From assembly GCA_021108075.1 (NCBI GenBank), contig JAIORP010000090.1, positions 79,828 to 143,827 on the forward strand: a DNA stretch of 64,000 nt. The letters are read 5' to 3'. A model generated the notes under the pieces. The model was not told the origin of the DNA. It saw only the letters and a program-made list of their open reading frames with translations, and did not search any database. The stretch comes from Candidatus Omnitrophota bacterium. Lineage in GTDB: Bacteria > Omnitrophota > Gorgyraeia > Zapsychrales > Zapsychraceae. The position numbers and the translations under genes were made by a program. This document shows, piece after piece, positions 1 to 64,000 of this stretch (positions within the stretch are counted from its first letter, which is position 1; every line of letters begins with the position of its first letter).

Positions 1-437
1 AAAAACATCAAATAAATCCCTTAGGGGGCTGTTTACCGATGATTCTACAAATGCCTGTTTTTATCGGTTTATATCAAGTTTTATACCGATCTGTTTCTCT
101 AAAAGGATCAAGTTTTCTTTGGATAAAAGACTTGTCAATGCCGGATCGATTGTTTATGTTGCCGACACAATTACCCGTTATTGGAAATGAGATTAATGTC
201 TTGCCGTTAGTGATTCTTATTCTAATGTTTTTCCAGCAAAGGTTTTCTATGAAAAATATGTCGACAAGCGATCCTGCTCAGGCTCAGCAACAAAAAATTA
301 TGAGCATTTTTTTCCCTATATTTTTAGGGTTTATTTTTTATCGGTTATCAAGTGGATTAACACTATATTTCAGTATGTTTTATATGTTTTCAACATTTTC
401 ACAGTTTCAAATGTCGAAACAAGTTAAGGTTGAATAA
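1..437 (+). CDS. yidC: Membrane protein insertase YidC, C-terminal part (5' end outside window)
   Basis: The ORF is open to the window start. Its translation has a YidC/Oxa1-like C-terminal TM region (PVFIGLYQVL...). The gene order yidC-jag-parAB is typical of oriC regions. Confidence 0.7.
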   Translation, partial: KHQINPLGGCLPMILQMPVFIGLYQVLYRSVSLKGSSFLWIKDLSMPDRLFMLPTQLPVIGNEINVLPLVILILMFFQQRFSMKNMSTSDPAQAQQQKIMSIFFPIFLGFIFYRLSSGLTLYFSMFYMFSTFSQFQMSKQVKVE

Positions 438-636
438 AATGGAAAAAGAAAATACGACTAAAAGCATAACAGTAGAGGGGAGCACCGTCGAAGATGCTAT
501 TGAAAAAGCTGTAAATCAATTGAAAGTTAGTAAGGAAGAAGTGAATATCAAAGTTGTTTGTGAGGAAAGTAAAGGCCTTTTTGGCATGGAAGGGGCTAAA
601 TCCGCAAAGATTATTGTTACGATTAAGGATAATTAA
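430..636 (+). CDS. Jag_N-like small protein (resembles the KhpB/Jag N-terminal domain only, 68 aa)
   Basis: The pattern ITVEGSTVEDAIEKAVNQLKVSKEEVNIKV...GLFGMEGAKSAKIIV resembles the Jag N-terminal domain. No KH or R3H part follows, because parA starts 40 nt downstream. Confidence 0.45.
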   Translation: MNKMEKENTTKSITVEGSTVEDAIEKAVNQLKVSKEEVNIKVVCEESKGLFGMEGAKSAKIIVTIKDN

Positions 637-650
637 TATATTATCTCTAA

Positions 651-666
651 TGTTTCACGTGAAACA
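651..666. promoter_or_regulatory. parS: parS centromere site, perfect 16-bp palindrome TGTTTCACGTGAAACA
   Basis: Exact match to the ParB-binding parS consensus TGTTNCACGTGAAACA. It lies 10 nt upstream of the parA start. Confidence 0.75.
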
Positions 667-675
667 TACCGAATT

Positions 676-1485
676 ATGGCTAAAATTATATCAGTTTGTA
701 ATCAAAAAGGTGGAACAGGTAAGACAACAACGGCTGTTAATTTATCGGCTTCGCTGGGTAAATTGAATAAAAAGATATTAGCAGTTGATGTTGATCCACA
801 AGGTAATTTAACTAGTGGGTTTGGTGTTAATAAAAGTGAACTGAAATTGTCGATATATGACATTTTGGTCGATAATCAATCTGTTGACAAAGTTTCTATT
901 ATTAATGCATCTGAAAATGTTGATATCTTGCCTTGTAATATTAATTTGACGGGCGCTGAAATTGAATTAGTTGGTGCATTATCTCGGGAGACGAGATTAA
1001 AGAAGGCGTTAGATAGCGTTAAGAAAAAATATGATTATATCTTTATTGATGCGCCGCCATCATTAGGGTTATTAACCTTAAATGCTTTAGTTGCAAGTAA
1101 TTCTATACTTATACCTATACAATGTGAATTTTATGCGCTGGAAGGTGTTTCCCAATTATTGAATACAATTAACCTTATTCGAGAAGGTTTGAATCCGCAG
1201 TTGTTTGTCGAGGGGGTTTTGCTGACCATGGCCGACTTTAGGACCAAGTTGACTTCGGAAGTTATTGGAGAAATAAAGAAGTATTTTAAAGAAAAAGTTT
1301 ATAAATCGATCATTCCTAGGAATATTCGACTTAGTGAGGCTCCCAGCCATGGGAAGCCGATCAATATTTATGATCCGCAGTCTATAGGGGCAAAAAAATA
1401 TGGAGAACTAGCTGTAGAGTTATTACAAGGCAATAATGATGATATTACTGTCCAGATTGGACAAAATAATCAGATTGGACAGTAA
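676..1485 (+). CDS. parA: Chromosome partitioning ATPase ParA/Soj
   Basis: Deviant Walker A KGGTGKTT and full-length ParA-like architecture. Confidence 0.9.
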   Translation: MAKIISVCNQKGGTGKTTTAVNLSASLGKLNKKILAVDVDPQGNLTSGFGVNKSELKLSIYDILVDNQSVDKVSIINASENVDILPCNINLTGAEIELVGALSRETRLKKALDSVKKKYDYIFIDAPPSLGLLTLNALVASNSILIPIQCEFYALEGVSQLLNTINLIREGLNPQLFVEGVLLTMADFRTKLTSEVIGEIKKYFKEKVYKSIIPRNIRLSEAPSHGKPINIYDPQSIGAKKYGELAVELLQGNNDDITVQIGQNNQIGQ

Positions 1486-1519
1486 AATTTAGTAAAAAAA
1501 CTAGAAAAGGGAGAAATTT

Positions 1520-2368
1520 ATGGAGAATAGGGCACTTGGAAAAGGTCTATCAGCTCTTATTCCAGAGAATAAAGATGTCCAAACTGAAGAATCCGTTATT
1601 TATTTAAAAGCGGAAAGCATAAAATTTAATCAGAACCAGCCACGCAGCATTTATGACAATGAAAAACTTAACGAATTGAAGGCTTCTATTAAAGAGAAGG
1701 GGATTCTTCAGCCCATTTTAGTTAGAAAAAGTAATGGAAGCTATGAAGTCATTGCCGGGGAGCGTAGATTACGGGCGGCTAAGGCCTTAAACATGACACA
1801 GATACCTGCATTGGTTAAAAATGTTAATGATCAGGAAGCGCTTGTCATTGCCCTCGTTGAGAATATTCAAAGAGAAGAACTGAATCCCATGGAAGAAGCC
1901 ATGGCATACAGGAAGTTGATCGAAGATTTCAGTTATACCCAAGACGTAGTTGCAAAAGCTGTTGGAAAAAATCGATCAACCGTCACAAATCTTTTACGGT
2001 TATTAAAATTGCCAAAAGAAATACAGGGAGCGATTTCCAAGGGACAATTATCTGTTGGTCACGCAAGGGCTTTGTTGGCCTTAGAGTCGTTTGTCGACAA
2101 AAAAGCAATATTTGATGAGATATTGAAAAAAAATTTGTCTGTTCGGGAAGTGGAATTGTTCGTGCAACGAAAAAATCAAAAATTATTACGGCCAGCTAAG
2201 CGTGTTCCTCAAAAAGATTCGGATATTTTGCATTTGGAAGATGATTTGCAAAAAAGTTTAGGAACAAAAGTGAGTATTGTTAGCAATAAAAAAAAGAAAG
2301 GCAAGATTGTTATTGAATACTATTCATTAGATGATTTGGATCGAATTCTGACAAGAATTAAAGCATGA
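1520..2368 (+). CDS. parB: Chromosome partitioning protein ParB/Spo0J
   Basis: ParB N-terminal box (GKGLSALI, ...VIAGERRLRAA) and an HTH region. It follows parA. Confidence 0.9.
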   Translation: MENRALGKGLSALIPENKDVQTEESVIYLKAESIKFNQNQPRSIYDNEKLNELKASIKEKGILQPILVRKSNGSYEVIAGERRLRAAKALNMTQIPALVKNVNDQEALVIALVENIQREELNPMEEAMAYRKLIEDFSYTQDVVAKAVGKNRSTVTNLLRLLKLPKEIQGAISKGQLSVGHARALLALESFVDKKAIFDEILKKNLSVREVELFVQRKNQKLLRPAKRVPQKDSDILHLEDDLQKSLGTKVSIVSNKKKKGKIVIEYYSLDDLDRILTRIKA

Positions 2369-2862
2369 GAGAGCCTGTTTTAGTTATTTTTAAACCTGAT
2401 GCAATGAAAAAGAGACTTGTAGGGGATGTTTTAACGAAATTCGAACAATCCAGCCTTGATCTCGTCGCTGCAAAAGTTATCAATCCAACGCGAGAAAAAA
2501 CCGAAAAACATTATGAGCACTTAAAAGAAAAACCCTTTTTTCAAAAGCAGGTTAAATTCTTCATGGGAGAAGAATATTTTGAAAAAGGATTGCTTTTTTT
2601 TATTTTTTTTGGTGAAAATGCTGTCCAGGTGTGTCGGGATATTGCAGGCGCCACCCACCCCGAAGAGGCGAAGCCAACCACAGTAAGAGGGTCGTACGGT
2701 CGTGTCAACAACAAGGATATTTATGAGAATGTCGTTCATGTGTCGTCGAGCTTAGGGGCTGCGGAGCGTGAAATAAAATTATGGTTTAATCCCGGTGATA
2801 TAGAAATGATGTTGTTTTCAACAACACTTGATAATAATAAGCAAAAAAGGATATGGGTATGA
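2365..2862 (+). CDS. ndk: Nucleoside diphosphate kinase
   Basis: NDK motifs (IFKPDA..., NxxHxSD-like HVSSS). Overlaps the parB stop by 4 nt. Confidence 0.8.
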   Translation: MREPVLVIFKPDAMKKRLVGDVLTKFEQSSLDLVAAKVINPTREKTEKHYEHLKEKPFFQKQVKFFMGEEYFEKGLLFFIFFGENAVQVCRDIAGATHPEEAKPTTVRGSYGRVNNKDIYENVVHVSSSLGAAEREIKLWFNPGDIEMMLFSTTLDNNKQKRIWV

Positions 2863-3680
2863 TTAGGGGGATGACAGGCTTTGGCATAACTCAAGTTGCG
2901 ATTAAAGAATTGAAAGCATTAGTCGAGATTCGAAGTTTAAACCATAGATATTTTGACATCAATTGCTATTTACCTTCTGGATTTTCATCGATAGAAGACA
3001 AAATTCGTCAAATTGCTCAAAAGCAAATTAAAAGAGGGCGGGTAACCGTTTCAATAAAGATTACCCAAAAACCGCCGCCTACGATATCATTTAATAAGCA
3101 AGTTGTTCAAAGCTATATTAACGAATCGAAAAAGTTACAAAAGGTCTTTAAGTTGAACAATGATCTTTCGCTTTCCGATATTATCCGTTTTCCAGGGGTA
3201 GTCGAAACCCAAGAAATTTTTGTTAAAGGGGAGTCCGTGTGGCCTGTTTTAGAAAAAGCTATCAACAAAGTTTTGATGAGCTTGATGCGGATGAGAACGC
3301 GTGAAGGGAGGAGCTTAGCGCGGGATGTCAAGGGACAATTGGGTCGTATGTTGTTGAAAACAAACAATATAAAAAAAAGAATCCATGTGATTCGCAAAGA
3401 AAATAAGAAGATGTTAACTCCGGACGAATTTTATTCCTTTCAAAAGAGCAGTGATATTAACGAAGAAATATCGCGATTAATACATTATATTGAAGAACTG
3501 AAGTTATTGCTGAACAGTGAATCAGCCGTTGGTAAAAAAATTGATTTTATTGCGCAAGAGATGCAGCGGGAGACGAATACCATTGGTTCGAAGGTCCAGG
3601 ACAATCTTATATCAGATGCTGTCATTGCATTAAAAAGCAAGATTGAAAAAATCCGAGAGCAATCTCAAAATATTGAATGA
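2853..3680 (+). CDS. yicC: YicC/YloC-family stress-induced protein (RNase YicC family)
   Basis: N-terminus MTGFG and a C-terminal DUF1732-like region. The yicC-gmk-rpoZ synteny is conserved. Confidence 0.75.
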   Translation: MGMIRGMTGFGITQVAIKELKALVEIRSLNHRYFDINCYLPSGFSSIEDKIRQIAQKQIKRGRVTVSIKITQKPPPTISFNKQVVQSYINESKKLQKVFKLNNDLSLSDIIRFPGVVETQEIFVKGESVWPVLEKAINKVLMSLMRMRTREGRSLARDVKGQLGRMLLKTNNIKKRIHVIRKENKKMLTPDEFYSFQKSSDINEEISRLIHYIEELKLLLNSESAVGKKIDFIAQEMQRETNTIGSKVQDNLISDAVIALKSKIEKIREQSQNIE

Positions 3681-4285
3681 TGCCAGTGACAAAAAAGAAG
3701 AATAAGGGGAAAATTTTTATCATTTCTGGGCCTTCTGGGGTTGGAAAAACGACGCTGTTTCAACGCGTGATCAAGCTGAAGAAATACTGTGATAAAATTT
3801 TTCGTTCGATTTCCGTTACCAGCAGATCCCGACGTAAGGGAGAACGAGATGGCCGGGATTATTTTTTTGTTAGTCCTAAGATGTTCGAATACAAAATACG
3901 CGCAGGGCATTTTCTAGAGTGGGAAAGAGTCTTTGACCATTATTATGGAACACCTAAAAAAAAGGTAAAAGACCTGACAGCTCGAGGGGATAATGTGTTG
4001 CTGTGTGTTGATGTTAAAGGCGCACAGACAGTTAGAAAAAAATTTAAACGTGTCGTTTCAATTTTTATTAAGCCCCCGTCGATGGAAGAGCTTCAAAAGC
4101 GTCTCAATGACCGGGGATCAGAGTCTGGGATTGTTCAGAAAAAAAGACTGGCACGTGTGAAACAAGAACTGAATGAAGCGAAATATTTTGATCATATTGT
4201 CATCAATGATCAGATCCTCAAGGCTGTCAATCAATTAGACCATATTTTGGAAAATGAATTATTTATAGACGACGGGAGGATTTAA
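3677..4285 (+). CDS. gmk: Guanylate kinase
   Basis: P-loop GPSGVGKTT and guanylate kinase domain length. Confidence 0.9.
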   Translation: MMPVTKKKNKGKIFIISGPSGVGKTTLFQRVIKLKKYCDKIFRSISVTSRSRRKGERDGRDYFFVSPKMFEYKIRAGHFLEWERVFDHYYGTPKKKVKDLTARGDNVLLCVDVKGAQTVRKKFKRVVSIFIKPPSMEELQKRLNDRGSESGIVQKKRLARVKQELNEAKYFDHIVINDQILKAVNQLDHILENELFIDDGRI

Positions 4286-4302
4286 AACGCAGTTAATTTT
4301 TT

Positions 4303-4331
4303 TTGACATTAGAGACGAGATGTGCTATATA
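4303..4331 (+). promoter_or_regulatory. Sigma70-type promoter: TTGACA, 17-bp spacer, TATATA
   Basis: Consensus -35 box with a 17-bp spacer to an AT-rich -10, about 70 nt upstream of rpoZ. Confidence 0.5.
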
Positions 4332-4402
4332 TTAACGTTATTATATATAGAAATGACAGCATAAGTGTTTTAACTTATATTTAATGAGGAGGCAAATAAT
4401 AG

Positions 4403-4633
4403 ATGGGGGAAATACCTATTGAAGAATTGTTACCGAAAGCAAATGGAAGTGTGTACAGACTTGTCCGATTAGCTGCCAATCGTGCATTGGAACTTGCAGA
4501 GGGTAAACCGAGTCTTATTGAAGCCAAGTCGATAGAGAAAATTAGCACGATCGTATTGAATGAAATTGCTCAAGGGAAGGTGGTCTCTCCTGAGTACGCA
4601 CAAAGAAATCCAGAAGCCAAACCCGAAAAGTAA
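4403..4633 (+). CDS. rpoZ: DNA-directed RNA polymerase subunit omega
   Basis: RpoZ signature ...SVYRLVRLAANRALEL. Confidence 0.8.
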   Translation: MGEIPIEELLPKANGSVYRLVRLAANRALELAEGKPSLIEAKSIEKISTIVLNEIAQGKVVSPEYAQRNPEAKPEK

Positions 4634-4659
4634 TCAAGCGTGGGTCTTCAAAAATAAGC

Positions 4660-5211
4660 GTGAAACAAAACAAACGAATAATTTTAGGCGTAACAGGTAG
4701 CATTGCCGCATATAAATCAGCGGATATAACACGACGTTTATTAACTGAGAAGTATTGCGTAACCGTTGTTATGACAGTATCATCGGAGCAATTTATAACA
4801 CCGCTAACGCTTGCGGCATTATCAAGAGATCGCGTGTATCGGGGGATGTTTGATGAGAGATGCCATCCAGAATTTATTCACCATGTCGGTTTAGCTCAGG
4901 ATGCGGATGCGGTCCTCATCGCTCCTGCGACTGCAAACATCATAGGAAAAATAGCGGCAGGATTAGCCGATGATTTGTTGACCTGTTTAGTTATGGCGAC
5001 AAAAGCGCCTATCTTAATCGCTCCAGCCATGAATACAGTCATGTATGAAAACAAAATTTATCAAAACAACTGCAAAAAATTGCATGATTTTGGTTTTCAT
5101 TTTATAGAGCCGATTGAAGGTCAGTTAGCCTGTCGAGATGAAGGAAAAGGGCATTTAGCGCCTGTTTCAGAAATTGTTAAAGCTGTAAATGATCTTTTAC
5201 AAGAAAAATAG
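4660..5211 (+). CDS. coaC: Phosphopantothenoylcysteine decarboxylase flavoprotein (CoaC domain only)
   Basis: Flavoprotein fold with ILGVTGSIAAYK and PAMN motifs. No CoaB half is present. Confidence 0.8.
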   Translation: MKQNKRIILGVTGSIAAYKSADITRRLLTEKYCVTVVMTVSSEQFITPLTLAALSRDRVYRGMFDERCHPEFIHHVGLAQDADAVLIAPATANIIGKIAAGLADDLLTCLVMATKAPILIAPAMNTVMYENKIYQNNCKKLHDFGFHFIEPIEGQLACRDEGKGHLAPVSEIVKAVNDLLQEK

Positions 5212-5212
5212 T

Positions 5213-5283
5213 GGCGCGATAGCCAAGTGGTAAGGCCGTGGTCTGCAAAATCACTATCGCCGGTTCGATTCCGGCTCGCGCCT
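5213..5283 (+). tRNA. tRNA-Cys (GCA)
   Basis: Hand-folded cloverleaf with acceptor stem GGCGCGA/TCGCGCC, anticodon loop CTGCAAA and T-loop GGTTCGATTCC. Confidence 0.8.
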
Positions 5284-5338
5284 TTAATCGTACATTAATG
5301 GATGATTGAAGCGTGAGTGGATTATTACGATATGTTGT

Positions 5339-5421
5339 GGGCAAGTGGTGGAATGGCATACACGTTGGACTTAAAATCCAATGGCTGCAAGGCCGTGTGG
5401 GTTCGACTCCCACCTTGCCCA
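5339..5421 (+). tRNA. tRNA-Leu (TAA), long variable arm
   Basis: Acceptor stem GGGCAAG/CTTGCCC, anticodon loop CTTAAAA, long extra arm and T-loop GGTTCGACTCC. Confidence 0.8.
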
Positions 5422-5470
5422 TATGTTTTTGAGAAACAAAGAATTTTTTTTGGATATCTTTGTTTTACTT

Positions 5471-5547
5471 GGGCGGTTAGCTCAGTTGGTTAGAGTGCTA
5501 CGTTGACATCGTAGAGGTCACAAGTTCGAGTCTTGTACCGCCCACCA
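5471..5547 (+). tRNA. tRNA-Val (GAC), CCA encoded
   Basis: GGGCGGTTAGCTCAGTTGGTTAGAGC... with anticodon loop TTGACAT, T-loop GGTTCGAGTCC and ...ACCGCCCACCA at the 3' end. Confidence 0.85.
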
Positions 5548-5626
5548 TTGAATTAAATATAAGGAGAGAAAGAGTTGACTTTTATCTTTTTACCATTTAT
5601 TTCAGCAACTTTTTTTTATGTGAGAC

Positions 5627-7363
5627 ATGGAAAATAAAATGTTAGATAGCTTAAGACATAGTTGCTCTCACGTTATGGCACAAGCTGTCAAAGAACTTTG
5701 GCCGGACGTGAAAGTGGCGATAGGTCCAGCCATTGAGGATGGTTTTTATTATGATTTTGATAAATCGGAACCATTTACTCCGCAAGATTTAAAGAAAATC
5801 GAAAAACGGATGAGAAAAATTACCAGCGCAAAATTGCCGATCAAGCAATCCTTCATGCCTAAGGCCGATGCGCTAAAATTTTTCAGTGAAAAAAATGAAA
5901 CATACAAGTTGGAGCTTATTGAAGGCTTTGAGGATGAGCAGGTCTCTATTTACACGACGGGCGAGGACAAATTTATTGATTTGTGCAAAGGTCCTCACGT
6001 GGAACATACGGGAGAGATCGTCGCCTTTAAGCTTTTATCCATTGCCGGGGCCTATTGGCGTGGGGATGAAAACAATGCCCGCCTGCAACGGATTTATGGA
6101 ACGTGTTTTTACAGCCAGGAAGAGCTGGAGCAACATATCCAATTATTAGAAGAGGCCCAAAAAAGAGATCACCGCAAACTGGGCATACAATTAGATCTTT
6201 TTAATTTTTATTATGATACCGCGGGGGCAGGGCTTGTTTTTTATCATCCGAATGGGGCTATGTTGCGCAATATTATTGAGCAGTACGTACGTGAGGAACA
6301 TGTTAAGAGAGGCTATGAATTTGTGATAACACCGAATATTTTGAAGGGCAAACTATGGGTTCAAAGCGGGCATGCTGACCATTATCGCGAAAATATGTAT
6401 TTTTTTGATGTTGATGGAGAAGAATATGCTGTTAAGCCGATGAATTGTCCCGGGCACATGTTGATTTATAAGTCCCGATTACGTTCTTACCGGGATCTTC
6501 CCCTGAAATTTTTTGAATTAGGTACAGTTTACCGACGAGAAAAAACAGGCGTTCTACACGGGTTGTTAAGAGTTCGTGGCTTTACACAAGATGATGCTCA
6601 TATATTTTGCGCAAAAGATCAAGTCCAGCAGGAAGTTGTTAAAGTCATAGAGTTTGTCTTTGATTTTATGCATACATTTGGCTTTAAAGATTTAAATATT
6701 GAAGTGAGTACGCGGCCGGATGACTTTATCGGAGCTGTAGAGGATTGGGATGTGGCTACGCAGGCACTGGAAGCTTCATTAAAGGAGAAGCATCTGGAGT
6801 ATCAAATCAACGAAGGCGATGGCGCTTTTTACGGTCCGAAAATTGACATTAAGCTAAAGGATGCTCTAAGAAGAGAATGGCAGTGCGCGACTATTCAATG
6901 TGATTTTTCTTTGCCAGAACGCTTTAATTTAAGTTATACTAATGCAAAAGGGGAGCCTACGCGACCCATTATGATTCATCGTGCTATTATGGGCAGTGTG
7001 GAGCGTTTTATCGGAACCTTAATTGAACACTATGCCGGGGCGTTTCCCGTTTGGTTAGCGCCTGTCCAAGTACTGTTGATCCCGATTCGCGAATCTCATC
7101 AAGAATATTCCAATCAGGTTAAAGAGCGTATGCTAGCTGAAGGAATGAGGGTAACGGTTGATTACCGCAATGAAAGCTTGAACAAAAGAATTAGGGAAGG
7201 GACATTGAAGAAAATTCCCTATATTATCATTATTGGGGATAATGAACAATCGTCGCAGACACTGGCTATTCGCAGACATGGCAAAGGGGATCAAGGTGTT
7301 GTCCCTCTTGATGATTTTCTTTTAAAAATAAAGAAAGAAATAGAACAGAAAAGTTTAGATTAG
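5627..7363 (+). CDS. thrS: Threonine--tRNA ligase (no N-terminal TGS domain)
   Basis: Editing-domain HxxxH, class II motifs and an anticodon-binding domain. The protein is 578 aa and starts directly in the editing domain. Confidence 0.9.
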   Translation: MENKMLDSLRHSCSHVMAQAVKELWPDVKVAIGPAIEDGFYYDFDKSEPFTPQDLKKIEKRMRKITSAKLPIKQSFMPKADALKFFSEKNETYKLELIEGFEDEQVSIYTTGEDKFIDLCKGPHVEHTGEIVAFKLLSIAGAYWRGDENNARLQRIYGTCFYSQEELEQHIQLLEEAQKRDHRKLGIQLDLFNFYYDTAGAGLVFYHPNGAMLRNIIEQYVREEHVKRGYEFVITPNILKGKLWVQSGHADHYRENMYFFDVDGEEYAVKPMNCPGHMLIYKSRLRSYRDLPLKFFELGTVYRREKTGVLHGLLRVRGFTQDDAHIFCAKDQVQQEVVKVIEFVFDFMHTFGFKDLNIEVSTRPDDFIGAVEDWDVATQALEASLKEKHLEYQINEGDGAFYGPKIDIKLKDALRREWQCATIQCDFSLPERFNLSYTNAKGEPTRPIMIHRAIMGSVERFIGTLIEHYAGAFPVWLAPVQVLLIPIRESHQEYSNQVKERMLAEGMRVTVDYRNESLNKRIREGTLKKIPYIIIIGDNEQSSQTLAIRRHGKGDQGVVPLDDFLLKIKKEIEQKSLD

Positions 7364-7386
7364 TTTATTAATAAGGAGGTGTCATT

Positions 7387-7905
7387 ATTCAAAAGTTTGT
7401 GCGCATTAACGAATCAATCAGAGCTAAAGAGGTTCGAGTTATTGGACCGAATTCAGAACAACTTGGCGTTGTTGTTTTAAAGCGGGCATTGGATTTAGCT
7501 GAAGAATATGATCAGGATTTGGTCGAAATCGCCCCAACAGCTACTCCTCCTGTTTGTCGGATTATGGATTACAGTAAATATAAATATGACCAGGAGAAAA
7601 AAGAGCGAAGAATAAAGAAAAATCAAGTTGTTACTCATCTAAAACAGATTCGGTTAAAACCTCACATTGGAGAAAGCGATTATCAGGTTAAGTTAAAAAA
7701 AGCAAAGAGTTTTTTAGAAAAAAAGGATAAAGTGAAGGTCAATATGTTTTTTCGAGGACGTGAAATGGCTCATCGCGAATTGGGCCGTGAGATTTTAGAA
7801 AAAATGAGGACCGATTTGATCGAACTTGGGAAAGTTGAGAAAGAGCCATCCATGGAAGGACGCGTGATGTCCATGGTTTTTGCTCCTCATACGAGTAAAA
7901 TCTAA
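7387..7905 (+). CDS. infC: Translation initiation factor IF-3, predicted AUU start
   Basis: IF3 N-terminus (INESIRAKEVRVIGPN) and C-domain. The SD AGGAGG at 7374-7379 is 6-7 nt from the in-frame ATT at 7387. The GTG at 7399 used by the ORF track is 19 nt from the SD. Confidence 0.8.
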   Translation: MQKFVRINESIRAKEVRVIGPNSEQLGVVVLKRALDLAEEYDQDLVEIAPTATPPVCRIMDYSKYKYDQEKKERRIKKNQVVTHLKQIRLKPHIGESDYQVKLKKAKSFLEKKDKVKVNMFFRGREMAHRELGREILEKMRTDLIELGKVEKEPSMEGRVMSMVFAPHTSKI

Positions 7906-8092
7906 AATTTTCATCTTTTTTGTTTTGTTCATTGTTGAGAGAAAAGCAAACCACATGTTAAGGGGGTAGGGACATGTTTTATTTAATTTTTTATGTGGTG
8001 TACTTATTTTTTGTTTTTTTATGCGGAATATGATATTCTTTTTTATTAATATTTCCGGGTAGCAAATAGTTAATTAAAGGGACGGTTATAAT

Positions 8093-8290
8093 ATGCAAAA
8101 GTTAAAGACATGTAAATCAGCGGCAAAACGTTTAAAAATAACGAAGTCAGGAAAAATTAAGAAACGTAGCGCAAGACGGGGACACATCTTGGGAAAAATG
8201 TCGCGTAAGGCTAAAAGAAAATTGCGTCAAAGTTCATATTTGTCTGATAGTGATGCAAAGAAAATAAGGAGGTTGTTGCCTTATGGTTAG
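8093..8290 (+). CDS. rpmI: 50S ribosomal protein L35
   Basis: Basic 65-aa protein with the L35 signature. Conserved infC-rpmI-rplT operon order. Confidence 0.9.
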   Translation: MQKLKTCKSAAKRLKITKSGKIKKRSARRGHILGKMSRKAKRKLRQSSYLSDSDAKKIRRLLPYG

Positions 8291-8672
8291 GATAAAACAT
8301 TCAGTTGCGACAAAAAGAAGAAAAAAACGTGTCTTAAAAAAAGCTAAAGGTCAGTTTGGACACCGCAGTACACGGTTTTCGCAAGCGAAACGGTCTATTG
8401 TTAAAGGCATGGCGTATTCTTATCGGGACCGTAAAGTCAAAAAGAGAGAATTTAGAAGTTTATGGATTATTCGTATTAATGCCGCCTGCCAAGAATGCGG
8501 TATCACGTATAGCCGCTTTATTGATGGTTTGACAAAAGCGAATGTCTTGATTAATCGAAAAATTTTAGCTGAATTGGCTGTTCGTGCCCCTGAGTCATTT
8601 AAGAAATTAGCTGAAGTGGCAAAAGAAAAAGCTTCTGGACCAAAGAAAACAGAAACTGTTTCAGCTGCTTGA
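8283..8672 (+). CDS. rplT: 50S ribosomal protein L20
   Basis: L20 signature MVRIKHSVATKRRKK... Confidence 0.9.
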   Translation: MVRIKHSVATKRRKKRVLKKAKGQFGHRSTRFSQAKRSIVKGMAYSYRDRKVKKREFRSLWIIRINAACQECGITYSRFIDGLTKANVLINRKILAELAVRAPESFKKLAEVAKEKASGPKKTETVSAA

Positions 8673-8690
8673 TAAATCAAACTTATTTAA

Positions 8691-8724
8691 GCCCATTATC
8701 CGATCGTGATAATGGGCTTTTTTC
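8691..8724 (+). terminator. Rho-independent terminator after rplT
   Basis: Hairpin GCCCATTATC(cgatcgt)GATAATGGGC followed by TTTTTT. Confidence 0.7.
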
Positions 8725-8896
8725 TTGTTTCCGGGAATGATTTAACAGAATGCGTGATTGAACGTGATCAGGTGGTTGATTGACAAAAACAGGGAATTCC
8801 GTATTATATTATACCGAATCCATTAATGACTTATTTTATTTCGATTTTGATATTCTAGATAAAGCGTTGATAAAAGCAGAATCGGTTTTGGTAATG

Positions 8897-9002
8897 ATAC
8901 CAAATTCATTGAATAATTCATCTGATTTCTCATTGCTATTTGCGTAAAAGCGTTCGCAAAAAATGATGAGAAATTTTGGCAATTATTTAATGGATTTGGT
9001 AT
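8897..9002. repeat. MITE/REP-like dispersed repeat, copy a (subfamily A: core ...TGATTTCTC...AAAAAATGATGAG)
   Basis: Left TIR ATACCAAATTCATTGAATAATT and right TIR AATTATTTAATGGATTTGGTAT. The internal sequence closely matches copy h at 43993-44099. Confidence 0.6.
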
Positions 9003-9338
9003 AAATAGATGGATTTTTATCGCAGTCAGGAAATCATCTCTGTTTGTTTTTGGTTGTTGAAAACAAGTGAAAGACAAATCAGTCATCCCGCTCAGATTCG
9101 CCGTTCATCATCAAGTGTTTTTATTCAAAAAATGAAGAAGATCGCCACTAAAAAACAGCAATAAGAACAACTCAGAATAAATGATTAACACAAGAAAGAG
9201 AGCGGTCTTTGAAATTCAGGGATTATTCTAACCCGGGATGATGTCCATATAATATTTTTTTGGTATTAATAATTGGTAAAGAGGCTATTGTGAATTTATC
9301 ATATAGAGCAAACAATATTATGTTTTTTATTTGAGTTA

Positions 9339-9367
9339 TTGTTCCGGACCGGACCCTGGGGTATAAT
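9339..9367 (+). promoter_or_regulatory. Sigma70-type promoter TTGTTC-17-TATAAT upstream of trkA
   Basis: The spacer and -10 are consensus, about 90 nt upstream of the trkA start. Confidence 0.45.
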
Positions 9368-9458
9368 AGCGACATTCATTGAGGAATATGGTACGTATTC
9401 TTGAAACACGCACTGCGTAGTTTAAATTTGTAGTAACCATAAAAATAGGTTTTGTCTT

Positions 9459-10823
9459 ATGCGCATTATTATTGTTGGAGCTGGACGAATCGGCATGAAT
9501 TTAGCGAAAACGTTAACCAAAGAAAATAATGAAGTTTATATGATTGAAAGTGATCCAGACACAGCCCTCAACGCGGATGAGAAATTGGACGTGAAGGTCA
9601 TTACGGGCAATGGCGCAAATCCGAAAACATTAAAAATAGCCCAAGCTCATCGGGCTGATTTGGTGATTGCTGTGACAATGTCGGATGAAACAAATCTCGT
9701 TGTCAGTTCGTTGGCTTCATACTACGGCGCCAAGCGCTGCATTGCCCGGGTTAGAAATACGAATTTGAGTCAGGAAATTGATAAGAGTGGATATCATCAT
9801 TTTCATATTGATGAAATCATCAATCCGGAAGAGGTTGCGGGAGAAGCCATTGTCAAAACAATTGAAGCGCCGGGCGCTTGTGAAGTTGCGGATTTCGCTG
9901 ATGGCCGAATTCTGTTAAGATCTTTTGATATTTCTTTAGAGTCGTCTTTATGTGGAACTAAAATCAGTGACTTTGGAGATGACGATTTTCCCTGGCCCTT
10001 CTTGATCGTTGCCATTCGTCGGCAAGGAGAAGTGATTATTCCAAAAGGTGAAACACACGTTGAGCGCGATGACCGTATTTATGTTTTATTGCCAACCCCG
10101 TCGTTAGGCGAATTTATAACCTTTGTTGATCCTGAAAGCAGAAAACCAAATAAAATAATTATTTATGGTGCAACTAAGACTGGAGAGCATGTTGCCCAGG
10201 CTTTATTTCAAGACGTTAAGGATATTATTTTGATAGAGGAGAGTCCTCATTTAGCAGCACTCATAGCCAGTCAAATTCCCGGTGTTCGCATCATTAATGG
10301 ATCGGCATCAGAGAAGGACATATTGAAAGAATGTGGAATCGAAGCCGCAGACATTTTCATAGCAGCGACAGATAATGATCATTCCAACTTAATTAGTGCT
10401 GTTTTAGCGAAACGGATGGGCGCAAAAAAAACGATTATCACAACGCAGCAGCCAGATTATACCTCAATTGTTGGGGCATTAGAGATTGATGCGATTGTTA
10501 GTCCGCACTTATTGGCTGTGGAACAGATTTTGCGGTATGTGAGGGGCAAAGGAATTAGCGCCATCACAAAATTTTTAGATTGTGACGCTGAAGCGGTTGA
10601 ATTTATTTGTGAGGCAGGGGCCCCGATAACAAAAAAAGCCCTAAAGGATTTGACTTTTCCTCAAAATTCGATTGTTGGCGCTGTCGATAAAGGGTCAGAA
10701 GTGGTCCTTGCTAAGGGCGACACGCAGATCAATGCTGGCGAACGCGTTATTGTTTTTTGTCAGGAGTCGGCCGTGAAAAAGCTACAGTCTTTATTTACAC
10801 ATAAAAAGATGTTTAAAAAATAA
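9459..10823 (+). CDS. trkA: Trk potassium uptake protein TrkA (two RCK_N/RCK_C pairs)
   Basis: N-terminal Rossmann GAGRIG and a second GxGxxG in the second half. The protein is 454 aa. Confidence 0.9.
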   Translation: MRIIIVGAGRIGMNLAKTLTKENNEVYMIESDPDTALNADEKLDVKVITGNGANPKTLKIAQAHRADLVIAVTMSDETNLVVSSLASYYGAKRCIARVRNTNLSQEIDKSGYHHFHIDEIINPEEVAGEAIVKTIEAPGACEVADFADGRILLRSFDISLESSLCGTKISDFGDDDFPWPFLIVAIRRQGEVIIPKGETHVERDDRIYVLLPTPSLGEFITFVDPESRKPNKIIIYGATKTGEHVAQALFQDVKDIILIEESPHLAALIASQIPGVRIINGSASEKDILKECGIEAADIFIAATDNDHSNLISAVLAKRMGAKKTIITTQQPDYTSIVGALEIDAIVSPHLLAVEQILRYVRGKGISAITKFLDCDAEAVEFICEAGAPITKKALKDLTFPQNSIVGAVDKGSEVVLAKGDTQINAGERVIVFCQESAVKKLQSLFTHKKMFKK

Positions 10824-10847
10824 TTTATTCGGAGTCAATGCGGAATA

Positions 10848-10950
10848 ATACCAAATCCATCAAATAATTGTCCTATTTGAATGCTAATATTCTCGTTTAG
10901 ACGTCGAGAATATCGCAATGACTCTGATAATTATTTGATGGATTTGGTAC
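10848..10950. repeat. MITE/REP-like dispersed repeat, copy b (subfamily B: core GAATGCTAATATTCTCG...CGAGAATAT)
   Basis: TIRs ATACCAAATCCATCAAATAATTG / CAATTATTTGATGGATTTGGTAC with a nested inner inverted repeat ATTCTCG...CGAGAAT. Related to copies c, d and g. Confidence 0.65.
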
Positions 10951-10993
10951 AATTGGCTAAATGTAGAATTTTATTTTTATTTTATATCCTCCT

Positions 10994-12448
10994 ATGCATA
11001 AAAGATTTATTGCAAATATCATTTCCAGGATCGTTCTAATTGTTTGTTGCTTTCTGTTCGTTCCTTTGATTTGGGCGATCCTTGCTGATCCAAACAGCAC
11101 AGAGGTTAAAGCTTTTATCTATACCATTTTGTTCGGATCGGCCGGGGCCTTGATTATTCTTAAAAACGTTAAATTAAGAGCATCTGATCATGATAAATTA
11201 AATGCCAAGGATGGTTTAGCTATTGTGGGATTGTCTTGGGTTATTCTTTCTGCTTTGGGAGCCTTACCATTATACTTAACAAACACCGTTCCTTCCTACA
11301 CAGACGCATACTTTGAAATTGTTAGTGGCTTTACGACAACAGGAGCAACCGTTATAACAGAGATTGAGTCCTTGCCTCGCGGAATTATGTTCTGGCGCAG
11401 TCTAACGCACTGGCTTGGTGGTATGGGGATTATTGTGCTGTATTTAGCGCTTTTACCCGCCTTTGGTTCAAACGCATTTCAGTTATATAAAGCGGAAGCT
11501 CCCGGCATAACGGTTGAGCGAACAGAACCCCGCATTACGGAAACAGCCAAGACACTGTGGGGTGTTTATTTTCTTTTATCCTTTTTAGAAACGTGTTTAT
11601 TGATGTTCGGGGGGATGCCTTTCTACGATGCCTTATGTCACACTTTTGGCACAATGGCGACGGGGGGATTTTCGACTAAAAATACCAGTATTTCTGCGTA
11701 TGACCCATATATTCAGTGGGTCATTATTGTTTTTATGTTTTTGGCCGGCTGCAATTTTATGTTGCATTACCAGGCTTTGAAAGGAAGATTAAAAGGATAT
11801 ATCAGAAATGAAGAGTTCCAGTCTTATTTGTTTGTTATTTTAGGGTCGATTGTTGTCTTTAGTTTGATTTTATTCTTCGGGCAATATTCCAACGCGCCTG
11901 TAAGAGATGCCACCTTTCAAGTTGTCGCGATAATCACAACAACCGGTTTTTGCACAGCTGATTTTGACTTGTGGCCTCATTTTTTGCGTTTTGCACTGGT
12001 TTGTTTGATGTTCATTGGTGGGTGCGGAGGATCAACAGGCGGCGGAATGAAAATTGTGCGGTTTTTTCTTTCTATTAAAATCGCCTTTCGATCGGTTATC
12101 CAAACGATTTTTCCAAACGCGGTTGTGTCTGTTCGGTTTAACGGAGCAGCTTGTTCAGAAAGGATTTTAAGGGCCGTTAGCGCTTATTTTATCATTTTTA
12201 TGTTTTTGTTTTTTTTGGGAGCGATTGTGTTGACCATTACCGATCAATGTGATTTGGTCACTGCATTTTCTGCCTCAATCGCTTCTTTAAGCAATATTGG
12301 CCCAGGATTAGCAAAGGTTGGAGCCGTTCAAAACTATGCGTGGATATCTCTTCCCGGCAAGTGGATGCTGATTTTTTTAATGTTAGCTGGCAGATTAGAG
12401 CTTTATTCGATTTTGATCCTCTTTCATCCGGCTACCTGGCGAAAATGA
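10994..12448 (+). CDS. trkH: Trk potassium uptake transporter TrkH
   Basis: Polytopic membrane protein with TrkH/KtrB-type repeated MPM motifs (GFSTxN-like). It follows trkA. Confidence 0.9.
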   Translation: MHKRFIANIISRIVLIVCCFLFVPLIWAILADPNSTEVKAFIYTILFGSAGALIILKNVKLRASDHDKLNAKDGLAIVGLSWVILSALGALPLYLTNTVPSYTDAYFEIVSGFTTTGATVITEIESLPRGIMFWRSLTHWLGGMGIIVLYLALLPAFGSNAFQLYKAEAPGITVERTEPRITETAKTLWGVYFLLSFLETCLLMFGGMPFYDALCHTFGTMATGGFSTKNTSISAYDPYIQWVIIVFMFLAGCNFMLHYQALKGRLKGYIRNEEFQSYLFVILGSIVVFSLILFFGQYSNAPVRDATFQVVAIITTTGFCTADFDLWPHFLRFALVCLMFIGGCGGSTGGGMKIVRFFLSIKIAFRSVIQTIFPNAVVSVRFNGAACSERILRAVSAYFIIFMFLFFLGAIVLTITDQCDLVTAFSASIASLSNIGPGLAKVGAVQNYAWISLPGKWMLIFLMLAGRLELYSILILFHPATWRK

Positions 12449-12451
12449 CCT

Positions 12452-12487
12452 GACCGGTCTCTTTTTCCCCGGTCCTATTTTTTTTAA
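12452..12487 (+). terminator. Rho-independent terminator after trkH
   Basis: Hairpin GACCGG(tctctttttcc)CCGGTC followed by CTATTTTTTTT. Confidence 0.6.
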
Positions 12488-12627
12488 TTTATCTTGATGT
12501 CTTCTGGTAAATAAAGTAGATTAATAACATATTTGGTCTATTTGAGCATAACTCGTTCAGATTTTTCGTTTTTTTTAAAACGGGAATGGCTCAACACAGG
12601 GGTGGCAAAAAAACACAAAAAACTGTT

Positions 12628-12654
12628 TTGAGAAAATGTAATTACTGCTACAAT
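12628..12654 (+). promoter_or_regulatory. Candidate promoter TTGAGA-15-TACAAT for the GNAT-E1 gene
   Basis: Good -10 TACAAT but a short 15-bp spacer. The alternative pairing is TTTTGA-17-TACAAT. Confidence 0.3.
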
Positions 12655-12699
12655 GTCACCATAAAATAGGGTTTTGTTTTATTCTACGGTGTTTATATC

Positions 12700-12750
12700 T
12701 AGCCATGCATTATGGAAGCACCATAACATGGTGTCTTTTTTTTTCTAATT
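12700..12750 (+). promoter_or_regulatory. Leader hairpins with a terminator-like element (possible attenuator) upstream of the GNAT-E1 gene
   Basis: Hairpin CCATGCATTATGG followed by CACCAT(aac)ATGGTG and a T9 run, about 45 nt before the CDS start. It also encodes a 16-codon mini-ORF, MHYGSTITWCLFFSNF. Confidence 0.4.
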
Positions 12751-12796
12751 TTTAGTTGTGGTGAAATTAATGATTTTTAAAAAAATATAAAGAGGG

Positions 12797-14314
12797 ATGC
12801 GCATGTATCATTTTAAAGAAGCTCAGACAGAGCAAGAATATCAAAAAATATATGCATTACGTTATCAGGTGTATTGTCTTGAAAACGATTGGTTGCCTCC
12901 GGAAAATTATCCGAATAATCTAGAAAAAGATTTTTATGATGCGTATTCAAAACATTTTTATGCGGAAGATAAAAATGGCGAGGTTATAGGAACCATTCGT
13001 TTGATTTTACCCCATAAAATTCCGTTACACAGAACCTTGCCGATCGTTGATCATCCCAATGTCCAGCTCCATACCTTTAGCGTTCCCAATCAATGTGCTG
13101 AGATTTCCCGTTTAGTGGTCAACAAAAAAGTACGGAGAGGCGACATTGCCTTAGGATTATACCGAATCCTCTATCAATATGCGCGTGATAACGATATTCA
13201 GCACTGGTACATTTTGGTTGATGAGATTTTTTTGAAAATTTTACAAAAATTAGGGTTTCCGTTTAAACCTTTTGCCTGCCCGGGGGAATACATGGGTATC
13301 ACGATACCGGCGGAATCTCCTCTTGATGCGATTGAGCATCACCTGCAATTTAAGAATGCGCAATTTTTTGAATGGTTTCAGGATACGTCCACAGTTTTAA
13401 AAGAAACGCGGTTAATGTCTAAGTTTTTCAGGACCCAGGACAGATACGCTATTCCTAAAAAAGGTATTTATTCAAGAAATTGGGCTTTTATTTCTCGCTC
13501 GCTGCAAGACAAGCTGAAAGACACCCGTATGTTTATTGCCGGGTCAGGATTGGGAAGCGTTATCGCGCAAACAGCCGTTCGAACGGGCATCGGACGTTTT
13601 ATTGTCGCGGATGGTGATCGGGTGGAAGTCTCAAATTTAAACCGTCAGGCATTTAATAGCCGTGATCTTTCGCAGAACAAGGCTTGGGCGACTGCGAATA
13701 TGATCAAACGGATCCATCCGGATGTTGAAGTAGAGGTTATTGATGAATTTTTGACCCCAAAAACGTTAGCTGCGCCGATCAGCAAAGCAGATATTATTGT
13801 CAACACCATTGATTTTGACCACCCCGCTTTTTTGGATTGTAACCGCAAAGCAAGAAATCTTGGCAAAACGGTTTTTTTTCCTATAAACATTGGCTGGGGG
13901 GGGGCGTTGTTAATATTTACGCCGGAATCTCCGACCCTGGAGGAAGTGTTAGGCCTGACTCCGCTCAAACAATATTCTTTTGATCAAATAAAACAGAAAT
14001 TAATTCGAAAAATTATCAGTTCAGAAATTCCGGATTATCTTTTATCCCTGGTTGATATTTTTGAAAGTCCTGTAGCTGGTGAATGGTACAATGATCCACA
14101 AATGTCTGTTGGATGCTCTATTTCTTCATCCCTGGTTGTGACAGCAGCGGTTTCCATTGTCGCAGGACAATCGGTAAAAGTTGTCCCGGATCACACATAT
14201 ATTGATTTTCATGAATTAGTTCAGCAAAAATTTCAGGGCTTACATTCCATTGATGATCTGATTCAGAATTACGGATTTGTTGATCCAATACATAATGTTG
14301 GTGCAGGAATATAA
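12797..14314 (+). CDS. Two-domain fusion: N-terminal GNAT (FeeM/LuxI-like N-acyl amino acid synthase-type) and C-terminal ThiF/MoeB/E1-like adenylyltransferase
   Basis: The N-terminal 200 aa carry the YALRYQVYCLENDW motif typical of FeeM-type GNATs. The C-terminal 270 aa carry the E1 nucleotide-binding signature AGSGLGSVIAQTAVRTGIGRFIVADGDRVEVSNLNRQ. Confidence 0.7.
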   Translation: MRMYHFKEAQTEQEYQKIYALRYQVYCLENDWLPPENYPNNLEKDFYDAYSKHFYAEDKNGEVIGTIRLILPHKIPLHRTLPIVDHPNVQLHTFSVPNQCAEISRLVVNKKVRRGDIALGLYRILYQYARDNDIQHWYILVDEIFLKILQKLGFPFKPFACPGEYMGITIPAESPLDAIEHHLQFKNAQFFEWFQDTSTVLKETRLMSKFFRTQDRYAIPKKGIYSRNWAFISRSLQDKLKDTRMFIAGSGLGSVIAQTAVRTGIGRFIVADGDRVEVSNLNRQAFNSRDLSQNKAWATANMIKRIHPDVEVEVIDEFLTPKTLAAPISKADIIVNTIDFDHPAFLDCNRKARNLGKTVFFPINIGWGGALLIFTPESPTLEEVLGLTPLKQYSFDQIKQKLIRKIISSEIPDYLLSLVDIFESPVAGEWYNDPQMSVGCSISSSLVVTAAVSIVAGQSVKVVPDHTYIDFHELVQQKFQGLHSIDDLIQNYGFVDPIHNVGAGI

Positions 14315-14329
14315 TTTAATCAGACATGA

Positions 14330-14360
14330 AAAGCCTCCATTTTTATGGGGGCTTTTTTTG
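14330..14360 (+). terminator. Rho-independent terminator after the GNAT-E1 gene
   Basis: Hairpin AAGCCTCC(atttttat)GGGGGCTT followed by TTTTTTT. Confidence 0.55.
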
Positions 14361-14454
14361 TGGGCGTAGAACCGTCAGGCGTGAGCCGGTGTTTTTTTAC
14401 GGCAAGTCGGAGGACATCGGTTGTGCCAATGTTTATAACAACCGTTTGCAAGTT

Positions 14455-14555
14455 GAAAATATTTGGTATAATTATCCTATTTGAATGCTAATATTTTCAT
14501 TCAAACGTCGAGAATATTATAATGACTTTGGTAATTTTTTAATGGATTTGACATT
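14455..14555. repeat. MITE/REP-like repeat, copy c (subfamily B, degenerate left end)
   Basis: CCTATTTGAATGCTAATATTTTCATTCAAACGTCGAGAATATTATAATGACTTTGGTAATTTTTTAATGGATTTGACAT aligns with copy b. Confidence 0.55.
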
Positions 14556-14597
14556 ATTAGCCTGTTTAGAGCTTGAAAGTCATAAAAAGGAATTGCG

Positions 14598-15326
14598 ATG
14601 AAAAAGAACACAGTGAAAATTACAAATTTTCAGCTAAAAACCGCGCAGATTATTTCAGATAAATATGAGGTTGTATCAAAATTGGGTTCAGGTTGGGAAG
14701 GAGAAGTTTATAAGATTAGGGAAATGCGAACAGGGATTGAGCGGGCCGCGAAGTTGTTTTTTCCGCAACGCAACATCAATCATAAGGCGTCTTGTTTTTA
14801 TGCGCGAAAATTACACAAATTACGCAAATGTCAAATATTGATTCAGTATCACACGGAAGAAACATTGTATTTTGATGGGCTTCCCATCACTATGTTGGTT
14901 TCTGAATATGTCGAAGGACAGCTCCTCTCTGATTTTGTGCGATCGTTTCCCGGGAAAAAATTGACGCCATTTCAGGCGTTGCATCTATTATATTCCCTTG
15001 TCAAAGGGATTGAAGACATTCACTTGCTGAATGAGTATCATGGCGATTTGCATTCCGACAATGTGATTGTTAACCGGTTTGGTTTGTATTTTGAATTAAA
15101 GCTTTTGGACATGTTTCATTGGTCTTCACCCAGCAAAGCTAATCGGGAAGATGATCTGTGCGAACTGATTCATATTTTTTATGATTCACTCGGGGGCGCA
15201 AAATATTATTCCAAGTTCCCACAAGAAATAAAAAAAATATGCTGTGGGTTAAAAAAGGGTTTGATTCTAAAAAAATTTAGGACAGTTTCCCAGTTGCGGG
15301 AATATTTAGAAACGATGAAATGGTAA
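14598..15326 (+). CDS. Small atypical protein kinase-like protein (RIO/Bud32/Kdo-kinase-like fold)
   Basis: Glycine loop LGSGWEGEVYK, lysine AAK, catalytic loop HGDLHSDNVIV and a downstream LLDMF. The protein is 242 aa. Confidence 0.55.
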   Translation: MKKNTVKITNFQLKTAQIISDKYEVVSKLGSGWEGEVYKIREMRTGIERAAKLFFPQRNINHKASCFYARKLHKLRKCQILIQYHTEETLYFDGLPITMLVSEYVEGQLLSDFVRSFPGKKLTPFQALHLLYSLVKGIEDIHLLNEYHGDLHSDNVIVNRFGLYFELKLLDMFHWSSPSKANREDDLCELIHIFYDSLGGAKYYSKFPQEIKKICCGLKKGLILKKFRTVSQLREYLETMKW

Positions 15327-15432
15327 TACCAATTCCATTAAATAATGACCCAAATTTTATCTCGCTTTTCTCGAATGCTTTTATGGGAACAGCGAGATGA
15401 AATCAGAAATATTATTTAATGGAATTGGTCGT
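15326..15432. repeat. MITE/REP-like repeat, copy d (subfamily B) with covarying TIRs
   Basis: Left TIR ATACCAATTCCATTAAATAATG and right TIR ATTATTTAATGGAATTGGT, which are exact reverse complements and carry the AATT variant. There is an inner inverted repeat ATCTCGCT...AGCGAGAT. Confidence 0.55.
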
Positions 15433-15495
15433 GTCAAATGGGTCTTTATTTTCTGTAATTGGTATAAATATCAGGGAAAGGGAAGGGCTCTGTGC

Positions 15496-16284
15496 ATGTC
15501 CAGGATGACATTTAAAAAATATGGAAATAGCCCTTCGGTCGTCCTTGTCCATGGAGGGCCGGGAGCGGCTGGGGAAATGACACCGGTTGCAGAAGAATTA
15601 TCAGCTAAGTTCGATATTCTTGAACCATGGCAAACAGCACGAACAATTGAGGGGCAAGTTGAAGAGCTGGCAAAAATTATAAAAAATGAAGCGGTGTGTC
15701 CGGTTATCTTAATGGGGTTTTCATGGGGAGCCTGGCTGATTTGTTTTGTCGCCGCACAGTATCCGGATATTGTTAAAAAATTGGTGCTTATTAGTAGCGC
15801 TCCTTTTGAGCAATCCTGTGCTGACGTGATTCAACAAAAACGATTCGAACGCATGAATGCTGCTGACCGTCAAAAAGTTCGTTTATGGACCCGAGAACTG
15901 CAAGACATCACGAATGATCATCGGGATGAGATCTTGTTGGAAATAGGTTTGAGTTATGAAAAAGCTGACACATTTATTCCGTTGCAGGATGTGAAAAATG
16001 ACATCGAATTTGATGCGAATATCTATCGGCAAATTTGGCCGCAAGCCACTCAATGGCGCAGGGAAGGAAGGCTTTTAGATTTACGGGAGAAGATTCAATG
16101 CCCTGTTGTTGCTCTGCATGGAGATTATGACCCCCATCCAGCACAAGGCGTTTTTGAGCCGCTCAAACATCTTGCCTCTTTTCGTTTTATCGTATTGTCT
16201 CAATGCGGACATAAACCCTGGGTCGAGAAATTAGTTCGGGAACGTTTCTATGATATTTTAAGGGATATTATTGATGAAGCGTAA
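15496..16284 (+). CDS. Alpha/beta-fold hydrolase
   Basis: VVLVHGGPG and nucleophile elbow GFSWGA. I moved the start to the ATG at 15496 because the track start at 15397 lies inside repeat copy d. An SD-like GGGAAGGG sits upstream. Confidence 0.65.
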   Translation: MSRMTFKKYGNSPSVVLVHGGPGAAGEMTPVAEELSAKFDILEPWQTARTIEGQVEELAKIIKNEAVCPVILMGFSWGAWLICFVAAQYPDIVKKLVLISSAPFEQSCADVIQQKRFERMNAADRQKVRLWTRELQDITNDHRDEILLEIGLSYEKADTFIPLQDVKNDIEFDANIYRQIWPQATQWRREGRLLDLREKIQCPVVALHGDYDPHPAQGVFEPLKHLASFRFIVLSQCGHKPWVEKLVRERFYDILRDIIDEA

Positions 16285-16524
16285 TGCGCGATGGCGATTG
16301 CGTCAGATACAGCCGGTGAAAATATGGAACGGTCGTCAATCAAAGTCTAAGAGATGTGATTATTTTCATGCTTGAGACCTAAATGGATATTCGGCGTGCG
16401 CGCAGATTGTTTGAAAAATTATTTTTTTAAAAAAAATATGTCGACAGATATACAAATAGATGAAATGATGATGAGTATTTCAAGTTCCCTTTACTTAAAT
16501 AATAGGTAAAAAAAAGGACAAAAT

Positions 16525-17055
16525 ATGAAAAAAAGTATTTTTTTCCATTGTTTATCCAGAATATTGTTTGTTATCCTTTTGTTGGTGATATTTCGTCCGG
16601 CTGTTTCGGAATCCGTTGTTATCGTAATAGATGAAATCGATTTGTATTTGGACGGATACAAATTGAAGGACAATTCGGTTATCATTGAGATTGGAGATGG
16701 GCATCGCAGTGTATGTGAATATGGAAAATGTAGTAAATCAATAACAAAAGATACCGCTGAAACCGTCTATTTTTATAAGACAGGTAATAAGCATATGTTA
16801 AATTGTTTTTCTTACGCTCGACCTGCTTGTGATCAATTTAAGACAATGGATGCTTATGAGCTGTATTTGAATGAGCATGTCGATAAAGCCATTTTTACAT
16901 GGAAAGTAACTTTTTCCCTTCCCAATGAAGAAGAAAAAGCAGTTGAACCTGATGCCTGGGTCAGCATCGGTCGGTGCTTTAACCTCGAGTTATCAGATGG
17001 TGTTTTAACGCAAAAAACTTGTGTCAAAAAGCAAGAAATGATGGACGCCAAATAA
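16525..17055 (+). CDS. Secreted Cys-containing hypothetical protein (signal peptide)
   Basis: N-terminal signal peptide. No recognisable domain. Confidence 0.45.
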   Translation: MKKSIFFHCLSRILFVILLLVIFRPAVSESVVIVIDEIDLYLDGYKLKDNSVIIEIGDGHRSVCEYGKCSKSITKDTAETVYFYKTGNKHMLNCFSYARPACDQFKTMDAYELYLNEHVDKAIFTWKVTFSLPNEEEKAVEPDAWVSIGRCFNLELSDGVLTQKTCVKKQEMMDAK

Positions 17056-17129
17056 ATTTTTTTAAGTAAGACGCTGTATTCTTTTAGCGGACGCCCTTCT
17101 GTTTGTCATCTTCTATAAGGTCAAGACGC

Positions 17130-17714
17130 ATGCCACAAATAAATCGAAAAGATATATGGACGCTGTGTTTCCTGTTCAGTCTTATCGTTTTTGTTGTGAT
17201 CCTCTACCTTCTGTTTAAGGGGCAACAAACCATCTACTATAGCCCCGTTTTTAATTCCCAGGGGAAATCGGTCGCCTATATCAAACGCATGGTGGATTAT
17301 CAGGTGGAAGGGGGCAGTCTGATCCCTTTTATGGGAGAACAAGTAACAATATCGGTAAAATCAGACCGCCTACAGTTGTGTCAAAAAGACTTGGAGAGCA
17401 ATAAGGAGACGGTTATTCATGATTGGATGATCGATTTGGACCAAAGGAACAAATTGGGGGGTGTCTGGGTTCGGCTTGATTGGCATGGCCCTGTCCTGAA
17501 GTATTATGTTCGATTGACAGACTATGGCCAGATTCATCTGGGCCAGGAAAAGAATGGACCGTCCGGATTGGAATGGATATTAACAAATACCCGGGAGCGG
17601 GAGTTGATCAAACATGGACCGATAGAGGTTGGAGTGGTGCAGGTTTTTTTGAATGCTGATCCTGAAAAAATACGCTTTCCTTATGTGAATAGGCTTATCA
17701 TCGAAAAAAGATAG
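17130..17714 (+). CDS. Membrane-anchored hypothetical protein
   Basis: Single N-terminal TM segment LCFLFSLIVFVVILYLLF. Start chosen at MPQINRK. Confidence 0.4.
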   Translation: MPQINRKDIWTLCFLFSLIVFVVILYLLFKGQQTIYYSPVFNSQGKSVAYIKRMVDYQVEGGSLIPFMGEQVTISVKSDRLQLCQKDLESNKETVIHDWMIDLDQRNKLGGVWVRLDWHGPVLKYYVRLTDYGQIHLGQEKNGPSGLEWILTNTRERELIKHGPIEVGVVQVFLNADPEKIRFPYVNRLIIEKR

Positions 17715-17795
17715 CATTTTTTGGAATTTTGTAGCATAATAGTAAAGATATATTTTTGTCCATATTCTAAATTTATGATACAGGGGGGGAGTAAA

Positions 17796-18254
17796 ATGAA
17801 AAAAATTTATATTTGTTTTCTTTTTTGTTGTTTTTTTATTCCGGGACTAATGATGGCGGTTCCACAACAAGCGTTTGCTGTGGATGAAGAAAACACGAGC
17901 CAAACGGTTCAATCGCAAAGTAATAATGGCAGTAGAAGGCAGCAAGCGATGGAAATTCGACGTATGCGGCAAGAAACTGCTGCGCGCGCGCGTGAAGTCT
18001 CCCAGCGCGTTAGAGATTCCGTCCGACGAACAAAAGAATCCATTCGTGCCATTAAAGAACGGTTGAATAATACGGGCGCTGATTATTCGATGTCTAATAA
18101 GGAACGCATGCGCGCGATTCGCGAAACGATTGAACGCAATAAAATTCAACAGAAGCTGAATAGGCAGATGCAGAAAGATCGTATGCGCATGATTAGGGAT
18201 CAGACCGAGTCATTGCAGCAAAAGCTTAGAGATAACGCAAACAGAAATAAATAA
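17796..18254 (+). CDS. Secreted Arg/Gln/Met-rich coiled-coil protein (paralog 1)
   Basis: Signal peptide MKKIYICFLFCCFFIPGLMMA followed by a repetitive R/Q/E/M-rich helical region ending ...QQKLRDNANRNK. Confidence 0.5.
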   Translation: MKKIYICFLFCCFFIPGLMMAVPQQAFAVDEENTSQTVQSQSNNGSRRQQAMEIRRMRQETAARAREVSQRVRDSVRRTKESIRAIKERLNNTGADYSMSNKERMRAIRETIERNKIQQKLNRQMQKDRMRMIRDQTESLQQKLRDNANRNK

Positions 18255-18320
18255 TCTCGACGATACTTTAATGGATATATTATCCATGTTGAGGTGTTTT
18301 TGTCTTTTTTGTGGGAGGAT

Positions 18321-18767
18321 ATGATGACCGCGATCAGAATTGTTTTTACCATTATAATTTTTTTAGGATGCTTTGTTTTTGTTTGTCTGGTTGAGGCCGG
18401 TAGTTTAGATTCTTTTCATATGGATTTGGTTATTGAGCGAACGAAGGATTCGATCCGCATCCAAAAGGATCTTGCGATCAGTCGCAAGAAGGATAATGAA
18501 ATTGTTCGGGGCCAGGATATCAAGCAATCCGTAAAAGACACCATGACGCGGAAGAAAGAAGCGATAAGGACGATGCAATCCCACATGTCCAATGGAGCAA
18601 AGCAGTTTAATGACATCGCGCGTACGCGAATGATGATGATGAAAGAGACAATGAGACAAACTGCTGTTCAACAGGATTTAAATCGTCGTCAACAACAAGA
18701 CCGTCTGCGCCAAATTAAAGAACAGACAACGGCTCTCAAGCAACGCCTTAAAGATAATTCAAGATAA
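18321..18767 (+). CDS. Secreted Arg/Gln/Met-rich coiled-coil protein (paralog 2)
   Basis: Same architecture as the ORF at 17796 and a similar C-terminus (...LKQRLKDNSR). Confidence 0.5.
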   Translation: MMTAIRIVFTIIIFLGCFVFVCLVEAGSLDSFHMDLVIERTKDSIRIQKDLAISRKKDNEIVRGQDIKQSVKDTMTRKKEAIRTMQSHMSNGAKQFNDIARTRMMMMKETMRQTAVQQDLNRRQQQDRLRQIKEQTTALKQRLKDNSR

Positions 18768-19034
18768 TTTTACAGCAAATATTTATCGATGTGTCAGATG
18801 GATTAATCGTGGGTTCTTATCTGGACATTGATCCCTCTAAATAGCGTCTATTTCCTGTCGTAACAGCTAAACGGAAATGGGCGTCTCTTAACTTTTCCCC
18901 TTTTGAATAGTATTTGATTGAATATTTTTTGATGGTATAATATCCTGTCTTATTTGAGTTTTTTTTGAATAAATAAAAAGTGTTCTGGTGTAATGTTTCT
19001 GAAGTAATCGAATTTTATTAAAGTGAGGATATAT

Positions 19035-20072
19035 ATGTCTTGGAACTTTCAGCAAATACAAGTGGATGTTCAAAATGATGCCGATAATGTTGCTTCTAGT
19101 CATGAATTAGAGGCCTTTCGAATCAAATATTTAGGGAAAAAGGGACTTATTCCTAAAATTTATGCGTCGATGGGAATTTTGTCGAAAGAGGAAAGACCCC
19201 TCGTCGGCAAAAATGCAAATGATTTGCGGAATCACATCAGTCAAATTCTGGAAGGAAAAAAACAGGAAATAAAACAAAAAGAAAAGCTCAGCACCCGGGA
19301 AGATTTAGATGTGACCATTCCAGGGGCACGTGCAAACCTCGGACATCGGCATATATTGACGCAAACCATTGAATCAATTTGCCAAATATTTGTACAGATG
19401 GGATTTGTCATTCAAGAAGGACCGGAAATTGAGACGGAATTCAACAATTTTGAAGCATTAAATATTCCGATTGATCATCCCTCGCGAGATGCTTTTGACA
19501 CGTTTTATCTTGAAACACCCGACCCCCAGCAAAAAGAGCGCTATTTATTGTTGCGAAGCCAAACATCTCCTGGTCAGATCCGTACTATGCAGCAATATGA
19601 TCCGCCGTTTGCTGTTGTTATTCCTGGAAAAGTCTACCGGCCTGATGCTGTTGACGCAAGCCATTCTTTTATGTTCCATCAAATTGAAGGATTATATGTT
19701 GCCAGAGATGTTAAGATGTCAGATTTAAAGGGATTATTGACCGTGTTCTGTAAGAAATTTTTTGGTAATGATATCAAAATGCGTTTTCGCCCGCATTTTT
19801 TTCCTTTTACCGAACCGTCGGCCGAGGTTGATATTTCTTGCTATATTTGCGGTGGAAAGGGATGTTCGGTCTGTGGTCGCAAGGGCTGGTTAGAAATTAT
19901 GGGGTGTGGCATGGTTCATCCTTGTGTTTTTGAAGCTGTTAATTATCCCAAGGGAAAATATACCGGGCTGGCTTTTGGTTTAGGCGTGGAGCGTATCGCC
20001 ATGCTTAAACATGGTATTCATGATATCCGGATTTTTTATGAGAATGATAATCGGTTTTTAAATCAATTTTAG
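19035..20072 (+). CDS. pheS: Phenylalanine--tRNA ligase alpha subunit
   Basis: Class II motifs (FFPFTEPSAEVD, GLGVERIAM). Start chosen at the ATG after the GTGAGGA SD. Confidence 0.9.
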   Translation: MSWNFQQIQVDVQNDADNVASSHELEAFRIKYLGKKGLIPKIYASMGILSKEERPLVGKNANDLRNHISQILEGKKQEIKQKEKLSTREDLDVTIPGARANLGHRHILTQTIESICQIFVQMGFVIQEGPEIETEFNNFEALNIPIDHPSRDAFDTFYLETPDPQQKERYLLLRSQTSPGQIRTMQQYDPPFAVVIPGKVYRPDAVDASHSFMFHQIEGLYVARDVKMSDLKGLLTVFCKKFFGNDIKMRFRPHFFPFTEPSAEVDISCYICGGKGCSVCGRKGWLEIMGCGMVHPCVFEAVNYPKGKYTGLAFGLGVERIAMLKHGIHDIRIFYENDNRFLNQF

Positions 20073-20115
20073 CTTTTGGGGAAGACGATTAATATCTTTA
20101 ATGAGGACTGAATAA

Positions 20116-22164
20116 ATGAAAATAAGCATTAAATGGTTAAACGATTATGTTGATGTCAATGTTCCGATAGAGACCTTATCGCAACGGTTGACAATGGCGG
20201 GATTAGAAGTTGAGAAAATAGAAAAGGTTGGAGGAGATACGGTCTTTGAATTGGAGATCACGCCTAATCGCCCTGACTGTTTGAACATGTTGGGTCTTGC
20301 GCGCGAAACAAGTGCGATTTTGAATGTGTCTTTTAATCCGCCTAAAATTAATCCGGTGGCTTATCCTAAGAAAAAATGTGACATTACGATCGACGACAAT
20401 GAGGGCTGTTTAGGCTATATCGGCGCTCTGGTTGAGAATGTGAACATTGGCAAGACGCCCAAAGATATGCTAGCGCGGTTAAACGCGTTAGGATTACGCT
20501 CCATTAACAATATTGTCGATATAACAAATTTTGTTTTGCTGGAAACAGGGCAGCCTCTGCATGCCTTTGATTATGATAAGCTTGCCGGAGGAAAGATTGT
20601 CGTTCGCCGGGCAAGCAAGGGAGAAAAGATCGTCACGATTGATGACGTTGAACGGGAGTTGGATCCTTCGATCCTGGTGATTGCGGATGCCGAAAGGCCC
20701 GTTGCGATTGCTGGGGTCATGGGTGGAAAAGAGACAGAGGTCACGGCGTCAACAAAGAACATCTTACTGGAGAGCGCTTATTTCGATCCCATATTAATCC
20801 GGCGCGCGTCTCGCAAATTGGGATTATCAACGGATTCATCCTATCGATTTGAACGCGGAGTGGATAAAGAAATGGTTGATACGGGGTCTGTGCGGGCTTT
20901 AGGCCTCATCTTAGAGTTAGCTCAAGGCGCTGTGTTAGCGCGCTCGATGACAGGAGCATTAAAGACGAAGAAAAGTTTGAAAAAAATTTTGATCAGTCTT
21001 GATGAAATTAATCATCACATCGGGGCAAAGTTGAATACAGCGAAGTGCCGGACAATATTAAAAAAATTAGGATTTTCTGTCCAGTCTGACGACCGCAACC
21101 ATTTTAAAATTCAGCCGCCGCCTTTTCGGGAAGATATAAAAGGAAAACCTGATATCGTCGAGGAAATCATCCGAATCATCGGATACGACAATTTGCCTTT
21201 AACAGTTCCGTCCATCATTATGTCAAATATTTCTGTGGATCCGCGTAGGGGGAAGCGCGATAAGATAGCGCGTAATCTTTGTTCCCAGGGGTTAAATGAG
21301 GTTATCACGTATACAATGATCAACCAGGCCGAGCTTGATCGGGCCAGGCAGCACCATCTGGCCGGACAAAAAATACAAAATCCATTGACGCAAGATTATG
21401 AAATGATGAGGCCGACATTATTGCCGAGCTTGTTATCGATATTAAGAAACAATATCAATAAAGGCCAAAAGAATGTTCAGTTTTTTGAATTGGGAAAAAT
21501 ATATTTACCAAAGAAAGAACAAGAAACCCTGGGAATTTTACTGTCAGGCATTAAATCCATCGATTGGCGGGACGAAAAGCCACAAGTCATTGATTATTAC
21601 GACTTGAAAGGGATTATTGAGAACATGTTTCTGGATTATCACCTCGATCTTAAAGAGGTATCCTTTGAAATAAGCGACGAAGAATATTTTTGTGTTGGTC
21701 AAAGAGCAAATATTATTTTAAAGAATAAAAGGATAGGGGTTTTAGGTCAAATAGACGAAGATATTTTAACGGATTTCGGTATAAAAAGGACACAGGCTTT
21801 TTTTGCTCAAATTGATTTGGAAACGGTTTATCGGTATAAGACAGAATGCGTGCATTTCATTCCTTTGCCAGAGTATCCGTCGGTACAGCGTGACATCAGC
21901 CTTGCGGTTAAAAAAGACCTGTCCGCAGGAAAGATTATGCGAACATTGCGAGAGTGGGGCAAGACTTTAGACGGCATGGAAATAGTTTCCATGCGTTTTA
22001 TCGAAAAGTATGAAGGTGAGAAAATAGCGAATGATTGTCGCGGGTATGTTTTTTCTTTGCAGTACCAATCAAAAAAACAGACATTGCGCGATGACGACGT
22101 TTCGTGCGCGCATAAAAAACTTTGTGAAAAATTAGTTGAACATTTGAGTGTTATCATTCGATAG
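20116..22164 (+). CDS. pheT: Phenylalanine--tRNA ligase beta subunit (short form, 682 aa)
   Basis: Begins at the B3/B4 region, with B5 and FDX-ACB-like domains. It has no long N-terminal tRNA-binding extension. Confidence 0.9.
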   Translation: MKISIKWLNDYVDVNVPIETLSQRLTMAGLEVEKIEKVGGDTVFELEITPNRPDCLNMLGLARETSAILNVSFNPPKINPVAYPKKKCDITIDDNEGCLGYIGALVENVNIGKTPKDMLARLNALGLRSINNIVDITNFVLLETGQPLHAFDYDKLAGGKIVVRRASKGEKIVTIDDVERELDPSILVIADAERPVAIAGVMGGKETEVTASTKNILLESAYFDPILIRRASRKLGLSTDSSYRFERGVDKEMVDTGSVRALGLILELAQGAVLARSMTGALKTKKSLKKILISLDEINHHIGAKLNTAKCRTILKKLGFSVQSDDRNHFKIQPPPFREDIKGKPDIVEEIIRIIGYDNLPLTVPSIIMSNISVDPRRGKRDKIARNLCSQGLNEVITYTMINQAELDRARQHHLAGQKIQNPLTQDYEMMRPTLLPSLLSILRNNINKGQKNVQFFELGKIYLPKKEQETLGILLSGIKSIDWRDEKPQVIDYYDLKGIIENMFLDYHLDLKEVSFEISDEEYFCVGQRANIILKNKRIGVLGQIDEDILTDFGIKRTQAFFAQIDLETVYRYKTECVHFIPLPEYPSVQRDISLAVKKDLSAGKIMRTLREWGKTLDGMEIVSMRFIEKYEGEKIANDCRGYVFSLQYQSKKQTLRDDDVSCAHKKLCEKLVEHLSVIIR

Positions 22165-22396
22165 GTTGACCCAATTTTATTGATTTATTAATTTTATATT
22201 AGCTGCTAAAATAATATTCCCTGCTGTGCGCGTTAGGGTGCATACATATAGAACCAATACTCTATAAAGGGCGCTAAACTTCTCTGGTATCCGTGGATAG
22301 CTGAGAGAGGTGCCCACGTGGTGACAACGGTTCACCATATTGTGTATCCGACGGCATAAGCGGGGAATTTTTTTATTTAACCATAATATTAAACTG

Positions 22397-22440
22397 TTAC
22401 CAAATCCATTAAATGGGACAATTATTTAATGGATTTGGCA
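22397..22440. repeat. Minimal palindromic unit of the repeat family, copy e (TIRs back-to-back)
   Basis: ACCAAATCCATTAAAT gggaca ATTATTTAATGGATTTGG. Confidence 0.5.
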
Positions 22441-22494
22441 GGAATCGGTCCGTTATGATCGTTGTGTTGATTTTGGATTATAGTCATTTCGCCC

Positions 22495-23862
22495 GTGGAG
22501 AACAAAATGAAATCGCATCATAGAACAAAGATGTCTGACCCGGATGTTTTCTTTGAAGAAGATAAAGATGAATTATTATTAAAGGACGCTCCTCTCAGTG
22601 CCCGTATGCGTCCGAAACATTTAAATGATTATGTCGGTCAGACGCATATTGTCGGCCCGGGAAAATTATTAACAAGGGCCATTGATTCCGACCGTCTGAG
22701 TTCCCTGATTTTGTATGGTCCTCCGGGCGTCGGTAAGACAACGCTTGCCCGCTGTATCTGCAATCAAACAGAAGCCCATTTTGAGAGGATTAACGCCGTT
22801 TCTTCCAATGTCGAGGAAATGCGCAAAATTATAAAAGGGGCTCAGAATCGTCGATTAACGACCGGTCGAAAAACGATTTTATTTATTGATGAAATCCATC
22901 GGTTTAATAAAGCTCAGCAAGATGTTTTGATGCCGGACTTAGAAGAAGGCAATCTTGTGCTTATTGGCGCTACGGTTTTTAATCCATTTTTCGCGTTGAC
23001 CAGCCCGTTGTTATCACGCTCACTTGTTTTTGAACTGCAGTCTTTATCCCTGGATGATATCAAAATTATCTTAGAACGGGCATTAAAAGACGAACAAAAA
23101 GGCTTGGGGTATTTGAACATACGACACGATATGGAAGCGTTGGATTTTTTGGCAGAAGCCAGTGACGGAGATGGCCGGCGCGCTTTAAATGCCTTAGAAA
23201 TCGGTTGCTTGACAACACCGCGCAATGAAAAAGGCGAAATTTGCTTTACGATAAAAGTTGCTCAAGAGTCGATTCAGAAAAAGCAGGTCATTTATGACCA
23301 AAAAGGGACTGCGCATTATGATACAGCCTCGGCGTTTATTAAATCCATGCGCGGATCTGATCCCGATGCCACGTTGTATTGGTTAGCTAAAATGATTTAT
23401 GCCGGAGAGGATCCTCGATTTATTGCTAGGCGGATATGTATTTGTTCCGCAGAGGATGTTGGGAATGCTGCCCCGCAGGCCTTGGTTTTAGCCAATGCCG
23501 CTCTTCAGGTGTCAGAATTTATTGGTTTTCCAGAGGCCCGTATTCCATTAGCCCAGGCCGCTGTTTATATTGCTTGTGCGCCAAAATCGAATGCGGCTTA
23601 TATGGGCATTGAAAAGGCTTTAAGTGATGTGAAAAATCGGCGCATTCAAGAGGTTCCCACTCATTTACGGGATCCGCATTCTGTTGCGAAAAAAACAGGC
23701 CAGGCCGCGAACTACAAATATGCTCACGATTTTAAAAAACATTATGTTGAGCAAGATTATATGCCTATGGATGTGCACTATTACCATCCCACGGAGATGG
23801 GATATGAAAAAAAAATAAAGATTTGGCTAGAAGATCTGAAAAAAAGAGAAAAAAGTGGCTAG
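22495..23862 (+). CDS. rarA: Replication-associated recombination protein A (AAA+ ATPase RarA/MgsA)
   Basis: Walker A GPPGVGKTT and MgsA C-terminal domains. Confidence 0.85.
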   Translation: MENKMKSHHRTKMSDPDVFFEEDKDELLLKDAPLSARMRPKHLNDYVGQTHIVGPGKLLTRAIDSDRLSSLILYGPPGVGKTTLARCICNQTEAHFERINAVSSNVEEMRKIIKGAQNRRLTTGRKTILFIDEIHRFNKAQQDVLMPDLEEGNLVLIGATVFNPFFALTSPLLSRSLVFELQSLSLDDIKIILERALKDEQKGLGYLNIRHDMEALDFLAEASDGDGRRALNALEIGCLTTPRNEKGEICFTIKVAQESIQKKQVIYDQKGTAHYDTASAFIKSMRGSDPDATLYWLAKMIYAGEDPRFIARRICICSAEDVGNAAPQALVLANAALQVSEFIGFPEARIPLAQAAVYIACAPKSNAAYMGIEKALSDVKNRRIQEVPTHLRDPHSVAKKTGQAANYKYAHDFKKHYVEQDYMPMDVHYYHPTEMGYEKKIKIWLEDLKKREKSG

Positions 23863-23986
23863 ATGGGGTAATCCGGGCATCAATGAATATTTATAACTTA
23901 TTAATAAAAATAGAGTTGTATCTTTTTATTAATAATGTTAAAATAATCAATTAAAATATTAATATACTATAATATAAAATACGTCT

Positions 23987-24547
23987 GTGAATGCTGCTAC
24001 AAATAAAAAACAATTAAGAGAAAGGATATTGCGGCTTTTAAGGGAGCAACATAGCGATCACCAATTCGCTAAGAATTTACATATTTGTCATAAATTTTTC
24101 ATTTTAAAGGAAATACAAGAAGCAAGAACAATTATGTTTTATGCCTCTTTTGATGGAGAAGTCGATACGTTTGAAATGATGAAACAAGCCATACAATTAG
24201 GAAAAAAGATTGCCCTACCCAGAATAGTTCGGGACAGGAATTTGATGGTCCCAGCTTTAGTTCCGTTATTAAACAAATTAGAAAATGGTCCGTTTGGAAT
24301 TAAACAACCACATCGAGATGATCCTTCCATTGCGTTAGATGGTTTGGATGCTGTTGTTGTTCCGGGTGTTGTTTTTGATCGCCACAATAACCGTCTCGGA
24401 CGGGGTGGTGGTTATTATGATCGTTTTATGCAATCCTTACCCTCTTGTATTCCCACAATAGGCTTAGCTTTTGATTTTCAAATCGTTGATCAGATCCCTT
24501 CGTTAGAGGCCCACGATATTCCCGTGTCCGTTGTTCTTGCAAATTAA
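23987..24547 (+). CDS. 5-formyltetrahydrofolate cyclo-ligase
   Basis: Signature GRGGGYYDRF. The protein is 186 aa. Confidence 0.8.
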   Translation: MNAATNKKQLRERILRLLREQHSDHQFAKNLHICHKFFILKEIQEARTIMFYASFDGEVDTFEMMKQAIQLGKKIALPRIVRDRNLMVPALVPLLNKLENGPFGIKQPHRDDPSIALDGLDAVVVPGVVFDRHNNRLGRGGGYYDRFMQSLPSCIPTIGLAFDFQIVDQIPSLEAHDIPVSVVLAN

Positions 24548-24772
24548 TTTAAAGATTTTTTATCTGAAAGTTAGACATGTTTATTAATTAGGAGGCCAAC
24601 GACAGTTGCGAACTGTTTGTTGGAAGCCTTAGGGTACCTGTAAATGCTTTTTGGGGCGGATAAGTCGGTTTCGAATCATTATTAACAAAATAGCAACTAG
24701 CTCGGTCTTTACTGTCGGAACTGGAAAGGTAAAGACATTCGATAGGTTCATTTAAAGAGAGGAGCATATTAT

Positions 24773-26350
24773 ATGTTGGAAGAAATGGGAATATATAAAC
24801 AAAGTGTCGCTTTGTCTATTTTTGCAATGGTTATCTTTTTTGCCGGGTATCTTTTGAGATATGTGTTTGCCAATAGAAAATTAAGAGAGGCGGAACAAAA
24901 ATCCAAGGATTTGATCGAGAACGCCAAAAAAGAGGCGGAGAATCGCAAGAAAGAAGTTGAATTGCATGGCAAAGATTTAATAATTAAGCTTCGACAGGAC
25001 TTTGAGAAGGAAACAAAGGATCGTAGAGAAGAAATTACTCAAACGGAAAAAAGAATTCTTCAAAAGGAAGAAAACCTGGATAAAAGGGTCGATCTTTTGG
25101 AGCGGAAAGAAAGAGATATCAATAATCGTTTAGGCTTGTTGCAGGAAAATGAGAAAAAGACAAAGTCTCTAAATGAGCAATATGAAAATTTAATTAAAGA
25201 AGAAAAAGAGCGTTTACAGAAGATTTCTTCGATGACGGAAGAAGAAGCCAAGAATTTGCTTTTAAAACGTCTGGATGAAGAAATTTTACATGAAAAAGCA
25301 ACACGTATACGAAAAATGGAAGATGAGATCCGGGATAATGCTGACAAAAAAGCCCGCTATATTATCAGCAGCGCGATCCAACGATGTGCGTCAGAGCATA
25401 CCGCGGCATCAACGGTTTCTGTCGTCATGCTCCCCAGCGATGAAATGAAGGGACGCATTATTGGACGTGAAGGCCGCAACATCCGCGCCCTTGAAGCAGC
25501 AGCAGGCGTCGATATTATCATTGATGATACTCCGGAAGCGGTAACAATATCTGGATTTGATATGTATCGCAGGGAAATCGCTAAGATAGCCTTAGAGACC
25601 CTGATCGCAGATGGACGCATCCACCCAGGCCGCATTGAAGAAGTCGTCGAGAAGGCTAAAAAAGAGATGGATAATATCATCAAAGAAGAAGGTGAGAAAG
25701 TTGCTTTTGATTTGGGTATCCATGAGATGCATTCCGAGTTGCTTAAATTGGTCGGAAAATTAAAGTTTAGAACAAGCTATGGTCAAAATGCTTTGCAACA
25801 CACAAAAGAAGTCGCAATGTTAATGGGTTCAATGGGATCGACGATTGGACTCAATCCCAAAATTGCCATGCGAGCTGGACTTTTGCATGATATCGGAAAG
25901 GTTGTGAGCCAAGACGTGGAAGAAGGGACACATGCGATTGTCGGCGGTAACTTGGCGCGTAAATATGGAGAACTGGAAGAAATCGCTAATGCGATTGAAT
26001 CGCATCATGAGGAAGTGGAAATGCAGACCGTCTATGGAACTCTCGTGTGCGCGGCGGATGCTATCAGTGCGGCCAGACCCGGAGCCCGGGCGGAAACATT
26101 AGAAACATATGTCAAGCGATTGGAAAGCCTGGAAAAGATAGCTAATTCTTTCAAGGGTATTAATAAATCATATGCCTTGCAAGCAGGGCGGGAAATTCGG
26201 ATTATTGTTGATCCAGAAAAAATTAATGATGATGAAGCCATTGTTATGGCGCGTGATATTCGTAAAAAGATTGAGGAAGAAATGGAGTATCCAGGACAAG
26301 TGAAGGTTATTGTCATTCGGGAAAAACGCGCTGTTGAATATGCTAAATAA
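24773..26350 (+). CDS. rny: Ribonuclease Y
   Basis: N-terminal TM, coiled-coil, KH domain ([22 protein letters not shown]) and HD domain (LLHDIGK). Confidence 0.9.
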
Positions 26351-26388
26351 TTTTTCAGGGTTAATATGGGACGAGCAGTCAAATAAAT

Positions 26389-27207
26389 ATGAAAATTCTA
26401 TGTATCGGCGATATTGTTGGAAAACCGGGGCGGCTGGCATTGAATGCCCTGTTAGAAAAATTGATTGAACAACATCAAATTGACTTTGTTATTGCTAATG
26501 GTGAAAATACTGCCGGTGGTTCCGGCATCACTGCGCGTCTTGCGAAATACCTTTTTCGATGTGGATGTGATGTCATTACCCTGGGGGATCACGTTTGGGA
26601 CCAAAAAGAAATAGAAGTGCATTTAGATCAAATTCCCGCTTTATTACGGCCGGCGAACCTTCCTCCCAATAATCCCGGAAACGGATGGTGTATCGTTGCG
26701 GCTAAGAATGGAACAAAAGTTGCGGTTATCAACTTGCTTGGCCGAGTTTTTATGCGTTATCATGTTCCCTGCCCCTTCTATAAGCTTGATGAAATTTTAG
26801 AAAAGATTAAAGATCAGGCGGATATCATTATTGTTGATTTTCACGCTGAAACAACAAGTGAAAAGGTTGCCTTAGGGCATTATGCTGATGGGCGTGTTTC
26901 AGCTGTTGTGGGCACACACACGCATATTCAGACAGCGGATCATCATGTTTTAGCGAAGGGGACCGCGTATATCACCGATTTAGGAATGACAGGCCCTCAC
27001 GACTCCGTTATAGGGCAGAATAAAAAAAATATTATTGAACGATTTAAGACCTGCCACCCCGTTCGTTTTTGTGTCGCTCAGGAGGACATTAACATCTCTG
27101 GTGCGCTGATTCAGGTTGATGAATCAACTGGCAAGGCAGATAACATAGAATTATTTAAGCAGCACTATATGCCGGATCGTTCAGAAAAAGAAGCTGCGCA
27201 TGAATAA
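26389..27207 (+). CDS. ymdB: YmdB-like metallophosphoesterase (2',3'-cyclic-nucleotide phosphodiesterase family)
   Basis: Signature MKILCIGDIVGKPGR...ANGEN. The rny-ymdB pairing is conserved. Confidence 0.8.
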   Translation: MKILCIGDIVGKPGRLALNALLEKLIEQHQIDFVIANGENTAGGSGITARLAKYLFRCGCDVITLGDHVWDQKEIEVHLDQIPALLRPANLPPNNPGNGWCIVAAKNGTKVAVINLLGRVFMRYHVPCPFYKLDEILEKIKDQADIIIVDFHAETTSEKVALGHYADGRVSAVVGTHTHIQTADHHVLAKGTAYITDLGMTGPHDSVIGQNKKNIIERFKTCHPVRFCVAQEDINISGALIQVDESTGKADNIELFKQHYMPDRSEKEAAHE

Positions 27208-27330
27208 ACGATATTTAACTTGTTATAGGCTTTATTCTATATTATAATTTTTTTGATTTATTGTATGTTTTGGTTTGAATAATAGTCGTCATTATATAGA
27301 AATATTACCAGTTATGAAGGAGGATTCGCT

Positions 27331-27720
27331 ATGTCTAGCTGGGAAGGCTGTGATAGAAGAAGATTTGTCCGGGTTAATTATCCCTGCCTCGTTGTTTTAA
27401 AGAAGGCGGCTGACAAAAAAAATATTATTTTAACGCATACTGAGAATATTGGCGTTGGTGGAATTTGTGTGATCTTAAAACAGGATCTAAAAAAATTCGC
27501 GTCAGTTGACCTCGAAATTGATTTAATGGACATGGACCAGCATATTCAGTGCACAGGCAAGATTGTCTGGAATGTCAGGCGCCGGGAGTTAGAAGACAAG
27601 AAACCATCCTATTTTGATATTGGTATTGAATTTGATGATGTTAATGATCAGGACAAAAAACGATTACGACGAGTTGTTGATAAGCTTGTCCGAAACACAA
27701 AAGAACGCCCCAAGTTATAA
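27331..27720 (+). CDS. PilZ domain protein (putative c-di-GMP receptor)
   Basis: RRRFVR (RxxxR) and NIGVGGICV (D/NxSxxG) motifs. Confidence 0.55.
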   Translation: MSSWEGCDRRRFVRVNYPCLVVLKKAADKKNIILTHTENIGVGGICVILKQDLKKFASVDLEIDLMDMDQHIQCTGKIVWNVRRRELEDKKPSYFDIGIEFDDVNDQDKKRLRRVVDKLVRNTKERPKL

Positions 27721-27759
27721 CCCCCTCAATTTTTTTTATAATCATTATAAGGATACAAT

Positions 27760-29094
27760 ATGGTAAAAGTACGTTTTGCTCCCAGTCCTACCGGTTTTTT
27801 GCATGTCGGCGGTGCTCGTACAGCTTTGTTCAACTGGATGTATGCTAAGGCTCAAAAAGGAAAGTTTCTGTTAAGAATTGAAGATACCGACCAACAGAGA
27901 TCTAAACAGGAATATGTCGATGAAATTCTAGACAGTATGACCTGGTTGGGGTTGGATTGGGATGAGTTGATTTATCAGAGTCAACGTTTTGATATCTACA
28001 AGGAGCACGCTTTAAAGCTTGTCTCTGAGGGGAAGGCTTATCAAGACGGTGATGCGATTTTATTGAAAATGCCAAAGCAGGAGGTTAAATTTTGGGATCT
28101 TATCCGAGGAGAAATTGTTTTTGATACCGCAAGCTTTGTGGTTTGGGATGAAGAATCCGGGAGCAAAACAAATGAAACAGGTGAGGCGCAATTAAAAGAC
28201 GAGGTTTTATTAAAATCCGACGGGTCCCCGGCATACAACTTTTGTTGTGTGGTCGACGACGTTTTAATGGAAATAACGCATGTTGTCCGTGGTGAAGACC
28301 ATATTTCAAACACACCCCGCCAGTTGATTGTCTATCAATCTTTAGGTTTTAAGCCGCCGAAGTTTGCCCATTTGCCGCTGATTACGGGTGCTGATGGAAA
28401 ACGGTTGTCCAAGAGAACGGGTGCCGTCGCTGTCAGCGCGTACCGGAAAATGGGATTTTTGCCGGAAGCGACGATGAATTTTTTAATGTTATTGGGCTGG
28501 TCGCCAGGGAATAATCAGGAAATGATGAGCATGAAAAATGCAGTTCAAAAGTTTTCTGTAAAGAAAATTAACAAAACAGCCGCTGTTTTTGATATGGATA
28601 AATTTAGATGGCTGAATGGGCAATACATTAAACAGGCCGACCCGCAATATATAACATCTGCCCTGATCCCGCTGCTAAAAGAACATCAGCTTGTTACGGA
28701 TGATGTGGACCCGGGCTTTATTAAAGAAGCTGTCACGCTATATCAAAGTCGTTTACCGACGCTCATGGATTTTTTGGATCGAGCGCGCTATTTGTTTTTA
28801 GAAAAGGTTGAGATTGAACAGGAAGCCAAAGAAACAATTTTAGCAAAAGATCGGACAATGGAATTCCAACTTCTTGCCGACCGTTTGCACGCATTGGATG
28901 CCTATGATAAAGATTCCGCTGAAAAATCCTTTCGTGCCGTGGTTGATGAATTAGGCCTGAAGGCGTCTGACCTGGTTCATCCTGTTCGCGTTGCTTTAAC
29001 CGGCAGTGCGGTTGGGCCGGGGTTATTTGAAACGATGGCTTTGCTCGGAAAGAGTAAAACCGTTTACCGCCTGAAAAATTTTACGAACGAATAA
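27760..29094 (+). CDS. gltX: Glutamate--tRNA ligase
   Basis: Signature RFAPSPTGFLHVGGARTALFNW and KMSKR-like LSKR. Confidence 0.9.
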   Translation: MVKVRFAPSPTGFLHVGGARTALFNWMYAKAQKGKFLLRIEDTDQQRSKQEYVDEILDSMTWLGLDWDELIYQSQRFDIYKEHALKLVSEGKAYQDGDAILLKMPKQEVKFWDLIRGEIVFDTASFVVWDEESGSKTNETGEAQLKDEVLLKSDGSPAYNFCCVVDDVLMEITHVVRGEDHISNTPRQLIVYQSLGFKPPKFAHLPLITGADGKRLSKRTGAVAVSAYRKMGFLPEATMNFLMLLGWSPGNNQEMMSMKNAVQKFSVKKINKTAAVFDMDKFRWLNGQYIKQADPQYITSALIPLLKEHQLVTDDVDPGFIKEAVTLYQSRLPTLMDFLDRARYLFLEKVEIEQEAKETILAKDRTMEFQLLADRLHALDAYDKDSAEKSFRAVVDELGLKASDLVHPVRVALTGSAVGPGLFETMALLGKSKTVYRLKNFTNE

Positions 29095-29126
29095 ATGAGG
29101 GCCTTTGTCCTTATACGGATTTTTTT

Positions 29127-29198
29127 TGCCCTGTGGTGTAATTGGCAACACATGAGATTCTGGTTCTTAGATTCCAGGTTCGAGTCCTGGCGGGGCAG
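29127..29198 (+). tRNA. tRNA-Gln (CTG)
   Basis: Hand-folded with U1-A72 acceptor stem TGCCCTG/CGGGGCA, anticodon loop TTCTGGT and T-arm CCAGGTTCGAGTCCTGG. Confidence 0.75.
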
Positions 29199-29288
29199 TT
29201 TTTATAAGAAAGATAACGGGATCCGTCAATTTTTTATTTCAGGCCCCGACGAGAGATAAGCATGGAATAAAATGTGAAAGGATCGAAC

Positions 29289-29831
29289 ATGCAATGTCCT
29301 GTCTGTCAAAAAAATGTTTTAAAGAATCAAGAACTGGATAAAGGCTTGATGGCTAAGCATTGCCCTCAATGCGAAGGGAGCTGGCTGTCGTCTTTTCAAT
29401 ATTGGCGATGGCTGGAAAAACACGCTGAACGCCTCCCTGAAAAAGACGTGGATGAAGGGCTTATGGTTCCTGTCGAAGAGTCAACGGCGGGTAAACTCTG
29501 TCCGGAATGCGGATGTTTTTTAATTGGGCATAAAGTCGGACATGGCATTGTTTTTCAATTGGACCACTGCGCGACCTGCGGGGGAATATGGTTTGATAAA
29601 AATGAATGGGAGATTTTAAGAAGCCGTAACCTTCACGATGAACTCCATCTTGTGTTTAGCGCCGCATGGCAAAATGCACGAAAAAAGCAAGAACAAAAAG
29701 AGACGTATGAAAAACGGATCCAGTCCATACTTGGTGAACCGGATTATCAGCATGTCGTTGAATTTCATTCTTGGCTAAAGAACCATCCGCATAAAAGCTC
29801 CATCATGAGTTATTTAAAAGAAGTATGGTAG
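29289..29831 (+). CDS. Tandem zinc-ribbon (TFIIB-type zf) protein
   Basis: Two CPxC...CxxCxGxWxDxxE units. The start could instead be at 29274. Confidence 0.5.
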   Translation: MQCPVCQKNVLKNQELDKGLMAKHCPQCEGSWLSSFQYWRWLEKHAERLPEKDVDEGLMVPVEESTAGKLCPECGCFLIGHKVGHGIVFQLDHCATCGGIWFDKNEWEILRSRNLHDELHLVFSAAWQNARKKQEQKETYEKRIQSILGEPDYQHVVEFHSWLKNHPHKSSIMSYLKEVW

Positions 29832-30041
29832 GACCACGGGAAGCAATGTCAGCATTTTTTTATCAGTTACGGATATTTAGGCATTCTTCTGCTTCGATAT
29901 GTCCGTTTATGCCCGGTCGCCTGGGATTATTCAAAAACCATGCTGACCTCGAATTTTGAAGGAATATGGATCATGGGATTTTAAATAGCCTTAAATCAGA
30001 AATATTTGGATGAGAACAGGATATTGATTGAGGAGGGCATT

Positions 30042-30425
30042 ATGAAAGAATTGACAGGAAGGATTATTTTTGGAAACGGTGCGGCCGCCCAGCGTTTTAA
30101 AATCTGCCGGCTGGTCATGAAGAAGTACGGCCTGGTTTTTCCCCCGCTTCATTTTGGAACAATCAACATCAAATTAGACATGCCTTTTGAGACACCCTAT
30201 TATGGGATTATTATCCCGTATCATAAATTGGATGAAATTTCTTGCATGAATAAAGAATACTGGCAGTTCATTCCTGTTGATCTCGTGAACCAACGTAAGC
30301 GGCAGGGCTATATTCTTCGCACGAGCCTGAATATTCACGGTGACCGTGTGATTGAATTATTGACGGAAGACATCGCGACAGAGGCAGAGAAAGACAAGAC
30401 GATAACCGTAACCTTAACGCTGTAA
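30042..30425 (+). CDS. Hypothetical protein
   Basis: ORF with a strong SD (GAGGAGGG) before the ATG at 30042. No recognisable domain. Confidence 0.4.
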   Translation: MKELTGRIIFGNGAAAQRFKICRLVMKKYGLVFPPLHFGTINIKLDMPFETPYYGIIIPYHKLDEISCMNKEYWQFIPVDLVNQRKRQGYILRTSLNIHGDRVIELLTEDIATEAEKDKTITVTLTL

Positions 30426-30441
30426 TGGATTTGGTATTAAA
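30423..30441. repeat. Solo half-site of the repeat family, copy f (TAATGGATTTGGTATT)
   Basis: Matches the right TIR. It overlaps the stop codon of the upstream ORF. Confidence 0.35.
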
Positions 30442-30557
30442 GATCAGATGAATTTCTTGTATGCACGGGGTTCGTATTTGCAGGAGAATTTTTTTAAAAT
30501 GTGATATAATAGGTTTTTTTAGAAAACCATTCTTAAATCGAAAGCGGGCTTGTAACC

Positions 30558-32261
30558 ATGGATCATGCACAGGAGAATCGTTCTTCAAAGGAAAAAAAGT
30601 CAGTAGATTTTATTCGTACCATCGTTGCGGAAGATATCAAAAAACAAAAGAATAATGGCGAAGTTGTGACGCGTTTCCCTCCTGAGCCAAATGGATATTT
30701 GCATATTGGACATGCGAAATCAATCTGTCTTAATTTTGGCATCGCGCAGGAATTCAATGGAACATGTCATTTGCGGTTTGATGATACGAATCCAACCAAA
30801 GAAGAAGTCCAATATGTTGAGTCGATCAAGGAAGATGTGCTCTGGCTGGGTTTTAACTGGGCGGACAAGGAATTTTACGCCTCGGATTATTTTGAACGGC
30901 TTTGTCAGTTTGCCGTCCAATTGATAAAAATCGGCAAGGCCTATGTGGATAGCTCAACCCCTGAAGAGATTAGAGCCAGCCGGGGCACACTAACCGAGCC
31001 CGGGCAAAACAGCCCTTACCGCGACCGCCCCATTAAGGAAAATTTAGAGCTTTTCGAACAAATGCGCAAAGGAGACATGGACGAAGGCCAATGTGTGTTA
31101 AGGGCCAAAATTGACCTGGCGTCTTCAAATATCAATATGCGTGATCCGGTGATCTATCGGATTTTAAAGGCCCATCACCACCGTACCAAGGATCAATGGT
31201 GTATTTATCCTATGTATGATTTCACGCATGGATTGTCGGATTCCATTGAAGGGATCACGCATTCGCTTTGCACTTTGGAATTTGAAAATCATCGTCCTCT
31301 TTATGATTGGTTTTTAGAGGCGTTGCAAGTCCCGTGTCATCCTCAGCAAATCGAATTTGCCCGCCTGAACTTAACATATACGGTTATGAGCAAACGGAAG
31401 TTGTTAGAACTTGTTAGGCACGGGCATGTTTCTGGATGGGATGATCCGCGTATGCCGACGATCTCAGGTTTGAGGCGCAGAGGTTATCCCCCGGAAGCCA
31501 TTCGTGAGTTTTGTGACCGCATTGGTATCGCTAAAGTGGAAAATTTGATTGATATCTCCTTGTTGGAGTTTTGCGTGCGCGAGGATTTAAACAAACATGC
31601 GAATCGGGTGATGGTGGTTTTAGATCCTTTGAAGCTGGTCATCACCAATTATCCTGTGAATCAAACAGAGGACCTTGAAGCCATCAATAACCCTGAAGAT
31701 GAAAGCGCAGGAACACGGTTGATCCCGTTTGGGCGGGAGTTATATATCGAACGCAGTGATTTTATGGAAGACCCGCCTAAGAAATTTTTTCGTCTTGCAC
31801 CAGGGAAAGAGGTTCGTTTGCGGTATGCGTACTTCATCACATGTGAGAAAGTGATCAAAAATGATCAAGGGGGTATCCTGGAAGTTCATTGCCGGTACGA
31901 CCCGGCCTCTAAGGGCGGTCAATCTCCGGATGGTCGTAAAGTTAAAGGGACATTGCATTGGGTAGCGGGTCAGTCTGCTGTGACCTGCGAGGTCCGGCTT
32001 TATGACCGGCTTTTTTTTAAAGAAAATCCGGACAGTCCAAAGGATGAAACAGATTATAAAGCATATTTAAACCCGGATTCATTAAAGGTCGAAAAAGCGG
32101 CATTTGCTGAGCCCTGCTTAGCGTCAGCAAAGGTCGGTGACCGCTTGCAATTTGAAAGACTAGGTTATTTTTGTGTTGATCCAGACAGTAATAAAGACAA
32201 ACGGGTTGTCAATCGCACTGTTGCTTTAAAGGATTCTTGGGCAAAAATGAAGAAAATATAA
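30558..32261 (+). CDS. glnS: Glutamine--tRNA ligase
   Basis: [42 protein letters not shown] is nearly identical to the GlnRS HIGH region. VMSKR. Confidence 0.9.
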
Positions 32262-32273
32262 AGACAGGCATAG

Positions 32274-32981
32274 GTGTTCGATATGCTTAAATTTATTTTA
32301 TTTATTACCATGTTTTTTTTCTCATCTCATCACTCTGGGGACGCTGCAGAAAACGAGTTCATTTCACAACGGCTTCAAATGGTGGAACATCAGATTAAGC
32401 GTCGAGGAATTAAAGATCCGCGTGTTTTAGCGGCCATGCAAAAGGTTCCGCGACATCTGTTCGTGCCGTCATCTTACCGGAATCAAAGTTATGAAGATCA
32501 CCCTTTGCCCATCGGTAAAGGTCAAACAATTTCACAACCTTTCATTGTGTCCGTTATGACGGAATTATTAGAGCTCGATGGCAGTGAGAAGGTTTTAGAG
32601 ATTGGAACCGGCAGTGGCTATCAAGCCGCGATTTTAGCCGAACTCGCAAAAGAGGTTTATACCGTCGAAATTATTAATAGTTTCGCGGATGAGTCTAAAA
32701 AACTTCTGCAAACCCTGGGTTATGAAAATGTCCATGTCTTTTGGGGTGATGGTTATAAAGGCTGGCCTGAACACGCCCCTTATGATGCGATTATCGTGAC
32801 CGCTGCACCAAAAAAAATTCCTCAGGCATTGGTGGATCAATTGAAAGAAGGCGGTCGTTTGGTCATTCCTGTCGGTCATTTTTATCAAAAGTTGAAGCTT
32901 GTGATCAAACAAAATGGCCGTATGATCGAAAAAAATATTGTTGCGGTAAATTTTGTTCCCATGGTGCATCCGTCTCCCTAA
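32274..32981 (+). CDS. pcm: Protein-L-isoaspartate O-methyltransferase
   Basis: Motifs GxGQTISQP and VLEIGTGSGYQAA. The N-terminus is hydrophobic. Confidence 0.85.
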   Translation: MFDMLKFILFITMFFFSSHHSGDAAENEFISQRLQMVEHQIKRRGIKDPRVLAAMQKVPRHLFVPSSYRNQSYEDHPLPIGKGQTISQPFIVSVMTELLELDGSEKVLEIGTGSGYQAAILAELAKEVYTVEIINSFADESKKLLQTLGYENVHVFWGDGYKGWPEHAPYDAIIVTAAPKKIPQALVDQLKEGGRLVIPVGHFYQKLKLVIKQNGRMIEKNIVAVNFVPMVHPSP

Positions 32982-33008
32982 AATATTCATTTTTTCCACG
33001 AAAAAACC

Positions 33009-33037
33009 TTGCTGGAAACAGCATATACCAGTATAAT
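33009..33037 (+). promoter_or_regulatory. Sigma70-type promoter TTGCTG-17-TATAAT for the PHP-uvrD unit
   Basis: Consensus spacing and -10. It overlaps a CTGG-N12-CCAG dyad. Confidence 0.45.
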
Positions 33038-33083
33038 AAAGGCTTCTTCACTAGGCTCAAAAAACATTAGGATTGTTAGACTT

Positions 33084-34370
33084 ATGAAATTCTATGCCGA
33101 TTTTCACATCCATTCACATTATTCAAGGGCAACAAGCAAACTATTGAACTTAGAACATTTGCAATATTGGGCGCAATTAAAAGGGCTTCAAGTTGTGGGG
33201 ACTGGTGATTTTGTTCATCCGGGATGGCTTGATGAACTTAAAGAAAAATTAGAACCAGCTGAAGAGGGGTTTTTTCGATTAAAGAAAGAATATGCCAATA
33301 GCGGTCCGGCACCGGTTCCTGAAAAATGCCGGGGGGAAGTCCGCTTTATGCTTGTTGTGGAAATTTCCAATATTTATAAAAAAGCGGATAAAGTCCGTAA
33401 GAATCATAATGTTGTTTTTGTTCCCTCTTTCCGTGCGGCAGATCTTTTACAGCAACGATTAGATGCGATTGGCAATATTCGCTCGGATGGCCGTCCTATT
33501 TTAGGATTAGACGCGCGTGATTTGCTGGAAATGGTCTTAGAGACAGATCCGTTATCTTTTTTGGTTCCTGCGCATATATGGACGCCCTGGTTTTCTGTTT
33601 TAGGATCAAAAAGCGGATTTGATCAGATAGAGGGGTGCTTTGGGGATTTAACGAAACATATTTTTGCTGTTGAAACAGGGTTGTCCTCGGATCCCCCGAT
33701 GAATTGGCGTTTAACACAGTTAGACCCGTTTGTTTTGATTTCAAATTCGGATGCGCATTCTCCTTCGAAATTAGCGCGGGAATTTAATATTTTTGAAACA
33801 AATTTTGACTATCCTTCGATTTATCAGTCCTTGAAGAATAAAAAAAATAAGGGTTTCAAAGGAACGGCTGAGTTTTTTCCCGAAGAAGGGAAATACCATT
33901 ATGACGGCCATCGCGCGTGTCAAGTCCGCTTAACCCCAGAGGAAACGATCAAGCAGAAAGGATTATGTCCTGTTTGCGGTAAACCTGTGACGGTCGGTGT
34001 CATGTCGAGAGTTGAGGCGTTAGCCGATCGGTCGCGAGGGGAGAAATCCGCCCGTTGGCGTCCATACCACAGTTTAATCCCTCTTCCTGAAATCATTTCT
34101 GAGGCAAAAGGTGTTGGCCCGAACTCGAAAACCGTGCAGAATATCTATCATCAGATGTTGCTGAAATTAGGACAGGAAGTCTATATATTAATGGATGCCC
34201 CTATTAATAATATAGAAAAGGTAGCGGGTGATTTAGTGGCTGAAGGTATTCGTCGTGTGCGCACGGGAGACGTGAATATTGCGGCTGGATATGATGGAGA
34301 ATATGGAAAAATTCAATTGATCAATCAGGAAGACCGCAAGGCCCGGGCGGGGCAACTGTCCTTATTTTAA
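33084..34370 (+). CDS. PHP-domain metal-dependent phosphoesterase with C-terminal Cys cluster (endonuclease Q-like)
   Basis: N-terminal FYADFHIHSHYSRATS (PHP motif I), further His/Asp motifs and a C-terminal CPVCGKP. The start is placed at the ATG downstream of the promoter because the track TTG at 33009 is the -35 box. Confidence 0.65.
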   Translation: MKFYADFHIHSHYSRATSKLLNLEHLQYWAQLKGLQVVGTGDFVHPGWLDELKEKLEPAEEGFFRLKKEYANSGPAPVPEKCRGEVRFMLVVEISNIYKKADKVRKNHNVVFVPSFRAADLLQQRLDAIGNIRSDGRPILGLDARDLLEMVLETDPLSFLVPAHIWTPWFSVLGSKSGFDQIEGCFGDLTKHIFAVETGLSSDPPMNWRLTQLDPFVLISNSDAHSPSKLAREFNIFETNFDYPSIYQSLKNKKNKGFKGTAEFFPEEGKYHYDGHRACQVRLTPEETIKQKGLCPVCGKPVTVGVMSRVEALADRSRGEKSARWRPYHSLIPLPEIISEAKGVGPNSKTVQNIYHQMLLKLGQEVYILMDAPINNIEKVAGDLVAEGIRRVRTGDVNIAAGYDGEYGKIQLINQEDRKARAGQLSLF

Positions 34371-34427
34371 TGTAAAGAGCGGCCGGATGTCTCTTACATC
34401 TTTTTTTATGAAAATATTTTTAATGAA

Positions 34428-36455
34428 GTGAATTCCTCTGAGCTCTGCTGCGAGGAGATTCACTGGGTGGAATCTTTTTTTTCTTTTAGAATGAAGAGAG
34501 TGATGAAAACGGACCCCGATAAAAGACCGCAAGATGTAAATATGTCTCAATGGCAAAGCATTTGCTATGAAGGACAAAACTTGCTGATCGTCGCGGGGCC
34601 GGGAACCGGAAAAACACATACACTGATATACCGTGTTCAAAGAAAAATACAGGCATTATCGGAACATCAAAAAATTTTAGCCATTACCTTCACGCATAAG
34701 GCCGCCCAACAGATGAAGGAACGTTTGGCCTCCAGACACACAAACATAGACGAGTTTGTTTTTGTTGGCACGTTCCATTCTTTTTGTATGGACCTTCTTC
34801 GGAAATACACGCAAGACGCCCGCCTGCCGGAGGAGTTCTCGATCATAACGGAACAGCAATTGAAATCTTATCAGTCCATATTTTTTCCGGACGAAAAGGC
34901 ACAGGAGATTCGACGGAAACTGAGAGAGATTTCTCATTGGAAGTCCACGCAGCTCGACCAGGACAACCCCGAACATGTTCAGGCGTATAATCACGTTCTA
35001 AGGCAGTGGGGCTTTTTAGATTATGATGATATTCTGCGGGAAACTGTTTTGTTTTTAACGGACAATGAAGATATTGCCGTTCAGATTTCTCAGCAATACC
35101 CATTTATTTTTGTTGATGAATATCAGGACATGAATCCTGTTCAGCATGCCTTATTAAAACGAATTATTAAAAAGGGCAGTCAATTAACAGCGATCGGAGA
35201 CCCGCAACAAGCGATTTATAGTTTTCGAGGTTCGGACGTGAAATTTTTTGACCAATTTGAAAAGGATTTTCCCGCCAGTCGTATATTGTCCTTACACGAT
35301 CATTACCGTTCGGCAGCGAATCTTTTGCAGGCGTCACAACAGGTTATTAGCGCCCGGGCTGCGTGTGACGTTCCTAAACTTGTCTCGCAGATTTATACGA
35401 AGGGTCAGCTCATTCATCATATTTCCCCGACGGATAAAGCGGAAGCTGAGTATGTTGTCCAGCAAATAGAGTCCCTGATGGAAGGCACAAGCATGTTTTC
35501 GCATGACTCGGGCCGGGTGGACGAGACAATCAAGCCCTTGGTGAGTTTTAAAGATATTGCCGTTTTTTACCGTTTGAATCATCAAAAAAAATTAATCGAA
35601 CAGGCCTTGTTCCGCAGCGGTATGCCCTATCAAACCTCCGGAGATTGTTCCCCGGGGGAACAAATGCCAGTGTATGATTTTATCACATACTTGAAATTCA
35701 TTTCAGGGCTGGGTATCAATACCGCTGATTTAATGTCGCTTGTTTTTTTATTAAAGGCCGTGACAAAAAAAGATCAATCTCTAACGATTAAAGAGATTCA
35801 AGCAAGCAGCCCTCAAACCATATATCTTGCTCAGATGGATGCGTGGTTGGATATCCGCCGTATGTTCAGGAATGTCGAAGGTGTACAGTTTTTTTGGTCT
35901 GAGTTAAGACGGATGGAAACTCAATCAAGGGGCAGCAATTTTCAGGAAGTCTTTGACAATGTTATGAAAAGCCAGGATTGGAATGTCGTTTTGAAAGGGA
36001 ATCGACCGTGGCTGGAACGGCTGGAAGGTTTGAGGAGACGCTTAAAGAAATTTTTGACCATGCGTTCTTTTTGTGATGACGTGCTGTTGCAGCGTGCGGA
36101 AGACAGTGACGATTATGCGGTCGAACGGATCCATTTGATGACATTGCACGCTTCGAAAGGGCTGGAATTCCCGGTGGTTTTTATTGTTGGATGTGAAGAC
36201 GGAATTTTACCCTACCGACGTGAAGGTGCAACCGATATGGAAGAAGAAAACAGGCTGTTTTATGTAGGTATGACCCGCGCCCAGCAGGTGTTGTACTTAA
36301 CACAGGCCCGGAAGCGTTATTGGTATGGAAAAAAAATGATGAATCCTGTCTCGCCTTTTGTGACATCGATTGAGTCCGCATTAAAAGACATGGATATTAC
36401 ACCAAAAAAACAGAATAAATTTAAGTCAACCGAACAACAAATCACCCTCTTTTAA
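34428..36455 (+). CDS. UvrD/PcrA-family ATP-dependent DNA helicase
   Basis: Walker A AGPGTGKTHTL, motifs VDEYQDMNPVQ, TLHASKGLEFPVVFI and YVGMTRA. The true start may be the ATG at 34491 or 34536. Confidence 0.85.
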   Translation: MNSSELCCEEIHWVESFFSFRMKRVMKTDPDKRPQDVNMSQWQSICYEGQNLLIVAGPGTGKTHTLIYRVQRKIQALSEHQKILAITFTHKAAQQMKERLASRHTNIDEFVFVGTFHSFCMDLLRKYTQDARLPEEFSIITEQQLKSYQSIFFPDEKAQEIRRKLREISHWKSTQLDQDNPEHVQAYNHVLRQWGFLDYDDILRETVLFLTDNEDIAVQISQQYPFIFVDEYQDMNPVQHALLKRIIKKGSQLTAIGDPQQAIYSFRGSDVKFFDQFEKDFPASRILSLHDHYRSAANLLQASQQVISARAACDVPKLVSQIYTKGQLIHHISPTDKAEAEYVVQQIESLMEGTSMFSHDSGRVDETIKPLVSFKDIAVFYRLNHQKKLIEQALFRSGMPYQTSGDCSPGEQMPVYDFITYLKFISGLGINTADLMSLVFLLKAVTKKDQSLTIKEIQASSPQTIYLAQMDAWLDIRRMFRNVEGVQFFWSELRRMETQSRGSNFQEVFDNVMKSQDWNVVLKGNRPWLERLEGLRRRLKKFLTMRSFCDDVLLQRAEDSDDYAVERIHLMTLHASKGLEFPVVFIVGCEDGILPYRREGATDMEEENRLFYVGMTRAQQVLYLTQARKRYWYGKKMMNPVSPFVTSIESALKDMDITPKKQNKFKSTEQQITLF

Positions 36456-36456
36456 A

Positions 36457-38322
36457 ATGAAATCAAAAAAACGACTTAAAATTTTATTTGTTTTAACCGT
36501 AACAACATGTTTTATTTCCGTCGGCTCCGCAGAGGAACCCCCGATCATGGATTTAGACAAGATTGTCATATCGGCCCACCGCACCGAAACCGATTTGGAT
36601 GATGCCGTTGATAATATTGACGTCTACTCTGAAGAATTTCTCGAGCAGTTGCCGGCTGATAATTTAGGTGAAGCCTTGCATTATTTGCCGGGGGTGGATG
36701 TTTTGATCAATGGCAGTTTCGGCCAGGCGAAAAACCTGACGATCTATGGGTCCCAGGTGCGCCATGTGCTGGTCGCCATTGACGGGATTCCCATGAATAC
36801 GCAATTATCAGGCCAAGCAAATCTGAGCCGTTTGCCTATAGGGATTATTCAAAGAATCGAAGTGATCAAGGGCCCGGCTTCAAGCGCATGGGGTTCCAGC
36901 CTGGGTGGCGTTATCAATGTCATCACAAAGCAAGCCCCCAAAGAAGACGGGCTAACAGGAGAATTTTCCGCTTCTTTTGCCGAACACCACACCTTTAAGG
37001 AGACCCTCAATTTATCGGGACGCTCAAAGAAAATAAGTTATTTTTTTTCGGGGAATCATATGATATCTGACGGGATCAAGTCAAAGTCCAGGGCAGAAGA
37101 AAATAAGTTTTATCAAAAAATCAGGTATGATCTGACGGATGATATGTCGGTAACAGGTTCTTTTGGATATACGGGCGCGCAGATCAGTGACGGCGTGAAT
37201 CCGAACAATCGGTGGTACCATCTACCCTATAACACGCGTTTTGGGAAACTTCAATGGGATACTCTTCAGGACGAACAGCAATGGCATGCGGCTTATAAAT
37301 ATAATGATCAGGATGTCACAACTGATTTTTATCACGCGACAACAGATGCCCTTCTTTCTTCGACGGTCAGCCATAACGTCTATCAGGGATTAAGTCTGAA
37401 TGGACACCGGCGGATTAACCCGCAATGTTTATTGGTGACGGGGGTTGATTTTGATTGGCATCGATTAAAATCGAACAATTATTTGGAAGAAGCAAAACAC
37501 GTCGCGATGCAATCTCCGTATGTCAATCTGTTTGTTGAAAAAGGCCCGTGGTCTTTCGTCCCTGGCCTCAGATATGATAACAACAACCGGTTTGGCGAAC
37601 AGGTGAGTCCGAGCTTTGGGATGGTGTATAAAAGTTTGACCTTTCCTGATTTGAGCATTCAAACAAAGGTGTCACGCGCGTTCAACGCTCCGCCGTTATT
37701 GTGGATTTATAATGAAGACCTCGCATGGCTGGTCGCGCCGAATCCTGATTTAAAAGCAGAAAGAGGCCTTGTTTATGAAATCGGAATAGATAAAGCGTTA
37801 ACGGATAAATTAGATGTGAAGTTGAATTTTTACCGGGCAGATATTAAAGACGCGATTGCGGTAACGTTTAACGGGACCGCTTTTCAATCAGAAAATTTTA
37901 AGAAATTCCGCCGGCAAGGAGTGGAATTGATTTGGGCGTACGATTTTTCTGATGAATGGCGAATTTTTGGGAGTGGCGCGTTCAATGATGTTGAGAACAG
38001 ACAGACAAAGGAAACCGTTCGCGATTCCAGCATCGCGCGGCAAAGCTATCAAATAGGCGTCAATTATCAATATCAAGAAGAATGGTTTGTCTATCTTTCC
38101 GGATTTTATAAGCGCTGGAGCTCTGCGGCCTCTTTGGAGCCGAATGACAGGAAAATTATTTTAGACCTGAGCGTTAAGAAAAAAATAAAGAATATTTTTA
38201 AGGAGAACGATCTGGATGTTTTTTTGAACATTCACAATATCACCAACAGCAAATACTGGGCTTCTATTAATAATCCCTTACCTGGCCGGTACTTTGAAGG
38301 AGGCTGTACCGTTTCTTTTTAA
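36457..38322 (+). CDS. TonB-dependent outer-membrane receptor
   Basis: Signal peptide, TonB-box-like DKIVISA, plug and barrel domains, and a terminal aromatic residue (...VSF). Confidence 0.85.
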   Translation: MKSKKRLKILFVLTVTTCFISVGSAEEPPIMDLDKIVISAHRTETDLDDAVDNIDVYSEEFLEQLPADNLGEALHYLPGVDVLINGSFGQAKNLTIYGSQVRHVLVAIDGIPMNTQLSGQANLSRLPIGIIQRIEVIKGPASSAWGSSLGGVINVITKQAPKEDGLTGEFSASFAEHHTFKETLNLSGRSKKISYFFSGNHMISDGIKSKSRAEENKFYQKIRYDLTDDMSVTGSFGYTGAQISDGVNPNNRWYHLPYNTRFGKLQWDTLQDEQQWHAAYKYNDQDVTTDFYHATTDALLSSTVSHNVYQGLSLNGHRRINPQCLLVTGVDFDWHRLKSNNYLEEAKHVAMQSPYVNLFVEKGPWSFVPGLRYDNNNRFGEQVSPSFGMVYKSLTFPDLSIQTKVSRAFNAPPLLWIYNEDLAWLVAPNPDLKAERGLVYEIGIDKALTDKLDVKLNFYRADIKDAIAVTFNGTAFQSENFKKFRRQGVELIWAYDFSDEWRIFGSGAFNDVENRQTKETVRDSSIARQSYQIGVNYQYQEEWFVYLSGFYKRWSSAASLEPNDRKIILDLSVKKKIKNIFKENDLDVFLNIHNITNSKYWASINNPLPGRYFEGGCTVSF

Positions 38323-38333
38323 AAAAAAGTTAA

Positions 38334-38356
38334 AAAAGCAGAAAAGAGTCAGTTTT
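38334..38356 (+). promoter_or_regulatory. Conserved 23-nt upstream motif AAAAAGCAGAAAAGAGTCAGTTTT (site 1), 13 nt before a CTATTTAC -35-like box
   Basis: A near-identical motif with the same spacing to CTATTTAC recurs at 44195-44222. Confidence 0.4.
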
Positions 38357-38434
38357 AGGCGCTGTGACCCTATTTACGAAAGGGTGGGGATAGTGTAAAG
38401 TAACAGATATCTAGCCTATTTCGCCCTAGTCACC

Positions 38435-40087
38435 ATGATGTCGAAAAAGAAAAAAATTTTTAATTTGTTATTTGTCATCCTTTTTATCTTATGCGTTGGT
38501 TTCTTTTTTAAAAACAATGTTTCCATAAAAATATACCGTCACTTTAAAGCAGCAATTTCAACGGAAACAGAAAGCACGTCACATAATGAAAAATATGGGG
38601 GCACGCTTGTCTTGGGAACATCCAACGCCCCTGCAATTATAAATCCGATACTTACGCAGCATAGCGTTTCAGTCATCCTGATAGGTTTAATTTTTGATTC
38701 ACTTATTCGTGTTGATGAATCCGGGAATGTTGTTCCGGGGCTGGCCTATAAATGGGACATTTCTGATGACGGCCTAGATTACATTTTTTACCTCAGAGAA
38801 GATGTTTATTTTCATGACGGTGTGCCATTAACCGCGGAAGATGTTAAGTTTACCTATGATTTGCACCGTTCCAAAAATATTCCGTCCTTCCGGTATGTGA
38901 GCTATGATGCGGTTCAAGACATCGTCGTTTTGGATAAATTGACAATAAAAGTTTCTTTGAAAAAGAAAAATATTTTTTTCCTGAGACGGCTATTGTCTTC
39001 CATCGTCCCCAAACATGTTTATGAGGGAAAGAATTTAGCTGAAGCGGATTTTAACTATGCGCCGGTTGGCAGCGGGATCTATAAATTTCATTCGTGGAAT
39101 AAAACAACGAATCAGATTGAATTGGTTGTCAATGAACATTATTTTGACGACCGGGCAAATTTAGACCGGATCATCATCCGGACATACAAAACGATTCCGC
39201 AATTATGGGCCGCGTTATTAAGAGGCGAAGTCGACCTCATAAAATATATTTCCCGCAAGGATTATAATGTTTTGAAAAAAGACCCGACTTTTCAGACATT
39301 TAAAATTGTTGGGTTTATCTTCTCGGCGATATATTTTAACCCGGACAGCCAGCTATTGTCAGACCCTGAGGTGCGCAAAGCCGTTTCGATGAGCATTGAT
39401 CGCAAACAATTGATTGATGCCTTGTCGCAAGGAGGCGCGGAATGCTATTCCCCCCTGTCGATGGACAGAGACAAAGAGAGTGACACATATCGCTATGATC
39501 CTTTAAAAGCAAAATTAAAACTCATGCACCGCGGTTGGATGGATGCGGATGGTGATGGGATATTAGAAAAGGATCTTCAGGATTTTGAAATACGCTTAAT
39601 GGTTAATCAACGCAGTGATTTTTTTACCAAATTAGCGCTTCTTTTACGGCAGCAGTTGAGCGAGGTCGGCATTAAGGTGACAATATTGTTATATGCCGAC
39701 GAGTCGGACTTGAATACGGATTATGTCCGAACGCATCGGGCCAACGCGTGGCTGCGTTTTTTTATGGGGGGAACGAGGGATGAAGATCGATTGTATCCTA
39801 TTCTCGGCACGTGGAGTTCATCTTCCAATCTGTTCGGTCAGATATGGAAATATCATAATCCGGAGATTGACCGCATTTTTAACGCTGTCAGCCAGGCGGA
39901 CAAACCTGATCGCGAAAAATTGTTCCGGCAGGCCGGTCAAATTTTATTCGAGGACCAACCGGTCAGTTGCCTGTTTTACACGGAAGATTATCACGCGGTT
40001 TCTGCCAGGATTAAAAATGTTGAATTTTTTTTTTATGGCTATGTGTCAGCTTATTCGATCAAAGATTGGTACATTCAAGATCATTAG
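38435..40087 (+). CDS. Solute-binding protein, family 5 (OppA/DppA-like peptide-binding), membrane-anchored
   Basis: N-terminal signal anchor and an SBP_bac_5-like core (GGTLVLGTSNAPAIINP...). No permease or ATPase genes are adjacent. Confidence 0.8.
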   Translation: MMSKKKKIFNLLFVILFILCVGFFFKNNVSIKIYRHFKAAISTETESTSHNEKYGGTLVLGTSNAPAIINPILTQHSVSVILIGLIFDSLIRVDESGNVVPGLAYKWDISDDGLDYIFYLREDVYFHDGVPLTAEDVKFTYDLHRSKNIPSFRYVSYDAVQDIVVLDKLTIKVSLKKKNIFFLRRLLSSIVPKHVYEGKNLAEADFNYAPVGSGIYKFHSWNKTTNQIELVVNEHYFDDRANLDRIIIRTYKTIPQLWAALLRGEVDLIKYISRKDYNVLKKDPTFQTFKIVGFIFSAIYFNPDSQLLSDPEVRKAVSMSIDRKQLIDALSQGGAECYSPLSMDRDKESDTYRYDPLKAKLKLMHRGWMDADGDGILEKDLQDFEIRLMVNQRSDFFTKLALLLRQQLSEVGIKVTILLYADESDLNTDYVRTHRANAWLRFFMGGTRDEDRLYPILGTWSSSSNLFGQIWKYHNPEIDRIFNAVSQADKPDREKLFRQAGQILFEDQPVSCLFYTEDYHAVSARIKNVEFFFYGYVSAYSIKDWYIQDH

Positions 40088-40133
40088 TCTGGCATTTATC
40101 GCGTAACAATAATGATGAAAGGAGGTGAAAATC

Positions 40134-40244
40134 ATGACCATTATTAAAAGAGGGCATAAAGAATTAAGCCAGGCTTCTATCCTTGCATGTTGCTGGCCTC
40201 CAGGGTGTGAAATCATGGATCTTCCATGGGAAGAAGGCGAGTAA
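40134..40244 (+). CDS. Candidate RiPP precursor peptide, 36 aa: MTIIKRGHKELSQASILACCWPPGCEIMDLPWEEGE
   Basis: Too short for the ORF track. Strong SD AAAGGAGGTG 7 nt upstream. It sits in the 46-bp gap between the SBP and the rSAM gene, and its C-terminal half is Cys/Trp-rich. Confidence 0.5.
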   Translation: MTIIKRGHKELSQASILACCWPPGCEIMDLPWEEGE

Positions 40245-40271
40245 GTTTTTAATCATTATTAATGTTACGGT

Positions 40272-41681
40272 GTGCTGTGGGTCCGCAGCACACCGCGCAG
40301 GGGAGATCGTGTGCTCTTATCCAAATATTGTGTCATTGTCCCTGATTACCCGTATAAAGGGCAGCACGTGGTGTTCCATACCGGGACCCAGGCCCTTGTT
40401 CTGCTCGATTCGCAGGCCCTGTCATACCTTAAAAATGAAATACGCTTAAATACATTGCCCCCTAAAAAACAAATAGAGTATCAAAAGATGCTTCCCGAAT
40501 TGCGTCAGATGGGGATACTTGTCAAAGACCAGCAGGAAGACGCCGCTTACCTTGAATCTTTTTTTGATCAGTTAAAACGTCAACGCATCAGAAAAACATG
40601 GCCTGTGACCATTTTGACAACAGACGCCTGCAATTTTCAATGCGTTTATTGTTTTGAGGAAAATGCCCGCCGCAATATTGCGATGAATTTAGAGGTGCAA
40701 ACAGACACACTGGCTTTCATCAAAAATCGGATGACCAGCGATAAATATGAACGGCTCTATGTGACTTTTTACGGGGGGGAGCCGTTATTAAAACCGGCGG
40801 TGATCACACATCTCGCTTCGAACTTAAAAAATTGGTCGAAGAAGGCGGGTGTCGTTTTTGAATTTATGCTCCAGACGAACGGCTATTTATTAAGCCCGAA
40901 TCTGGTGCGCTCCTTGATTCCGTTAGGTCTGGACCAGGTCCGTGTCAGCTTGGATGGTCCAAGAGATGTTCATGATGCGCGCAGACCGTTACGTTCGGGA
41001 GGGCGGACGTTTGATACGATTATAAAGAATATTTTAGCCAGCATGGATTCGATTAAAATTTGCGTTTCCGTCTGCTACGAGAAAGACCATTTGCAGGATA
41101 TCGACGCGCTTTTATCCTTTTTAAAGCAAAAAAATATGCTGCATCAATTGGGACGTTTTATTTTTTCCCCGATTCATCCCCGGTTAGGGACGCCTGAGGA
41201 TAAAAACCGCATTCAGCATTTTGATTGCATGATCAATTATCAAGACGCCAATTTGGTCCAATCGATTTCCGTGATACGAGACATATTAAAAACCTATGAT
41301 GTGGACGATAGCCGGAAGGGATTAGCGATTTCAGCCTGTCCTTTGATGCGCGAAAAAGGAGGTTTGACCATCGATCCGTGCGGGTATATTTACAAATGCA
41401 ATTCCATGATCGGTTTTTCGAAATTTTCCGTCGGTCAGGTGAAAGACGCACAGTTTAACCCGCGTGCGGATTATTTCGTGTCTTTAGATCCCTGGCGGTC
41501 CTGTCCGAATGATTGTCCGTATCTTCCCCTTTGTGGTGGGGGATGCCGGATGTCCGCGTACTTTAAATATAAAGATTTTAAAGAGCTGGACTGTCATCGT
41601 GATTATTTGGATCAGATGATACCGGTTTTTATCAAAGAAGAATATACCCGTTTGACGACCGAAAAGCAGTATTCCTCATGA
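40272..41681 (+). CDS. Radical SAM/SPASM-domain peptide-modifying enzyme (AnSME/sactisynthase-like)
   Basis: CNFQCVYC (CxxxCxxC) follows a ~115-aa N-terminal extension that resembles a peptide-recognition domain. C-terminal SPASM Cys clusters (CPLM...CGYIYKC...CPNDCPYLPLCGGGC). The GTG start is uncertain. Confidence 0.85.
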   Translation: MLWVRSTPRRGDRVLLSKYCVIVPDYPYKGQHVVFHTGTQALVLLDSQALSYLKNEIRLNTLPPKKQIEYQKMLPELRQMGILVKDQQEDAAYLESFFDQLKRQRIRKTWPVTILTTDACNFQCVYCFEENARRNIAMNLEVQTDTLAFIKNRMTSDKYERLYVTFYGGEPLLKPAVITHLASNLKNWSKKAGVVFEFMLQTNGYLLSPNLVRSLIPLGLDQVRVSLDGPRDVHDARRPLRSGGRTFDTIIKNILASMDSIKICVSVCYEKDHLQDIDALLSFLKQKNMLHQLGRFIFSPIHPRLGTPEDKNRIQHFDCMINYQDANLVQSISVIRDILKTYDVDDSRKGLAISACPLMREKGGLTIDPCGYIYKCNSMIGFSKFSVGQVKDAQFNPRADYFVSLDPWRSCPNDCPYLPLCGGGCRMSAYFKYKDFKELDCHRDYLDQMIPVFIKEEYTRLTTEKQYSS

Positions 41682-41717
41682 TCTTCCTGACAATATATTT
41701 TCCTTCGCCTGTTTATT

Positions 41718-41831
41718 ATACCAAATCCATTAAATAATAACCAAAACCGATTCTGCTTTCCTCGACTTTTTCGCGAGAATATCAGAATTGAAATAGAACA
41801 ATTGCATTTTTCGGGTTAATGGATTTGGTAT
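41718..41831. repeat. MITE/REP-like repeat, copy g (subfamily B)
   Basis: TIRs ATACCAAATCCATTAAATAAT / TTAATGGATTTGGTAT with an inner inverted repeat TTCTCG...CGCGAGAATATC. Confidence 0.65.
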
Positions 41832-42206
41832 TATTTTAAGTTTATGCCTGTCCGTGCAGAAGCGAACGCAGGTCAAGGACAGCTTATCTGCAACGGTGAT
41901 CGAATACAAGACAGAACTCCTGCTGCCCGTGTTTGCCGGATTTGTCTGCGATAGATCCGGAGAATAAAAGCTAAGGAATATTACTTGAGCGACAAAACCG
42001 GCTTAAATTGTTGGATTTATCGTTGAAAACATCGCGAAGGCCTTCATTCTGCCAGAAGCTTGAATGGCGGCTGACATTGCGGGTATATGCTCCAGGCAGG
42101 AGAGTATAAATATCTTTTGATAATAGCTGGATATTATAGTAAATTAAACTAAGAATAATTTAAAGATAGAGATCGAAGGAAAATAGTATCTGTATGCTGT
42201 CCTGCT

Positions 42207-44012
42207 ATGAAATCATTCTACCTAAAGTTAAGAAATTTTATGCCCCGCCGTATCTGGTCGCAGATCTTTATCGTCCTTATTATCGCGGTTATTGTTCCCC
42301 TTTCTCTCCTCGGATTTCTTCTTACGAGTACCAGCCAGGAAGCTGTTAAAGTCAGTGTTTTGCGGGATTACAAGCAAATTGCGACACAAGCTACCGGTGA
42401 AATTAGTCAACACATTTTAGGTGCGAGACAAGCTTTGAGTGTGACGGCGTCTATTTTAGGCACATTGCATGCAGATAGGTGGCGGCAAGAAACAACCATC
42501 GTTGAGTTAGCATTAAAATATCCTATTTTTACCCGCATTGCCTCCATTGATAAAAGCGGACTGGAAATAACAACATCACAGTTAGGAGCACCGCTTCAAA
42601 ACAGAGCAGGGGATGTGCCTTTTATAGAGGCGATGAAAGGCGTGGAATATTTATCTGCCGTCATATTAGCGGACAATTATATCCCTCAAATGACAATGGC
42701 CGTGCCGATTAAACGCCTAGGAAAAATTCAGGGGGTTTTATTGGCGAACCTGAACTTGCGTACGGTTTGGGATATCGTCGACAAGTTGCGTTTTGGCCAA
42801 ACAGGGGAGGCCGTCATCATTGATCAGACAGACCGGGTGATTGCCCATCAGGACAAAAAATTGGTTTTGAATAATCCCAAAAATTACATTGACGGTTTTT
42901 TGAAATATATTCAGCCTGGTGTTAGCGGTAGCGCAGAAATCGTCGATAACAGTAATCGCGGGGTGATCATTGCCTACGCTCCGATAACGGATTTGAATTG
43001 GAAATTGATTATCTTTCAAAAACAAGAAGAAGCGTACTCATTTCTGAAAAAGATGCAATATCAATCACAGATTATTTTTATTTTTAGTCTGGTCATAACG
43101 ATTTTTATTAGTATCTTTCTTGCCCGGTGGATGAGCCAGCCTTTAAACAAAATTATCCAGGGGACCCAAAAAATAGCCCAAGGTGATTTTTCTCAATTTT
43201 TACGCGTACAGCGTCGAGATGAAATTGGTAAATTGTTCTTTTCTTTTAATCGCATGACGCGACGCCTGCGGGAAGCGAGAAAAGTGGAGAAATTGTCCAT
43301 TATTGGAAAAGCTGCCGCGGCGATTGCTCACGAATTAAAGAATTCCTTGGTTCTTGTCAATACGTTTATTGAATTGTTGCCGAAAAGGCACAAGGACCAG
43401 AAATTTATTAAAGAATTTTTTCAAACGGTTCCTCAGGAGTTGGAATCCTGGAACACCATGTTAAAAAATATGATGAGTATTAACCCTCCGGAACTAGAGA
43501 ATATTCCTTTCAGTGAACTTTCGATTAATGTGATTGTCAAAAATATAATCACATTGGTGCAGATGAAAGCCGACCAAAAAGACATTGCAATCAAATTATC
43601 ATTTGATGAAGCCAATCCTGTGGTCCAATGCAATGAAGAAAAAATAAGACACGCGATTCTAAATATTATGACAAATGCCTTAGATGCCACCCCTTATGGG
43701 GGAGAGGTGGAAATACAAACAAAATGCATTTTGCGTTGCCAGGATCGGTTGGAGTCTAAGGTGGAAATTGTGATTATAAATAGTGGCCAACATATTGATG
43801 AATCAAAGATCGATAAAATTTTTGAGCCGTTTTATACCACGAAAGGGGGTGGATTCGGTTTGGGCTTAGCGATTAGCATGGAAATCGTCAAAGCTCATAT
43901 GGGTACGATTACGGTTGTGAATCAATTTCCGCAGGGCGTTGTCTTTACCATTATTTTGCCTTCCAAGAACGTTTCTGCTTCGACACCATCTAAGACCAAA
44001 TTCAATAAATAA
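42207..44012 (+). CDS. Sensor histidine kinase (2 TM, extracytoplasmic sensor domain, HAMP, HisKA, HATPase)
   Basis: TM1, a ~260-aa periplasmic domain, TM2, HAMP, H-box IAHELKNSL and G-boxes GGFGLGL. Confidence 0.85.
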   Translation: MKSFYLKLRNFMPRRIWSQIFIVLIIAVIVPLSLLGFLLTSTSQEAVKVSVLRDYKQIATQATGEISQHILGARQALSVTASILGTLHADRWRQETTIVELALKYPIFTRIASIDKSGLEITTSQLGAPLQNRAGDVPFIEAMKGVEYLSAVILADNYIPQMTMAVPIKRLGKIQGVLLANLNLRTVWDIVDKLRFGQTGEAVIIDQTDRVIAHQDKKLVLNNPKNYIDGFLKYIQPGVSGSAEIVDNSNRGVIIAYAPITDLNWKLIIFQKQEEAYSFLKKMQYQSQIIFIFSLVITIFISIFLARWMSQPLNKIIQGTQKIAQGDFSQFLRVQRRDEIGKLFFSFNRMTRRLREARKVEKLSIIGKAAAAIAHELKNSLVLVNTFIELLPKRHKDQKFIKEFFQTVPQELESWNTMLKNMMSINPPELENIPFSELSINVIVKNIITLVQMKADQKDIAIKLSFDEANPVVQCNEEKIRHAILNIMTNALDATPYGGEVEIQTKCILRCQDRLESKVEIVIINSGQHIDESKIDKIFEPFYTTKGGGFGLGLAISMEIVKAHMGTITVVNQFPQGVVFTIILPSKNVSASTPSKTKFNK

Positions 44013-44099
44013 TTCTTCTGATTTCTCCTCGTTATTTGCATAAAAGCATTCGTAAAAAATGATGAGATTTTTTGAAATTATTGAATGAAATTGGTATAA
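43993..44099. repeat. MITE/REP-like repeat, copy h (subfamily A), left TIR overlapping the HK stop codon
   Basis: ACCAAATTCAATAAATAATT...AATTATTGAATGAAATTGGTATA. The internal sequence aligns with copy a, and the last 6 codons plus stop of the HK lie within the TIR. Confidence 0.55.
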
Positions 44100-44194
44100 T
44101 TACGCAGCGTTGATTTTTTGCCGTCTTTACGTCCACCTGTAAGAATGATGATTTGATCTGGTATTTTTTATATGTTTTTATAAAATATATGAAG

Positions 44195-44222
44195 AAAAAG
44201 CAGAAAAAAGTCAGTTTTTTCC
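44195..44222 (+). promoter_or_regulatory. Conserved upstream motif GAAAAAGCAGAAAAAAGTCAGTTTTTT (site 2), followed by a CTATTTACA -35-like box and TAAGAAT -10
   Basis: Paralogous to site 1 at 38334. It lies 64 nt upstream of the AraC-type RR gene. Confidence 0.4.
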
Positions 44223-44285
44223 GGATTGAAACTATTTACAAATTATAAAAATTGCGTAAGAATAATAGAAACGGAGGGGGAGGAA

Positions 44286-45038
44286 ATGATATCTGAAAGA
44301 ATCGTGGTTATTGATGACAACATGAAAATTATCAAAAGTATTAAAATGGCGTTGATCGAGTATGAAATTATCGATTTCCCCTGCGGGGAAAAAGCCATTG
44401 AGTTTTTTAAAAAACCAAATGAGATTAACCTGGTGCTTTTGGATGTCTTTATGGATGGGATGAACGGCATAACTGTCTTGAAAGAATTAAAAAAAGTGAA
44501 CAAAGATTTATCCGTTATCATTATGACGGCCTATGGCTCAAAGGATATTGTTTTACAGGCCTTGCGCAGCCATGCGGATGACTTTATAGAGAAACCGTTT
44601 AACATTAATGATTTAAAAGGAAAGATAAAGAATATTTTGAAGGAAAAAATCTATCTTTCATGCGCCAATTCTTCCAAAGAAGAGCAGATTGACCGCATTA
44701 AACGTTTTATCGACCGGAATTACAATAATGCTAACTTAGAATACATTTCAAACGAACTTTGCATAAGTCCTAAATATTTAAGCCGTATGTTTAACCGAAA
44801 GAGCAACTGTTCTTTTCGGACTTATAAACTCGGTGTCAAAATAGCTAAAGCAAAGTATTTTCTTAAAGAGACGAATATAAATGTTAGTGAAATTGCTGTT
44901 GAATTGGGATATCAGAACCCGGAATCGTTTATGCGGATTTTTAAGAAGATAACGACGATGACACCTATGCAGTATCGGAAAAAGTTTAACCTTAAACAAC
45001 ATCGATCAAACAATATGAAAGCTGCCGTATCATTTTAA
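44286..45038 (+). CDS. Response regulator with AraC-type HTH output domain
   Basis: REC domain (VVIDDN...LLDVFMDG...) plus a C-terminal AraC/XylS HTH. SD GGAGGGGGAGG. Confidence 0.8.
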   Translation: MISERIVVIDDNMKIIKSIKMALIEYEIIDFPCGEKAIEFFKKPNEINLVLLDVFMDGMNGITVLKELKKVNKDLSVIIMTAYGSKDIVLQALRSHADDFIEKPFNINDLKGKIKNILKEKIYLSCANSSKEEQIDRIKRFIDRNYNNANLEYISNELCISPKYLSRMFNRKSNCSFRTYKLGVKIAKAKYFLKETNINVSEIAVELGYQNPESFMRIFKKITTMTPMQYRKKFNLKQHRSNNMKAAVSF

Positions 45039-45041
45039 ATT

Positions 45042-46226
45042 ATGATGAAAAAAATATTAATCGTTGATGATGATAATTGCACACGTTTATCGATTAAACG
45101 TCTCTTATCCTCATATGATGTGATTGAAGCCAATCATGGGCAAGCTGCTATCGAGCTGGTTCAGAAGCATGCCCCCGATCTTATTCTCCTAGACCAAATG
45201 ATGCCGCAAATGGATGGGTTGGAAGTTTTAAAAAGAATTAAGGCGATCGACGAGGATATTCAATGTGTGATTGTGACGGCACAGGGCACGTTGCAGTTAG
45301 CCGTGCAAAGTTTGAAGCACGGGGCATTGGATTTCATTGTGAAACCGTTCGAGGCCTTTGTTCTTTTGCATACGGTTGAGCGGGCTTTAGAGCACGTGGA
45401 CCTCATTCAATCCAAACGTAAAGTGGGTCAGGAAAAGGAAAAAGCACAGGCAGAGTTGCTGCATTATAAAAATGATTTGGAAAAGATTGTCGAAGAAAGA
45501 ACAAAAGAGTGCAAAGAGGCGCAACAGAAAGCAGAAAAGGCGAATAAGGCAAAGTCTGAATTTCTCGCTAATATGAGCCATGAACTGCGGACACCGATGC
45601 ATGGAATTTTGAGTTTTTCTAAGTTTGGTGTCGAACGGTATCAAGGGGAAAAGAGAGAGACATTAAGGGACTATTTTGGGGAAATAAAAAGTTGTGGCGA
45701 CCGCTTGCTCAACCTGTTGAATGATTTGCTGGATTTGTCAAAATTAGAAGCGAACAAAGTCCAGTATCAATTTAATCCTGTTTGCATTCAAGATTTTTTT
45801 CAATCTGTCGTGGATGAACTGAAGGCCTTTTCCGCTGAAAATGGAATCGAGTTGAAGTTGGACGGCAATGCTTTGACGGAAACCGTTAACCTTGATAAAG
45901 AAAAAATGGTTCAAGCCCTCCAGAATTTATTATCTAACGCCATTAAATTTTCTGCGAAGGACAAAGCGGTTGTCTTGTCGGCGGAGCATCGGCAAGAGCA
46001 TTTTTTGATCGCTGTTCAAGACAATGGCATTGGAATTCCGGATGAGGATTTAGATACTATTTTTGACACGTTTTATCAAAGTCAGCTGACAAAGTCAAAA
46101 GATCAGGGCTCAGGTTTAGGTTTATCCATCGCACGCAAGATCATATCGGATCATAACGGATTGGTCTGGGCTGAAAATAATCCGGATGGCGGCGCGATTT
46201 TTTATATCCTCCTGCCGAAGGATTAA
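45042..46226 (+). CDS. Hybrid signalling protein: N-terminal receiver (REC) + HisKA + HATPase (cytoplasmic)
   Basis: REC (LIVDDD...LLDQMMPQMDG), coiled-coil, H-box MSHELRTPM and G-boxes GSGLGLSIA. Confidence 0.85.
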   Translation: MMKKILIVDDDNCTRLSIKRLLSSYDVIEANHGQAAIELVQKHAPDLILLDQMMPQMDGLEVLKRIKAIDEDIQCVIVTAQGTLQLAVQSLKHGALDFIVKPFEAFVLLHTVERALEHVDLIQSKRKVGQEKEKAQAELLHYKNDLEKIVEERTKECKEAQQKAEKANKAKSEFLANMSHELRTPMHGILSFSKFGVERYQGEKRETLRDYFGEIKSCGDRLLNLLNDLLDLSKLEANKVQYQFNPVCIQDFFQSVVDELKAFSAENGIELKLDGNALTETVNLDKEKMVQALQNLLSNAIKFSAKDKAVVLSAEHRQEHFLIAVQDNGIGIPDEDLDTIFDTFYQSQLTKSKDQGSGLGLSIARKIISDHNGLVWAENNPDGGAIFYILLPKD

Positions 46227-46238
46227 GGGGGTGTCGTT

Positions 46239-47327
46239 ATGAAAACAGAAGAAAAGTTTTTTGTGGACGCGACGAAAAATAGAATCTTAATTGTTGATGA
46301 TGAACATGTCAATATCCGGATTCTTAAGACCATTCTATCTGACGATTATGATTTGACCGAAGCTTCTTCAGGGGAAGAAGCTATTGAACTGGCCGAAAGC
46401 CAAAAATTTGATTTGATCCTATTGGACATTATGATGCCGGGCAAGGATGGTTATGAGGTCTGTCGTTATTTGAAGACCAGTAAAAGGCATGCAACCATTA
46501 AAACGATTTTGGTATCAGCCCGGGCGATGCTGGAAGAGCGCTTGAGGGGATACGAGTGTGGAGCGGATGATTATATCGTTAAACCGTTTGACGGGGATGA
46601 GCTTCTTTCAAAAGTAAAAGTTTTTTTACGTTTAAAGTCGATGGCCGAGATCGAAGAGATTAAAGGCAATTTATTAAAACTGATTGCGCACGAACTTCGA
46701 ACCCCGTTAAACGGCCTATTAGGGTTTGCGGCTTTATTAGAAAAAAGCAAAACGATTAGTGATGGTGATAAGCAATATGTTATGCACATTCTTAGCTGCG
46801 GGAATCGGCTGCTGGAGTTCTCTCAAAAAGCACTTTTATTATGTGACCTAAAAAGCAATTATAAGATAACTAAAAAAGACAGGCATTTAGTCAAAATACT
46901 GGAAGAGACCATCCGCTCTCTTCAATGGAAGGCCGTGGATAAAAAAATACGCTTTTGTGTTGTCAATAAAATGGATAAAGTCGCAGCGTTTGATCCAATG
47001 ATGATGAATTTTGCTATTCGGTTTGTTCTTGATAATGCCATTAAGGTTTCACCTCAAGAAAGTGAAATTGCTATACATATTGAAGAGAAGAACGACTGGT
47101 GTTATATTCATATCCAAGACCAGGGTCCTGGCATCAGCAATGGGCAGATGGATCAAATTTTTCAATTGTTTATTGTGGATGATGTGATGCAGCATAGAAA
47201 TGGCCAGGGGCTGAGTTTGCCTATAACCAGAGAGATTATGCGTTTGCATCAAGGACGCCTGCGAATATGTAATAATCCATCCTCAGGGGCAACAGTTGAA
47301 TTGTCTTTTCCCCTTGTAAGTGAATAA
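46239..47327 (+). CDS. Second REC + HisKA + HATPase hybrid kinase
   Basis: REC (ILIVDDEHVN...LLDIMMPGKDG), H-box IAHELRTPL and HATPase (NGQGLSLPI). Confidence 0.8.
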   Translation: MKTEEKFFVDATKNRILIVDDEHVNIRILKTILSDDYDLTEASSGEEAIELAESQKFDLILLDIMMPGKDGYEVCRYLKTSKRHATIKTILVSARAMLEERLRGYECGADDYIVKPFDGDELLSKVKVFLRLKSMAEIEEIKGNLLKLIAHELRTPLNGLLGFAALLEKSKTISDGDKQYVMHILSCGNRLLEFSQKALLLCDLKSNYKITKKDRHLVKILEETIRSLQWKAVDKKIRFCVVNKMDKVAAFDPMMMNFAIRFVLDNAIKVSPQESEIAIHIEEKNDWCYIHIQDQGPGISNGQMDQIFQLFIVDDVMQHRNGQGLSLPITREIMRLHQGRLRICNNPSSGATVELSFPLVSE

Positions 47328-47449
47328 GATAAGTTTAAGCTGGAAATATCTTTTCGATAATCGAAAATAATAACCATGCTTAGCGTTGACATTAATACGA
47401 TAATATGTTATTTTTACATTGGATCGATAAGTTTTTTTTTGATTAGAAA

Positions 47450-47476
47450 TTAGCACTTTATCCATAAGAGTGCTAG
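47450..47476. promoter_or_regulatory. CIRCE element (HrcA operator) upstream of clpB
   Basis: TTAGCACTT-N9-GAGTGCTAG against consensus TTAGCACTC-N9-GAGTGCTAA. It ends 14 nt before the clpB start. Confidence 0.6.
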
Positions 47477-47489
47477 ATTGGAGGTTGCT

Positions 47490-50069
47490 ATGATAAATTT
47501 TGAAAAATTAACCGCTAAAAGTAAAAGCTCTGTCCAGAAGGCGATGGAGCTGGCAGCAGCTTTGAAACACCAACAGATTGAATCGAATCATTTATTGTAT
47601 GCCATCCTGAAGGATGACGATAGCCCGGTTCTCGGGGTCCTTGAAAAGATGGATGTTGCTCTTGATAGCTTAAGGGCTTCGCTCGAAGAGACGTTTCAAA
47701 AAAAATCACAAGTGGAAGGCCAATACCAACCCTATATCTCGAACAGCCTTAATCAAGTTTTCCAGTCTTCTCAAAAAATATCTCAGGATTTTAAAGATCA
47801 CTTTATTGCCCTGGAACATTTATTTTTAGCTTTGTGTCAGGAAAACGATCTGTTAAAAAAAGAGTTGAAGTCGAACAATATTGATTTTTTAAAAATAAAA
47901 GAAAGTTTTAAGCAGATGCGGGGGGCCCAGCAGGCAAATGATGAGTTTGCGGAAAGCAAATATCAGGCCTTAGAAAAGTACGCTCATAATTTAACTAAAA
48001 GCGCACAAAAAGGCGAATTAGATCCCGTGATCGGACGTGATAATGAAATAAGGCGGGTTATACAGGTTTTGTCCCGTCGGAAAAAAAATAATCCTGTCTT
48101 AATCGGTGAACCTGGCGTTGGAAAAACGGCCTTGGCCGAGGGATTGGCACAACGGATATATCTTGGCGATGTTCCTGAAGGACTGAAAAAAAAACAGGTG
48201 ATGAGTTTAGATATGGGGGCTCTCGTGGCGGGGACGAAGTATCGCGGCGAATTTGAAGATCGCTTAAAAGCCGTTTTAAAAGAAATCGAAGCCAGAGATG
48301 GTGACATTATCCTATTTATCGATGAACTGCATATGATCGTCGGGGCTGGAAAAACGGAAGGGGCCATGGATGCGTCGAACATGCTTAAGCCTGCCTTAGC
48401 CAGAGGGACTTTGCGCTGTATCGGGGCGACAACCTTAGATGAGTATCGGAAACACATTGAAAAAGATGCCGCCCTGGAACGCCGTTTTCAGCCTGTTGTT
48501 ATTGAAGAACCATCGTTGGAAGATACCATTACCATATTAAGAGGATTGAAAGAGCGGTATGAAATCCATCATGGGGTAAGGATTCAAGACGGTGCGATTA
48601 TTGCGGCGGCAACCCTTTCACAGCGTTATATTACAGACCGTTTTTTACCGGACAAAGCGATTGATTTGATCGATGAGGCCGCATCCGCTATCCGCATTGA
48701 CATCGATAGTATGCCGCATGAACTTGATAAAAGTAATCGGCGGATCCGACAATTAGAAATTGAAAGGCAAGCCTTAAAGAAAGAAAAGGATAAGGCGTCA
48801 AAAGATCGGTTAAAGAAATTGGAAGAGGAGCTGGAAAATATACAAGAAAAAAATCGTGCCTTGCATATGAAATGGAAAAGAGAAAAAGACGCGATTTCGT
48901 CCATTCGATACATTAAAACAGAGATTGAGCAAGCCAGAGTATTAGAATCGCAATATGAAAAAGAAGGAAATTTGGAGCGGGTCGCGGAAATTCGTTATGG
49001 CAAACTCATTGAGCTGGAAAAAAAACTGGAGCGGGACAATGAAGCTTTAGCCCGGATTCAAAAGAAAGAAGCGCTGTTAAAAGAAGAGGTCGATGATCAG
49101 GATATCGCGGCCGTTGTTTCCCGTTGGACAAAAATCCCTCTTTCAAAGTTGATGGAAGGAGAGACGCAAAAATTGATGCATCTAGAAGAATATTTGCATA
49201 AACGGGTTGTTGGTCAGGATGATGCGATTGGCCTGATCGCGGCCTGTCTTCGGCGTGCAAGGACAGGGTTGCATGATCCCCGGAGACCCCTGGGTTCTTT
49301 TTTATTTGTCGGGCCAACCGGTGTGGGCAAGACAGAGTCAGCGAAGTCCCTGGCGTCGTTATTGTTTAATGATGAACATGCGTTAATTCGAATTGATATG
49401 AGCGAATATATGGAAAAACATAGTGTTTCACGTTTGTTCGGGGCACCTCCGGGATACGTGGGATACGATGAAGGTGGCCAGTTGACGGAAAGTGTCCGGC
49501 GCAAACCCTATTCTGTTGTGTTGTTTGATGAAATCGAAAAAGCCCATCAGGATGTTTTCAACGCATTGTTACAGATATTAGACGAAGGGCATTTAACAGA
49601 TAATCATGGTCGCAGGATCAATTTTAAGAACACGATTATCATCATGACCTCCAATATCGGTTCAGATATTATTTTAGAACTGGATAATATGGAAGAAATA
49701 AATGCGTCCATCCAATCTGCCCTGGCCGGGAAATTCCGGCCGGAATTTTTGAACCGTATTGATGAGACGATTGTTTTTCACCGATTGGAGAAACAACACA
49801 TGATTGAGATTCTGGATATTTTATTAAAACAAATAAATCAACGCCTGCAAGTTAAAAACCGTTTGATCAAATTGACGGAGGAAGCCAGGGAGTGGATCGC
49901 CCAAAAAGGATATAACCCTGCTTATGGCGCGCGGCCGTTAAAGCGACTTGTCCAAAAAATAATCGAAAATCCTTTAGCGATGAAAATTTTAAAGGGAGAT
50001 TTTCCTGAAGGAAAAAAGATTGAAATCGGCTGTGATGACAAGGCAGAGTTGGTTTTTAAATTATATTAG
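47490..50069 (+). CDS. clpB: Chaperone ClpB (AAA+ disaggregase)
   Basis: Clp_N, two AAA modules (GEPGVGKTA; GPTGVGKTE) and a long middle coiled-coil. The ATG at 47490 follows the GGAGG SD. The track begins at an upstream TTG. Confidence 0.9.
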   Translation: MINFEKLTAKSKSSVQKAMELAAALKHQQIESNHLLYAILKDDDSPVLGVLEKMDVALDSLRASLEETFQKKSQVEGQYQPYISNSLNQVFQSSQKISQDFKDHFIALEHLFLALCQENDLLKKELKSNNIDFLKIKESFKQMRGAQQANDEFAESKYQALEKYAHNLTKSAQKGELDPVIGRDNEIRRVIQVLSRRKKNNPVLIGEPGVGKTALAEGLAQRIYLGDVPEGLKKKQVMSLDMGALVAGTKYRGEFEDRLKAVLKEIEARDGDIILFIDELHMIVGAGKTEGAMDASNMLKPALARGTLRCIGATTLDEYRKHIEKDAALERRFQPVVIEEPSLEDTITILRGLKERYEIHHGVRIQDGAIIAAATLSQRYITDRFLPDKAIDLIDEAASAIRIDIDSMPHELDKSNRRIRQLEIERQALKKEKDKASKDRLKKLEEELENIQEKNRALHMKWKREKDAISSIRYIKTEIEQARVLESQYEKEGNLERVAEIRYGKLIELEKKLERDNEALARIQKKEALLKEEVDDQDIAAVVSRWTKIPLSKLMEGETQKLMHLEEYLHKRVVGQDDAIGLIAACLRRARTGLHDPRRPLGSFLFVGPTGVGKTESAKSLASLLFNDEHALIRIDMSEYMEKHSVSRLFGAPPGYVGYDEGGQLTESVRRKPYSVVLFDEIEKAHQDVFNALLQILDEGHLTDNHGRRINFKNTIIIMTSNIGSDIILELDNMEEINASIQSALAGKFRPEFLNRIDETIVFHRLEKQHMIEILDILLKQINQRLQVKNRLIKLTEEAREWIAQKGYNPAYGARPLKRLVQKIIENPLAMKILKGDFPEGKKIEIGCDDKAELVFKLY

Positions 50070-50170
50070 AGCAAAAAACAATTGAAACTAATATATTTAA
50101 ATGTTGAATAATCAGAAAAAGAAATTAGAATATAAAAGAATAACAGGATAGAAATATTAAGGGGGTTTTA

Positions 50171-50671
50171 ATGTTAAGAAAATTTTTAGTGCTTTTTCTC
50201 ATTGTTCTTTTGGCTGGATGCGGTTCTCCCAAGAAGACAAAGTATCAGGGGGTTGAAGCCGATAATAATTATGTTGAAAAGGGAATGAAGTTTTTATCCC
50301 AGGGAGATGTCTTAAAAGCCATTAAAAATTTTGACATGGCGATAAAGAACGATCCTAATAATATAAAGAACTATTTAACCTTAGCCCAGGTTTATATCCG
50401 TTTAAAAAACTATCCGCGTGCCATTGACACCCTTTCTGCGGCAACGCGTGTGGATCCGATTAACGGTGATGTCTACTATTTGTTGTCGGTCAGCCAACGA
50501 CTCAATGGTGATTTAAAAGGAGCGATTGATTCTGCCAAAAAGAGTGTTGTTTTGTTTCAGCGCTCAGGCGATCAGGACAATTTTAGCCGTTCCGCGGGAG
50601 TTTTGAAGAAATTGATGCAGGAAGCGCAACAATTCCAATCCCGGGCGGATGAGGCACCAACACAACCTTAA
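50171..50671 (+). CDS. TPR-repeat lipoprotein
   Basis: Lipobox LLAGC followed by TPR-like repeats. Confidence 0.55.
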   Translation: MLRKFLVLFLIVLLAGCGSPKKTKYQGVEADNNYVEKGMKFLSQGDVLKAIKNFDMAIKNDPNNIKNYLTLAQVYIRLKNYPRAIDTLSAATRVDPINGDVYYLLSVSQRLNGDLKGAIDSAKKSVVLFQRSGDQDNFSRSAGVLKKLMQEAQQFQSRADEAPTQP

Positions 50672-52266
50672 TGTGTTTGAAAATTAAGACCGCGTTGTTA
50701 TCTGTCTTTGGGTTAGCTTTTTGCTCGCTATTCTTTTTTTTGTCTTTTCCTAACGCGCTTTCTCACCAGGGCCATTCATTTTTTCTCTGCTTTTTTTTGT
50801 TTCCATTCTTTTATTTCGTCCGGGATTGTTATGGTTTTAATCGGATACTGCATGGCCTTTTTTTAGGCGTATTTATGTATGGGCTGCTTGTTTTGTGGCT
50901 CTTCGGTGTTCATCCGTTCGGATATTTTTTATTTGTCATCTTTTTATCTCTGCAGACAATCATATTTTGTCTGTTGTATATTGATCCTCGTAAGTGCTTA
51001 ACGAAAAACCATTCTCTTTTAGATGCTGAGGGCAATGCTTTTTATTCCAGGGTGCTGGTTATGTCCGGTTGTTTTTATCTTCCGAGCCTCTGGGTCATGA
51101 GCGAATATTTACGCACATTATTCCTGCGAGGATTTTCTTGGAGCATTGCTCATGGGCTGAGTCATATCCCCGGCTTTTTAAGGATATGCCGTTACACGGG
51201 TTCTTATGGCATGTCTTTTGTCTTGATACTGGTTAATGTTTTGATCTTTTTTATGCTTCAAAGAAAACGTTCAATAACATATTATGTCTATATGCTTCTT
51301 ATTCCCCTTTCTGTTTTTGGCCTATTTCATCTGGCAGAAAATGATATCGTCCTGATAAATGAAAATATTTCTGTCGCACAAGAACAAGATATTTTAATGG
51401 TTTGTTCCATTCAGCCTCACTTAGATGCGCGGGATAAAGCGCATCTAATGCATTTAGACCGCATGATGGATGATAACATCGCTTTATCAAAACGATGCAC
51501 GCAAGATCGTCCGGTGGATTTAATTGTCTGGCCGGAGACAGCGATCCCCGACGATGTTATCCGAAACCGGACTGTAAACGTTCGGGTTAAAAACCTCGCG
51601 CGGGCTTTAGACACGCATTTGCTCATCGGCTCTGCTCTTGAGATCCAGAAGAATGACTACAATAGTGTTGTTTTTTTTGACCGCGAGGGGAAGGATAGAG
51701 GTTTTTATCATAAAATAAAATTGATTCCATTCGCGGAATATCAACCACCTTTCTTTGATCAAGTTATTTTTAAGGCGATGATCTTACCGAAAAGTTATGA
51801 TTTTCAGGCCGGGGAGCGGGTTTGTTCCTTCCCGTTAAAGACGGGGACCAATAAACGGGTTTTTCGTTTTGGAAGCATTATTTGCTCAGAAGAATTTTAT
51901 CCCGGATTATTACGTCGCGTCAAAAATGAAAATAATGATTGTGTTATTTCTGTGCTGAATGATCAATGGTTCCCGCCCCCTGCGAAGCGATTGCATTGGC
52001 AGGCAGCTGTGATGCGTGCGGTTGAATTTGGTTTTCCTGTCTTGCGTTCGGCTAATGATGGCATAACGGATTGGATTGATTATCAAGGCCGTTCCGATAA
52101 TATCAGGAACACAGCATTGGCGCAGGGCAAAGGCATTCACATTTTTGCTGTAGAGAAAAAAAAGCAATCGACCTTTTACCAAAAATATGGTGATGTTTTT
52201 GCTCAGATGTGTTGTGTTTTTGTTATAATGTTTAAGTTCTTAGATGCCGTATTTATTAAAGCGTAG
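50671..52266 (+). CDS. lnt: Apolipoprotein N-acyltransferase
   Basis: Multi-TM N-terminal domain plus a C-terminal CN-hydrolase domain (WPETAIP, ...SIICSEEFYP). Confidence 0.7.
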   Translation: MCLKIKTALLSVFGLAFCSLFFFLSFPNALSHQGHSFFLCFFLFPFFYFVRDCYGFNRILHGLFLGVFMYGLLVLWLFGVHPFGYFLFVIFLSLQTIIFCLLYIDPRKCLTKNHSLLDAEGNAFYSRVLVMSGCFYLPSLWVMSEYLRTLFLRGFSWSIAHGLSHIPGFLRICRYTGSYGMSFVLILVNVLIFFMLQRKRSITYYVYMLLIPLSVFGLFHLAENDIVLINENISVAQEQDILMVCSIQPHLDARDKAHLMHLDRMMDDNIALSKRCTQDRPVDLIVWPETAIPDDVIRNRTVNVRVKNLARALDTHLLIGSALEIQKNDYNSVVFFDREGKDRGFYHKIKLIPFAEYQPPFFDQVIFKAMILPKSYDFQAGERVCSFPLKTGTNKRVFRFGSIICSEEFYPGLLRRVKNENNDCVISVLNDQWFPPPAKRLHWQAAVMRAVEFGFPVLRSANDGITDWIDYQGRSDNIRNTALAQGKGIHIFAVEKKKQSTFYQKYGDVFAQMCCVFVIMFKFLDAVFIKA

Positions 52267-52275
52267 AGGGCCGTC

Positions 52276-52815
52276 ATGACACAAAGGGCGTTTTTAGTTA
52301 TGGGGATGGTGTTGTTTGGTTTAGCCGTATCCTTTGATAAACAGGTGCATGCGGCGGGAGTTGTTGCCAGACAACAGCAGATGCAAAAAAAGCAGATTGA
52401 GCAGCAAAGGAAACAAAATTCCGTTCGGGAATCTGTCCGGCAACAGCCTATTGATAGGGAAGGTGAAAGCGAAATATTAGATCTGGCGGCCATCTGGCTG
52501 GAGCTTGAATCGAGCAGTGAGGTTTGGATTCGAATGATGGATCAGGGTCCCAAAGAGATTACCGTGGAAAAGTATTTGGAGCAGTTTCGGCAAAAAGGGA
52601 TTCGAATTCAAAAATCAGCCGCGCATTATGTGCAGTTGCTTGATTCCATGGGGCGACAGAATCCAGGTTTATTGCAGCAACCGTTCAGTCCATTATTACG
52701 TTTTATTGTCATTATGGAATATGATTTTGATAATGGGATGGATAAAGATGCCTTGGCCCATAAAGTATTAGGTGAGAAAATTTATCAGCAGAACAAGCAA
52801 CGGCTGGGGTTTTAG
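52276..52815 (+). CDS. Secreted hypothetical protein (Gln/Arg-rich N-terminal region)
   Basis: Signal peptide. No recognisable domain. Confidence 0.4.
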   Translation: MTQRAFLVMGMVLFGLAVSFDKQVHAAGVVARQQQMQKKQIEQQRKQNSVRESVRQQPIDREGESEILDLAAIWLELESSSEVWIRMMDQGPKEITVEKYLEQFRQKGIRIQKSAAHYVQLLDSMGRQNPGLLQQPFSPLLRFIVIMEYDFDNGMDKDALAHKVLGEKIYQQNKQRLGF

Positions 52816-52931
52816 TGTTTTGTAACATTTTTTTTGTTGTTATGTTGTTTTCATATCTATGCGGGGGAAGAAAAGCCATAAATGTTTGAAATATAAATAT
52901 TTACAACTCAAAAAAATAAGGGGGTTATTGT

Positions 52932-54287
52932 ATGAAATGGATTCCTTTGGTGATGTGTTTTGTTTTGGTTTCAGGAGGTATCTGTGAGGCTAAAGTTGAT
53001 CTCGTGAGTCTTCCGAGTCGCGATAGTGTGCAGTTAACGATTTATAATTCCGCAGATTTAACACTGGCAAAAGAAAGCCGGTCCCTTACCCTGAAAGAAG
53101 GTTTCAATGATCTTCAATTCTCCTGGGCGAATACCTTGATTGATCCAACGAGCTTAGAGCTTGTTCCATTAACAAATGCTGATCGAATTGACGTTCAAGC
53201 ACTAACCTATCCTCCGAGAGTTAAAAATTTGGGATTATGGAACATTGACAGTGGCCTGAGCGGACAAATTCCTGTTGAAATTAGCTATTTGACGAGTGGT
53301 TTAAGTTGGCGTGCTTTTTATCTTGGAACATTAACACCGGATGAAAAGGAAATGAGGTTAAAGGGATATGTCCGCGTTCTTAATAATAGTGGCGAAGATT
53401 ATGAAAATGCTCAAGTCCGTCTGATTGTCGGCAAGGTTCACATCATTGATCAGATAGCCCAATTGGCTCAAAGGCAATATCCGTATGAACGTCCGGGAAT
53501 TTATCCTGCGGCACAACCGGAGGTGCACTCAAAACGAAGTCGCCAGGATGTGCGCGTGATGAAGTCCGTCATGATGGGAGAGGGTATAGCTTTTGGCTCT
53601 GTCGCCCCGATGGAGACCAAGGAGATTATTAAAGAAGGTTTGAGCGAATATTTTTTATATACGATTGAGGGCCGGGAAACCATTCTAAATGGATGGTCAA
53701 AGAGATTACCGAGCTTTGATGTCGCGAGCGTGCCAGTGGTTAATCTGTATAAATATGAAGAGGAGCGATACGGTTATCAGGTGATCCGTTTTTTAAGTTT
53801 TAAAAATGATGAGGATCACCTGTTGGGGGAAACACCGATTCCCGGAGGTTTATTAAAAGTATTTCGAAATGTTGATGCGGAGAATCATTTAAGCTATGAA
53901 GGACAAAGTGAATTCAAGTATATCCCGATTGACGAGGATGTTGAGCTGAATTTAGGTGCGGTGCAGAATATCGTTGTTGAACCCAAGCTGATGAATCTTA
54001 AAACGGAAAATTTTATGTTTGACCGTCATGGGAATATTAATGGATGGGATGAGGTCCGAACGTACAAAATGGAAGTGAAAAATACGCGTCAGGTTCCGGT
54101 TGAGGTTGAGATTAAACGGAATTTTAATGCTCTCAAATGGGATATCCACAATGAAGGTGCTGAGGTGAAATATGAAAAAATTGACGCCAATACAGTGAAA
54201 TACAAATTAGCGTTACAATCAAAAGAAAATAAAACGTTTCAATATACTCTACGGACATTTCATGGCCGTAGAGGAGACCACAAATAA
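52932..54287 (+). CDS. Secreted ~450-aa protein, paralog P1 of a 5-gene tandem family (possibly the DUF4139/DUF4140 'MuiA-like' family, unverified)
   Basis: Signal peptide, conserved N-terminal domain KVDLVSLPSRDSVQLTIYNSADLTL..., SYLTSGLSWRAFYLGTL, a variable central segment and a conserved C-terminus ending FHGRRGDHK. Confidence 0.7.
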   Translation: MKWIPLVMCFVLVSGGICEAKVDLVSLPSRDSVQLTIYNSADLTLAKESRSLTLKEGFNDLQFSWANTLIDPTSLELVPLTNADRIDVQALTYPPRVKNLGLWNIDSGLSGQIPVEISYLTSGLSWRAFYLGTLTPDEKEMRLKGYVRVLNNSGEDYENAQVRLIVGKVHIIDQIAQLAQRQYPYERPGIYPAAQPEVHSKRSRQDVRVMKSVMMGEGIAFGSVAPMETKEIIKEGLSEYFLYTIEGRETILNGWSKRLPSFDVASVPVVNLYKYEEERYGYQVIRFLSFKNDEDHLLGETPIPGGLLKVFRNVDAENHLSYEGQSEFKYIPIDEDVELNLGAVQNIVVEPKLMNLKTENFMFDRHGNINGWDEVRTYKMEVKNTRQVPVEVEIKRNFNALKWDIHNEGAEVKYEKIDANTVKYKLALQSKENKTFQYTLRTFHGRRGDHK

Positions 54288-54320
54288 TGGCAATCATCGG
54301 ACCTTAATTAGGAGGCGATA

Positions 54321-55460
54321 ATGAAAAAAAATATGTATTTAAAAAGTGTCATCATGTTAAGTATGTTTTGTTTCTTGAGTTTGTCTGTGGCTGAGGCCCG
54401 GATCAAACTTGTGGCCCTTCCCAAGAGGGCGGACACCATCATCCGGTTGGACAATCCCCAATTTACATTAATAGAAGAAGAACGTGTGCTGACTTTACAA
54501 CAGGGATTAAACAAAGTTGATTTCTCCTGGAACGGTGTCAGTATTGATCCTGATTCGATCCGCATTGATATCCTGTCCCATTCCGACCAGGTCACACTTT
54601 TAAACGTGAGCTATCCGCCAAATGAGAATGCGCTTGTTTGGGAAATTAGCAGTGCCGGAGCGCGGGAAGAAAAGATCCGCGTCAGCTATTTGCTTTCCAA
54701 TATTGACCGATTGATCACATATAAATCCGTTGCTGATAAAGCGGAGACACAGGTCAACTTTAAGAGTCATCTCATTTTGAGGAATTTTTCAGGGGAAGAT
54801 TTTGCTAATGCGAAAGTGTTGCTTGATTATGGTGAATCCTTTGAGGAAGGCATCCGACACGAAGAAACAAAACAACTGCTGTTTCTTAAGGCTGGAACGG
54901 TTCCGATCGAAAAGGTATGGCAATGGGATTCCAAAAAACAAATTTGGGACCCGGAAGAAGTTGATCAAAATGTCGGGATTCCGGTCCATTACCGCATAAC
55001 AAACACAACGGACTCGAACTTAGGTCAGAACGCGTTATGGAATGGTAAAATGCGTGTTTTTCAATTGGATGGTCATGGCAGCACGATTCTGTTAGGCGAA
55101 GATGCTGTTGATTTAACTCCGGTCGGTGAAGATATGGAAGTTTATATCGGTGATAGCCGGGATTTGGTGGTGACGCAGCGTAAGATGGTCGACAAGCAGA
55201 CAAATATTCGGCGTAATACGAGTGGCCGCGTTGTTTTATATGATAACGAAGAGCAGGTAACGGCTAAAATTGAGAACTTCAAAGATACAAACGCGAAATT
55301 AAAAATGGTCCAACATATCCCTGGAGAATGGGATATGCATAGCTGCAATTTCGAATATAAGAAGGAGAACGCAAATACGATTGAATTTGAAATTGATGTG
55401 CCTGCGCAGGGTAAGGCGGAGCTTGTTATGCATTACTTTAGACGAAATATTCGCAATTAA
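54321..55460 (+). CDS. Secreted protein, paralog P2 (divergent, shorter, lacks variable insert)
   Basis: Same N-terminal pattern (RIKLVALPKRADTIIRL...VSYLLSNIDR...) and 379 aa. Confidence 0.6.
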   Translation: MKKNMYLKSVIMLSMFCFLSLSVAEARIKLVALPKRADTIIRLDNPQFTLIEEERVLTLQQGLNKVDFSWNGVSIDPDSIRIDILSHSDQVTLLNVSYPPNENALVWEISSAGAREEKIRVSYLLSNIDRLITYKSVADKAETQVNFKSHLILRNFSGEDFANAKVLLDYGESFEEGIRHEETKQLLFLKAGTVPIEKVWQWDSKKQIWDPEEVDQNVGIPVHYRITNTTDSNLGQNALWNGKMRVFQLDGHGSTILLGEDAVDLTPVGEDMEVYIGDSRDLVVTQRKMVDKQTNIRRNTSGRVVLYDNEEQVTAKIENFKDTNAKLKMVQHIPGEWDMHSCNFEYKKENANTIEFEIDVPAQGKAELVMHYFRRNIRN

Positions 55461-55473
55461 AGGAGGCCGGGCA

Positions 55474-56850
55474 ATGAAAGTGAAGCTTTTCTTTCTTGTT
55501 TTTCTGTTGGTGCCCGGTGTTTCCTTGGCCAAAGTTGATCTTGTGACGCTTCCTCAACGGGATCATGTTCAGTTGACGATTTACAATTCAGCGGACTTAA
55601 CACTTATCAAGGAGAGCCGTTCTTTAACCCTCAAAGAAGGATTTAACGATCTGCAGTTTTCTTGGGTCAACACATTAATCGATCCGACCAGTTTGGAAAT
55701 GCTGCCATTAGCCAACGCGGATCAAATTGATGTCCAATCCTTAACATACCCTCCCCTTTTAAAAAACGTGGGATTATGGCATATACGCAGCTCAGTGAGC
55801 GGTCAAGTCCCTTTTGAAATCAGTTACTTAACGAGTGGTCTCAGCTGGAGGGCGTTCTATTTAGGAACATTAGACCCTGATGAGCAGGAAATGCGTTTGC
55901 AGGGTTTTGTGCGCGTGCAGAACAACAGTGGGGAAGACTATGAAAAGGCTCAAGTTCGATTGATTGTCGGAACAGTGCATGTCATTGATCAGATTTCTTT
56001 TTTAGCTAACCGACAGCACCCCTACGGCTCGCCCGGTATTATTAATTTTGAGCGAGAGCATTGGGGGGGAGGCGAAGATTATGATGCCGATGCGTTGGAT
56101 ATGAAAGATGCGATCGATGAAACCTTTTATGCCCTGGCCGACGCTGAATCATTTAGAGAAGAAGGGGAAATGCGTACGCCGAAGAAAATCATCAAGGAAG
56201 GATTGAGCGAATATTTTTTATACACGATTGAAGGCCGCGAAACAGTTCCAAACGGATGGGCCAAACGCATGCCGAGTTTTGATGTTGAGAAAATACCTGT
56301 TGTCAACCTTTATAAATATGAAGAGGAACGTTATGGCTCGCAGGTCGTTCGTTTTTTGAGTTTTAAAAATGATGAAGACCATCAATTGGGAGAGACGCCT
56401 ATCCCGGGTGGCATGTTAAAAGTTTTTCGTCAAGTCGACCAGGAAAAACACTTGAGCTATGAGGGGCAAAGTGGCTTTAAATATATTCCTGTCGATGAAG
56501 AGGTCGAGTTGAATATGGGTGGCGTTCAGAATGTCATCGTCGAACCAACCCTGATGGATTATCAATCGGCAAACTATATGTTCGACCGGTATGGAAATAT
56601 TATCGGTTGGGATGAAATACGGGAATATAAGATTAAACTGAAAAACACCCGCCCGATTCCCGTCAAAGTTGAAATCAAAAGAAACATCCATAATTCGAAA
56701 TGGGCCATCCAAAATCAGGGCGATGTCGGCACTTATGAAAAAATTGATGCGGACACGGTTCAATACACGATTCATTTGACGGAACGGGAGAATAAAGAAA
56801 TTGTTTACGCCCTCACGACGTTTCATGGCCGTCGAGCGGATTATCAATGA
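55474..56850 (+). CDS. Secreted protein, paralog P3
   Basis: Start at the ATG after SD AGGAGG, MKVKLFFLVFLLVPGVSLAKVDLVTLPQRDHVQL... C-terminus TTFHGRRADYQ. Confidence 0.7.
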   Translation: MKVKLFFLVFLLVPGVSLAKVDLVTLPQRDHVQLTIYNSADLTLIKESRSLTLKEGFNDLQFSWVNTLIDPTSLEMLPLANADQIDVQSLTYPPLLKNVGLWHIRSSVSGQVPFEISYLTSGLSWRAFYLGTLDPDEQEMRLQGFVRVQNNSGEDYEKAQVRLIVGTVHVIDQISFLANRQHPYGSPGIINFEREHWGGGEDYDADALDMKDAIDETFYALADAESFREEGEMRTPKKIIKEGLSEYFLYTIEGRETVPNGWAKRMPSFDVEKIPVVNLYKYEEERYGSQVVRFLSFKNDEDHQLGETPIPGGMLKVFRQVDQEKHLSYEGQSGFKYIPVDEEVELNMGGVQNVIVEPTLMDYQSANYMFDRYGNIIGWDEIREYKIKLKNTRPIPVKVEIKRNIHNSKWAIQNQGDVGTYEKIDADTVQYTIHLTERENKEIVYALTTFHGRRADYQ

Positions 56851-56866
56851 GGATAAAGGATTTTTA

Positions 56867-58243
56867 ATGAAAAAATATATTTTGTGTTTGTCCGCTGTTC
56901 TTTTGTGGACAAATCCTTCTTATGCGAAGATCGATTTAGCAACATTGCCGGCGCGCGACAGTGTGCAGTTGACGATTTATAATTCAGCGGATTTAACATT
57001 AGCCAGAGAAAGCCGTTCATTGACTTTTAAGGCCGGGTTCAATGAACTTCAATTTTCTTGGGCCAATACGCTGATCGACCCGACCAGCCTGGAAATTTTT
57101 CCTCTGTCAGATGCGGATAAAATCGATGTCCAATCCCTGACCTATCCTCCACGGGGCAAGCAGTTAGGCCTTTGGCAGATCCAGAGTGCTTTTACCGGAC
57201 ACGTTCCCGTTGAAATCAGCTATTTAACGAGCGGGTTGAGTTGGCGCGCCTTTTATTTGGGAACCTTGACTTCTGATGAAAAAGAGATGGCCTTAAAAGG
57301 ATATGTGCGCGTGATGAATCATAGCGGGGAGGACTATGAAAACGCTCAAATTCGTCTGATCGTCGGTAAGGTCCATATCATCGACCAGATTGCTCAATTA
57401 GCACAGCGCCAGTATCCGTACGGGTTTCCACAATTATTGGACAGAGGTTTAGCCGGAGGTAAGGGAGGTCGAGAACCCAGTCTTGAATTAAAAAATGAAA
57501 TGATGCTGCCACAAATCGATGTCGTCGGAGGCTGCTCTATGCCGAGAAGTTCAGGAATGTATTTTGATAAAGTAAAAGAGATCGTTAAAGAAGGTCTGAG
57601 CGAGTATTTTTTGTATACCATTGAAGGGCGTGAGACTGTTCTTAACGGGTGGTCAAAGCGTTTGCTGAGTTTTGATGTCAGCAAAATTCCGGTGGTCAAC
57701 TTGTATAAATATGAAGAAGAACATTATGGACGTCAGGTCGTCCGTTTTTTAAGTTTTAAAAATGACGAAGAACATGAGCTGGGTGAGACCCCTATCCCCG
57801 GCGGAGTTCTAAAGGTCTTTCGTCACGTTGATCAAGCCCGGCATTTAAGTTATGAAGGGCAATCCCAATTCAAATATATCCCTGTGGATGATGATGTTGA
57901 ATTGAACCTGGGGGGAGTCGGGAACGTTATTGTCGAACCCACTTTGATGGATAACAAGTCGGAAAATTATATGTTTGATCGATACGGAAACATTATTGGC
58001 TGGGATGAAATGAAAGAATTTAAAATAAAAATTAAAAATACGCGAGCGATTCCAGTTAAAATTGAAATTAAACGGAATATTCACCATCCGAAATGGACGA
58101 TTCAAAATCAGGGGGATGTCGGTTTTTACGAAAAAATTGATGCCGACACCATTAAATATACGCTTGATTTGACCCCGAGGGAAGATAAAGACATTGTTTA
58201 TGTGCTGAGAATTTACCATGGCCGTCGGGGCGACGTTCAATAA
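56867..58243 (+). CDS. Secreted protein, paralog P4
   Basis: MKKYILCLSAVLLW...AKIDLATLPARDSVQL... with C-terminus YHGRRGDVQ. Confidence 0.7.
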   Translation: MKKYILCLSAVLLWTNPSYAKIDLATLPARDSVQLTIYNSADLTLARESRSLTFKAGFNELQFSWANTLIDPTSLEIFPLSDADKIDVQSLTYPPRGKQLGLWQIQSAFTGHVPVEISYLTSGLSWRAFYLGTLTSDEKEMALKGYVRVMNHSGEDYENAQIRLIVGKVHIIDQIAQLAQRQYPYGFPQLLDRGLAGGKGGREPSLELKNEMMLPQIDVVGGCSMPRSSGMYFDKVKEIVKEGLSEYFLYTIEGRETVLNGWSKRLLSFDVSKIPVVNLYKYEEEHYGRQVVRFLSFKNDEEHELGETPIPGGVLKVFRHVDQARHLSYEGQSQFKYIPVDDDVELNLGGVGNVIVEPTLMDNKSENYMFDRYGNIIGWDEMKEFKIKIKNTRAIPVKIEIKRNIHHPKWTIQNQGDVGFYEKIDADTIKYTLDLTPREDKDIVYVLRIYHGRRGDVQ

Positions 58244-58255
58244 GACCAGGGGATT

Positions 58256-59611
58256 TTGATGAAAAAGAATATTTTAGCTTTGCTATTCCTGTTCTTATGG
58301 CCAAACATTTCACACGCTAAAATAGATTTGGTCATTTTACCCACACAGGACAGCGTTCAATTAACGATTTATAATTCAGCGGATTTGACCCTGGTGAAAG
58401 AAACGCGTTTTTTGACATTAAAAGAAGGTTTCAATGAACTGCAGTTTTCGTGGGCCAATACGCTCATTGACCCGACCAGCCTGGAAATATCGTCAAAAAA
58501 GAAAACAGATGTGATAAATGTCCGGTCGTTGAAGTATCCCCCGAAGATAAAAAATGTGGGATTATGGAATATCCATAGTCGCATAAGCGGGCAAGTCCCA
58601 GTGGAAATCAGTTATTTAACCAGCGGATTAAGCTGGCGCGCTTTTTATTCGGGAACATTGACGCCTGATGAAAAAGAAATGAGCTTAAAAGGTTATGTGC
58701 TTGTAACAAACAACAGCGGGGAGGATTATGCTAACGCGCAAGTTCGTTTGATCGTTGGTCAAGTCCACCTGGTTGACCAGATTTCTAGCCTGGCCCTACG
58801 GTCGGCCCCATATTCAACGCCGTATCAGGCCAAAACGGACAGCAATTCGATACACGCCTTTCAGAACGGCCGGGCACTCGATTATGGTGACTATAGCGAT
58901 GTCACGGCGTCGAGATCATTCAAAAAATACAGACGAAAAGCAAAGGCGGTTTTAAAAGAAGGTTTAAGTGAATATTTTTTGTATACGATCGAAGGGCGAG
59001 AAACAATTCCGAATGGTTGGTCAAAACGTTTACCGAGTTTTGATGTTGGTAAAGTGCCCGTGGTCAATTTATATAAATATGAAGAAGAACGTTACGGTTC
59101 TCAGGTCGTTCGTTTTTTGAGTTTCAAAAACGATCAAGACCATCAATTAGGTGCAACTCCGATCCCGGGTGGAATGCTCAAAGTTTTCCGTCATGTCGAT
59201 CAGGAACACCATCTGAGCTATGAAGGACAATCGCGTTTTAAATATATCCCTATCGATGAAGATGTCGAGTTGAATTTAGGTGAAGCAGGCGATGTTGTCG
59301 TAAAGCCTATGTTAATAAATTTTAAAACGGAGAATTATTTGTTTGATCGCTATGGCAATATTAGCGGGTGGGATGAAGTCTATACGTACAAAATTGCGGT
59401 TAAAAACACCAGAGAGGTCCCGGTTAAAATAGAAATAAAGCGCAATTTTAATGTTCAGAAATGGGATGTTCAACATCAAGGTGATTATGGCGCCTTTGAA
59501 GCCATTGATGCGGATACGATCCAATACACTTTAGGAATGCAAAGTCAAGAGAATAAAGAGTTTATGTATATTTTGCGGGTTTTTCAAGGCCGAAGAGGCG
59601 ATGGCGGGTAA
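58256..59611 (+). CDS. Secreted protein, paralog P5
   Basis: MMKKNILALLFLFLW...AKIDLVILPTQDSVQL... with C-terminus FQGRRGDGG. Confidence 0.7.
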   Translation: MMKKNILALLFLFLWPNISHAKIDLVILPTQDSVQLTIYNSADLTLVKETRFLTLKEGFNELQFSWANTLIDPTSLEISSKKKTDVINVRSLKYPPKIKNVGLWNIHSRISGQVPVEISYLTSGLSWRAFYSGTLTPDEKEMSLKGYVLVTNNSGEDYANAQVRLIVGQVHLVDQISSLALRSAPYSTPYQAKTDSNSIHAFQNGRALDYGDYSDVTASRSFKKYRRKAKAVLKEGLSEYFLYTIEGRETIPNGWSKRLPSFDVGKVPVVNLYKYEEERYGSQVVRFLSFKNDQDHQLGATPIPGGMLKVFRHVDQEHHLSYEGQSRFKYIPIDEDVELNLGEAGDVVVKPMLINFKTENYLFDRYGNISGWDEVYTYKIAVKNTREVPVKIEIKRNFNVQKWDVQHQGDYGAFEAIDADTIQYTLGMQSQENKEFMYILRVFQGRRGDGG

Positions 59612-59648
59612 GTATGATCTGTATGAGTCGTATTATAATAAAAGAAAC

Positions 59649-59677
59649 TTGACTTTTCAAATCAGGACTAGTATACT
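59649..59677 (+). promoter_or_regulatory. Sigma70-type promoter TTGACT-17-TATACT upstream of carAB
   Basis: Consensus-like boxes with a 17-bp spacer, about 280 nt before the carA start. Confidence 0.45.
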
Positions 59678-59750
59678 TCATGCAATCAGCGTTAATTTTT
59701 CCATGAATCCTTAATCCTGTACGCAGTATGGTTTCAGGACGAATTCATCG

Positions 59751-59788
59751 ACAAGACGAACGGGCCATATGTGTCTGTCAGTTTTTTT
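59751..59788 (+). terminator. Leader terminator/attenuator in the carAB 5' UTR
   Basis: Hairpin GACAAGAC(gaacgggccatatgt)GTCTGTC followed by AGTTTTTTTT, between the promoter and carA. Confidence 0.45.
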
Positions 59789-59956
59789 TATAATAAAGAC
59801 TCTTCTTATTTTTTCTTTTTATATTCATTTTTATCTTTTGCGGTTCATATTAATTCTTTATACCTGTTAATAAAAACGTGTCGACCGGATTATTGCAGAT
59901 TTATTAATGTAAACAGTGGGTACGTTAATCACTTGATGTAAACAAATTGCAGTAGA

Positions 59957-61102
59957 ATGAAAAAAGCTATTCTATATCTTGATGACGGTACTTATTTTAT
60001 TGGGCGCTCTTTATCCACAGTTGGAGAATCCGCTGGAGAAGTTATTTTTAATACGTCCATGACCGGTTATCAGGAAATTCTTACCGATCCGTCCTATGCT
60101 GGTCAGATTGTCACGATGACCTACCCCCTCATTGGAAATTACGGTATTAACGACGAAGATATTGAATCCGACAGGGTTCATGTTAATGGATTTGTTGTTA
60201 AGGAGTTTTGCCGGCGTCATTCCAATTATCGAGCAACACAAAGTTTAATCGACTATCTTGATCAAAATAATATATTGGCTGTTGAAGGGATTGACACGCG
60301 GGCGTTAACACGTCATTTACGTGTGCAGGGGACGATTAAAGGCGTCGTTTCAACCGAAGATTTTGATGTCGATGCCCTGGCCGAGAAATTGAAAAAGGTT
60401 CCTGATATGGAAGGCAGCAATTGGGTGAACCACGTCACAACGCAAGAACCGTATATTTGGTTATCCCAAAAGGGTAAAGTGTCTTTTTCGTCGGAAGATG
60501 GTTATGCCTTAAGGAGCAACAATGCCGCGTACAAGGTCGCCGCGATTGATTGCGGGATCAAGTTTAACATTTTACGTATTTTAGAAAATTTAGGCTGTCA
60601 AGTTTATGTTTTTCCCGCGGACAGCTCTTTTGACGATATCATGTCGGTCCATCCTGATGGATTGTTTGTCTCAAACGGACCAGGAGACCCGGCCGCAGTA
60701 ACACCCGTGATTCAAACGGTCAAGGCGTTCATTGGAACGTTGCCCATTTTTGGCATTTGTTTGGGGCATCAAATCCTTGGGTTGGCCCTGGGAGGAAAAA
60801 CCTTTAAGATGAAATTTGGCCATCACGGCGCGAATCATCCTGTTAAGGATTCATTAAACCAGAGAATAGGGATTACATCCCAAAATCACGGGTTTTGCGT
60901 TGACCTAAAAAGTTTTGACCCCTCAGACATTGAGCTTATTAATATAAATTTGAATGACCGGACATTAGAAGGCATTCGTCATAAGAAGCATCCGATCATC
61001 TCATTTCAACATCATCCGGAAGCTTCACCCGGACCCCATGATGTGCAATATTTATTCCATCATTTTGTAACGATGATGGAACAGGCAAAAGTATCAAAAT
61101 GA
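59957..61102 (+). CDS. carA: Carbamoyl-phosphate synthase small (glutaminase) subunit
   Basis: CPSase small-chain N-domain and a class I GATase domain (GICLGHQ catalytic Cys, HH motif). Confidence 0.9.
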   Translation: MKKAILYLDDGTYFIGRSLSTVGESAGEVIFNTSMTGYQEILTDPSYAGQIVTMTYPLIGNYGINDEDIESDRVHVNGFVVKEFCRRHSNYRATQSLIDYLDQNNILAVEGIDTRALTRHLRVQGTIKGVVSTEDFDVDALAEKLKKVPDMEGSNWVNHVTTQEPYIWLSQKGKVSFSSEDGYALRSNNAAYKVAAIDCGIKFNILRILENLGCQVYVFPADSSFDDIMSVHPDGLFVSNGPGDPAAVTPVIQTVKAFIGTLPIFGICLGHQILGLALGGKTFKMKFGHHGANHPVKDSLNQRIGITSQNHGFCVDLKSFDPSDIELININLNDRTLEGIRHKKHPIISFQHHPEASPGPHDVQYLFHHFVTMMEQAKVSK

Positions 61103-61146
61103 TGAACGGAATATTAGTAACGTTTTATAGCAACAGGTAAAGTGTT

Positions 61147-64000
61147 ATGCCACGACGGACAGATATTAAAAAAATTTTAATTGTCGGTGCGGGACCAATC
61201 GTCATCGGACAGGCCTGTGAATTTGATTATTCTGGAACACAAGCTTGTAAGGCATTAAAAGAAGAAGGTTATGAAATTGTTCTGGCGAACTCTAATCCAG
61301 CGACGATCATGACAGATCCTGAATTTTCTGATCACACATATATTGAGCCGCTAACGCCAGAATATATTGAAGCCATCATAGCCAAAGAAAAACCCTGTGC
61401 CATTTTACCGACACTGGGCGGGCAAACGGCACTTAATATCGCCATGAAGTTAAAAGAGAATGGGGTCTTGGATAAATATCATGTGAGAATGATTGGAGCC
61501 AATTATGAGGTGATCAAGAAAGCCGAAGACAGAGAGTGCTTTAAGGCAGCGATCCAGAAAATCGGCTTGGATGTTCCTCTCAGCGCATTTGCGTATAACA
61601 TTGGACAAGCCCGTCAAGCGGCGAAAGATATAGGGTTTCCCGTTATTATTCGCTCCAGTTACACCTTGGGAGGTACGGGTGGCGGATTCGCTTTTAATGC
61701 AGATGAATTTGAGAAAGTCGCAGCGCGTGGATTAGAAAGCAGTATGAATAGTGAAATCCTGATTGAAGAATCGATCATTGGCTGGAAAGAATACGAGCTG
61801 GAAGTGATGCGTGATAACAGGGATAACGTGGTGATTGTTTGTTCGATTGAGAACCTTGACCCCATGGGTATCCATACCGGGGATAGCATCACGGTCGCGC
61901 CTGCTCAAACCTTAACGGACAAAGAGTATCAGGTTATGCGCAATGCCTCTTTAGCCATTATTAGAGAGATTGGGGTTGAAACAGGTGGATCAAACATTCA
62001 ATTCGCCGTTAATCCCGAAGATGGCCGTATGGTTGTTATCGAAATGAACCCGCGCGTTTCACGGAGCTCTGCCCTGGCAAGTAAAGCTACAGGTTTTCCC
62101 ATTGCTAAATTTGCTGCTAAATTAGCGGTAGGCTATTCTCTCGACGAGATCCAAAATGACATTACGCAAGAAACACCGGCCTCTTTTGAGCCGAGCATTG
62201 ATTATTGTGTTGTTAAGGTCCCCCGATTCACTTTTGAGAAATTTCCAGAGGCCAGGGACGTTTTAGGTGTTCAGATGAAGTCTGTCGGAGAAACAATGGC
62301 GATAGGCAGAACCTTTAAGGAAGCGTTGCAAAAAGGTCTGCGTGGTTTAGAAATTGGGCATATCGGGTTTGATAATAAGCAAAACTTTCAGGATATCTCA
62401 GAAGAGAAAGTCATGCGCCGTTTGTCTGAGCCAAACGCTTCTCGTATTTTTTATTTAAAATATGCCATGCAAAAAGGATGGCATATTGACAAGATCGCTG
62501 AGATTTCAAGAATTGATCCGTGGTTTCTTTATCATTTGAAACAACTGCTCGATGCCGAGCAGGAGCTTATAGAAACAGCAGCGGCAGGAAACGAATTGTC
62601 TGATGAACAATTGCGGCAAGCTAAAGAATATGGATTTAGCGACGCTCAGTTGGGGAAAATTTTTAATCAGACAGAACTCCACATTCGGGAAAAGCGTAAG
62701 CAGAGGGGAATCGTTGCGACCTATAAACTGGTCGACACATGTGCCGCTGAGTTTGAAGCCTACACGCCGTATTTTTATTCGACTTATGAAACAGAAGATG
62801 AGGCGAGGATTCAAATCGATAAGATTAGAGAAAATTCGGCAACTCAACCGAAAAAGATTATGATCTTAGGTGGGGGGCCGAATCGGATCGGCCAGGGGAT
62901 AGAGTTTGATTATTGCTGCTGTCATGCCTCCTTCGCTTTAAAAGAGATGGGTTTTGAAACAATCATGGTTAACTCCAACCCGGAAACGGTATCTACGGAT
63001 TATGATATTTCTGATCGATTGTACTTTGAACCACTCACGTATGAAGATGTTATGAATATTGTTGACGTTGAAAAACCGGATGGTGTGATTGTTCAGTTCG
63101 GTGGTCAAACACCCCTTAATTTAGCCCGTCGATTATCAGAGGCGGGTGTTCCGATCATCGGCACGAGTGTTGATAATATCGAATTAGCGGAAAACCGGGA
63201 AAAATTTGCGGCGTTGATTGATCAATTGGGCCTTGCCCAACCGGACAATGGTTCTGCTTTTTCGGCGGAGGATGCGATTGAAATAGCTCAACGGGTCGGC
63301 TATCCTGTCCTGGCGCGTCCTTCATTTGTCTTGGGTGGACGTGCGATGAAAATTGTATACGATGAAGACTCTTTGGTTTCTTTTATCGATGAGGCGAAAG
63401 ATGTCTCAGGGGGCCACCCGATCCTGATTGATAAATTTATTAATGACGCGATTGAGATTGATGTCGACGCCATCGGTGATGGTGAAGATACGTTTGTCGC
63501 CGGGATTATGGAACACATTGAAAACGCGGGCATCCATTCCGGGGATTCGGCGTGTACGCTTCCACCCCCAACCATCAGCGAAGACATTTTAAATGTAATT
63601 AAAAAACAAACATGCCAAGTCGCCAGGGCTTTAAACGTCATTGGCCTGATTAATATCCAGTTTGCCGTCAAGGGATCCAAGGTTTTTATCCTTGAAGTCA
63701 ATCCACGAGCCTCGCGGACCGTTCCTTTTGTCAGTAAGTCGACAGGAATTCCATTAGCAAAGATTGCCGCAAAAATTATGGCGGGCGATAAATTGTCGCA
63801 ATTTGATGTTTCTTCTTACAACATTGAAAATTTGACGCATTACTCTGTGAAGGAATCCGTCCTACCGTTTTCAAAATTTTCAGGGGTCGACATTGTGCTG
63901 GGTCCTGAAATGAAATCAACAGGTGAGGTCATGGGGATTGCCGCAACGTTTGGTGAGGCTTTTGCTCGTTCCCAGATAAGTGCGAATGCAAGTTTACCGC
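61147..64000 (+). CDS. carB: Carbamoyl-phosphate synthase large subunit (3' end beyond window)
   Basis: The frame is open from the ATG at 61147 to the window end, so it is absent from the ORF track. [33 protein letters not shown] matches the CarB N-terminus. A second ATP-grasp repeat ([21 protein letters not shown]) is visible at about 62860. Confidence 0.9.

Follow-up and report, generated by a model that had tools for sequence, protein, structure and literature searches.

The closest described analogue of the repeats analysed here is RUP of Streptococcus pneumoniae, a non-coding, intergenic element of 107 bp that is present in ~108 copies and forms a long stem-loop (PMC2229807). Its terminal repeats match those of the insertion sequence (IS) IS630-Spn1, which is thought to mobilise RUP in trans (PMC2229807). 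The present family has the same size, architecture, partner transposase family and proposed mechanism as RUP, and differs from it in host phylum and in target, which is TNA instead of TA; the termini of the two, likened by description only, are called unrelated. The Correia/NEMIS elements of Neisseria, ~104-157 bp long with terminal repeats of ~24-26 bp, are found in hundreds of intergenic copies and form hairpins in transcripts (PMC2229807). They resemble the present family in size, in their hairpin and in the -10 box generated by the element end together with the duplicated target, and pairs of Correia/NEMIS copies can enclose genes; they differ in duplicating TA, and for them an IHF site and processing by RNase III are documented. 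We know of no cognate transposase for Correia elements, whereas a partner was found for the present family.

The Nezha MITE of Anabaena/Nostoc, 130-170 bp in length, shares terminal and direct repeats with an ISNpu3-like IS and was identified by means of filled and empty sites (PMC3184786). In the IS630/Tc1/mariner group, the duplication of a TA target serves as a grouping criterion (PMC7325037). Tourist/PIF-Harbinger elements and IS1031/IS427 are alike in their 3-bp TWA/TNA duplication, small size and AT-rich intergenic targets, a description that also suits the family presented here; Tourist/PIF-Harbinger and the IS5 group differ from it in transposase family, since the partner found here belongs to DDE_3/IS630. 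Within the Tc1/mariner superfamily, Tc4/Tc5 of Caenorhabditis elegans duplicate TNA rather than TA. These are eukaryotic and much longer fold-back elements. REP/BIME sequences are imperfect palindromes of 20-40 nt with a conserved 5' GTAG, do not duplicate their target and are associated with a RAYT gene.

The window, by which we mean the whole 64,000-nucleotide stretch of Candidatus Omnitrophota DNA that was analysed, begins just to the right of oriC, with dnaA, dnaN, gyrB and gyrA immediately upstream on the other strand, and all its large ORFs lie on the + strand. It is found on ENA contig ERZ26872899 NODE_9 (140.6 kb), and its TrkA protein corresponds to MCD4780144.1, annotated in a Ca. 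Omnitrophota MAG; the genes named in a preliminary description of this DNA are present in it. Dispersed over the window are copies of an element of ~103 bp bounded by terminal inverted repeats of ~21 bp, TACCAAWTCCATTAAATAATT. These repeats very probably constitute a MITE whose ends match those of an IS630-family IS of related uncultured Omnitrophota.

The census was established by sequence reading, repeat detection and scanning of the entire window with a covariance model, and comprises six full-length or near-full-length copies, one minimal copy of 43 bp and three remnants; the scan, run with filters off, returned no copies beyond these. The 22-nt terminus has 10 matches in the window at up to 3 mismatches as against 0 in 100 dinucleotide-preserving shuffles, and for the terminal 14 nt, TAATGGAWTTGGTA, the window yields 11 matches at up to 1 mismatch where 0.17 are expected. 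All eight copies listed in the preliminary description exist, with limits within 1-3 nt of those given there; two remnants, at 8812-8897 and ~15434-15464, had escaped that list. The features are as follows.

8812-8897, + strand: older interrupted copy, whose left terminal repeat TACCGAATCCATTAA follows a TTA at 8809-8811
8898-9001, + strand: copy a, full length, 104 bp (covariance model 82.8 bits; MFE -40.1 kcal/mol, z = -11)
10849-10949, + strand: copy b, full length, 101 bp (93.2 bits; MFE -43.6 kcal/mol, z = -9.4)
~14453-14553, + strand: copy c (core match 14470-14536, 33.9 bits; 82% identity to b over 94 nt)
15327-15430, - strand: copy d, full length, 104 bp (84.2 bits on the - strand)
~15434-15464, + strand: truncated right arm of another copy, ending …TTATTTTCTGTAATTGGTA and then TAA (repeat detection 15446-15470)
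22398-22440, either strand: copy e, minimal, 43 bp (36 bits on either strand)
30423-30436, + strand: copy f, a solo right terminus, TAATGGATTTGGTA followed by TTA (exact 14-mer)
41719-41830, - strand: copy g, 112 bp (62.6 bits on the - strand)
43994-44096, + strand: copy h, full length, 103 bp (66.2 bits; 86% identity to a over 80 nt)

The copies are non-coding and measure 101-112 bp. Every one of them is intergenic or touches only the ends of neighbouring genes, so that the placement proposed in the preliminary description holds, including for copy d, whose left TAA flank doubles as the stop codon of the Pkinase ORF 14598-15326, and for copy h, inside which the histidine-kinase ORF 42207-44012 has its last 6 codons and its stop. 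Copy b sits between trkA (9459-10823) and trkH (10994-12448), and copy g between a radical-SAM gene (40272-41681) and the dCache/HAMP histidine kinase gene (42207-44012). The first three bases of copy f form the stop codon of ORF 30006-30425, and copy e follows the 6S RNA gene (22215-22370) at a distance of 27 nt.

The leftmost pair of copies is nested. The interior of the older copy is homologous to that of copy g (8831-8898 is 79% complementary to the g interior, with a covariance-model match at 8831-8894), and its right arm is split by copy a, the displaced remainder being found at ~9005-9022 (ATAGATGGATTTTTAT). Excising copy a together with one 3-bp flank restores the register of the older right repeat. 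Copy a itself is flanked by TGA (8895-8897) and TAA (9002-9004), a duplication decayed by one base, and copy b by TAA (10846-10848) and CAA (10950-10952). Copy c has a degenerate left terminal repeat, the first ~17 nt of which are unrecognisable, and a right end GGATTTGACA followed by TTA (14554-14556). On the + strand copy d is bordered by TAA (15324-15326) and GTG. Copy e is reduced to two terminal repeats around a 9-nt centre, with no intact duplication (TGT / GGA). Copy g has acquired an insertion of ~10 nt within one terminal repeat and keeps intact TTA duplications (41716-41718 / 41831-41833); those of copy h, TAA at 43991-43993 and 44097-44099, are intact as well.

Copies d and g are oriented opposite to a, b, c and h. 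The membership assigned to the two subfamilies of the preliminary description does not stand entirely, since copy d, which had been placed with b and c, matches the a/h type when read as its reverse complement (74% over 104 nt) and is nearest to a and h. With d and g lying on the opposite strand, that division is therefore in part an effect of strand.

Insertion of the family is marked by a 3-bp duplication of the target. Conservation among the copies ends exactly at TACC…GGTA, the outer three positions being T (95%), N and A (96-98%), with nothing conserved beyond. The 3-bp flanks are identical in direct orientation at 65 of 93 non-redundant insertions, as compared with a mean of 31.4 and a maximum of 50 when flanks were permuted in 100,000 trials (p ≤ 1e-5). 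The matched pairs are TTA (36), TAA (21), TCA (4) and TGA (4), and flank pairs of the inverted type (TAA with TTA, TGA with TCA) number only 12. Two independent sites can be compared in their filled and empty states. The filled locus L106 reads …GCGATAT-TTA-[element]-TTA-GTCGCT…, and its empty homologue L036 reads …GCGACAT-TTA-GATGCT…. At locus L019 the element has entered the TTA within the arm of another element (…AAATGAGTAC-TTA-[element]-TTA-TTTAATGG…), for which the uninterrupted reference, in L056, is AAATGAGTACTTATTTAATGG. In addition, a copy occupies the thrS-infC spacer of locus L001 and is absent from that spacer in the window (7363-7399). That the family duplicates 3 bp (TNA) upon insertion is well supported by these observations.

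Outside the window, when one genome per species was scanned for an exact 19-mer, multiple matches were confined to two genomes, the uncultured 'Planctomycetales' MAG SRP128015_co1_466 and Ca. Omnitrophota OFTM38; the other matches were single and consistent with chance. The thrS-infC region of SRP128015_co1_466 shows synteny with the window, the nucleotide identity being ~74-75%. Another 112 loci came from a metagenome scan, and profile and pattern searches yielded 109 elements with both ends, 84 of which are 98-112 bp long, the family consensus being TACCAAWTCCATTAAATAATTGCTCTATTTTTAGCTCTGCTATTCTCGTTAAAGCGTCGAGAAAAGCAAAATTGGTTTTGGTCATTATTTAATGGAWTTGGTA. Only 1 of 79 copies was found inside an ORF. 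The same termini and TNA flanks also bound other non-autonomous families with unrelated interiors, of 46, 68, 159, 177-179, 182-194 and 263-276 bp, and the derivatives of 46 and 68 bp resemble copy e of the window. Five matches in viral contigs were all solitary 20-mers inside AT-rich coding sequence and did not correspond to elements. Our literature search found no paper mentioning both Omnitrophota and MITEs.

Full-length insertion sequences of 1141-1148 bp carrying the termini of the MITE were recovered from several loci (L061, 199-1342; L162, 519-1659; further sites in L163-L167; L168, 9923-11070), with flanks of the TNA type, TTA/TTA or TAA/TAA. In L061 the termini lie 1144 bp apart between TAA/TAA flanks and enclose a 349-aa ORF with the Pfam domain DDE_3 (1.5e-26, 93.5 bits) and HTH_33/32/29. 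The IS ORFs score 216.5 bits (that of L061) and 220.8 bits against the NCBIfam model NF033545, 'IS630 family transposase' (cut-off 100). The protein collection contains 642 relatives of this transposase at E ≤ 1e-20, mostly on contigs of ~1.1-1.5 kb, as is expected of a repeated IS. One of them, P0008, is 77% identical and corresponds to MCK5081312.1, annotated in a Ca. Omnitrophota MAG; its IS occupies several different sites with termini TACCAATTCCATTAAATAATT… / …ATTATTTTCTGGAATTGGTA and TTA/TTA flanks. The IS of L168 represents a third variant, also flanked by TTA/TTA.

The likeness between MITE and IS exceeds the inverted repeat. At the left end the two agree at 35 of 40 positions, the 13-mer TTTTAAGGTTGCT among them, and at the right end about 30 nt are alike, across the stop codon of the transposase gene. 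The IS right end is GCAATTATTTTCTGGAATTGGTA. Its variant TTTTCTGG is peculiar to the right end of the full-length IS and to MITE copies of the kind seen in L031 and L033; the window remnant ~15434-15464 carries it too, at 15446-15464. Because the similarity extends beyond the inverted repeat, the MITE can be considered as an end-derived, non-coding relative of this IS lineage, and the 1.14-kb IS, judged from these shared ends, is likely to be its autonomous partner. In agreement with the preliminary description, no transposase gene or full-length IS is present in the window, nor was any found in the adjoining ~16 kb, made up of 9 kb upstream on the dnaA-dnaN-gyrBA side and 7 kb downstream (~80 kb in total).

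The nearest relatives of the transposase in complete plasmids of cultured bacteria share 37-45% protein identity with it and are annotated as IS630 family. Their IS show the same organisation of ends and flanks: TCA|TACCAATCCC…GGGATTGGTA|TCA on a plasmid of Polaromonas JS666, TGA|TACCAATCG…GGATTGGTA|TGA in Spartinivicinus ruber and TGA|TACCAATCAG…CGATTGGTA|TGA in Aeromonas caviae. The Polaromonas IS splits a TauD/TfdA gene, and removing TACC…GGTA with one TCA restores an ORF of 280 aa, as opposed to the frameshift and stop at residue 87 obtained when CC…GG and one TA are removed according to the TA model. Duplication of TNA by an IS630-family transposase thus occurs in cultured Proteobacteria too. 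On a separate matter, the original Nezha paper reportedly also proposed a transfer to Polaromonas JS666, a strain in which one of the nearest named relatives of the transposase described here is plasmid-borne; that ISNpu3 belongs to the same TACCAAT-ended IS630 subgroup is a lead only.

The canonical 2-bp TA duplication of IS630 was considered for the present family and is ruled out by the TCA/TCA and TGA/TGA flanks, the two filled/empty pairs and the TauD reading-frame test, since duplication of TA cannot yield matched TCA or TGA flanks. The TA duplication used to define the IS630 group is found neither in the IS and the MITE nor in the Polaromonas, Spartinivicinus and Aeromonas relatives, and the 3-bp TNA duplication looks like a departure from the IS630/Tc1/mariner TA rule at the level of a subgroup. 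Nothing relevant on TNA duplication in IS630 was found in the literature.

The preliminary description had offered the MITE reading alongside a REP/BIME one and had pointed to ways of examining it. Many further copies with consistent boundaries occur in related genomes; an IS with matching terminal inverted repeats exists and encodes an IS630-family transposase; the target-site duplication was found and is 3 bp, TNA, a feature absent from the preliminary description; and the copies fold into stable hairpins. The duplication, the filled and empty sites and the transposase-bearing IS speak for the MITE.

From the anatomy of the elements and the established knowledge of the transposase superfamily, we infer the following mechanism. 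The helix-turn-helix/DDE transposase encoded by the IS would bind the ~21-bp terminal inverted repeats TACCAAWTCCATTAAATAATT, excise the element and paste it into TNA, usually TTA or TAA; the cut would be staggered by 3 bp, and its repair would leave TNA on both sides. The MITE would have retained the transposase-binding ends, that is ~40 nt of the left end of the IS and ~30 nt of the right one; keeping only these ends, it should be mobile only when the cognate transposase is supplied in trans, and such trans-mobilisation presumably took place in this organism. In its entirety the element forms a long imperfect palindrome, the central stem-loop of which is conserved. Insertions persist almost exclusively between genes; since TAA and TGA serve as targets, many of them coincide with a stop codon or directly follow one.

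The state of the family in this genome suggests that it invaded long ago and has since mostly decayed. The five full-length copies of the window have a mean pairwise identity of 0.70, with 0.77 for the nearest neighbour; nearest neighbours in the other two MAGs reach identities of 93% and 92%, for loci chosen by an exact match to the terminus, which favours young copies. One copy has lost a terminus, several others are fragments or nested, and only g and h display intact duplications, so that the family may be immobile here. The flanking ~16 kb of the source contig contain no further copies.

The fold of the element calls for separate discussion. All 66 of 66 distinct copies fold into one long imperfect hairpin, with a mean z of -6.6 relative to dinucleotide shuffles and an apical loop of 9-10 nt closed by CUCG/CGAG. 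A covariance model was built with this structure given, and 149 matches were aligned to it. Standard pairs fill 88.4% of the cells, a share that falls to 25-44% once the 3' partners are shifted by 1-3 columns. In this alignment 20 of 36 pairs are changed on both sides, and the central helix of 10 pairs is 92% paired with 7 such pairs, these counts being upper estimates since the alignment is fitted to the model and holds both strands of each palindromic copy. Compensated versions, readable by eye, include GCTATTCTCG/CGAGAAAAGC, GCTGTGTCTCG/CGAGACAAGC, CTACTTTCTCG/CGAGAAAAGTAG and TTACTTACTCG/CGAGATAAGTAA. RNAalifold applied to a plain MAFFT alignment recovered only the stem of the terminal repeats because the centre was misaligned between subfamilies, hence the realignment with the covariance model. 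Covariation in the terminal helix is expected anyway from symmetric recognition by the transposase. The conserved central helix, for which binding of the transposase does not account, would not be needed for simple cut-and-paste, and its modelled compensation hints at an additional constraint.

The alternative that survives best is a structured element selected by the host, whose RNA or DNA hairpin would act as a stabiliser, a processing site, a terminator or a source of outward promoters, transposition accounting for its spread only. Such a role is compatible with a MITE, and we nevertheless regard it as unlikely. In its favour, every copy forms one long hairpin with the compensated centre just described, and the element end with a TAA flank and the following T composes TGGTATAAT, an extended -10 box. 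The right end of copy h with its TAA flank reads TTGAAA-17-TATAAT with an upstream TG, an 11/12 promoter-like match at 44072-44100 that faces the response-regulator gene at 44226. Comparable roles have been documented for Correia, ERIC and RUP repeats (PMC2229807). Several observations weigh against it. The orientation of the copies relative to co-directional neighbouring genes is not biased (24 same, 19 opposite). Rfam 15 places no family on any copy in a gathering search of the window, and even at E ≤ 1 over 8700-15600 the sole return was a hairpin-type match of 22.7 bits to a microRNA model whose gathering threshold is 99. No terminator-like call falls on any copy, no T-run follows the hairpin, and promoter-like sites are not enriched over shuffles (26 vs 22.1; 5 vs 9.9). 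Covariation of the arms could also arise from symmetric protein recognition or from a few master copies, and the alignment in which it was counted is itself shaped by the model and contains each copy on both strands. Outward transcription from the element ends is possible on the strength of these motifs, and neighbouring genes may experience side effects through hairpins in their transcripts and outward -10 boxes similar to TGGTATAAT.

Returning to the MITE and its IS630-family partner, a more comprehensive reading, which we put forward as tentative, brings the target and the hairpin together. A subgroup of IS630, with TACCAAT…ATTGGTA ends, relatives on Polaromonas, Aeromonas and Spartinivicinus plasmids and a 3-bp TNA stagger, might have spawned several unrelated non-autonomous families of 43 to 276 bp sharing the same ends, and the compensated central hairpin of the ~103-bp family might then have a function beyond transposase binding, for instance in synapsis of the ends via a cruciform or in the transcript.

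The target alone would recall another kind of element. Elements of the IS5 group (IS1031/IS427) and PIF/Harbinger are classically recognised by a 3-bp TNA/TWA duplication, and the TNA duplication observed here, mostly TTA or TAA, would fit a Tourist-like MITE of an IS5- or PIF-Harbinger-type transposon. This origin is very improbable: the only full-length elements with these termini encode a transposase of the DDE_3/IS630 family, 1.15 Mb of loci yielded no IS5-type gene enclosed by such termini, and the more distant IS630 relatives of Polaromonas, Spartinivicinus and Aeromonas share both the TACCAAT ends and the TNA flanks.

Even less credit can be given to a REP/BIME family served by a RAYT, an IS200/IS605-like tyrosine transposase, or to a family of palindromic operators, although the copies are intergenic, palindromic and numerous and the window lacks a transposase. 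An element of ~103 bp with 21-bp terminal repeats ending in TACC…GGTA is not a GTAG-headed palindrome of 20-40 nt; its ends are homologous to those of a DDE-type IS, its copies are nested in one another, and their presence varies between species at orthologous sites. No RAYT gene was noticed in the DNA that was inspected. The REP/BIME reading of the preliminary description was therefore abandoned on account of size, TNA duplication and IS homology, and the duplication, the filled and empty sites and the homology to the IS exclude the operator family and chance motifs as well. A fortuitous likeness of AT-rich promoter-like motifs, suggested by the AT-rich genome (~40% GC) and the TATAAT-like strings of the termini, has a negligible probability in view of the terminus counts (10 against 0 expected for the 22-mer, 11 against 0.17 for the 14-mer), covariance-model scores of 62-93 bits and a similarity that runs over the full length, far beyond chance, and reaches 86%.

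The significance of the family is modest: it appears to be ordinary selfish DNA in decay, whose details of interest are the TNA duplication and the compensated central hairpin. If not already recorded, this duplication would provide a small, testable exception to the TA rule of IS630/Tc1/mariner elements. With an autonomous partner and dozens of dated insertions, the family could be exploited as a strain-level marker and could document how transposons have been active in an uncultured phylum.

Composite transposons were also considered, formed by c and d around the kinase gene or by b and c around trkH and the FeeM/ThiF gene; they are unsupported because the outer flanks do not match. Annotators should be aware that genes flanked by MITEs need not form a mobile unit, and that several gene ends and one called start codon lie inside copies; this start, that of the hydrolase ORF at 15397, is doubtful because it falls within copy d. 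Short-read assemblies of the organism break at the copies: independent assemblies end inside a and b, which fits a multi-copy repeat since assemblies of this type typically break at repeats.

Insertion sequences of the IS630 family whose termini read TACCAAT…ATTGGTA and which duplicate TNA (3 bp) instead of the canonical TA form a broad subgroup. Its members include the 1.14-kb partner insertion sequence of the MITE (comparison loci L061 and L162-L168) and are also carried by plasmids of cultured hosts, namely Polaromonas JS666 (NC_007950; L175/L178), Spartinivicinus ruber (L176) and Aeromonas caviae (L177). In the Polaromonas plasmid the element splits a TauD/TfdA gene, whose open reading frame is restored by the 3-bp duplication model alone. 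A relative of the partner element, 73% identical and lacking a recognisable right end, is found in the 2.4-Mb contig ERZ25072076 (L169), within a 20-kb stretch where transposase genes are densely packed and at least five families are represented (DDE_Tnp_1, ISL3, several DDE_3, IS110 and DUF772).

The terminal repeats of the MITE and its TNA flanks are shared by non-autonomous families of 159, 177-179 and 263-276 bp, whose interiors are unrelated to that of the MITE, GC-richer and apparently structured. In addition, the centre of some MITE copies holds another palindromic sequence of about 90 bp, …AAAAATAACCTCGACAAC…GTTGTCGAGGTTATTTTT…, and this may represent a small mobile element in its own right, nested in the MITE.

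Non-autonomous families and central palindrome in the comparison loci
L083 6379-6557, L093 288-466, L108 628-806, L124 11917-12095: non-autonomous families, same termini
L090 3635-3811, L100 6991-7167, L105 1422-1684, L060 10198-10473, L153 594-752: non-autonomous families, same termini
L056 1849-2030, L104 2217-2410: MITE copies with the ~90-bp central palindrome

MITE copies in the window

8898-9001, + strand: MITE copy a
10849-10949, + strand: MITE copy b
15327-15430, - strand: MITE copy d
22398-22440: MITE copy e, minimal (43 bp)

In independent short-read assemblies of this organism (Logan assemblies of SRR32473238 and SRR15668621), the contigs L048, L049 and L180 stop inside copies a and b; the repeat fragments assemblies of the host lineage. 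In the stretch 15397-15500, the start codon called for an alpha/beta-hydrolase ORF, at 15397, falls within copy d, and the 70 nt that follow include a second MITE remnant. The real start may be a later ATG near 15496, with GGGAAGGG upstream. Copy e, a near-perfect 17-bp hairpin, begins 27 nt after a 6S RNA gene (22215-22370; Rfam match, 54.1 bits).

The thrS-infC-rpmI-rplT operon was compared between the window (7363-7399) and the syntenic locus of a related MAG (L001, 2396-2560). The thrS-infC spacer measures 36 nt in the window, whereas that of the related MAG bears a MITE. In both genomes infC appears to start with ATT (…GGAGGTG(T/C)CATT ATT CAA AAG…). Elsewhere in the window (52932-59611), four paralogous genes of about 450-490 aa, annotated on the contig as DUF4139, lie in tandem with 70-79% DNA identity, the first and second being separated by one unrelated ORF of 379 aa.

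Follow-up and report, generated by a model that had tools for sequence, protein, structure and literature searches.

A rare NAS-ThiF fusion protein: a probable single-polypeptide version of the bacterial oxazolone-lipid pathway without its usual oxidase partner

The gene analyzed here encodes an N-acyl amino acid synthase (NAS) domain of the LuxI/FeeM fold fused to a ThiF/E1-type adenylation domain and lies in a 64-kb stretch of DNA (hereafter the window). This NAS-ThiF fusion is a rare single-protein version of the bacterial oxazolone-lipid pathway, itself a recent discovery, and is devoid of the oxidase that usually accompanies it. Judging from its sequence, the protein is predicted to be a self-contained bifunctional synthase whose product, an N-acyl amino acid in cyclized or activated form, may act as a signal, and we consider this reading as probable. 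The original prediction regarded the domain combination as undescribed. This does not hold for the pairing itself, since NAS and ThiF-like cyclases have been characterized as a two-enzyme pathway since 2020/21. However, a fusion of both in one polypeptide without a flavin oxidase partner was not found in the literature searched.

Pfam and NCBIfam searches placed the NAS and ThiF halves in one frame, as originally proposed, and the Pfam run confirmed the assignment of both domains (FeeM/LuxI-like GNAT and ThiF/E1-like). The motifs ALRYQVY and GSGLGSVIAQTAVRTGIGRFIVADGDRVEVSNLNRQ are both read in the translation of this ORF Table 1. ATG 12803 is a likelier start than ATG 12797 because the Shine-Dalgarno-like sequence AAAGAGGG is too near the latter, the resulting product has the length of the identical database protein P0001 (503 aa) and the homologues likewise start with "MY". 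It had been envisaged that the ORF could result from an artificial joining of two genes or that the fusion could be poorly conserved and frameshifted in relatives. On the contrary, the identical protein is on record from three contigs of different sources, six further homologues (37-56% identity) conserve both halves in one unbroken reading frame, and the GC content of the gene is uniform with that of the flanking genes; the fusion is therefore not an assembly artefact. Such fusions are rare, since a set of 1.84 billion representative proteins contains about five clusters of them, and the fused homologues come from several phyla. Horizontal transfer was considered and rejected, the composition profile of the region being devoid of any sign of a recently acquired island.

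The hairpin found after trkH sets the fusion gene apart from the upstream operon. At the other end, none of 200 shuffled sequences folds as well as the terminator that lies right after the stop codon, and the presence of this terminator indicates that the fusion gene is monocistronic. A kinase-like gene (14598-15326), an alpha/beta-hydrolase gene (15397-16284) and four small genes encoding secreted proteins, all located downstream, were rejected as pathway partners because they lie beyond this strong terminator and are conserved at no homologue locus. A search of Rfam near the fusion gene found neither riboswitch nor other RNA.

Table 1. Features of the fusion gene and of its surroundings (positions in the window)
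Feature	Position	Strand	Remarks
Terminator-like hairpin and T-run, after trkH	12714..12745	+	dG -9.3 kcal/mol, z -2.8
Shine-Dalgarno-like AAAGAGGG	12788..12795	+	7 nt 5' of ATG 12803; read from sequence
NAS-ThiF fusion gene, complete	12797..14314	+	505-codon ORF; probable start ATG 12803, giving 503 aa
LuxI/FeeM-fold N-acyl amino acid synthase (NAS) domain, aa 1-205	12797..13411	+	
Flexible disordered inter-domain linker, aa 206-223	13412..13465	+	about 20 aa; length varies among homologues (alignment gaps)
ThiF/E1-type adenylation (putative cyclase) domain, aa 224-470	13466..14206	+	
C-terminal tail, aa 471-505	14207..14311	+	poorly conserved; low model confidence
Strong intrinsic terminator, directly past the stop codon	14324..14361	+	dG -21.6 kcal/mol, z -6.2

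The N-terminal half is not an unrelated GNAT: it matches Acetyltransf_5 (E 2e-13) and FeeM (E 4e-11) from Pfam at aa 18-172 as well as TIGR03694 from NCBIfam (149.8 bits compared to a cut-off of 111.95, the match being split over two stretches). Its residues R22, E43, D45, D48, R68, E102, S104 and R105, which we take to be the LuxI-family invariants, are invariant or nearly so. When the profile of this domain was compared with the PDB, AHL synthases were the best matches, BjaI and LasI being aligned at E 3e-11. These presumed invariants and these matches speak for an autoinducer-type signal synthase, whose LuxI-like half would N-acylate homoserine or another amino acid and whose ThiF half would close the ring (lactone, lactam or oxazolone). 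Such an enzyme would make an AHL-like signal at the expense of ATP and independently of SAM, and would be a specific sub-case of the best explanation. Furthermore, relatives of the ThiF half frequently adjoin sensor kinases and are repeatedly adjacent or fused to signaling proteins: PAS-histidine kinases are encoded directly downstream at three loci (L008, L010 and L012), P0153 is a receiver-ThiF fusion, a LytTR regulator adjoins P0007 and LuxR-type regulators are convergent to the gene of AclA, a ThiF-type protein, in three flavobacterial loci. However, these associations concern a handful of loci, neither the window nor the fused-homologue loci L001 and L002 have a regulator next to the gene, and the Autoind_synth model of LuxI-type AHL synthases (PF00765) scores 21.5 bits, below the Pfam cut-off of 24. 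We regard this autoinducer-type reading as unlikely.

In the AF2 model (pTM 0.63), the pLDDT goes down to 51-52 at residues 211-230 and below 50 at residues 214-220, and the mutual orientation of the NAS and ThiF domains is uncertain. The Pfam ThiF match covers aa 225-463 (E 4e-32). This domain displays the SRNWAFI entry motif, G249xG251xxG253, D272, D274, S279-N-L-N-R283-Q284, K295, D339, GWGG and DPQ, as well as a helical insert (about aa 385-425) that is specific to its clade; R227 is also retained in the alignment. D339, found in DIIVNTI-D-FD, is the counterpart of D217 of TrzS (DVVVEEC-D217-SLD); E. coli ThiF and MoeB likewise have an Asp, that of their DCTDN motif, at the aligned position. 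The same alignment revealed neither CxxC zinc sites nor a crossover-loop Cys in this domain.

The original prediction also drew an analogy with MccB and with ubiquitin activation. In a rival reading of this kind, an E1/MccB-like enzyme would act on the C-terminus of a peptide or protein and the GNAT half would acylate the same macromolecule, as in a RiPP-like or ubiquitin-like system. RiPP ThiF-like enzymes (MccB, PaaA, GrcB and IndF) carry an N-terminal RRE or peptide-binding domain and are encoded next to a precursor peptide (PMC12596934). Here, the N-terminus is a GNAT, no RRE domain is present and no small ORF is conserved at the inspected loci. The small ORFs around the fusion gene yielded no convincing ubiquitin-like protein (Ubl) or precursor peptide, and none of those nearby is GG-ended. 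Since the zinc site and the catalytic Cys are missing as well, the analogy finds no support and a macromolecular substrate is very improbable.

The mode of action can be approached through three systems, OxzAB (2020/21), TyzACB (2023) and TrzAS (2025), in which the N-acyl amino acid produced by an NAS undergoes ATP-dependent cyclization to an oxazolone by a ThiF-like enzyme, and a nitroreductase-type oxidase (FDO) desaturates the product (bioRxiv 10.1101/2020.06.11.147165; PMC10404671; PMC12856293). The proposed logic, an N-acyl amino acid made by the GNAT and adenylated on its carboxylate by the E1-like domain, is therefore the one demonstrated experimentally for OxzA/OxzB, TyzA/TyzB and TrzA/TrzS. 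The expected outcome, an activated N-acyl amino acid or peptide conjugate, has to be revised: in these systems, the adenylate is neither an end product nor a conjugation intermediate but is converted into a 5(4H)-oxazolone through an attack from within the molecule.

By homology, the LuxI/FeeM-fold domain would acylate the alpha-amino group of an amino acid, with acyl-CoA or acyl-ACP as donor of the fatty acyl chain. The ThiF-type domain, related to TyzB, TrzS, OxzB and the AclA clade, would then use Mg-ATP to adenylate the free alpha-carboxylate of the resulting N-acyl amino acid. Since there is no catalytic Cys, zinc site or partner carrier protein, the acyl-adenylate would be resolved intramolecularly. 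By default, attack by the amide oxygen would give a saturated 2-alkyl-5(4H)-oxazolone (azlactone), but an amino acid with a nucleophilic side chain could lead to a lactone or lactam instead. As no FDO accompanies the gene, the product is expected to be un-desaturated. This reactive, activated N-acyl amino acid could serve as an acyl donor or as a short-lived diffusible signal. The flexible tether may hold the two active sites at a 1:1 ratio and allow the intermediate to be passed on locally.

The absence of the oxidase deserves attention since all characterized NAS + ThiF systems include an FDO (PMC10404671, PMC12856293), encoded next to the ThiF gene or fused with it. No PF00881 match was found among the window ORFs of at least 100 aa, TyzC-type FDOs being poorly picked up by Pfam, and no homologue of the rhizobial nitroreductase-like protein described below is present in the window. 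Nor was an FDO found at the other three fused-homologue loci with flanking sequence (L001, L002 and L005), in the split operon L012 or at the AclA loci. A gene for the FDO might lie in another part of the genome, beyond the 64-kb window to which our view of this genome is confined. In that case, the gene would belong to a classical unsaturated-oxazolone pathway (tyrazolone/tryptazolone-type) and the fusion would correspond to OxzA plus the ThiF half of OxzB. The universal presence of an FDO in characterized systems argues for this alternative, as do more distant ThiF relatives from rhizobial plasmids, whose operons include a GNAT gene and a nitroreductase-like gene. However, a distant FDO would depart from the fused or adjacent arrangement of the known ones. 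Moreover, the host is annotated as a metagenome-assembled Candidatus Omnitrophica, a largely anaerobic lineage, and an O2-dependent FDO would thus be of little use to it. Hence, we regard a remote oxidase as unlikely and favor a synthase of saturated products.

The search for homologues and their neighborhoods, suggested along with the original prediction, revealed a variety of architectures besides fused relatives: split operons, fusions in the reverse order and fusions to a cryptic LuxI-fold domain. The latter is carried by about 50 proteins (about 670 aa) that lack annotation and for the most part come from Chloroflexota; sequence models miss it there. A tblastn search of plasmids retrieved relatives from rhizobia, Vibrio and Riemerella but not TyzB, TrzS or OxzB, and a scan of genome contigs yielded close relatives only. 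In Vibrio, Shewanella and Oligoflexus, ThiF is translationally coupled to another domain encoded upstream of it (domain X), for which no similarity to either NAS or domain Y could be detected. The order of the domains is not fixed since NAS-ThiF and ThiF-NAS fusions are both found, the ThiF-then-NAS arrangement of locus L027 being a single ORF (P0129). Furthermore, some NAS homologues (P0128 and L007, about 46-48% identity) stand alone, without ThiF nearby, which makes the ThiF step optional in this family.

The coexistence of both orders could fit a reversed sequence of reactions, in which the ThiF half would first form an adenylate, from a fatty acid or an amino acid, that would then serve the GNAT half as acyl donor or acceptor. 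However, known substrates of the ThiF family are all carboxylates of N-acylated alpha-amino acids, namely protein or peptide C-termini, t6A, N-acyl-Tyr and N-acyl-Trp (PMC12856293), and characterized LuxI/FeeM-fold enzymes take acyl-ACP or acyl-CoA as acyl donor. The stand-alone NAS homologues further indicate that the NAS half obtains its donor independently of ThiF. A reversed order is thus very improbable, and N-acylation followed by adenylation remains our preferred scheme.

Small-molecule ThiF-like enzymes have hardly been explored. According to a 2025 review, OxzB was the only one known to its authors (PMC12596934), and what bacterial N-acyl oxazolones, those of M. tuberculosis among them, do physiologically is an unsettled question (PMC12856293). 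A natural oxidase-free NAS-ThiF protein is evidence of the Rosetta-stone kind for a functional unit in which ATP-dependent activation of the carboxylate is tied to N-acylation, independently of desaturation. The predicted product class also differs: saturated azlactones or other ring closures, which would be reactive acyl donors of interest for biocatalysis. Since relatives are recurrently linked to LuxR-type regulators and sensor kinases, the signal-molecule hypothesis is directly testable with a single small gene. More tentatively, and with a probability that we rate as low, oxidase-less NAS + ThiF modules might be widespread, unrecognized ATP-driven and SAM-independent synthases of small cyclized N-acyl-amino-acid signals (saturated oxazolones, AHL-like lactones or lactams) that are read by the products of neighboring LuxR-type, LytTR and histidine-kinase genes. 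This class would include modules that are fused in either order, split or associated with a cryptic LuxI-fold domain, in Omnitrophota, Bacteroidota, Spirochaetota, Chloroflexota and Proteobacteria; the window gene would then be its minimal single-polypeptide form.

Compared to known proteins, the N-terminal half shares its fold and conserved acidic and Arg residues with the PEP-CTERM/exosortase-associated acyltransferases of TIGR03694, FeeM and LuxI, which are single-domain proteins whereas the NAS domain is here fused to ThiF. TIGR03694-type proteins are about 280-300 aa long whereas the present domain has about 205 aa and lacks the internal insertion of P0089 and P0093; no exosortase turned up in the ORFs of the window. 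The C-terminal half has the Rossmann-type adenylation fold and the nucleotide-binding residues of E. coli ThiF, MoeB and TcdA, the last of which likewise cyclizes the carboxylate of an N-carbamoyl amino acid to an oxazolone-type ring, according to a review. However, the ThiS/MoaD partner, the two CxxC zinc motifs and the crossover-loop Cys of ThiF and MoeB are all absent here, and NCBIfam equivalog models of ThiF/MoeB type score 55-89 bits, far below their cut-offs (159-376). AclA from Tenacibaculum discolor (PDB 9egb, 9egc and 9egd, released 2025-08-13) belongs to a clade whose features are all encountered here (fold, SRN entry motif, GWGG, helical insert, PQxxVG and lack of zinc and Cys sites). 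However, AclA stands alone, has a length of about 250 aa and shares only about 27% identity, and its NAS-like partner is encoded by a separate divergent gene located beyond the LuxR-type regulator.

OxzAB, TyzACB and TrzAS have in common with the fusion a FeeM/LuxI-fold N-acyltransferase and a ThiF-like domain with an intact adenylation motif. In Mycobacterium tuberculosis, which belongs to another phylum than the present host, the N-acyltransferases TyzA and TrzA are paired in the same way with the ThiF-type cyclases TyzB and TrzS (PMC10404671, PMC12856293), and the closest structural homologues of TyzA are FeeM and BjaI. The Asp of the TrzS adenylation motif (D217) is essential and a saturated cyclized intermediate was observed in the work on these two systems (PMC10404671, PMC12856293). 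However, formation of the final tyrazolone or tryptazolone requires an FDO, provided by TyzC or by the C-terminal half of the TrzS protein, and this FDO is missing here. Furthermore, the ThiF half scores 55 bits on NF005901 (the Rv1355c = TrzS family; cut-off 476), not above its scores on MoeB models. OxzA/OxzB from Pseudoalteromonas rubra (de Rond et al., bioRxiv 10.1101/2020.06.11.147165) likewise combines an N-acyltransferase and a ThiF-like, ATP-dependent small-molecule cyclase, and in both cases one component is a gene fusion. However, the fused parts differ: OxzB joins ThiF to the nitroreductase oxidase and leaves the acyltransferase separate, whereas the protein described here has no oxidase and joins ThiF to the acyltransferase.

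The original prediction of one ORF, with a motif quoted for each half, was exact in its extent and in its motifs (see the table). The position of the Shine-Dalgarno sequence makes the second ATG (12803) a likelier start than the one at 12797, and the resulting 503 aa equal the length of P0001, an identical database protein from a Candidatus Omnitrophica MAG annotated by NCBI as "ThiF family adenylyltransferase". A terminator-like hairpin follows trkH on the upstream side and a strong terminator (dG -21.6 kcal/mol, z -6.2) lies directly 3′ of the stop codon; therefore, the fusion gene looks monocistronic. It belongs to the housekeeping order thrS-infC-rplT-trkA-trkH-fusion gene-...-pheS-pheT, a stretch of uniform composition. 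The rplT-pheS interval also contains, besides trkAH, a kinase-like and an alpha/beta-hydrolase gene, which are 70 nt apart, lie beyond the terminator of the fusion gene and are not kept beside its homologues, and four small ORFs with hydrophobic stretches near their N-termini but nothing significant in the Pfam search. The last two of these ORFs are paralogues whose C-termini, rich in Arg and Gln, resemble each other (…RQMQKDRMRMIRDQTESLQQKLRDN… and …RRQQQDRLRQIKEQTTALKQRLKDN…). All Pfam-assigned ORFs of the 64-kb window are on the + strand, so that the co-orientation of its roughly 55 genes is unusually complete, and GC skew is positive throughout the profiled stretch (5-24 kb). Two genes for class-I Glu/Gln-type aminoacyl-tRNA synthetases, separated by 1.5 kb, also occur in the window (the first is short), as does a run of DUF4139 genes that comes after an apolipoprotein N-acyltransferase-like gene.

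Features of the window and of homologue loci (L, loci with flanking sequence; P, database proteins)
Feature	Location	Strand	Basis or remark
Fusion gene, 505-codon ORF	12797..14314	+	ORF reading of sequence
Shine-Dalgarno AAAGAGGG	12788-12795	+	sequence reading
Three clustered tRNAs	5213-5544		ahead of thrS
Kinase-like and alpha/beta-hydrolase genes	14598-16284	+	242 aa (Pkinase E 1e-11) and 295 aa
Four successive small ORFs	16525-18767		176, 203, 177, 157 aa
6S RNA	22215-22370		54.1 bits; directly after pheT
First Glu/Gln-type synthetase	27760-29094	+	444 aa; catalytic-domain model matched in two stretches
tRNA	29127-29198		after first GluRS-like gene
Second Glu/Gln-type synthetase	30558-32261	+	
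Apolipoprotein N-acyltransferase-like gene	50671-52266	+	
Four DUF4139 genes	52932-59611	+	~450-490 aa; 379-aa ORF without Pfam match between first and second
Flavobacterial AclA loci	L032:309-2614; L033:7001-9331		
Riemerella plasmid AclA locus	L036:4992-6499		
Domain "X"	L029:4826-5992; L022:5129-5995		also L023-L026, L028; N-termini of P0162, P0168
Desaturase-family and B12-radical-SAM genes near P0007	L005:3166-5811		
Desaturase-family gene adjoining P0110	L008:764-1717		

Both predicted halves, a FeeM/LuxI-like GNAT and a ThiF/E1 domain, were recovered by Pfam: residues 11-172 match Acetyltransf_5 (E 2e-13), FeeM (E 4e-11) and, below threshold, Autoind_synth, and residues 225-463 match ThiF (E 4e-32). 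In NCBIfam, TIGR03694, a PEP-CTERM/exosortase-associated acyltransferase model of an N-acyl amino acid synthase (NAS) family, scores 149.8 bits (cut-off 111.95), and no ThiF/MoeB equivalog model comes near its cut-off. Searched as a sequence profile, the N-terminal domain matches two AHL synthases, BjaI and LasI, at E 3e-11, and it retains R22, E43, D45, D48, R68, E102, S104 and R105, which we take to be signature residues of the LuxI/NAS fold. The C-terminal domain retains all nucleotide-binding residues common to E. coli ThiF and MoeB (R227, G249/G251/G253, D272, D274, SNLNRQ 279-284, K295, D339) but has neither the two CxxC zinc motifs nor the crossover-loop cysteine; aligned with these enzymes, it shows some 40 extra residues, in a helical insertion. 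The AlphaFold2 model (mean pLDDT 89.6) predicts two well-folded domains and a disordered linker (about residues 206-223), with a pTM of 0.63 that leaves their mutual orientation open.

Whether homologues are also fused, a question raised by the original prediction, was answered by six proteins of 471-497 aa (37-56% identity) in which the two halves share one reading frame; conserved columns run all along the alignment, and the linker varies in length. The identical protein is found on three contigs from different sources. A profile built from the seven fusion sequences and scored on 1.84 billion representative proteins yielded, besides three close family representatives, only P0108 (515 aa) and P0109 (442 aa), which are NAS-ThiF fusions of more divergent sequence. 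Given so few matches and a frame kept in homologues, the NAS-ThiF architecture is genuine but rare. Its carriers are scattered in the phylogeny; among them are Omnitrophica, a MAG assigned to Cytophagia, and a contig that also bears ligA and a gene with a ZipA domain. Their neighbourhoods are unrelated to one another, and those inspected include neither a conserved partner gene nor a nitroreductase-superfamily flavin oxidase (FDO), the partner enzyme of known oxazolone pathways.

To judge by its fold, by its conserved residues and by what TyzA, TrzA, OxzA and FeeM do, the NAS half would N-acylate an amino acid, with acyl-CoA or acyl-ACP as donor. The ThiF half would then adenylate the carboxylate of this N-acyl amino acid, as its intact adenylation site suggests; this fits the known ThiF-family substrates, every one of which is an N-acylated amino-acid carboxylate (PMC12596934; PMC12856293). 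Because there is no cysteine, zinc site or carrier protein, the adenylate would be resolved within the molecule, by default to a saturated 5(4H)-oxazolone; an amino acid with a side-chain nucleophile would give a lactone or lactam instead. With no FDO, the ring would remain saturated, and would thus be prone to hydrolysis and well suited as an acyl donor. From sequence, we consider the overall scheme (NAS, ThiF adenylation, ring closure) rather probable, and any one specific product much less so. An E1/MccB-like role, in which a peptide or protein would be the substrate, is very unlikely since no RRE, precursor gene, Zn site or Cys site was found.

The ThiF domains most similar to that of the fusion all start with an "SRNW.FI"-type motif. 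In a Leptospiraceae MAG (L012), a split operon has a NAS-like gene followed 17 nt on by ThiF, an order that matches the fusion, and a Spirochaetia MAG encodes the reverse-order fusion, ThiF-NAS (P0129, locus L027). Fusions of ThiF-type and LuxI/NAS-fold acyltransferase domains have thus arisen on at least three occasions, which is strong Rosetta-stone evidence that both activities act on the same metabolite. Close stand-alone NAS homologues also occur without any ThiF (P0128 in L007); therefore, the ThiF step is an add-on, and the existence of such homologues makes a reversed order of the two reactions scarcely credible.

AclA, a stand-alone ThiF-type protein from Tenacibaculum discolor (PDB 9egb), belongs to a family of >1300 members; the named ones among the 120 listed are all Flavobacteriia. 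In two flavobacterial loci, the ThiF gene has after it, in turn, a convergent LuxR-type regulator (~252 aa) and a 200-216-aa protein that matches the NAS profile (E 1e-16 to 1e-18; Pfam FeeM only E 0.01). This layout is reminiscent of a pair in the LuxI/LuxR style, to which an ATP-dependent enzyme is added. The Riemerella plasmid locus retains the AclA homologue and the convergent regulator, with no match to the NAS profile. Furthermore, PAS-histidine kinases (PAS plus HisKA_2 or HisKA_3) lie directly 3′ of stand-alone ThiF genes in three unrelated MAGs (L008, L010, L012), P0153 fuses a response-regulator receiver domain to ThiF, and a LytTR regulator adjoins the fused homologue P0007. These regulators favor a signalling role, a special case of the main scheme; however, the fusion gene has no flanking regulator in the window, and we regard such a role as unlikely here.

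In Vibrio coralliilyticus, Shewanella and Oligoflexus, the partner upstream of ThiF is domain "X" (~250-390 aa), which has no Pfam match and no NAS similarity; it is translationally coupled to ThiF by overlapping stop and start codons, and elsewhere is fused to its N-terminus. FDO-bearing operons do occur with ThiF relatives that are more distant: on rhizobial plasmids (L034, L035), the gene order is X-like, ThiF, hypothetical, GNAT, nitroreductase-like. Membrane fatty-acid-desaturase-family genes were observed at two loci only, near P0007, alongside a B12-radical-SAM gene, and directly adjoining the stand-alone ThiF P0110; they might encode an alternative tailoring enzyme replacing FDO.

The chemistry originally proposed, N-acylation followed by carboxylate adenylation, is essentially right, but calling the combination undescribed was an overstatement, since the pairing of NAS and ThiF is a characterised pathway: OxzA/OxzB (bioRxiv 10.1101/2020.06.11.147165), TyzA/TyzC/TyzB of M. 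tuberculosis (PMC10404671) and TrzA/TrzS (PMC12856293). Each of these begins with an amino-acid N-acyltransferase, whose product, an N-acyl aromatic amino acid, is cyclised to an oxazolone by a ThiF-like enzyme at the expense of ATP and then desaturated by FDO (same references). The TrzS D217A mutation abolishes cyclisation (PMC12856293), and the published mutagenesis primers, once translated, give DVVVEEC-D217-SLD, which aligns with DIIVNTI-D339-FD of the fusion protein. If O2 or FDO runs short, the cyclised but still saturated intermediate builds up (PMC12856293), which shows that it exists as a chemical species. A 2025 review names OxzB as the sole small-molecule ThiF-like enzyme known to its authors and mentions neither NAS-ThiF fusions nor AclA (PMC12596934); no description of a covalent NAS-ThiF fusion was found in the full-text literature searched.

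Pfam detected no nitroreductase in essentially all + strand ORFs of ≥100 aa of the window, nor did the rhizobial nitroreductase-like protein match it as a query. As only these 64 kb of the genome were inspected, an FDO encoded elsewhere could complete a classical tyrazolone-type pathway, but the consistent lack of FDO linkage makes this improbable, and we favor the oxidase-independent scheme. Overall, NAS plus a ThiF-like cyclase was already known as a pathway of separate enzymes, whose FDO is fused to ThiF (OxzB, TrzS) or encoded by an adjacent gene (TyzC), whereas the fusion gene is accompanied by no such FDO in the window; the apparent novelty lies in the joining of NAS and ThiF in one polypeptide, in the independence of this architecture from an oxidase and in its place in a broad clade, related to AclA, of NAS plus ThiF modules that lack FDO.

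Follow-up and report, generated by a model that had tools for sequence, protein, structure and literature searches.

A conserved cassette of peptide-maturation and two-component genes in a Candidatus Omnitrophota genome

Closest described systems

Among described families, the geopeptide system (NCBIfam TIGR04280) scores best for the radical SAM (rSAM) maturase encoded in our window, the 64-kb stretch of DNA analyzed here. TIGR04280 is a computational family, and we found no characterization of the system in the literature searched. Its true members include the enzymes of loci L015 (535 bits) and L017 (570 bits), both of which resemble the window locus in having a short CC-motif peptide just 5' of the maturase and a TonB receptor before the peptide; at L015 these are joined by a binding-protein-like gene (PF04392) and, downstream, a kinase and regulator. 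However, at 261.7 bits the window enzyme falls short of the 400-bit cut-off, and it shares only ~28% identity with those of L015 and L017. It belongs to a sister family of the geopeptide maturases, one with its own precursor consensus and with a family-5 solute-binding protein (SBP) and a dCache kinase as fixed partners.

Three-component systems of SBP, kinase, and REC-AraC regulator are also known (PMC10384115), and family-5 SBPs signal to dCache-like kinases (PMC8050422). In CuaD-CuaS-CuaR of Ruminiclostridium cellulolyticum, CBP-ChiS of Vibrio, and LuxP-LuxQ, a stand-alone exported SBP is found beside an extracytoplasmic-(d)Cache-like kinase, and in systems of this type the ligand is bound by an SBP that also makes contact with the kinase (PMC10384115, PMC8050422). 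The window locus shares this pairing and also has a REC-AraC regulator, and its SBP, like CBP of Vibrio, belongs to family 5. Whereas sugars or AI-2 are the signals of the known systems and importers their targets, the partners in the window are a ribosomal precursor, an rSAM maturase, and a TonB receptor, with no importer, and contact between SBP and kinase is putative. The SBP is a PF00496 protein that can be aligned from end to end with NikZ, AppA, and OppA-type proteins of the Opp/Dpp/Nik ABC importers, but its equivalog scores are far below the cut-offs and there are no Opp-type permease or ATPase genes in the window or in any related locus.

Methanobactin operons (MbnA, MbnB/C, MbnT, MbnE) likewise combine a ribosomal Cys-peptide with a dedicated TonB importer and a family-5-type periplasmic SBP that has no known inner-membrane partner (PMC7558416). 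The window maturase differs in being a radical SAM/SPASM enzyme and not MbnB/C. In addition, regulation in the window appears to run via a periplasmic-sensing kinase instead of the sigma/anti-sigma pair reported for mbn operons. In Firmicutes, small rSAM/SPASM peptides take part in cell-cell signaling circuits (clostridial SCIFF ranthipeptides; streptide, Rgg/SHP) (PMC8326336). The organisms concerned have no outer membrane and the clusters no TonB receptor or SBP-kinase pair, while the signaling parts of our locus are fixed in the cassette and occur in diderm candidate phyla. A description of the cassette itself was not found in the literature searched.

Gene content and conservation of the cassette

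All genes named in a preliminary description of this Candidatus Omnitrophota locus are present at the positions it gave, on the + strand. Its observation that peptide-maturation and signaling genes stand together is confirmed, while its interpretation is partly supported. The conserved unit is larger than the region then considered, which did not include the TonB-dependent receptor at 36457 or an ABC exporter-type gene found in relatives. The gene order is best explained as a single cassette of TonB receptor, family-5 SBP, CC-motif precursor, rSAM/SPASM maturase, ABC TMD-NBD transporter, dCache kinase, and regulator, of which the region first described would be the regulated and sensing part. 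At the window locus, as in its clade, the ABC TMD-NBD gene would have been lost, and two receiver-kinase hybrids follow the regulator.

The first gene of the cassette encodes the TonB-dependent outer-membrane receptor (36457..38322, + strand, 621 aa; Pfam Plug and TonB_dep_Rec_b-barrel), which has a signal peptide, a Plug, and a 22-strand barrel, without an N-terminal signaling extension, and whose closest solved relatives are CirA and BtuB. It starts 2 nt past the UvrD stop and is apparently co-transcribed with uvrD. The SBP (38435..40087, 550 aa; SBP_bac_5, Pfam E 6.9e-72) had been proposed to open the operon of the precursor and rSAM genes; it does head this regulated operon, but the cassette starts upstream, at the receptor. 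It scores far under every NCBIfam equivalog cut-off, and its nearest PDB sequences are NikZ (4oet) and AppA (1xoc). Judged by its export signals, the SBP is exported. The long ORF begins with a hydrophobic segment that could serve export or anchoring and lacks an obvious AXA cleavage site, which makes the membrane anchoring suggested earlier plausible, although most orthologs have ordinary cleavable signal peptides; the public gene call begins at 38612 and thereby omits the segment.

The precursor gene (40134..40244), identified by translation and as a gene call in public assemblies, is preceded by an AGGAGG ribosome-binding site and encodes a peptide of 36 aa, MTIIKRGHKELSQASILACCWPPGCEIMDLPWEEGE, with a conserved CC[FWY]PxG core. 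The family consensus is MEIIrKGsD...CC[FWY]PxG, with a very short core and variable tails, and there is one precursor per locus, always in the SBP-rSAM interval. The radical SAM/SPASM maturase (40311..41681, 456 aa; Pfam Radical_SAM and Fer4_12) probably has its true start at the GTG at 40311. It has a leader-recognition-like domain at its N-terminus, and none of its CX3CX2C and SPASM cysteines varies among 27 homologs. There is no leader peptidase in the cassette. The sensor histidine kinase (42207..44012, 601 aa) has the Pfam architecture TM, dCache_1, TM, HAMP, HisKA, HATPase_c, with dCache_1 periplasmic and an AHELKN H-box. The response regulator (44286..45038, 250 aa; Response_reg, HTH_18, HTH_AraC) joins REC to an AraC-type HTH; its ORF could begin at 44226, while public gene calls use 44286. 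By Pfam, the two hybrids that follow (45042..46226, 394 aa; 46239..47327, 362 aa) are cytoplasmic REC-HisKA-HATPase proteins, and they are paralogous (~30% identical). The first has a counterpart in L088, with related REC-(PAS)-kinases in L089, L011, and L091; identical copies of the second are found on 6 public contigs.

For a synteny census we used 51 related loci from genomes labeled Omnitrophota, Planctomycetota, and Auribacterota, with rSAM enzymes 26-73% identical to that of the window, and counted only those loci whose contig extends far enough (34 for the SBP, 26 for the other partners). The family-5 SBP lies directly upstream of the rSAM gene in 32/34 loci, a TonB receptor ortholog lies upstream of the SBP in 24/26, and the dCache kinase ortholog is downstream of the rSAM gene in all 26, with alignments that extend into the sensor domain. 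The two-component and SBP-rSAM genes are thus syntenic in relatives, as the preliminary description would lead one to expect. Divergence of kinase, SBP, and receptor follows rSAM divergence, which indicates co-inheritance. The cassette moves as a unit: its neighbors differ from one relative to the next, with UvrD and ClpB beside it in L087 and L088 and a cellulase and others in L089. Because this synteny is conserved in the 51 related loci, the association of the peptide genes with the two-component genes is far beyond chance. The ABC TMD-NBD gene is present in 21 of 26 relatives and missing from the window's clade, which comprises the window, L087, L088, L089, and L097; no homolog of the ABC exporter is found anywhere in the 64-kb window. 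The earlier remark that the SBP has no adjacent permease or ATPase also stands, with no Opp-type importer gene annotated in the first 57 kb of the window.

The kinase, regulator, and hybrids had been read as a four-protein, multi-step phosphorelay, and this we do not find. Pfam detects no HPt domain, so this is not a classical phosphorelay. An ortholog of the AraC-type regulator is present in 14/26 relatives, the others having NarL-type or NtrC-type regulators or no adjacent regulator, and relatives differ in how many REC-kinase hybrids they have and in how these are built. The AraC-type regulator and the receiver-kinase hybrids are variable add-ons to the cassette.

A shared promoter-like element and dispersed repeats

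Two operons of the window, that of the SBP, precursor, and rSAM genes and that of the regulator and hybrid kinases, are each preceded by a promoter/operator-like element on the + strand. Copy 1 (AAAAAGCAGAAAAGAGTCAG-N17-CTATTTAC; 38333..38377) ends 58 nt 5' of the SBP start codon, and copy 2 (AAAAAGCAGAAAAAAGTCAG-N17-CTATTTAC; 44195..44239, repeat D1) ends 47 nt 5' of the regulator start codon. The motif AGTCAG-N17-CTATTTAC has only these 2 occurrences in 64 kb versus 0 expected. Upstream of the SBP the element is conserved in L087, L089, and L007, with an exact AGTCAG-N17-CTATTTAC at the same 58-nt distance in L087; L087 and L088 also keep it upstream of the regulator, and L089 has it 5' of a REC-PAS-kinase operon as well. 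Outside the window's clade the element is not seen, and no shared motif turns up in other clades. Because the regulator type varies and the element is clade-limited, an autoregulatory loop is documented in one clade alone. The kinase gene has a different, sigma-70-like promoter candidate (TTGATA-17-TAAATT; 42117..42145, + strand; promoter scan), in a block upstream of the gene that is conserved in L087, L088, and L097. Given the synteny of kinase and SBP and the element common to both operons, it is reasonable to read the locus, as suggested earlier, as a peptide-responsive circuit whose SBP stands alone.

The 525-nt gap between the rSAM and kinase genes had been described as filled by repeats alone. 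A dispersed MITE/REP-like element of ~120 nt is indeed present (41715..41834; inverted repeat I4, BLAST of the spacer), but it occupies only part of the gap. It has 19-nt terminal inverted repeats, ATTATACCAAATCCATTAA, and folds into a long hairpin. We count 12 matches to the terminal repeat across the window versus 0.06 expected, and BLAST finds copies of the element elsewhere in the window, so it is not specific to this module. A partial copy of this element lies in the kinase-regulator spacer (44017..44100; 84% identity over 84 nt with 8921-9004, inverted repeat I1).

A proposed loop and its alternatives

The conserved block points to a cell that produces a small modified peptide, takes it back up, and detects it, with the SBP as a co-receptor of the kinase, a reading to which we give about an even chance of being correct. 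The maturase would modify the CC[FWY]PxG core of a ~31-36-aa peptide, most likely with thioether-type cross-links, and the product would be exported, in most relatives by the ABC transporter. A dedicated TonB receptor would then pull the product back across the outer membrane, where the periplasmic SBP would capture it and serve as co-receptor of the dCache kinase, as in CBP-ChiS, LuxP-LuxQ, and CuaD-CuaS; we assign the SBP this role because it has no importer partner. The kinase would phosphorylate the REC-AraC regulator, which may drive both promoters with AGTCAG-N17-CTATTTAC, that of the SBP-precursor-maturase operon and that of the regulator-hybrid-kinase operon, resulting in positive feedback (autoinduction). 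The receptor (with uvrD) and the kinase (from its own sigma-70-like promoter) would be expressed independently of the loop, and the two hybrids may be lineage-specific output branches. In this reading the gene content, synteny, common cis element, and export signals are observed, and the chemistry, ligand, SBP-kinase contact, protein bound to the element, and biological role are inferred. Several observations count against such a loop. With no ABC transporter, the window's clade lacks an evident route for peptide export, the cassette has no leader peptidase, the regulator type varies and the element is confined to one clade, and L091, L093, and L129 have rSAM and ABC genes without an adjacent SBP or precursor; of these three, L091 is the only one with enough downstream contig, and there the kinase is present. 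In addition, the dCache domain could be a direct ligand sensor that needs no SBP.

Much of what would support a quorum-sensing role suits a metallophore-type role as well, and TonB receptors with family-5 SBPs are equally typical of metallophore uptake, for example MbnT and MbnE (PMC7558416). Here the CC-peptide would chelate a metal outside the cell, the receptor and SBP would retrieve it with its metal, like MbnT and MbnE in the case of methanobactin, the kinase would detect the loaded form in the periplasm and up-regulate production and uptake, and the ABC TMD-NBD protein could be an exporter or an exporter-fold importer. Conservation of receptor and SBP alongside a Cys-containing ribosomal peptide is consistent with this, as are the sequence match to the nickel-binding NikZ (4oet), nearest among solved SBPs, the presence of NikA and CntA-type models in the NCBIfam matches, the reliance of methanobactin on a TonB transporter and an OppA-like periplasmic protein for which no inner-membrane importer is known (PMC7558416), and the pairing of receptor and CC-peptide at the bona fide geopeptide loci L015 and L017. 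We nevertheless consider it unlikely: the cassette and its surroundings have no conserved metal-responsive regulator, metal riboswitch, or metal transporter, the window's clade has no inner-membrane importer, MbnE (5ICQ) is not among the best 60 PDB matches of the SBP, and Pfam shows none of the MbnB/MbnC-type enzymes by which methanobactin clusters are defined. Moreover, the nearest characterized maturase families are thioether-forming, and such chemistry would use up the Cys thiols. Salvage of a PQQ-like cofactor, in which the precursor is processed to a small molecule shared between cells and re-imported via receptor and SBP while the kinase monitors its availability, seems highly improbable to us. 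PQQ too derives from a ribosomal peptide through a radical SAM/SPASM enzyme (PMC8326336), the very short core with variable tails would suit such a product, and the receptor is weakly similar to the PQQ importer PqqU; but this similarity, at 90.9 bits, is far from the model cut-off of 1200, and the cassette has a single maturase and no further conserved tailoring enzymes or proteases.

The self-sensing loop differs from an environment-regulated peptide, for which receptor, SBP, and kinase would detect an external nutrient or foreign peptide and the two-component system would switch on a product acting elsewhere, for instance an antimicrobial or an agent of predator-prey interaction. Because a separate conserved promoter candidate serves the kinase and the receptor is apparently transcribed with uvrD, these sensing parts would be independent of the peptide operon, and many rSAM-modified peptides, such as streptide, are under signaling control but have a separate function (PMC8326336). 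We find this doubtful, since the precursor and maturase operon opens with the SBP gene, which is inherited with it (32/34), as is the receptor (24/26), and a ligand unrelated to the product is hard to reconcile with such co-inheritance; nor do catabolic or nutrient-importer genes accompany the cassette. Lastly, the 525-nt spacer with its mobile repeat, which parts the two gene groups in the window, might suggest that they are neighbors by chance without a functional link. This is scarcely credible and is refuted by the synteny census: the kinase keeps its place in 26/26 relatives, at rSAM identities down to 26%, in several phyla, and with changing flanks. Both operons carry the common cis element, and in L089 the kinase gene starts just 19 nt past the rSAM gene.

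A putative peptide maturation and signalling block

Every gene between 36.4 and 47.4 kb of the window lies on the + strand, in a block flanked upstream by UvrD and downstream by ClpB. The first gene, starting 2 nt past uvrD, encodes a TonB-dependent receptor with Plug and barrel domains (36457-38322), and is followed by a family-5 solute-binding protein (SBP; 38435-40087), a 36-aa ORF with a CC motif that we refer to as the precursor (MTIIKRGHKELSQASILACCWPPGCEIMDLPWEEGE; 40134-40244, with an AGGAGG site in front) and a radical SAM/SPASM enzyme (rSAM; 40311-41681), for which alignment to the family model makes the GTG at 40311 the likely start. Beyond a 525-nt spacer (41682-42206) are a kinase of TM-dCache_1-TM-HAMP-HisKA-HATPase architecture (42207-44012), a REC-AraC regulator (44286-45038) and two REC-HisKA-HATPase hybrids (45042-46226 and 46239-47327). 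The identical gene set is also found on six public contigs. The window derives from a Candidatus Omnitrophota metagenome-assembled genome, and its rSAM protein matches at 100% identity a protein that NCBI assigns to this group. Based on Pfam and the sequence, the dCache_1 domain of the kinase sits between two hydrophobic segments as an extracytoplasmic sensor; its only matches among PDB sequences are weak ones to the ligand-binding domains of PctA/B/C over the membrane-proximal half, which are uninformative on the ligand. Importers of the Opp/Dpp/Nik type encode two permeases and ATPase(s) with the SBP, whereas the window's annotation from position 1 to 57 kb contains neither a permease nor an ATPase of the Opp type. 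Searching 36-48 kb against Rfam, cobalamin and metal riboswitches included, gave 0 matches at E up to 1. The preliminary description was therefore correct in its gene content, with all of the genes that it named present and no Opp-type partners near the SBP; the TonB receptor, which lies just beyond the region it covered, is the fixed first member of the cassette.

Public gene calls begin the SBP at 38612 (491 aa), which leaves out the N-terminal export or anchor segment. We favour the long form starting at the 38435 ATG because a sequence element shared with the regulator operon stands 58 nt ahead of this codon in both the window and its close relative L087. The long ORF begins with KKKK and a hydrophobic stretch, with no AXA cleavage site nearby. 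The SBP had been described as membrane-anchored, and this is plausible for the window's own clade (the window and loci L087, L088, L089 and L097) but not for the family as a whole, as most orthologues carry ordinary cleavable signal peptides, with signal anchors also seen among them.

One short ORF lies between the SBP and rSAM genes at each related locus, with the consensus MEIIrKGsDxVxxxxPLxCC[FWY]PxG and a variable tail, and over 40 loci have a homologous CC-motif ORF there. A single precursor, at around 290-390 of locus L112, has CS instead of the otherwise invariant CC (MEIIRKGSDKVFDIEPRTCSFPVGLTAFRKG). The rSAM enzyme matches Pfam Radical_SAM and Fer4_12 and has a CX3CX2C motif and C-terminal SPASM cysteines; C107, C111, C114, C343, C363, C398, C402, C408 and C412 are invariant in 27 rSAM homologues. 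Among curated families it scores best with the geopeptide maturase family TIGR04280, but its 261.7 bits, like the 264.1 bits of the homologue from L089, fall short of the 400-bit cut-off. True TIGR04280 enzymes score far higher, for example 535 bits in L015 (Nitrospiraceae) and 570 bits in L017 (Desulfobacteraceae). Nine precursors gave 0 matches to NCBIfam at E up to 10, a test that is uninformative given that two of the nine lie beside true TIGR04280 enzymes. The maturases of the next-best enzyme families, CefB, TIGR04463, PapB and SCIFF, act on Cys, and several of these families form thioethers; from this we infer that the window enzyme probably forms thioether cross-links in the peptide.

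Conserved and variable parts of the cassette

Relatives of the rSAM enzyme were collected from species-representative genomes, from single-homologue look-ups and from a scan of metagenomes with the N-terminal domain that is specific to the family, and homologues of the window proteins were placed in the related loci by tblastn. In the first genome scan, the generic motifs of the full rSAM alignment recovered mostly unrelated SPASM enzymes, with only loci L007-L013 belonging to the family and L014, L015 and L017 being more distant relatives. The metagenome scan, with the N-terminal-domain alignment, returned 44 loci, nearly all of them family members.

Across 51 family loci, in genomes that include ones labelled Omnitrophota, Planctomycetota (L010) and Auribacterota (L011), we find the same order of TonB receptor, SBP, short peptide, rSAM, an optional ABC TMD-NBD gene and dCache kinase wherever the contig is long enough. 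Among loci with enough contig, the SBP is upstream in 32 of 34, the TonB receptor is upstream in 24 of 26 and the kinase is downstream in all 26, with the kinase alignment extending into the sensor domain. The ABC gene (21/26) and the REC-AraC regulator (14/26) are less constant. The association of peptide genes with two-component genes, on which the earlier reading depended, is thus retained in relatives (kinase 26/26, SBP 32/34). Identity of the rSAM enzymes to that of the window ranges from 26 to 73%, and divergence of the kinase, SBP and receptor parallels that of the rSAM. Among relatives, the UvrD and ClpB flanks are confined to L087 and L088, which are close ones; in L089, on a 3.36-Mb contig, a cellulase lies upstream and other genes downstream. 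Given that gene order is kept while the flanks differ, and that partner divergence tracks the rSAM, we conclude that the block is inherited as a unit. Three loci with rSAM enzymes of ~42-43% identity (L091, L093 and L129) carry the rSAM and ABC genes, yet neither an SBP nor a CC-motif precursor lies next to these within 10 kb; L091, the only one of these with enough downstream contig, has the kinase. At these loci the precursor may be encoded elsewhere, or the enzyme may be orphaned.

The ABC gene of most relatives encodes an MsbA/HlyB-like TMD-NBD protein (Pfam ABC_membrane and ABC_tran) between the rSAM and the kinase, and this exporter-type gene is the only ABC-type match in the related loci. 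It is missing from the window, L087, L088, L089 and L097. A tblastn search of the 525-nt spacer at E up to 50 found no remnant of an ABC transporter, and there is no homologue of this transporter within the window. Because close relatives are also without the gene, the loss is clade-wide and not a recent deletion.

The regulator is the least conserved part of the cassette. Where no AraC-type protein follows the kinase, its place is taken by a NarL-type (L106) or NtrC-type (L010) regulator, by a bare receiver or by nothing adjacent. Extra cytoplasmic kinases downstream are common in relatives but variable: L088 has one REC-kinase, L011 has two, L089 has a REC-PAS-kinase with a receiver and L109 has a PAS-kinase, so that the number of REC-kinase hybrids runs from none to two, or they take REC-PAS-kinase form. 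No HPt domain is present in the four signalling proteins (Pfam) or in neighbouring genes, so the block does not encode a classical His-Asp-His-Asp relay. The proposal of a multi-step phosphorelay is not borne out, as there is no HPt and the relay partners are not conserved in relatives. Similarly, the four-protein relay that had been singled out as unusual is not the core of the system; since the hybrids vary, they represent a lineage-specific elaboration.

A shared upstream element and other sequence features

A 68-nt direct repeat is shared by the sequences that precede the SBP and regulator genes. Its core, AAAGCAGAAAAGAGTCAGTTTT, has exactly two copies in 64 kb, where none is expected. By alignment, the fuller shared element (38333-38377 and 44195-44239) is AAAAAG-n-GAAnAnAGTCAG-N17-CCTATTTAC, and it is conserved before the SBP in L087, L089 and L007 and before the regulator in L087 and L088. 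Within the window's clade, the exact form AGTCAG-N17-CTATTTAC occurs only at SBP- or regulator-type positions, including a second copy in L089 ahead of the REC-PAS-kinase operon. In other clades, no motif common to the sequences ahead of the SBP and ahead of the regulator exceeded background. The kinase gene has a separate conserved upstream block with a sigma-70-like match. The arrangement would amount to three transcription units, with the receptor and the kinase expressed independently of the element and the SBP-precursor-maturase operon and the regulator-hybrid-kinase operon under it. The presence of the element before both operons is consistent with the regulator activating the precursor operon, and the REC-AraC protein is the putative binder of the element. 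Between the element and the SBP start codon, 38379-38434 aligns with L087 2581-2637 with GGGGATAGTGTAAAGTAA...TTCGCCCTA conserved. The window and L087 agree more closely in this stretch than in the SBP protein, which is 59% identical between them, and this hints at a regulatory leader.

Another feature of the window is a repeat, ~90-120 nt long and with 19-nt inverted repeats at its termini (ATTATACCAAATCCATTAA), that is dispersed among intergenic regions; copies or parts lie at 8808-9005, 10845-10953, 14539-14557, 15323-15429, 22394-22438, 30422-30440, 41715-41834 and 44017-44100. The 19-nt terminal repeat has 12 matches in the window, where 0.06 would be expected. The whole element folds into a long hairpin and resembles a genomic element of the MITE or REP type; because it is dispersed, its 19-nt inverted repeat was rejected as a module-specific operator. 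The peptide and signalling genes had been described as separated only by repeat elements. Repeats do exist there (a ~120-nt copy at 41715-41834 and a partial one at 44017-44100), but they are non-specific and fill only part of the spacer.

Elsewhere in the window, 12797-14314 encodes a 503-505-aa protein with FeeM/Acetyltransf_5 (N-acyl amino acid synthase-like) and ThiF domains, adjoined by a small Ser/Thr kinase and a hydrolase. Several adjacent genes downstream of the Lnt gene (52932-59611) include at least three DUF4139 paralogues. A 453-aa protein (33009-34370) had 0 Pfam matches in our scan and matched TIGR00375 below threshold (190 bits; cut-off 326.6), and its public record gives PF27218 (MJ0043_C). 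Strand bias is unusually strict over the 64 kb: all ORFs of at least 200 aa in window positions 1-64000 read in the + direction, and each 1-kb bin has a positive GC skew.

Proposed function and relation to known systems

Peptide signalling is well known in single-membrane bacteria and rare in those with an outer membrane, because peptides of such size do not pass porins. In the cassette, the machinery for making a peptide is firmly combined with an importer in the outer membrane, a binding protein in the periplasm and a sensor kinase. This combination persists in Omnitrophota and in neighbouring candidate phyla, and would offer either a concrete route for peptide signalling in outer-membrane bacteria or a new type of ribosomal metal carrier. 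The observation behind the preliminary description is confirmed, and its interpretation only partly supported: the conserved receptor-SBP-kinase trio around a RiPP adds interest to the original, and the hybrid kinases, which form no conserved relay, take some away.

We propose a self-sensing loop in which the peptide would be modified and released from the cell, the TonB receptor would bring it back across the outer membrane, and the SBP would bind the recaptured peptide and act as co-receptor of the dCache kinase, its most likely role given that it has no importer. The kinase would then activate the regulator, which would drive both element-bearing operons and create positive feedback. That precursor, modifying enzyme, sensor kinase and regulator are encoded together fits this loop; its weak points are the exporter missing in the window's clade and the absence of a leader peptidase. 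We judge the chances of this reading to be about even. The main alternative is that the peptide carries a metal and the receptor and SBP take it up, as would suit the nearest solved relative of the SBP by sequence, the nickel-binding NikZ, and the pairing of a TonB receptor and an OppA-like periplasmic protein with a Cys-containing ribosomal peptide, which is the MbnT/MbnE layout of methanobactin (PMC7558416). However, the cassette is not accompanied by any conserved metal regulator, riboswitch or transporter, it lacks the MbnB/C enzymes, and thioether formation would use up the thiols, and we consider a metallophore unlikely. The two readings are not exclusive, since what the loop senses could be a metallophore in its loaded state; the remaining rivals we grade as less probable than either.

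A wider and somewhat doubtful extension of the self-sensing loop is that it represents a form of diderm peptide quorum sensing, in which an rSAM-modified autoinducer too large for porins would be recaptured by the TonB receptor and bound by an SBP docked on the dCache kinase, so that energy-dependent uptake gates signalling, with the 'geopeptide' systems of Desulfobacterota and Nitrospirota working alike. The cassette proteins are small and soluble or modular and suited to expression in E. coli, which makes it possible to test the hypothesis without culturing the organism.

Each part of the cassette is of a known kind (rSAM/SPASM maturase, TonB receptor, family-5 SBP, dCache kinase and REC-AraC regulator). 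As in three-component SBP-kinase-regulator systems, a stand-alone exported SBP without cognate permease or ATPase lies beside a regulator and a kinase with an extracytoplasmic sensor domain. The sensing half of the proposed loop has published precedent for each step: the family-5 SBP CBP signals to the dCache-like kinase ChiS and LuxP to LuxQ, and the family-5 protein AibA binds AI-2 (PMC8050422). Methanobactin clusters also encode a TonB importer and an OppA-like periplasmic protein with the precursor, and in methanobactin uptake via MbnT/MbnE the inner-membrane step is likewise without a known carrier (PMC7558416); unlike those clusters, the block has no MbnB/MbnC-type maturases, its sole maturase being the radical SAM/SPASM enzyme. 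The system therefore falls outside the geopeptide family proper, Opp-type importers, methanobactin clusters and classical phosphorelays, and we classify it as three-component sensing joined to RiPP biosynthesis and TonB-dependent recapture. We found no description of the cassette in open-access papers or preprints, and the fixed combination of these parts in one cassette in diderm candidate phyla appears to be undescribed.

A further comparison is with geopeptide systems, a term for which we found no papers in the open literature. The window maturase misses the 400-bit TIGR04280 membership cut-off, and the CC motif is common to both precursors; judging from sequence, the window system is thus a sister family with the same logic. 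The cassette would give the uncharacterised 'geopeptide' radical SAM family its first functional context. As in the window, the geopeptide loci in L015 (7340-13800) and L017 (7781-11296) place a TonB receptor ahead of a CC-motif peptide, which suggests that a recapture-and-sense layout may be general for these systems. Further along, L015 also has a gene for a binding-protein-like product (PF04392), followed by genes for a kinase and a regulator.
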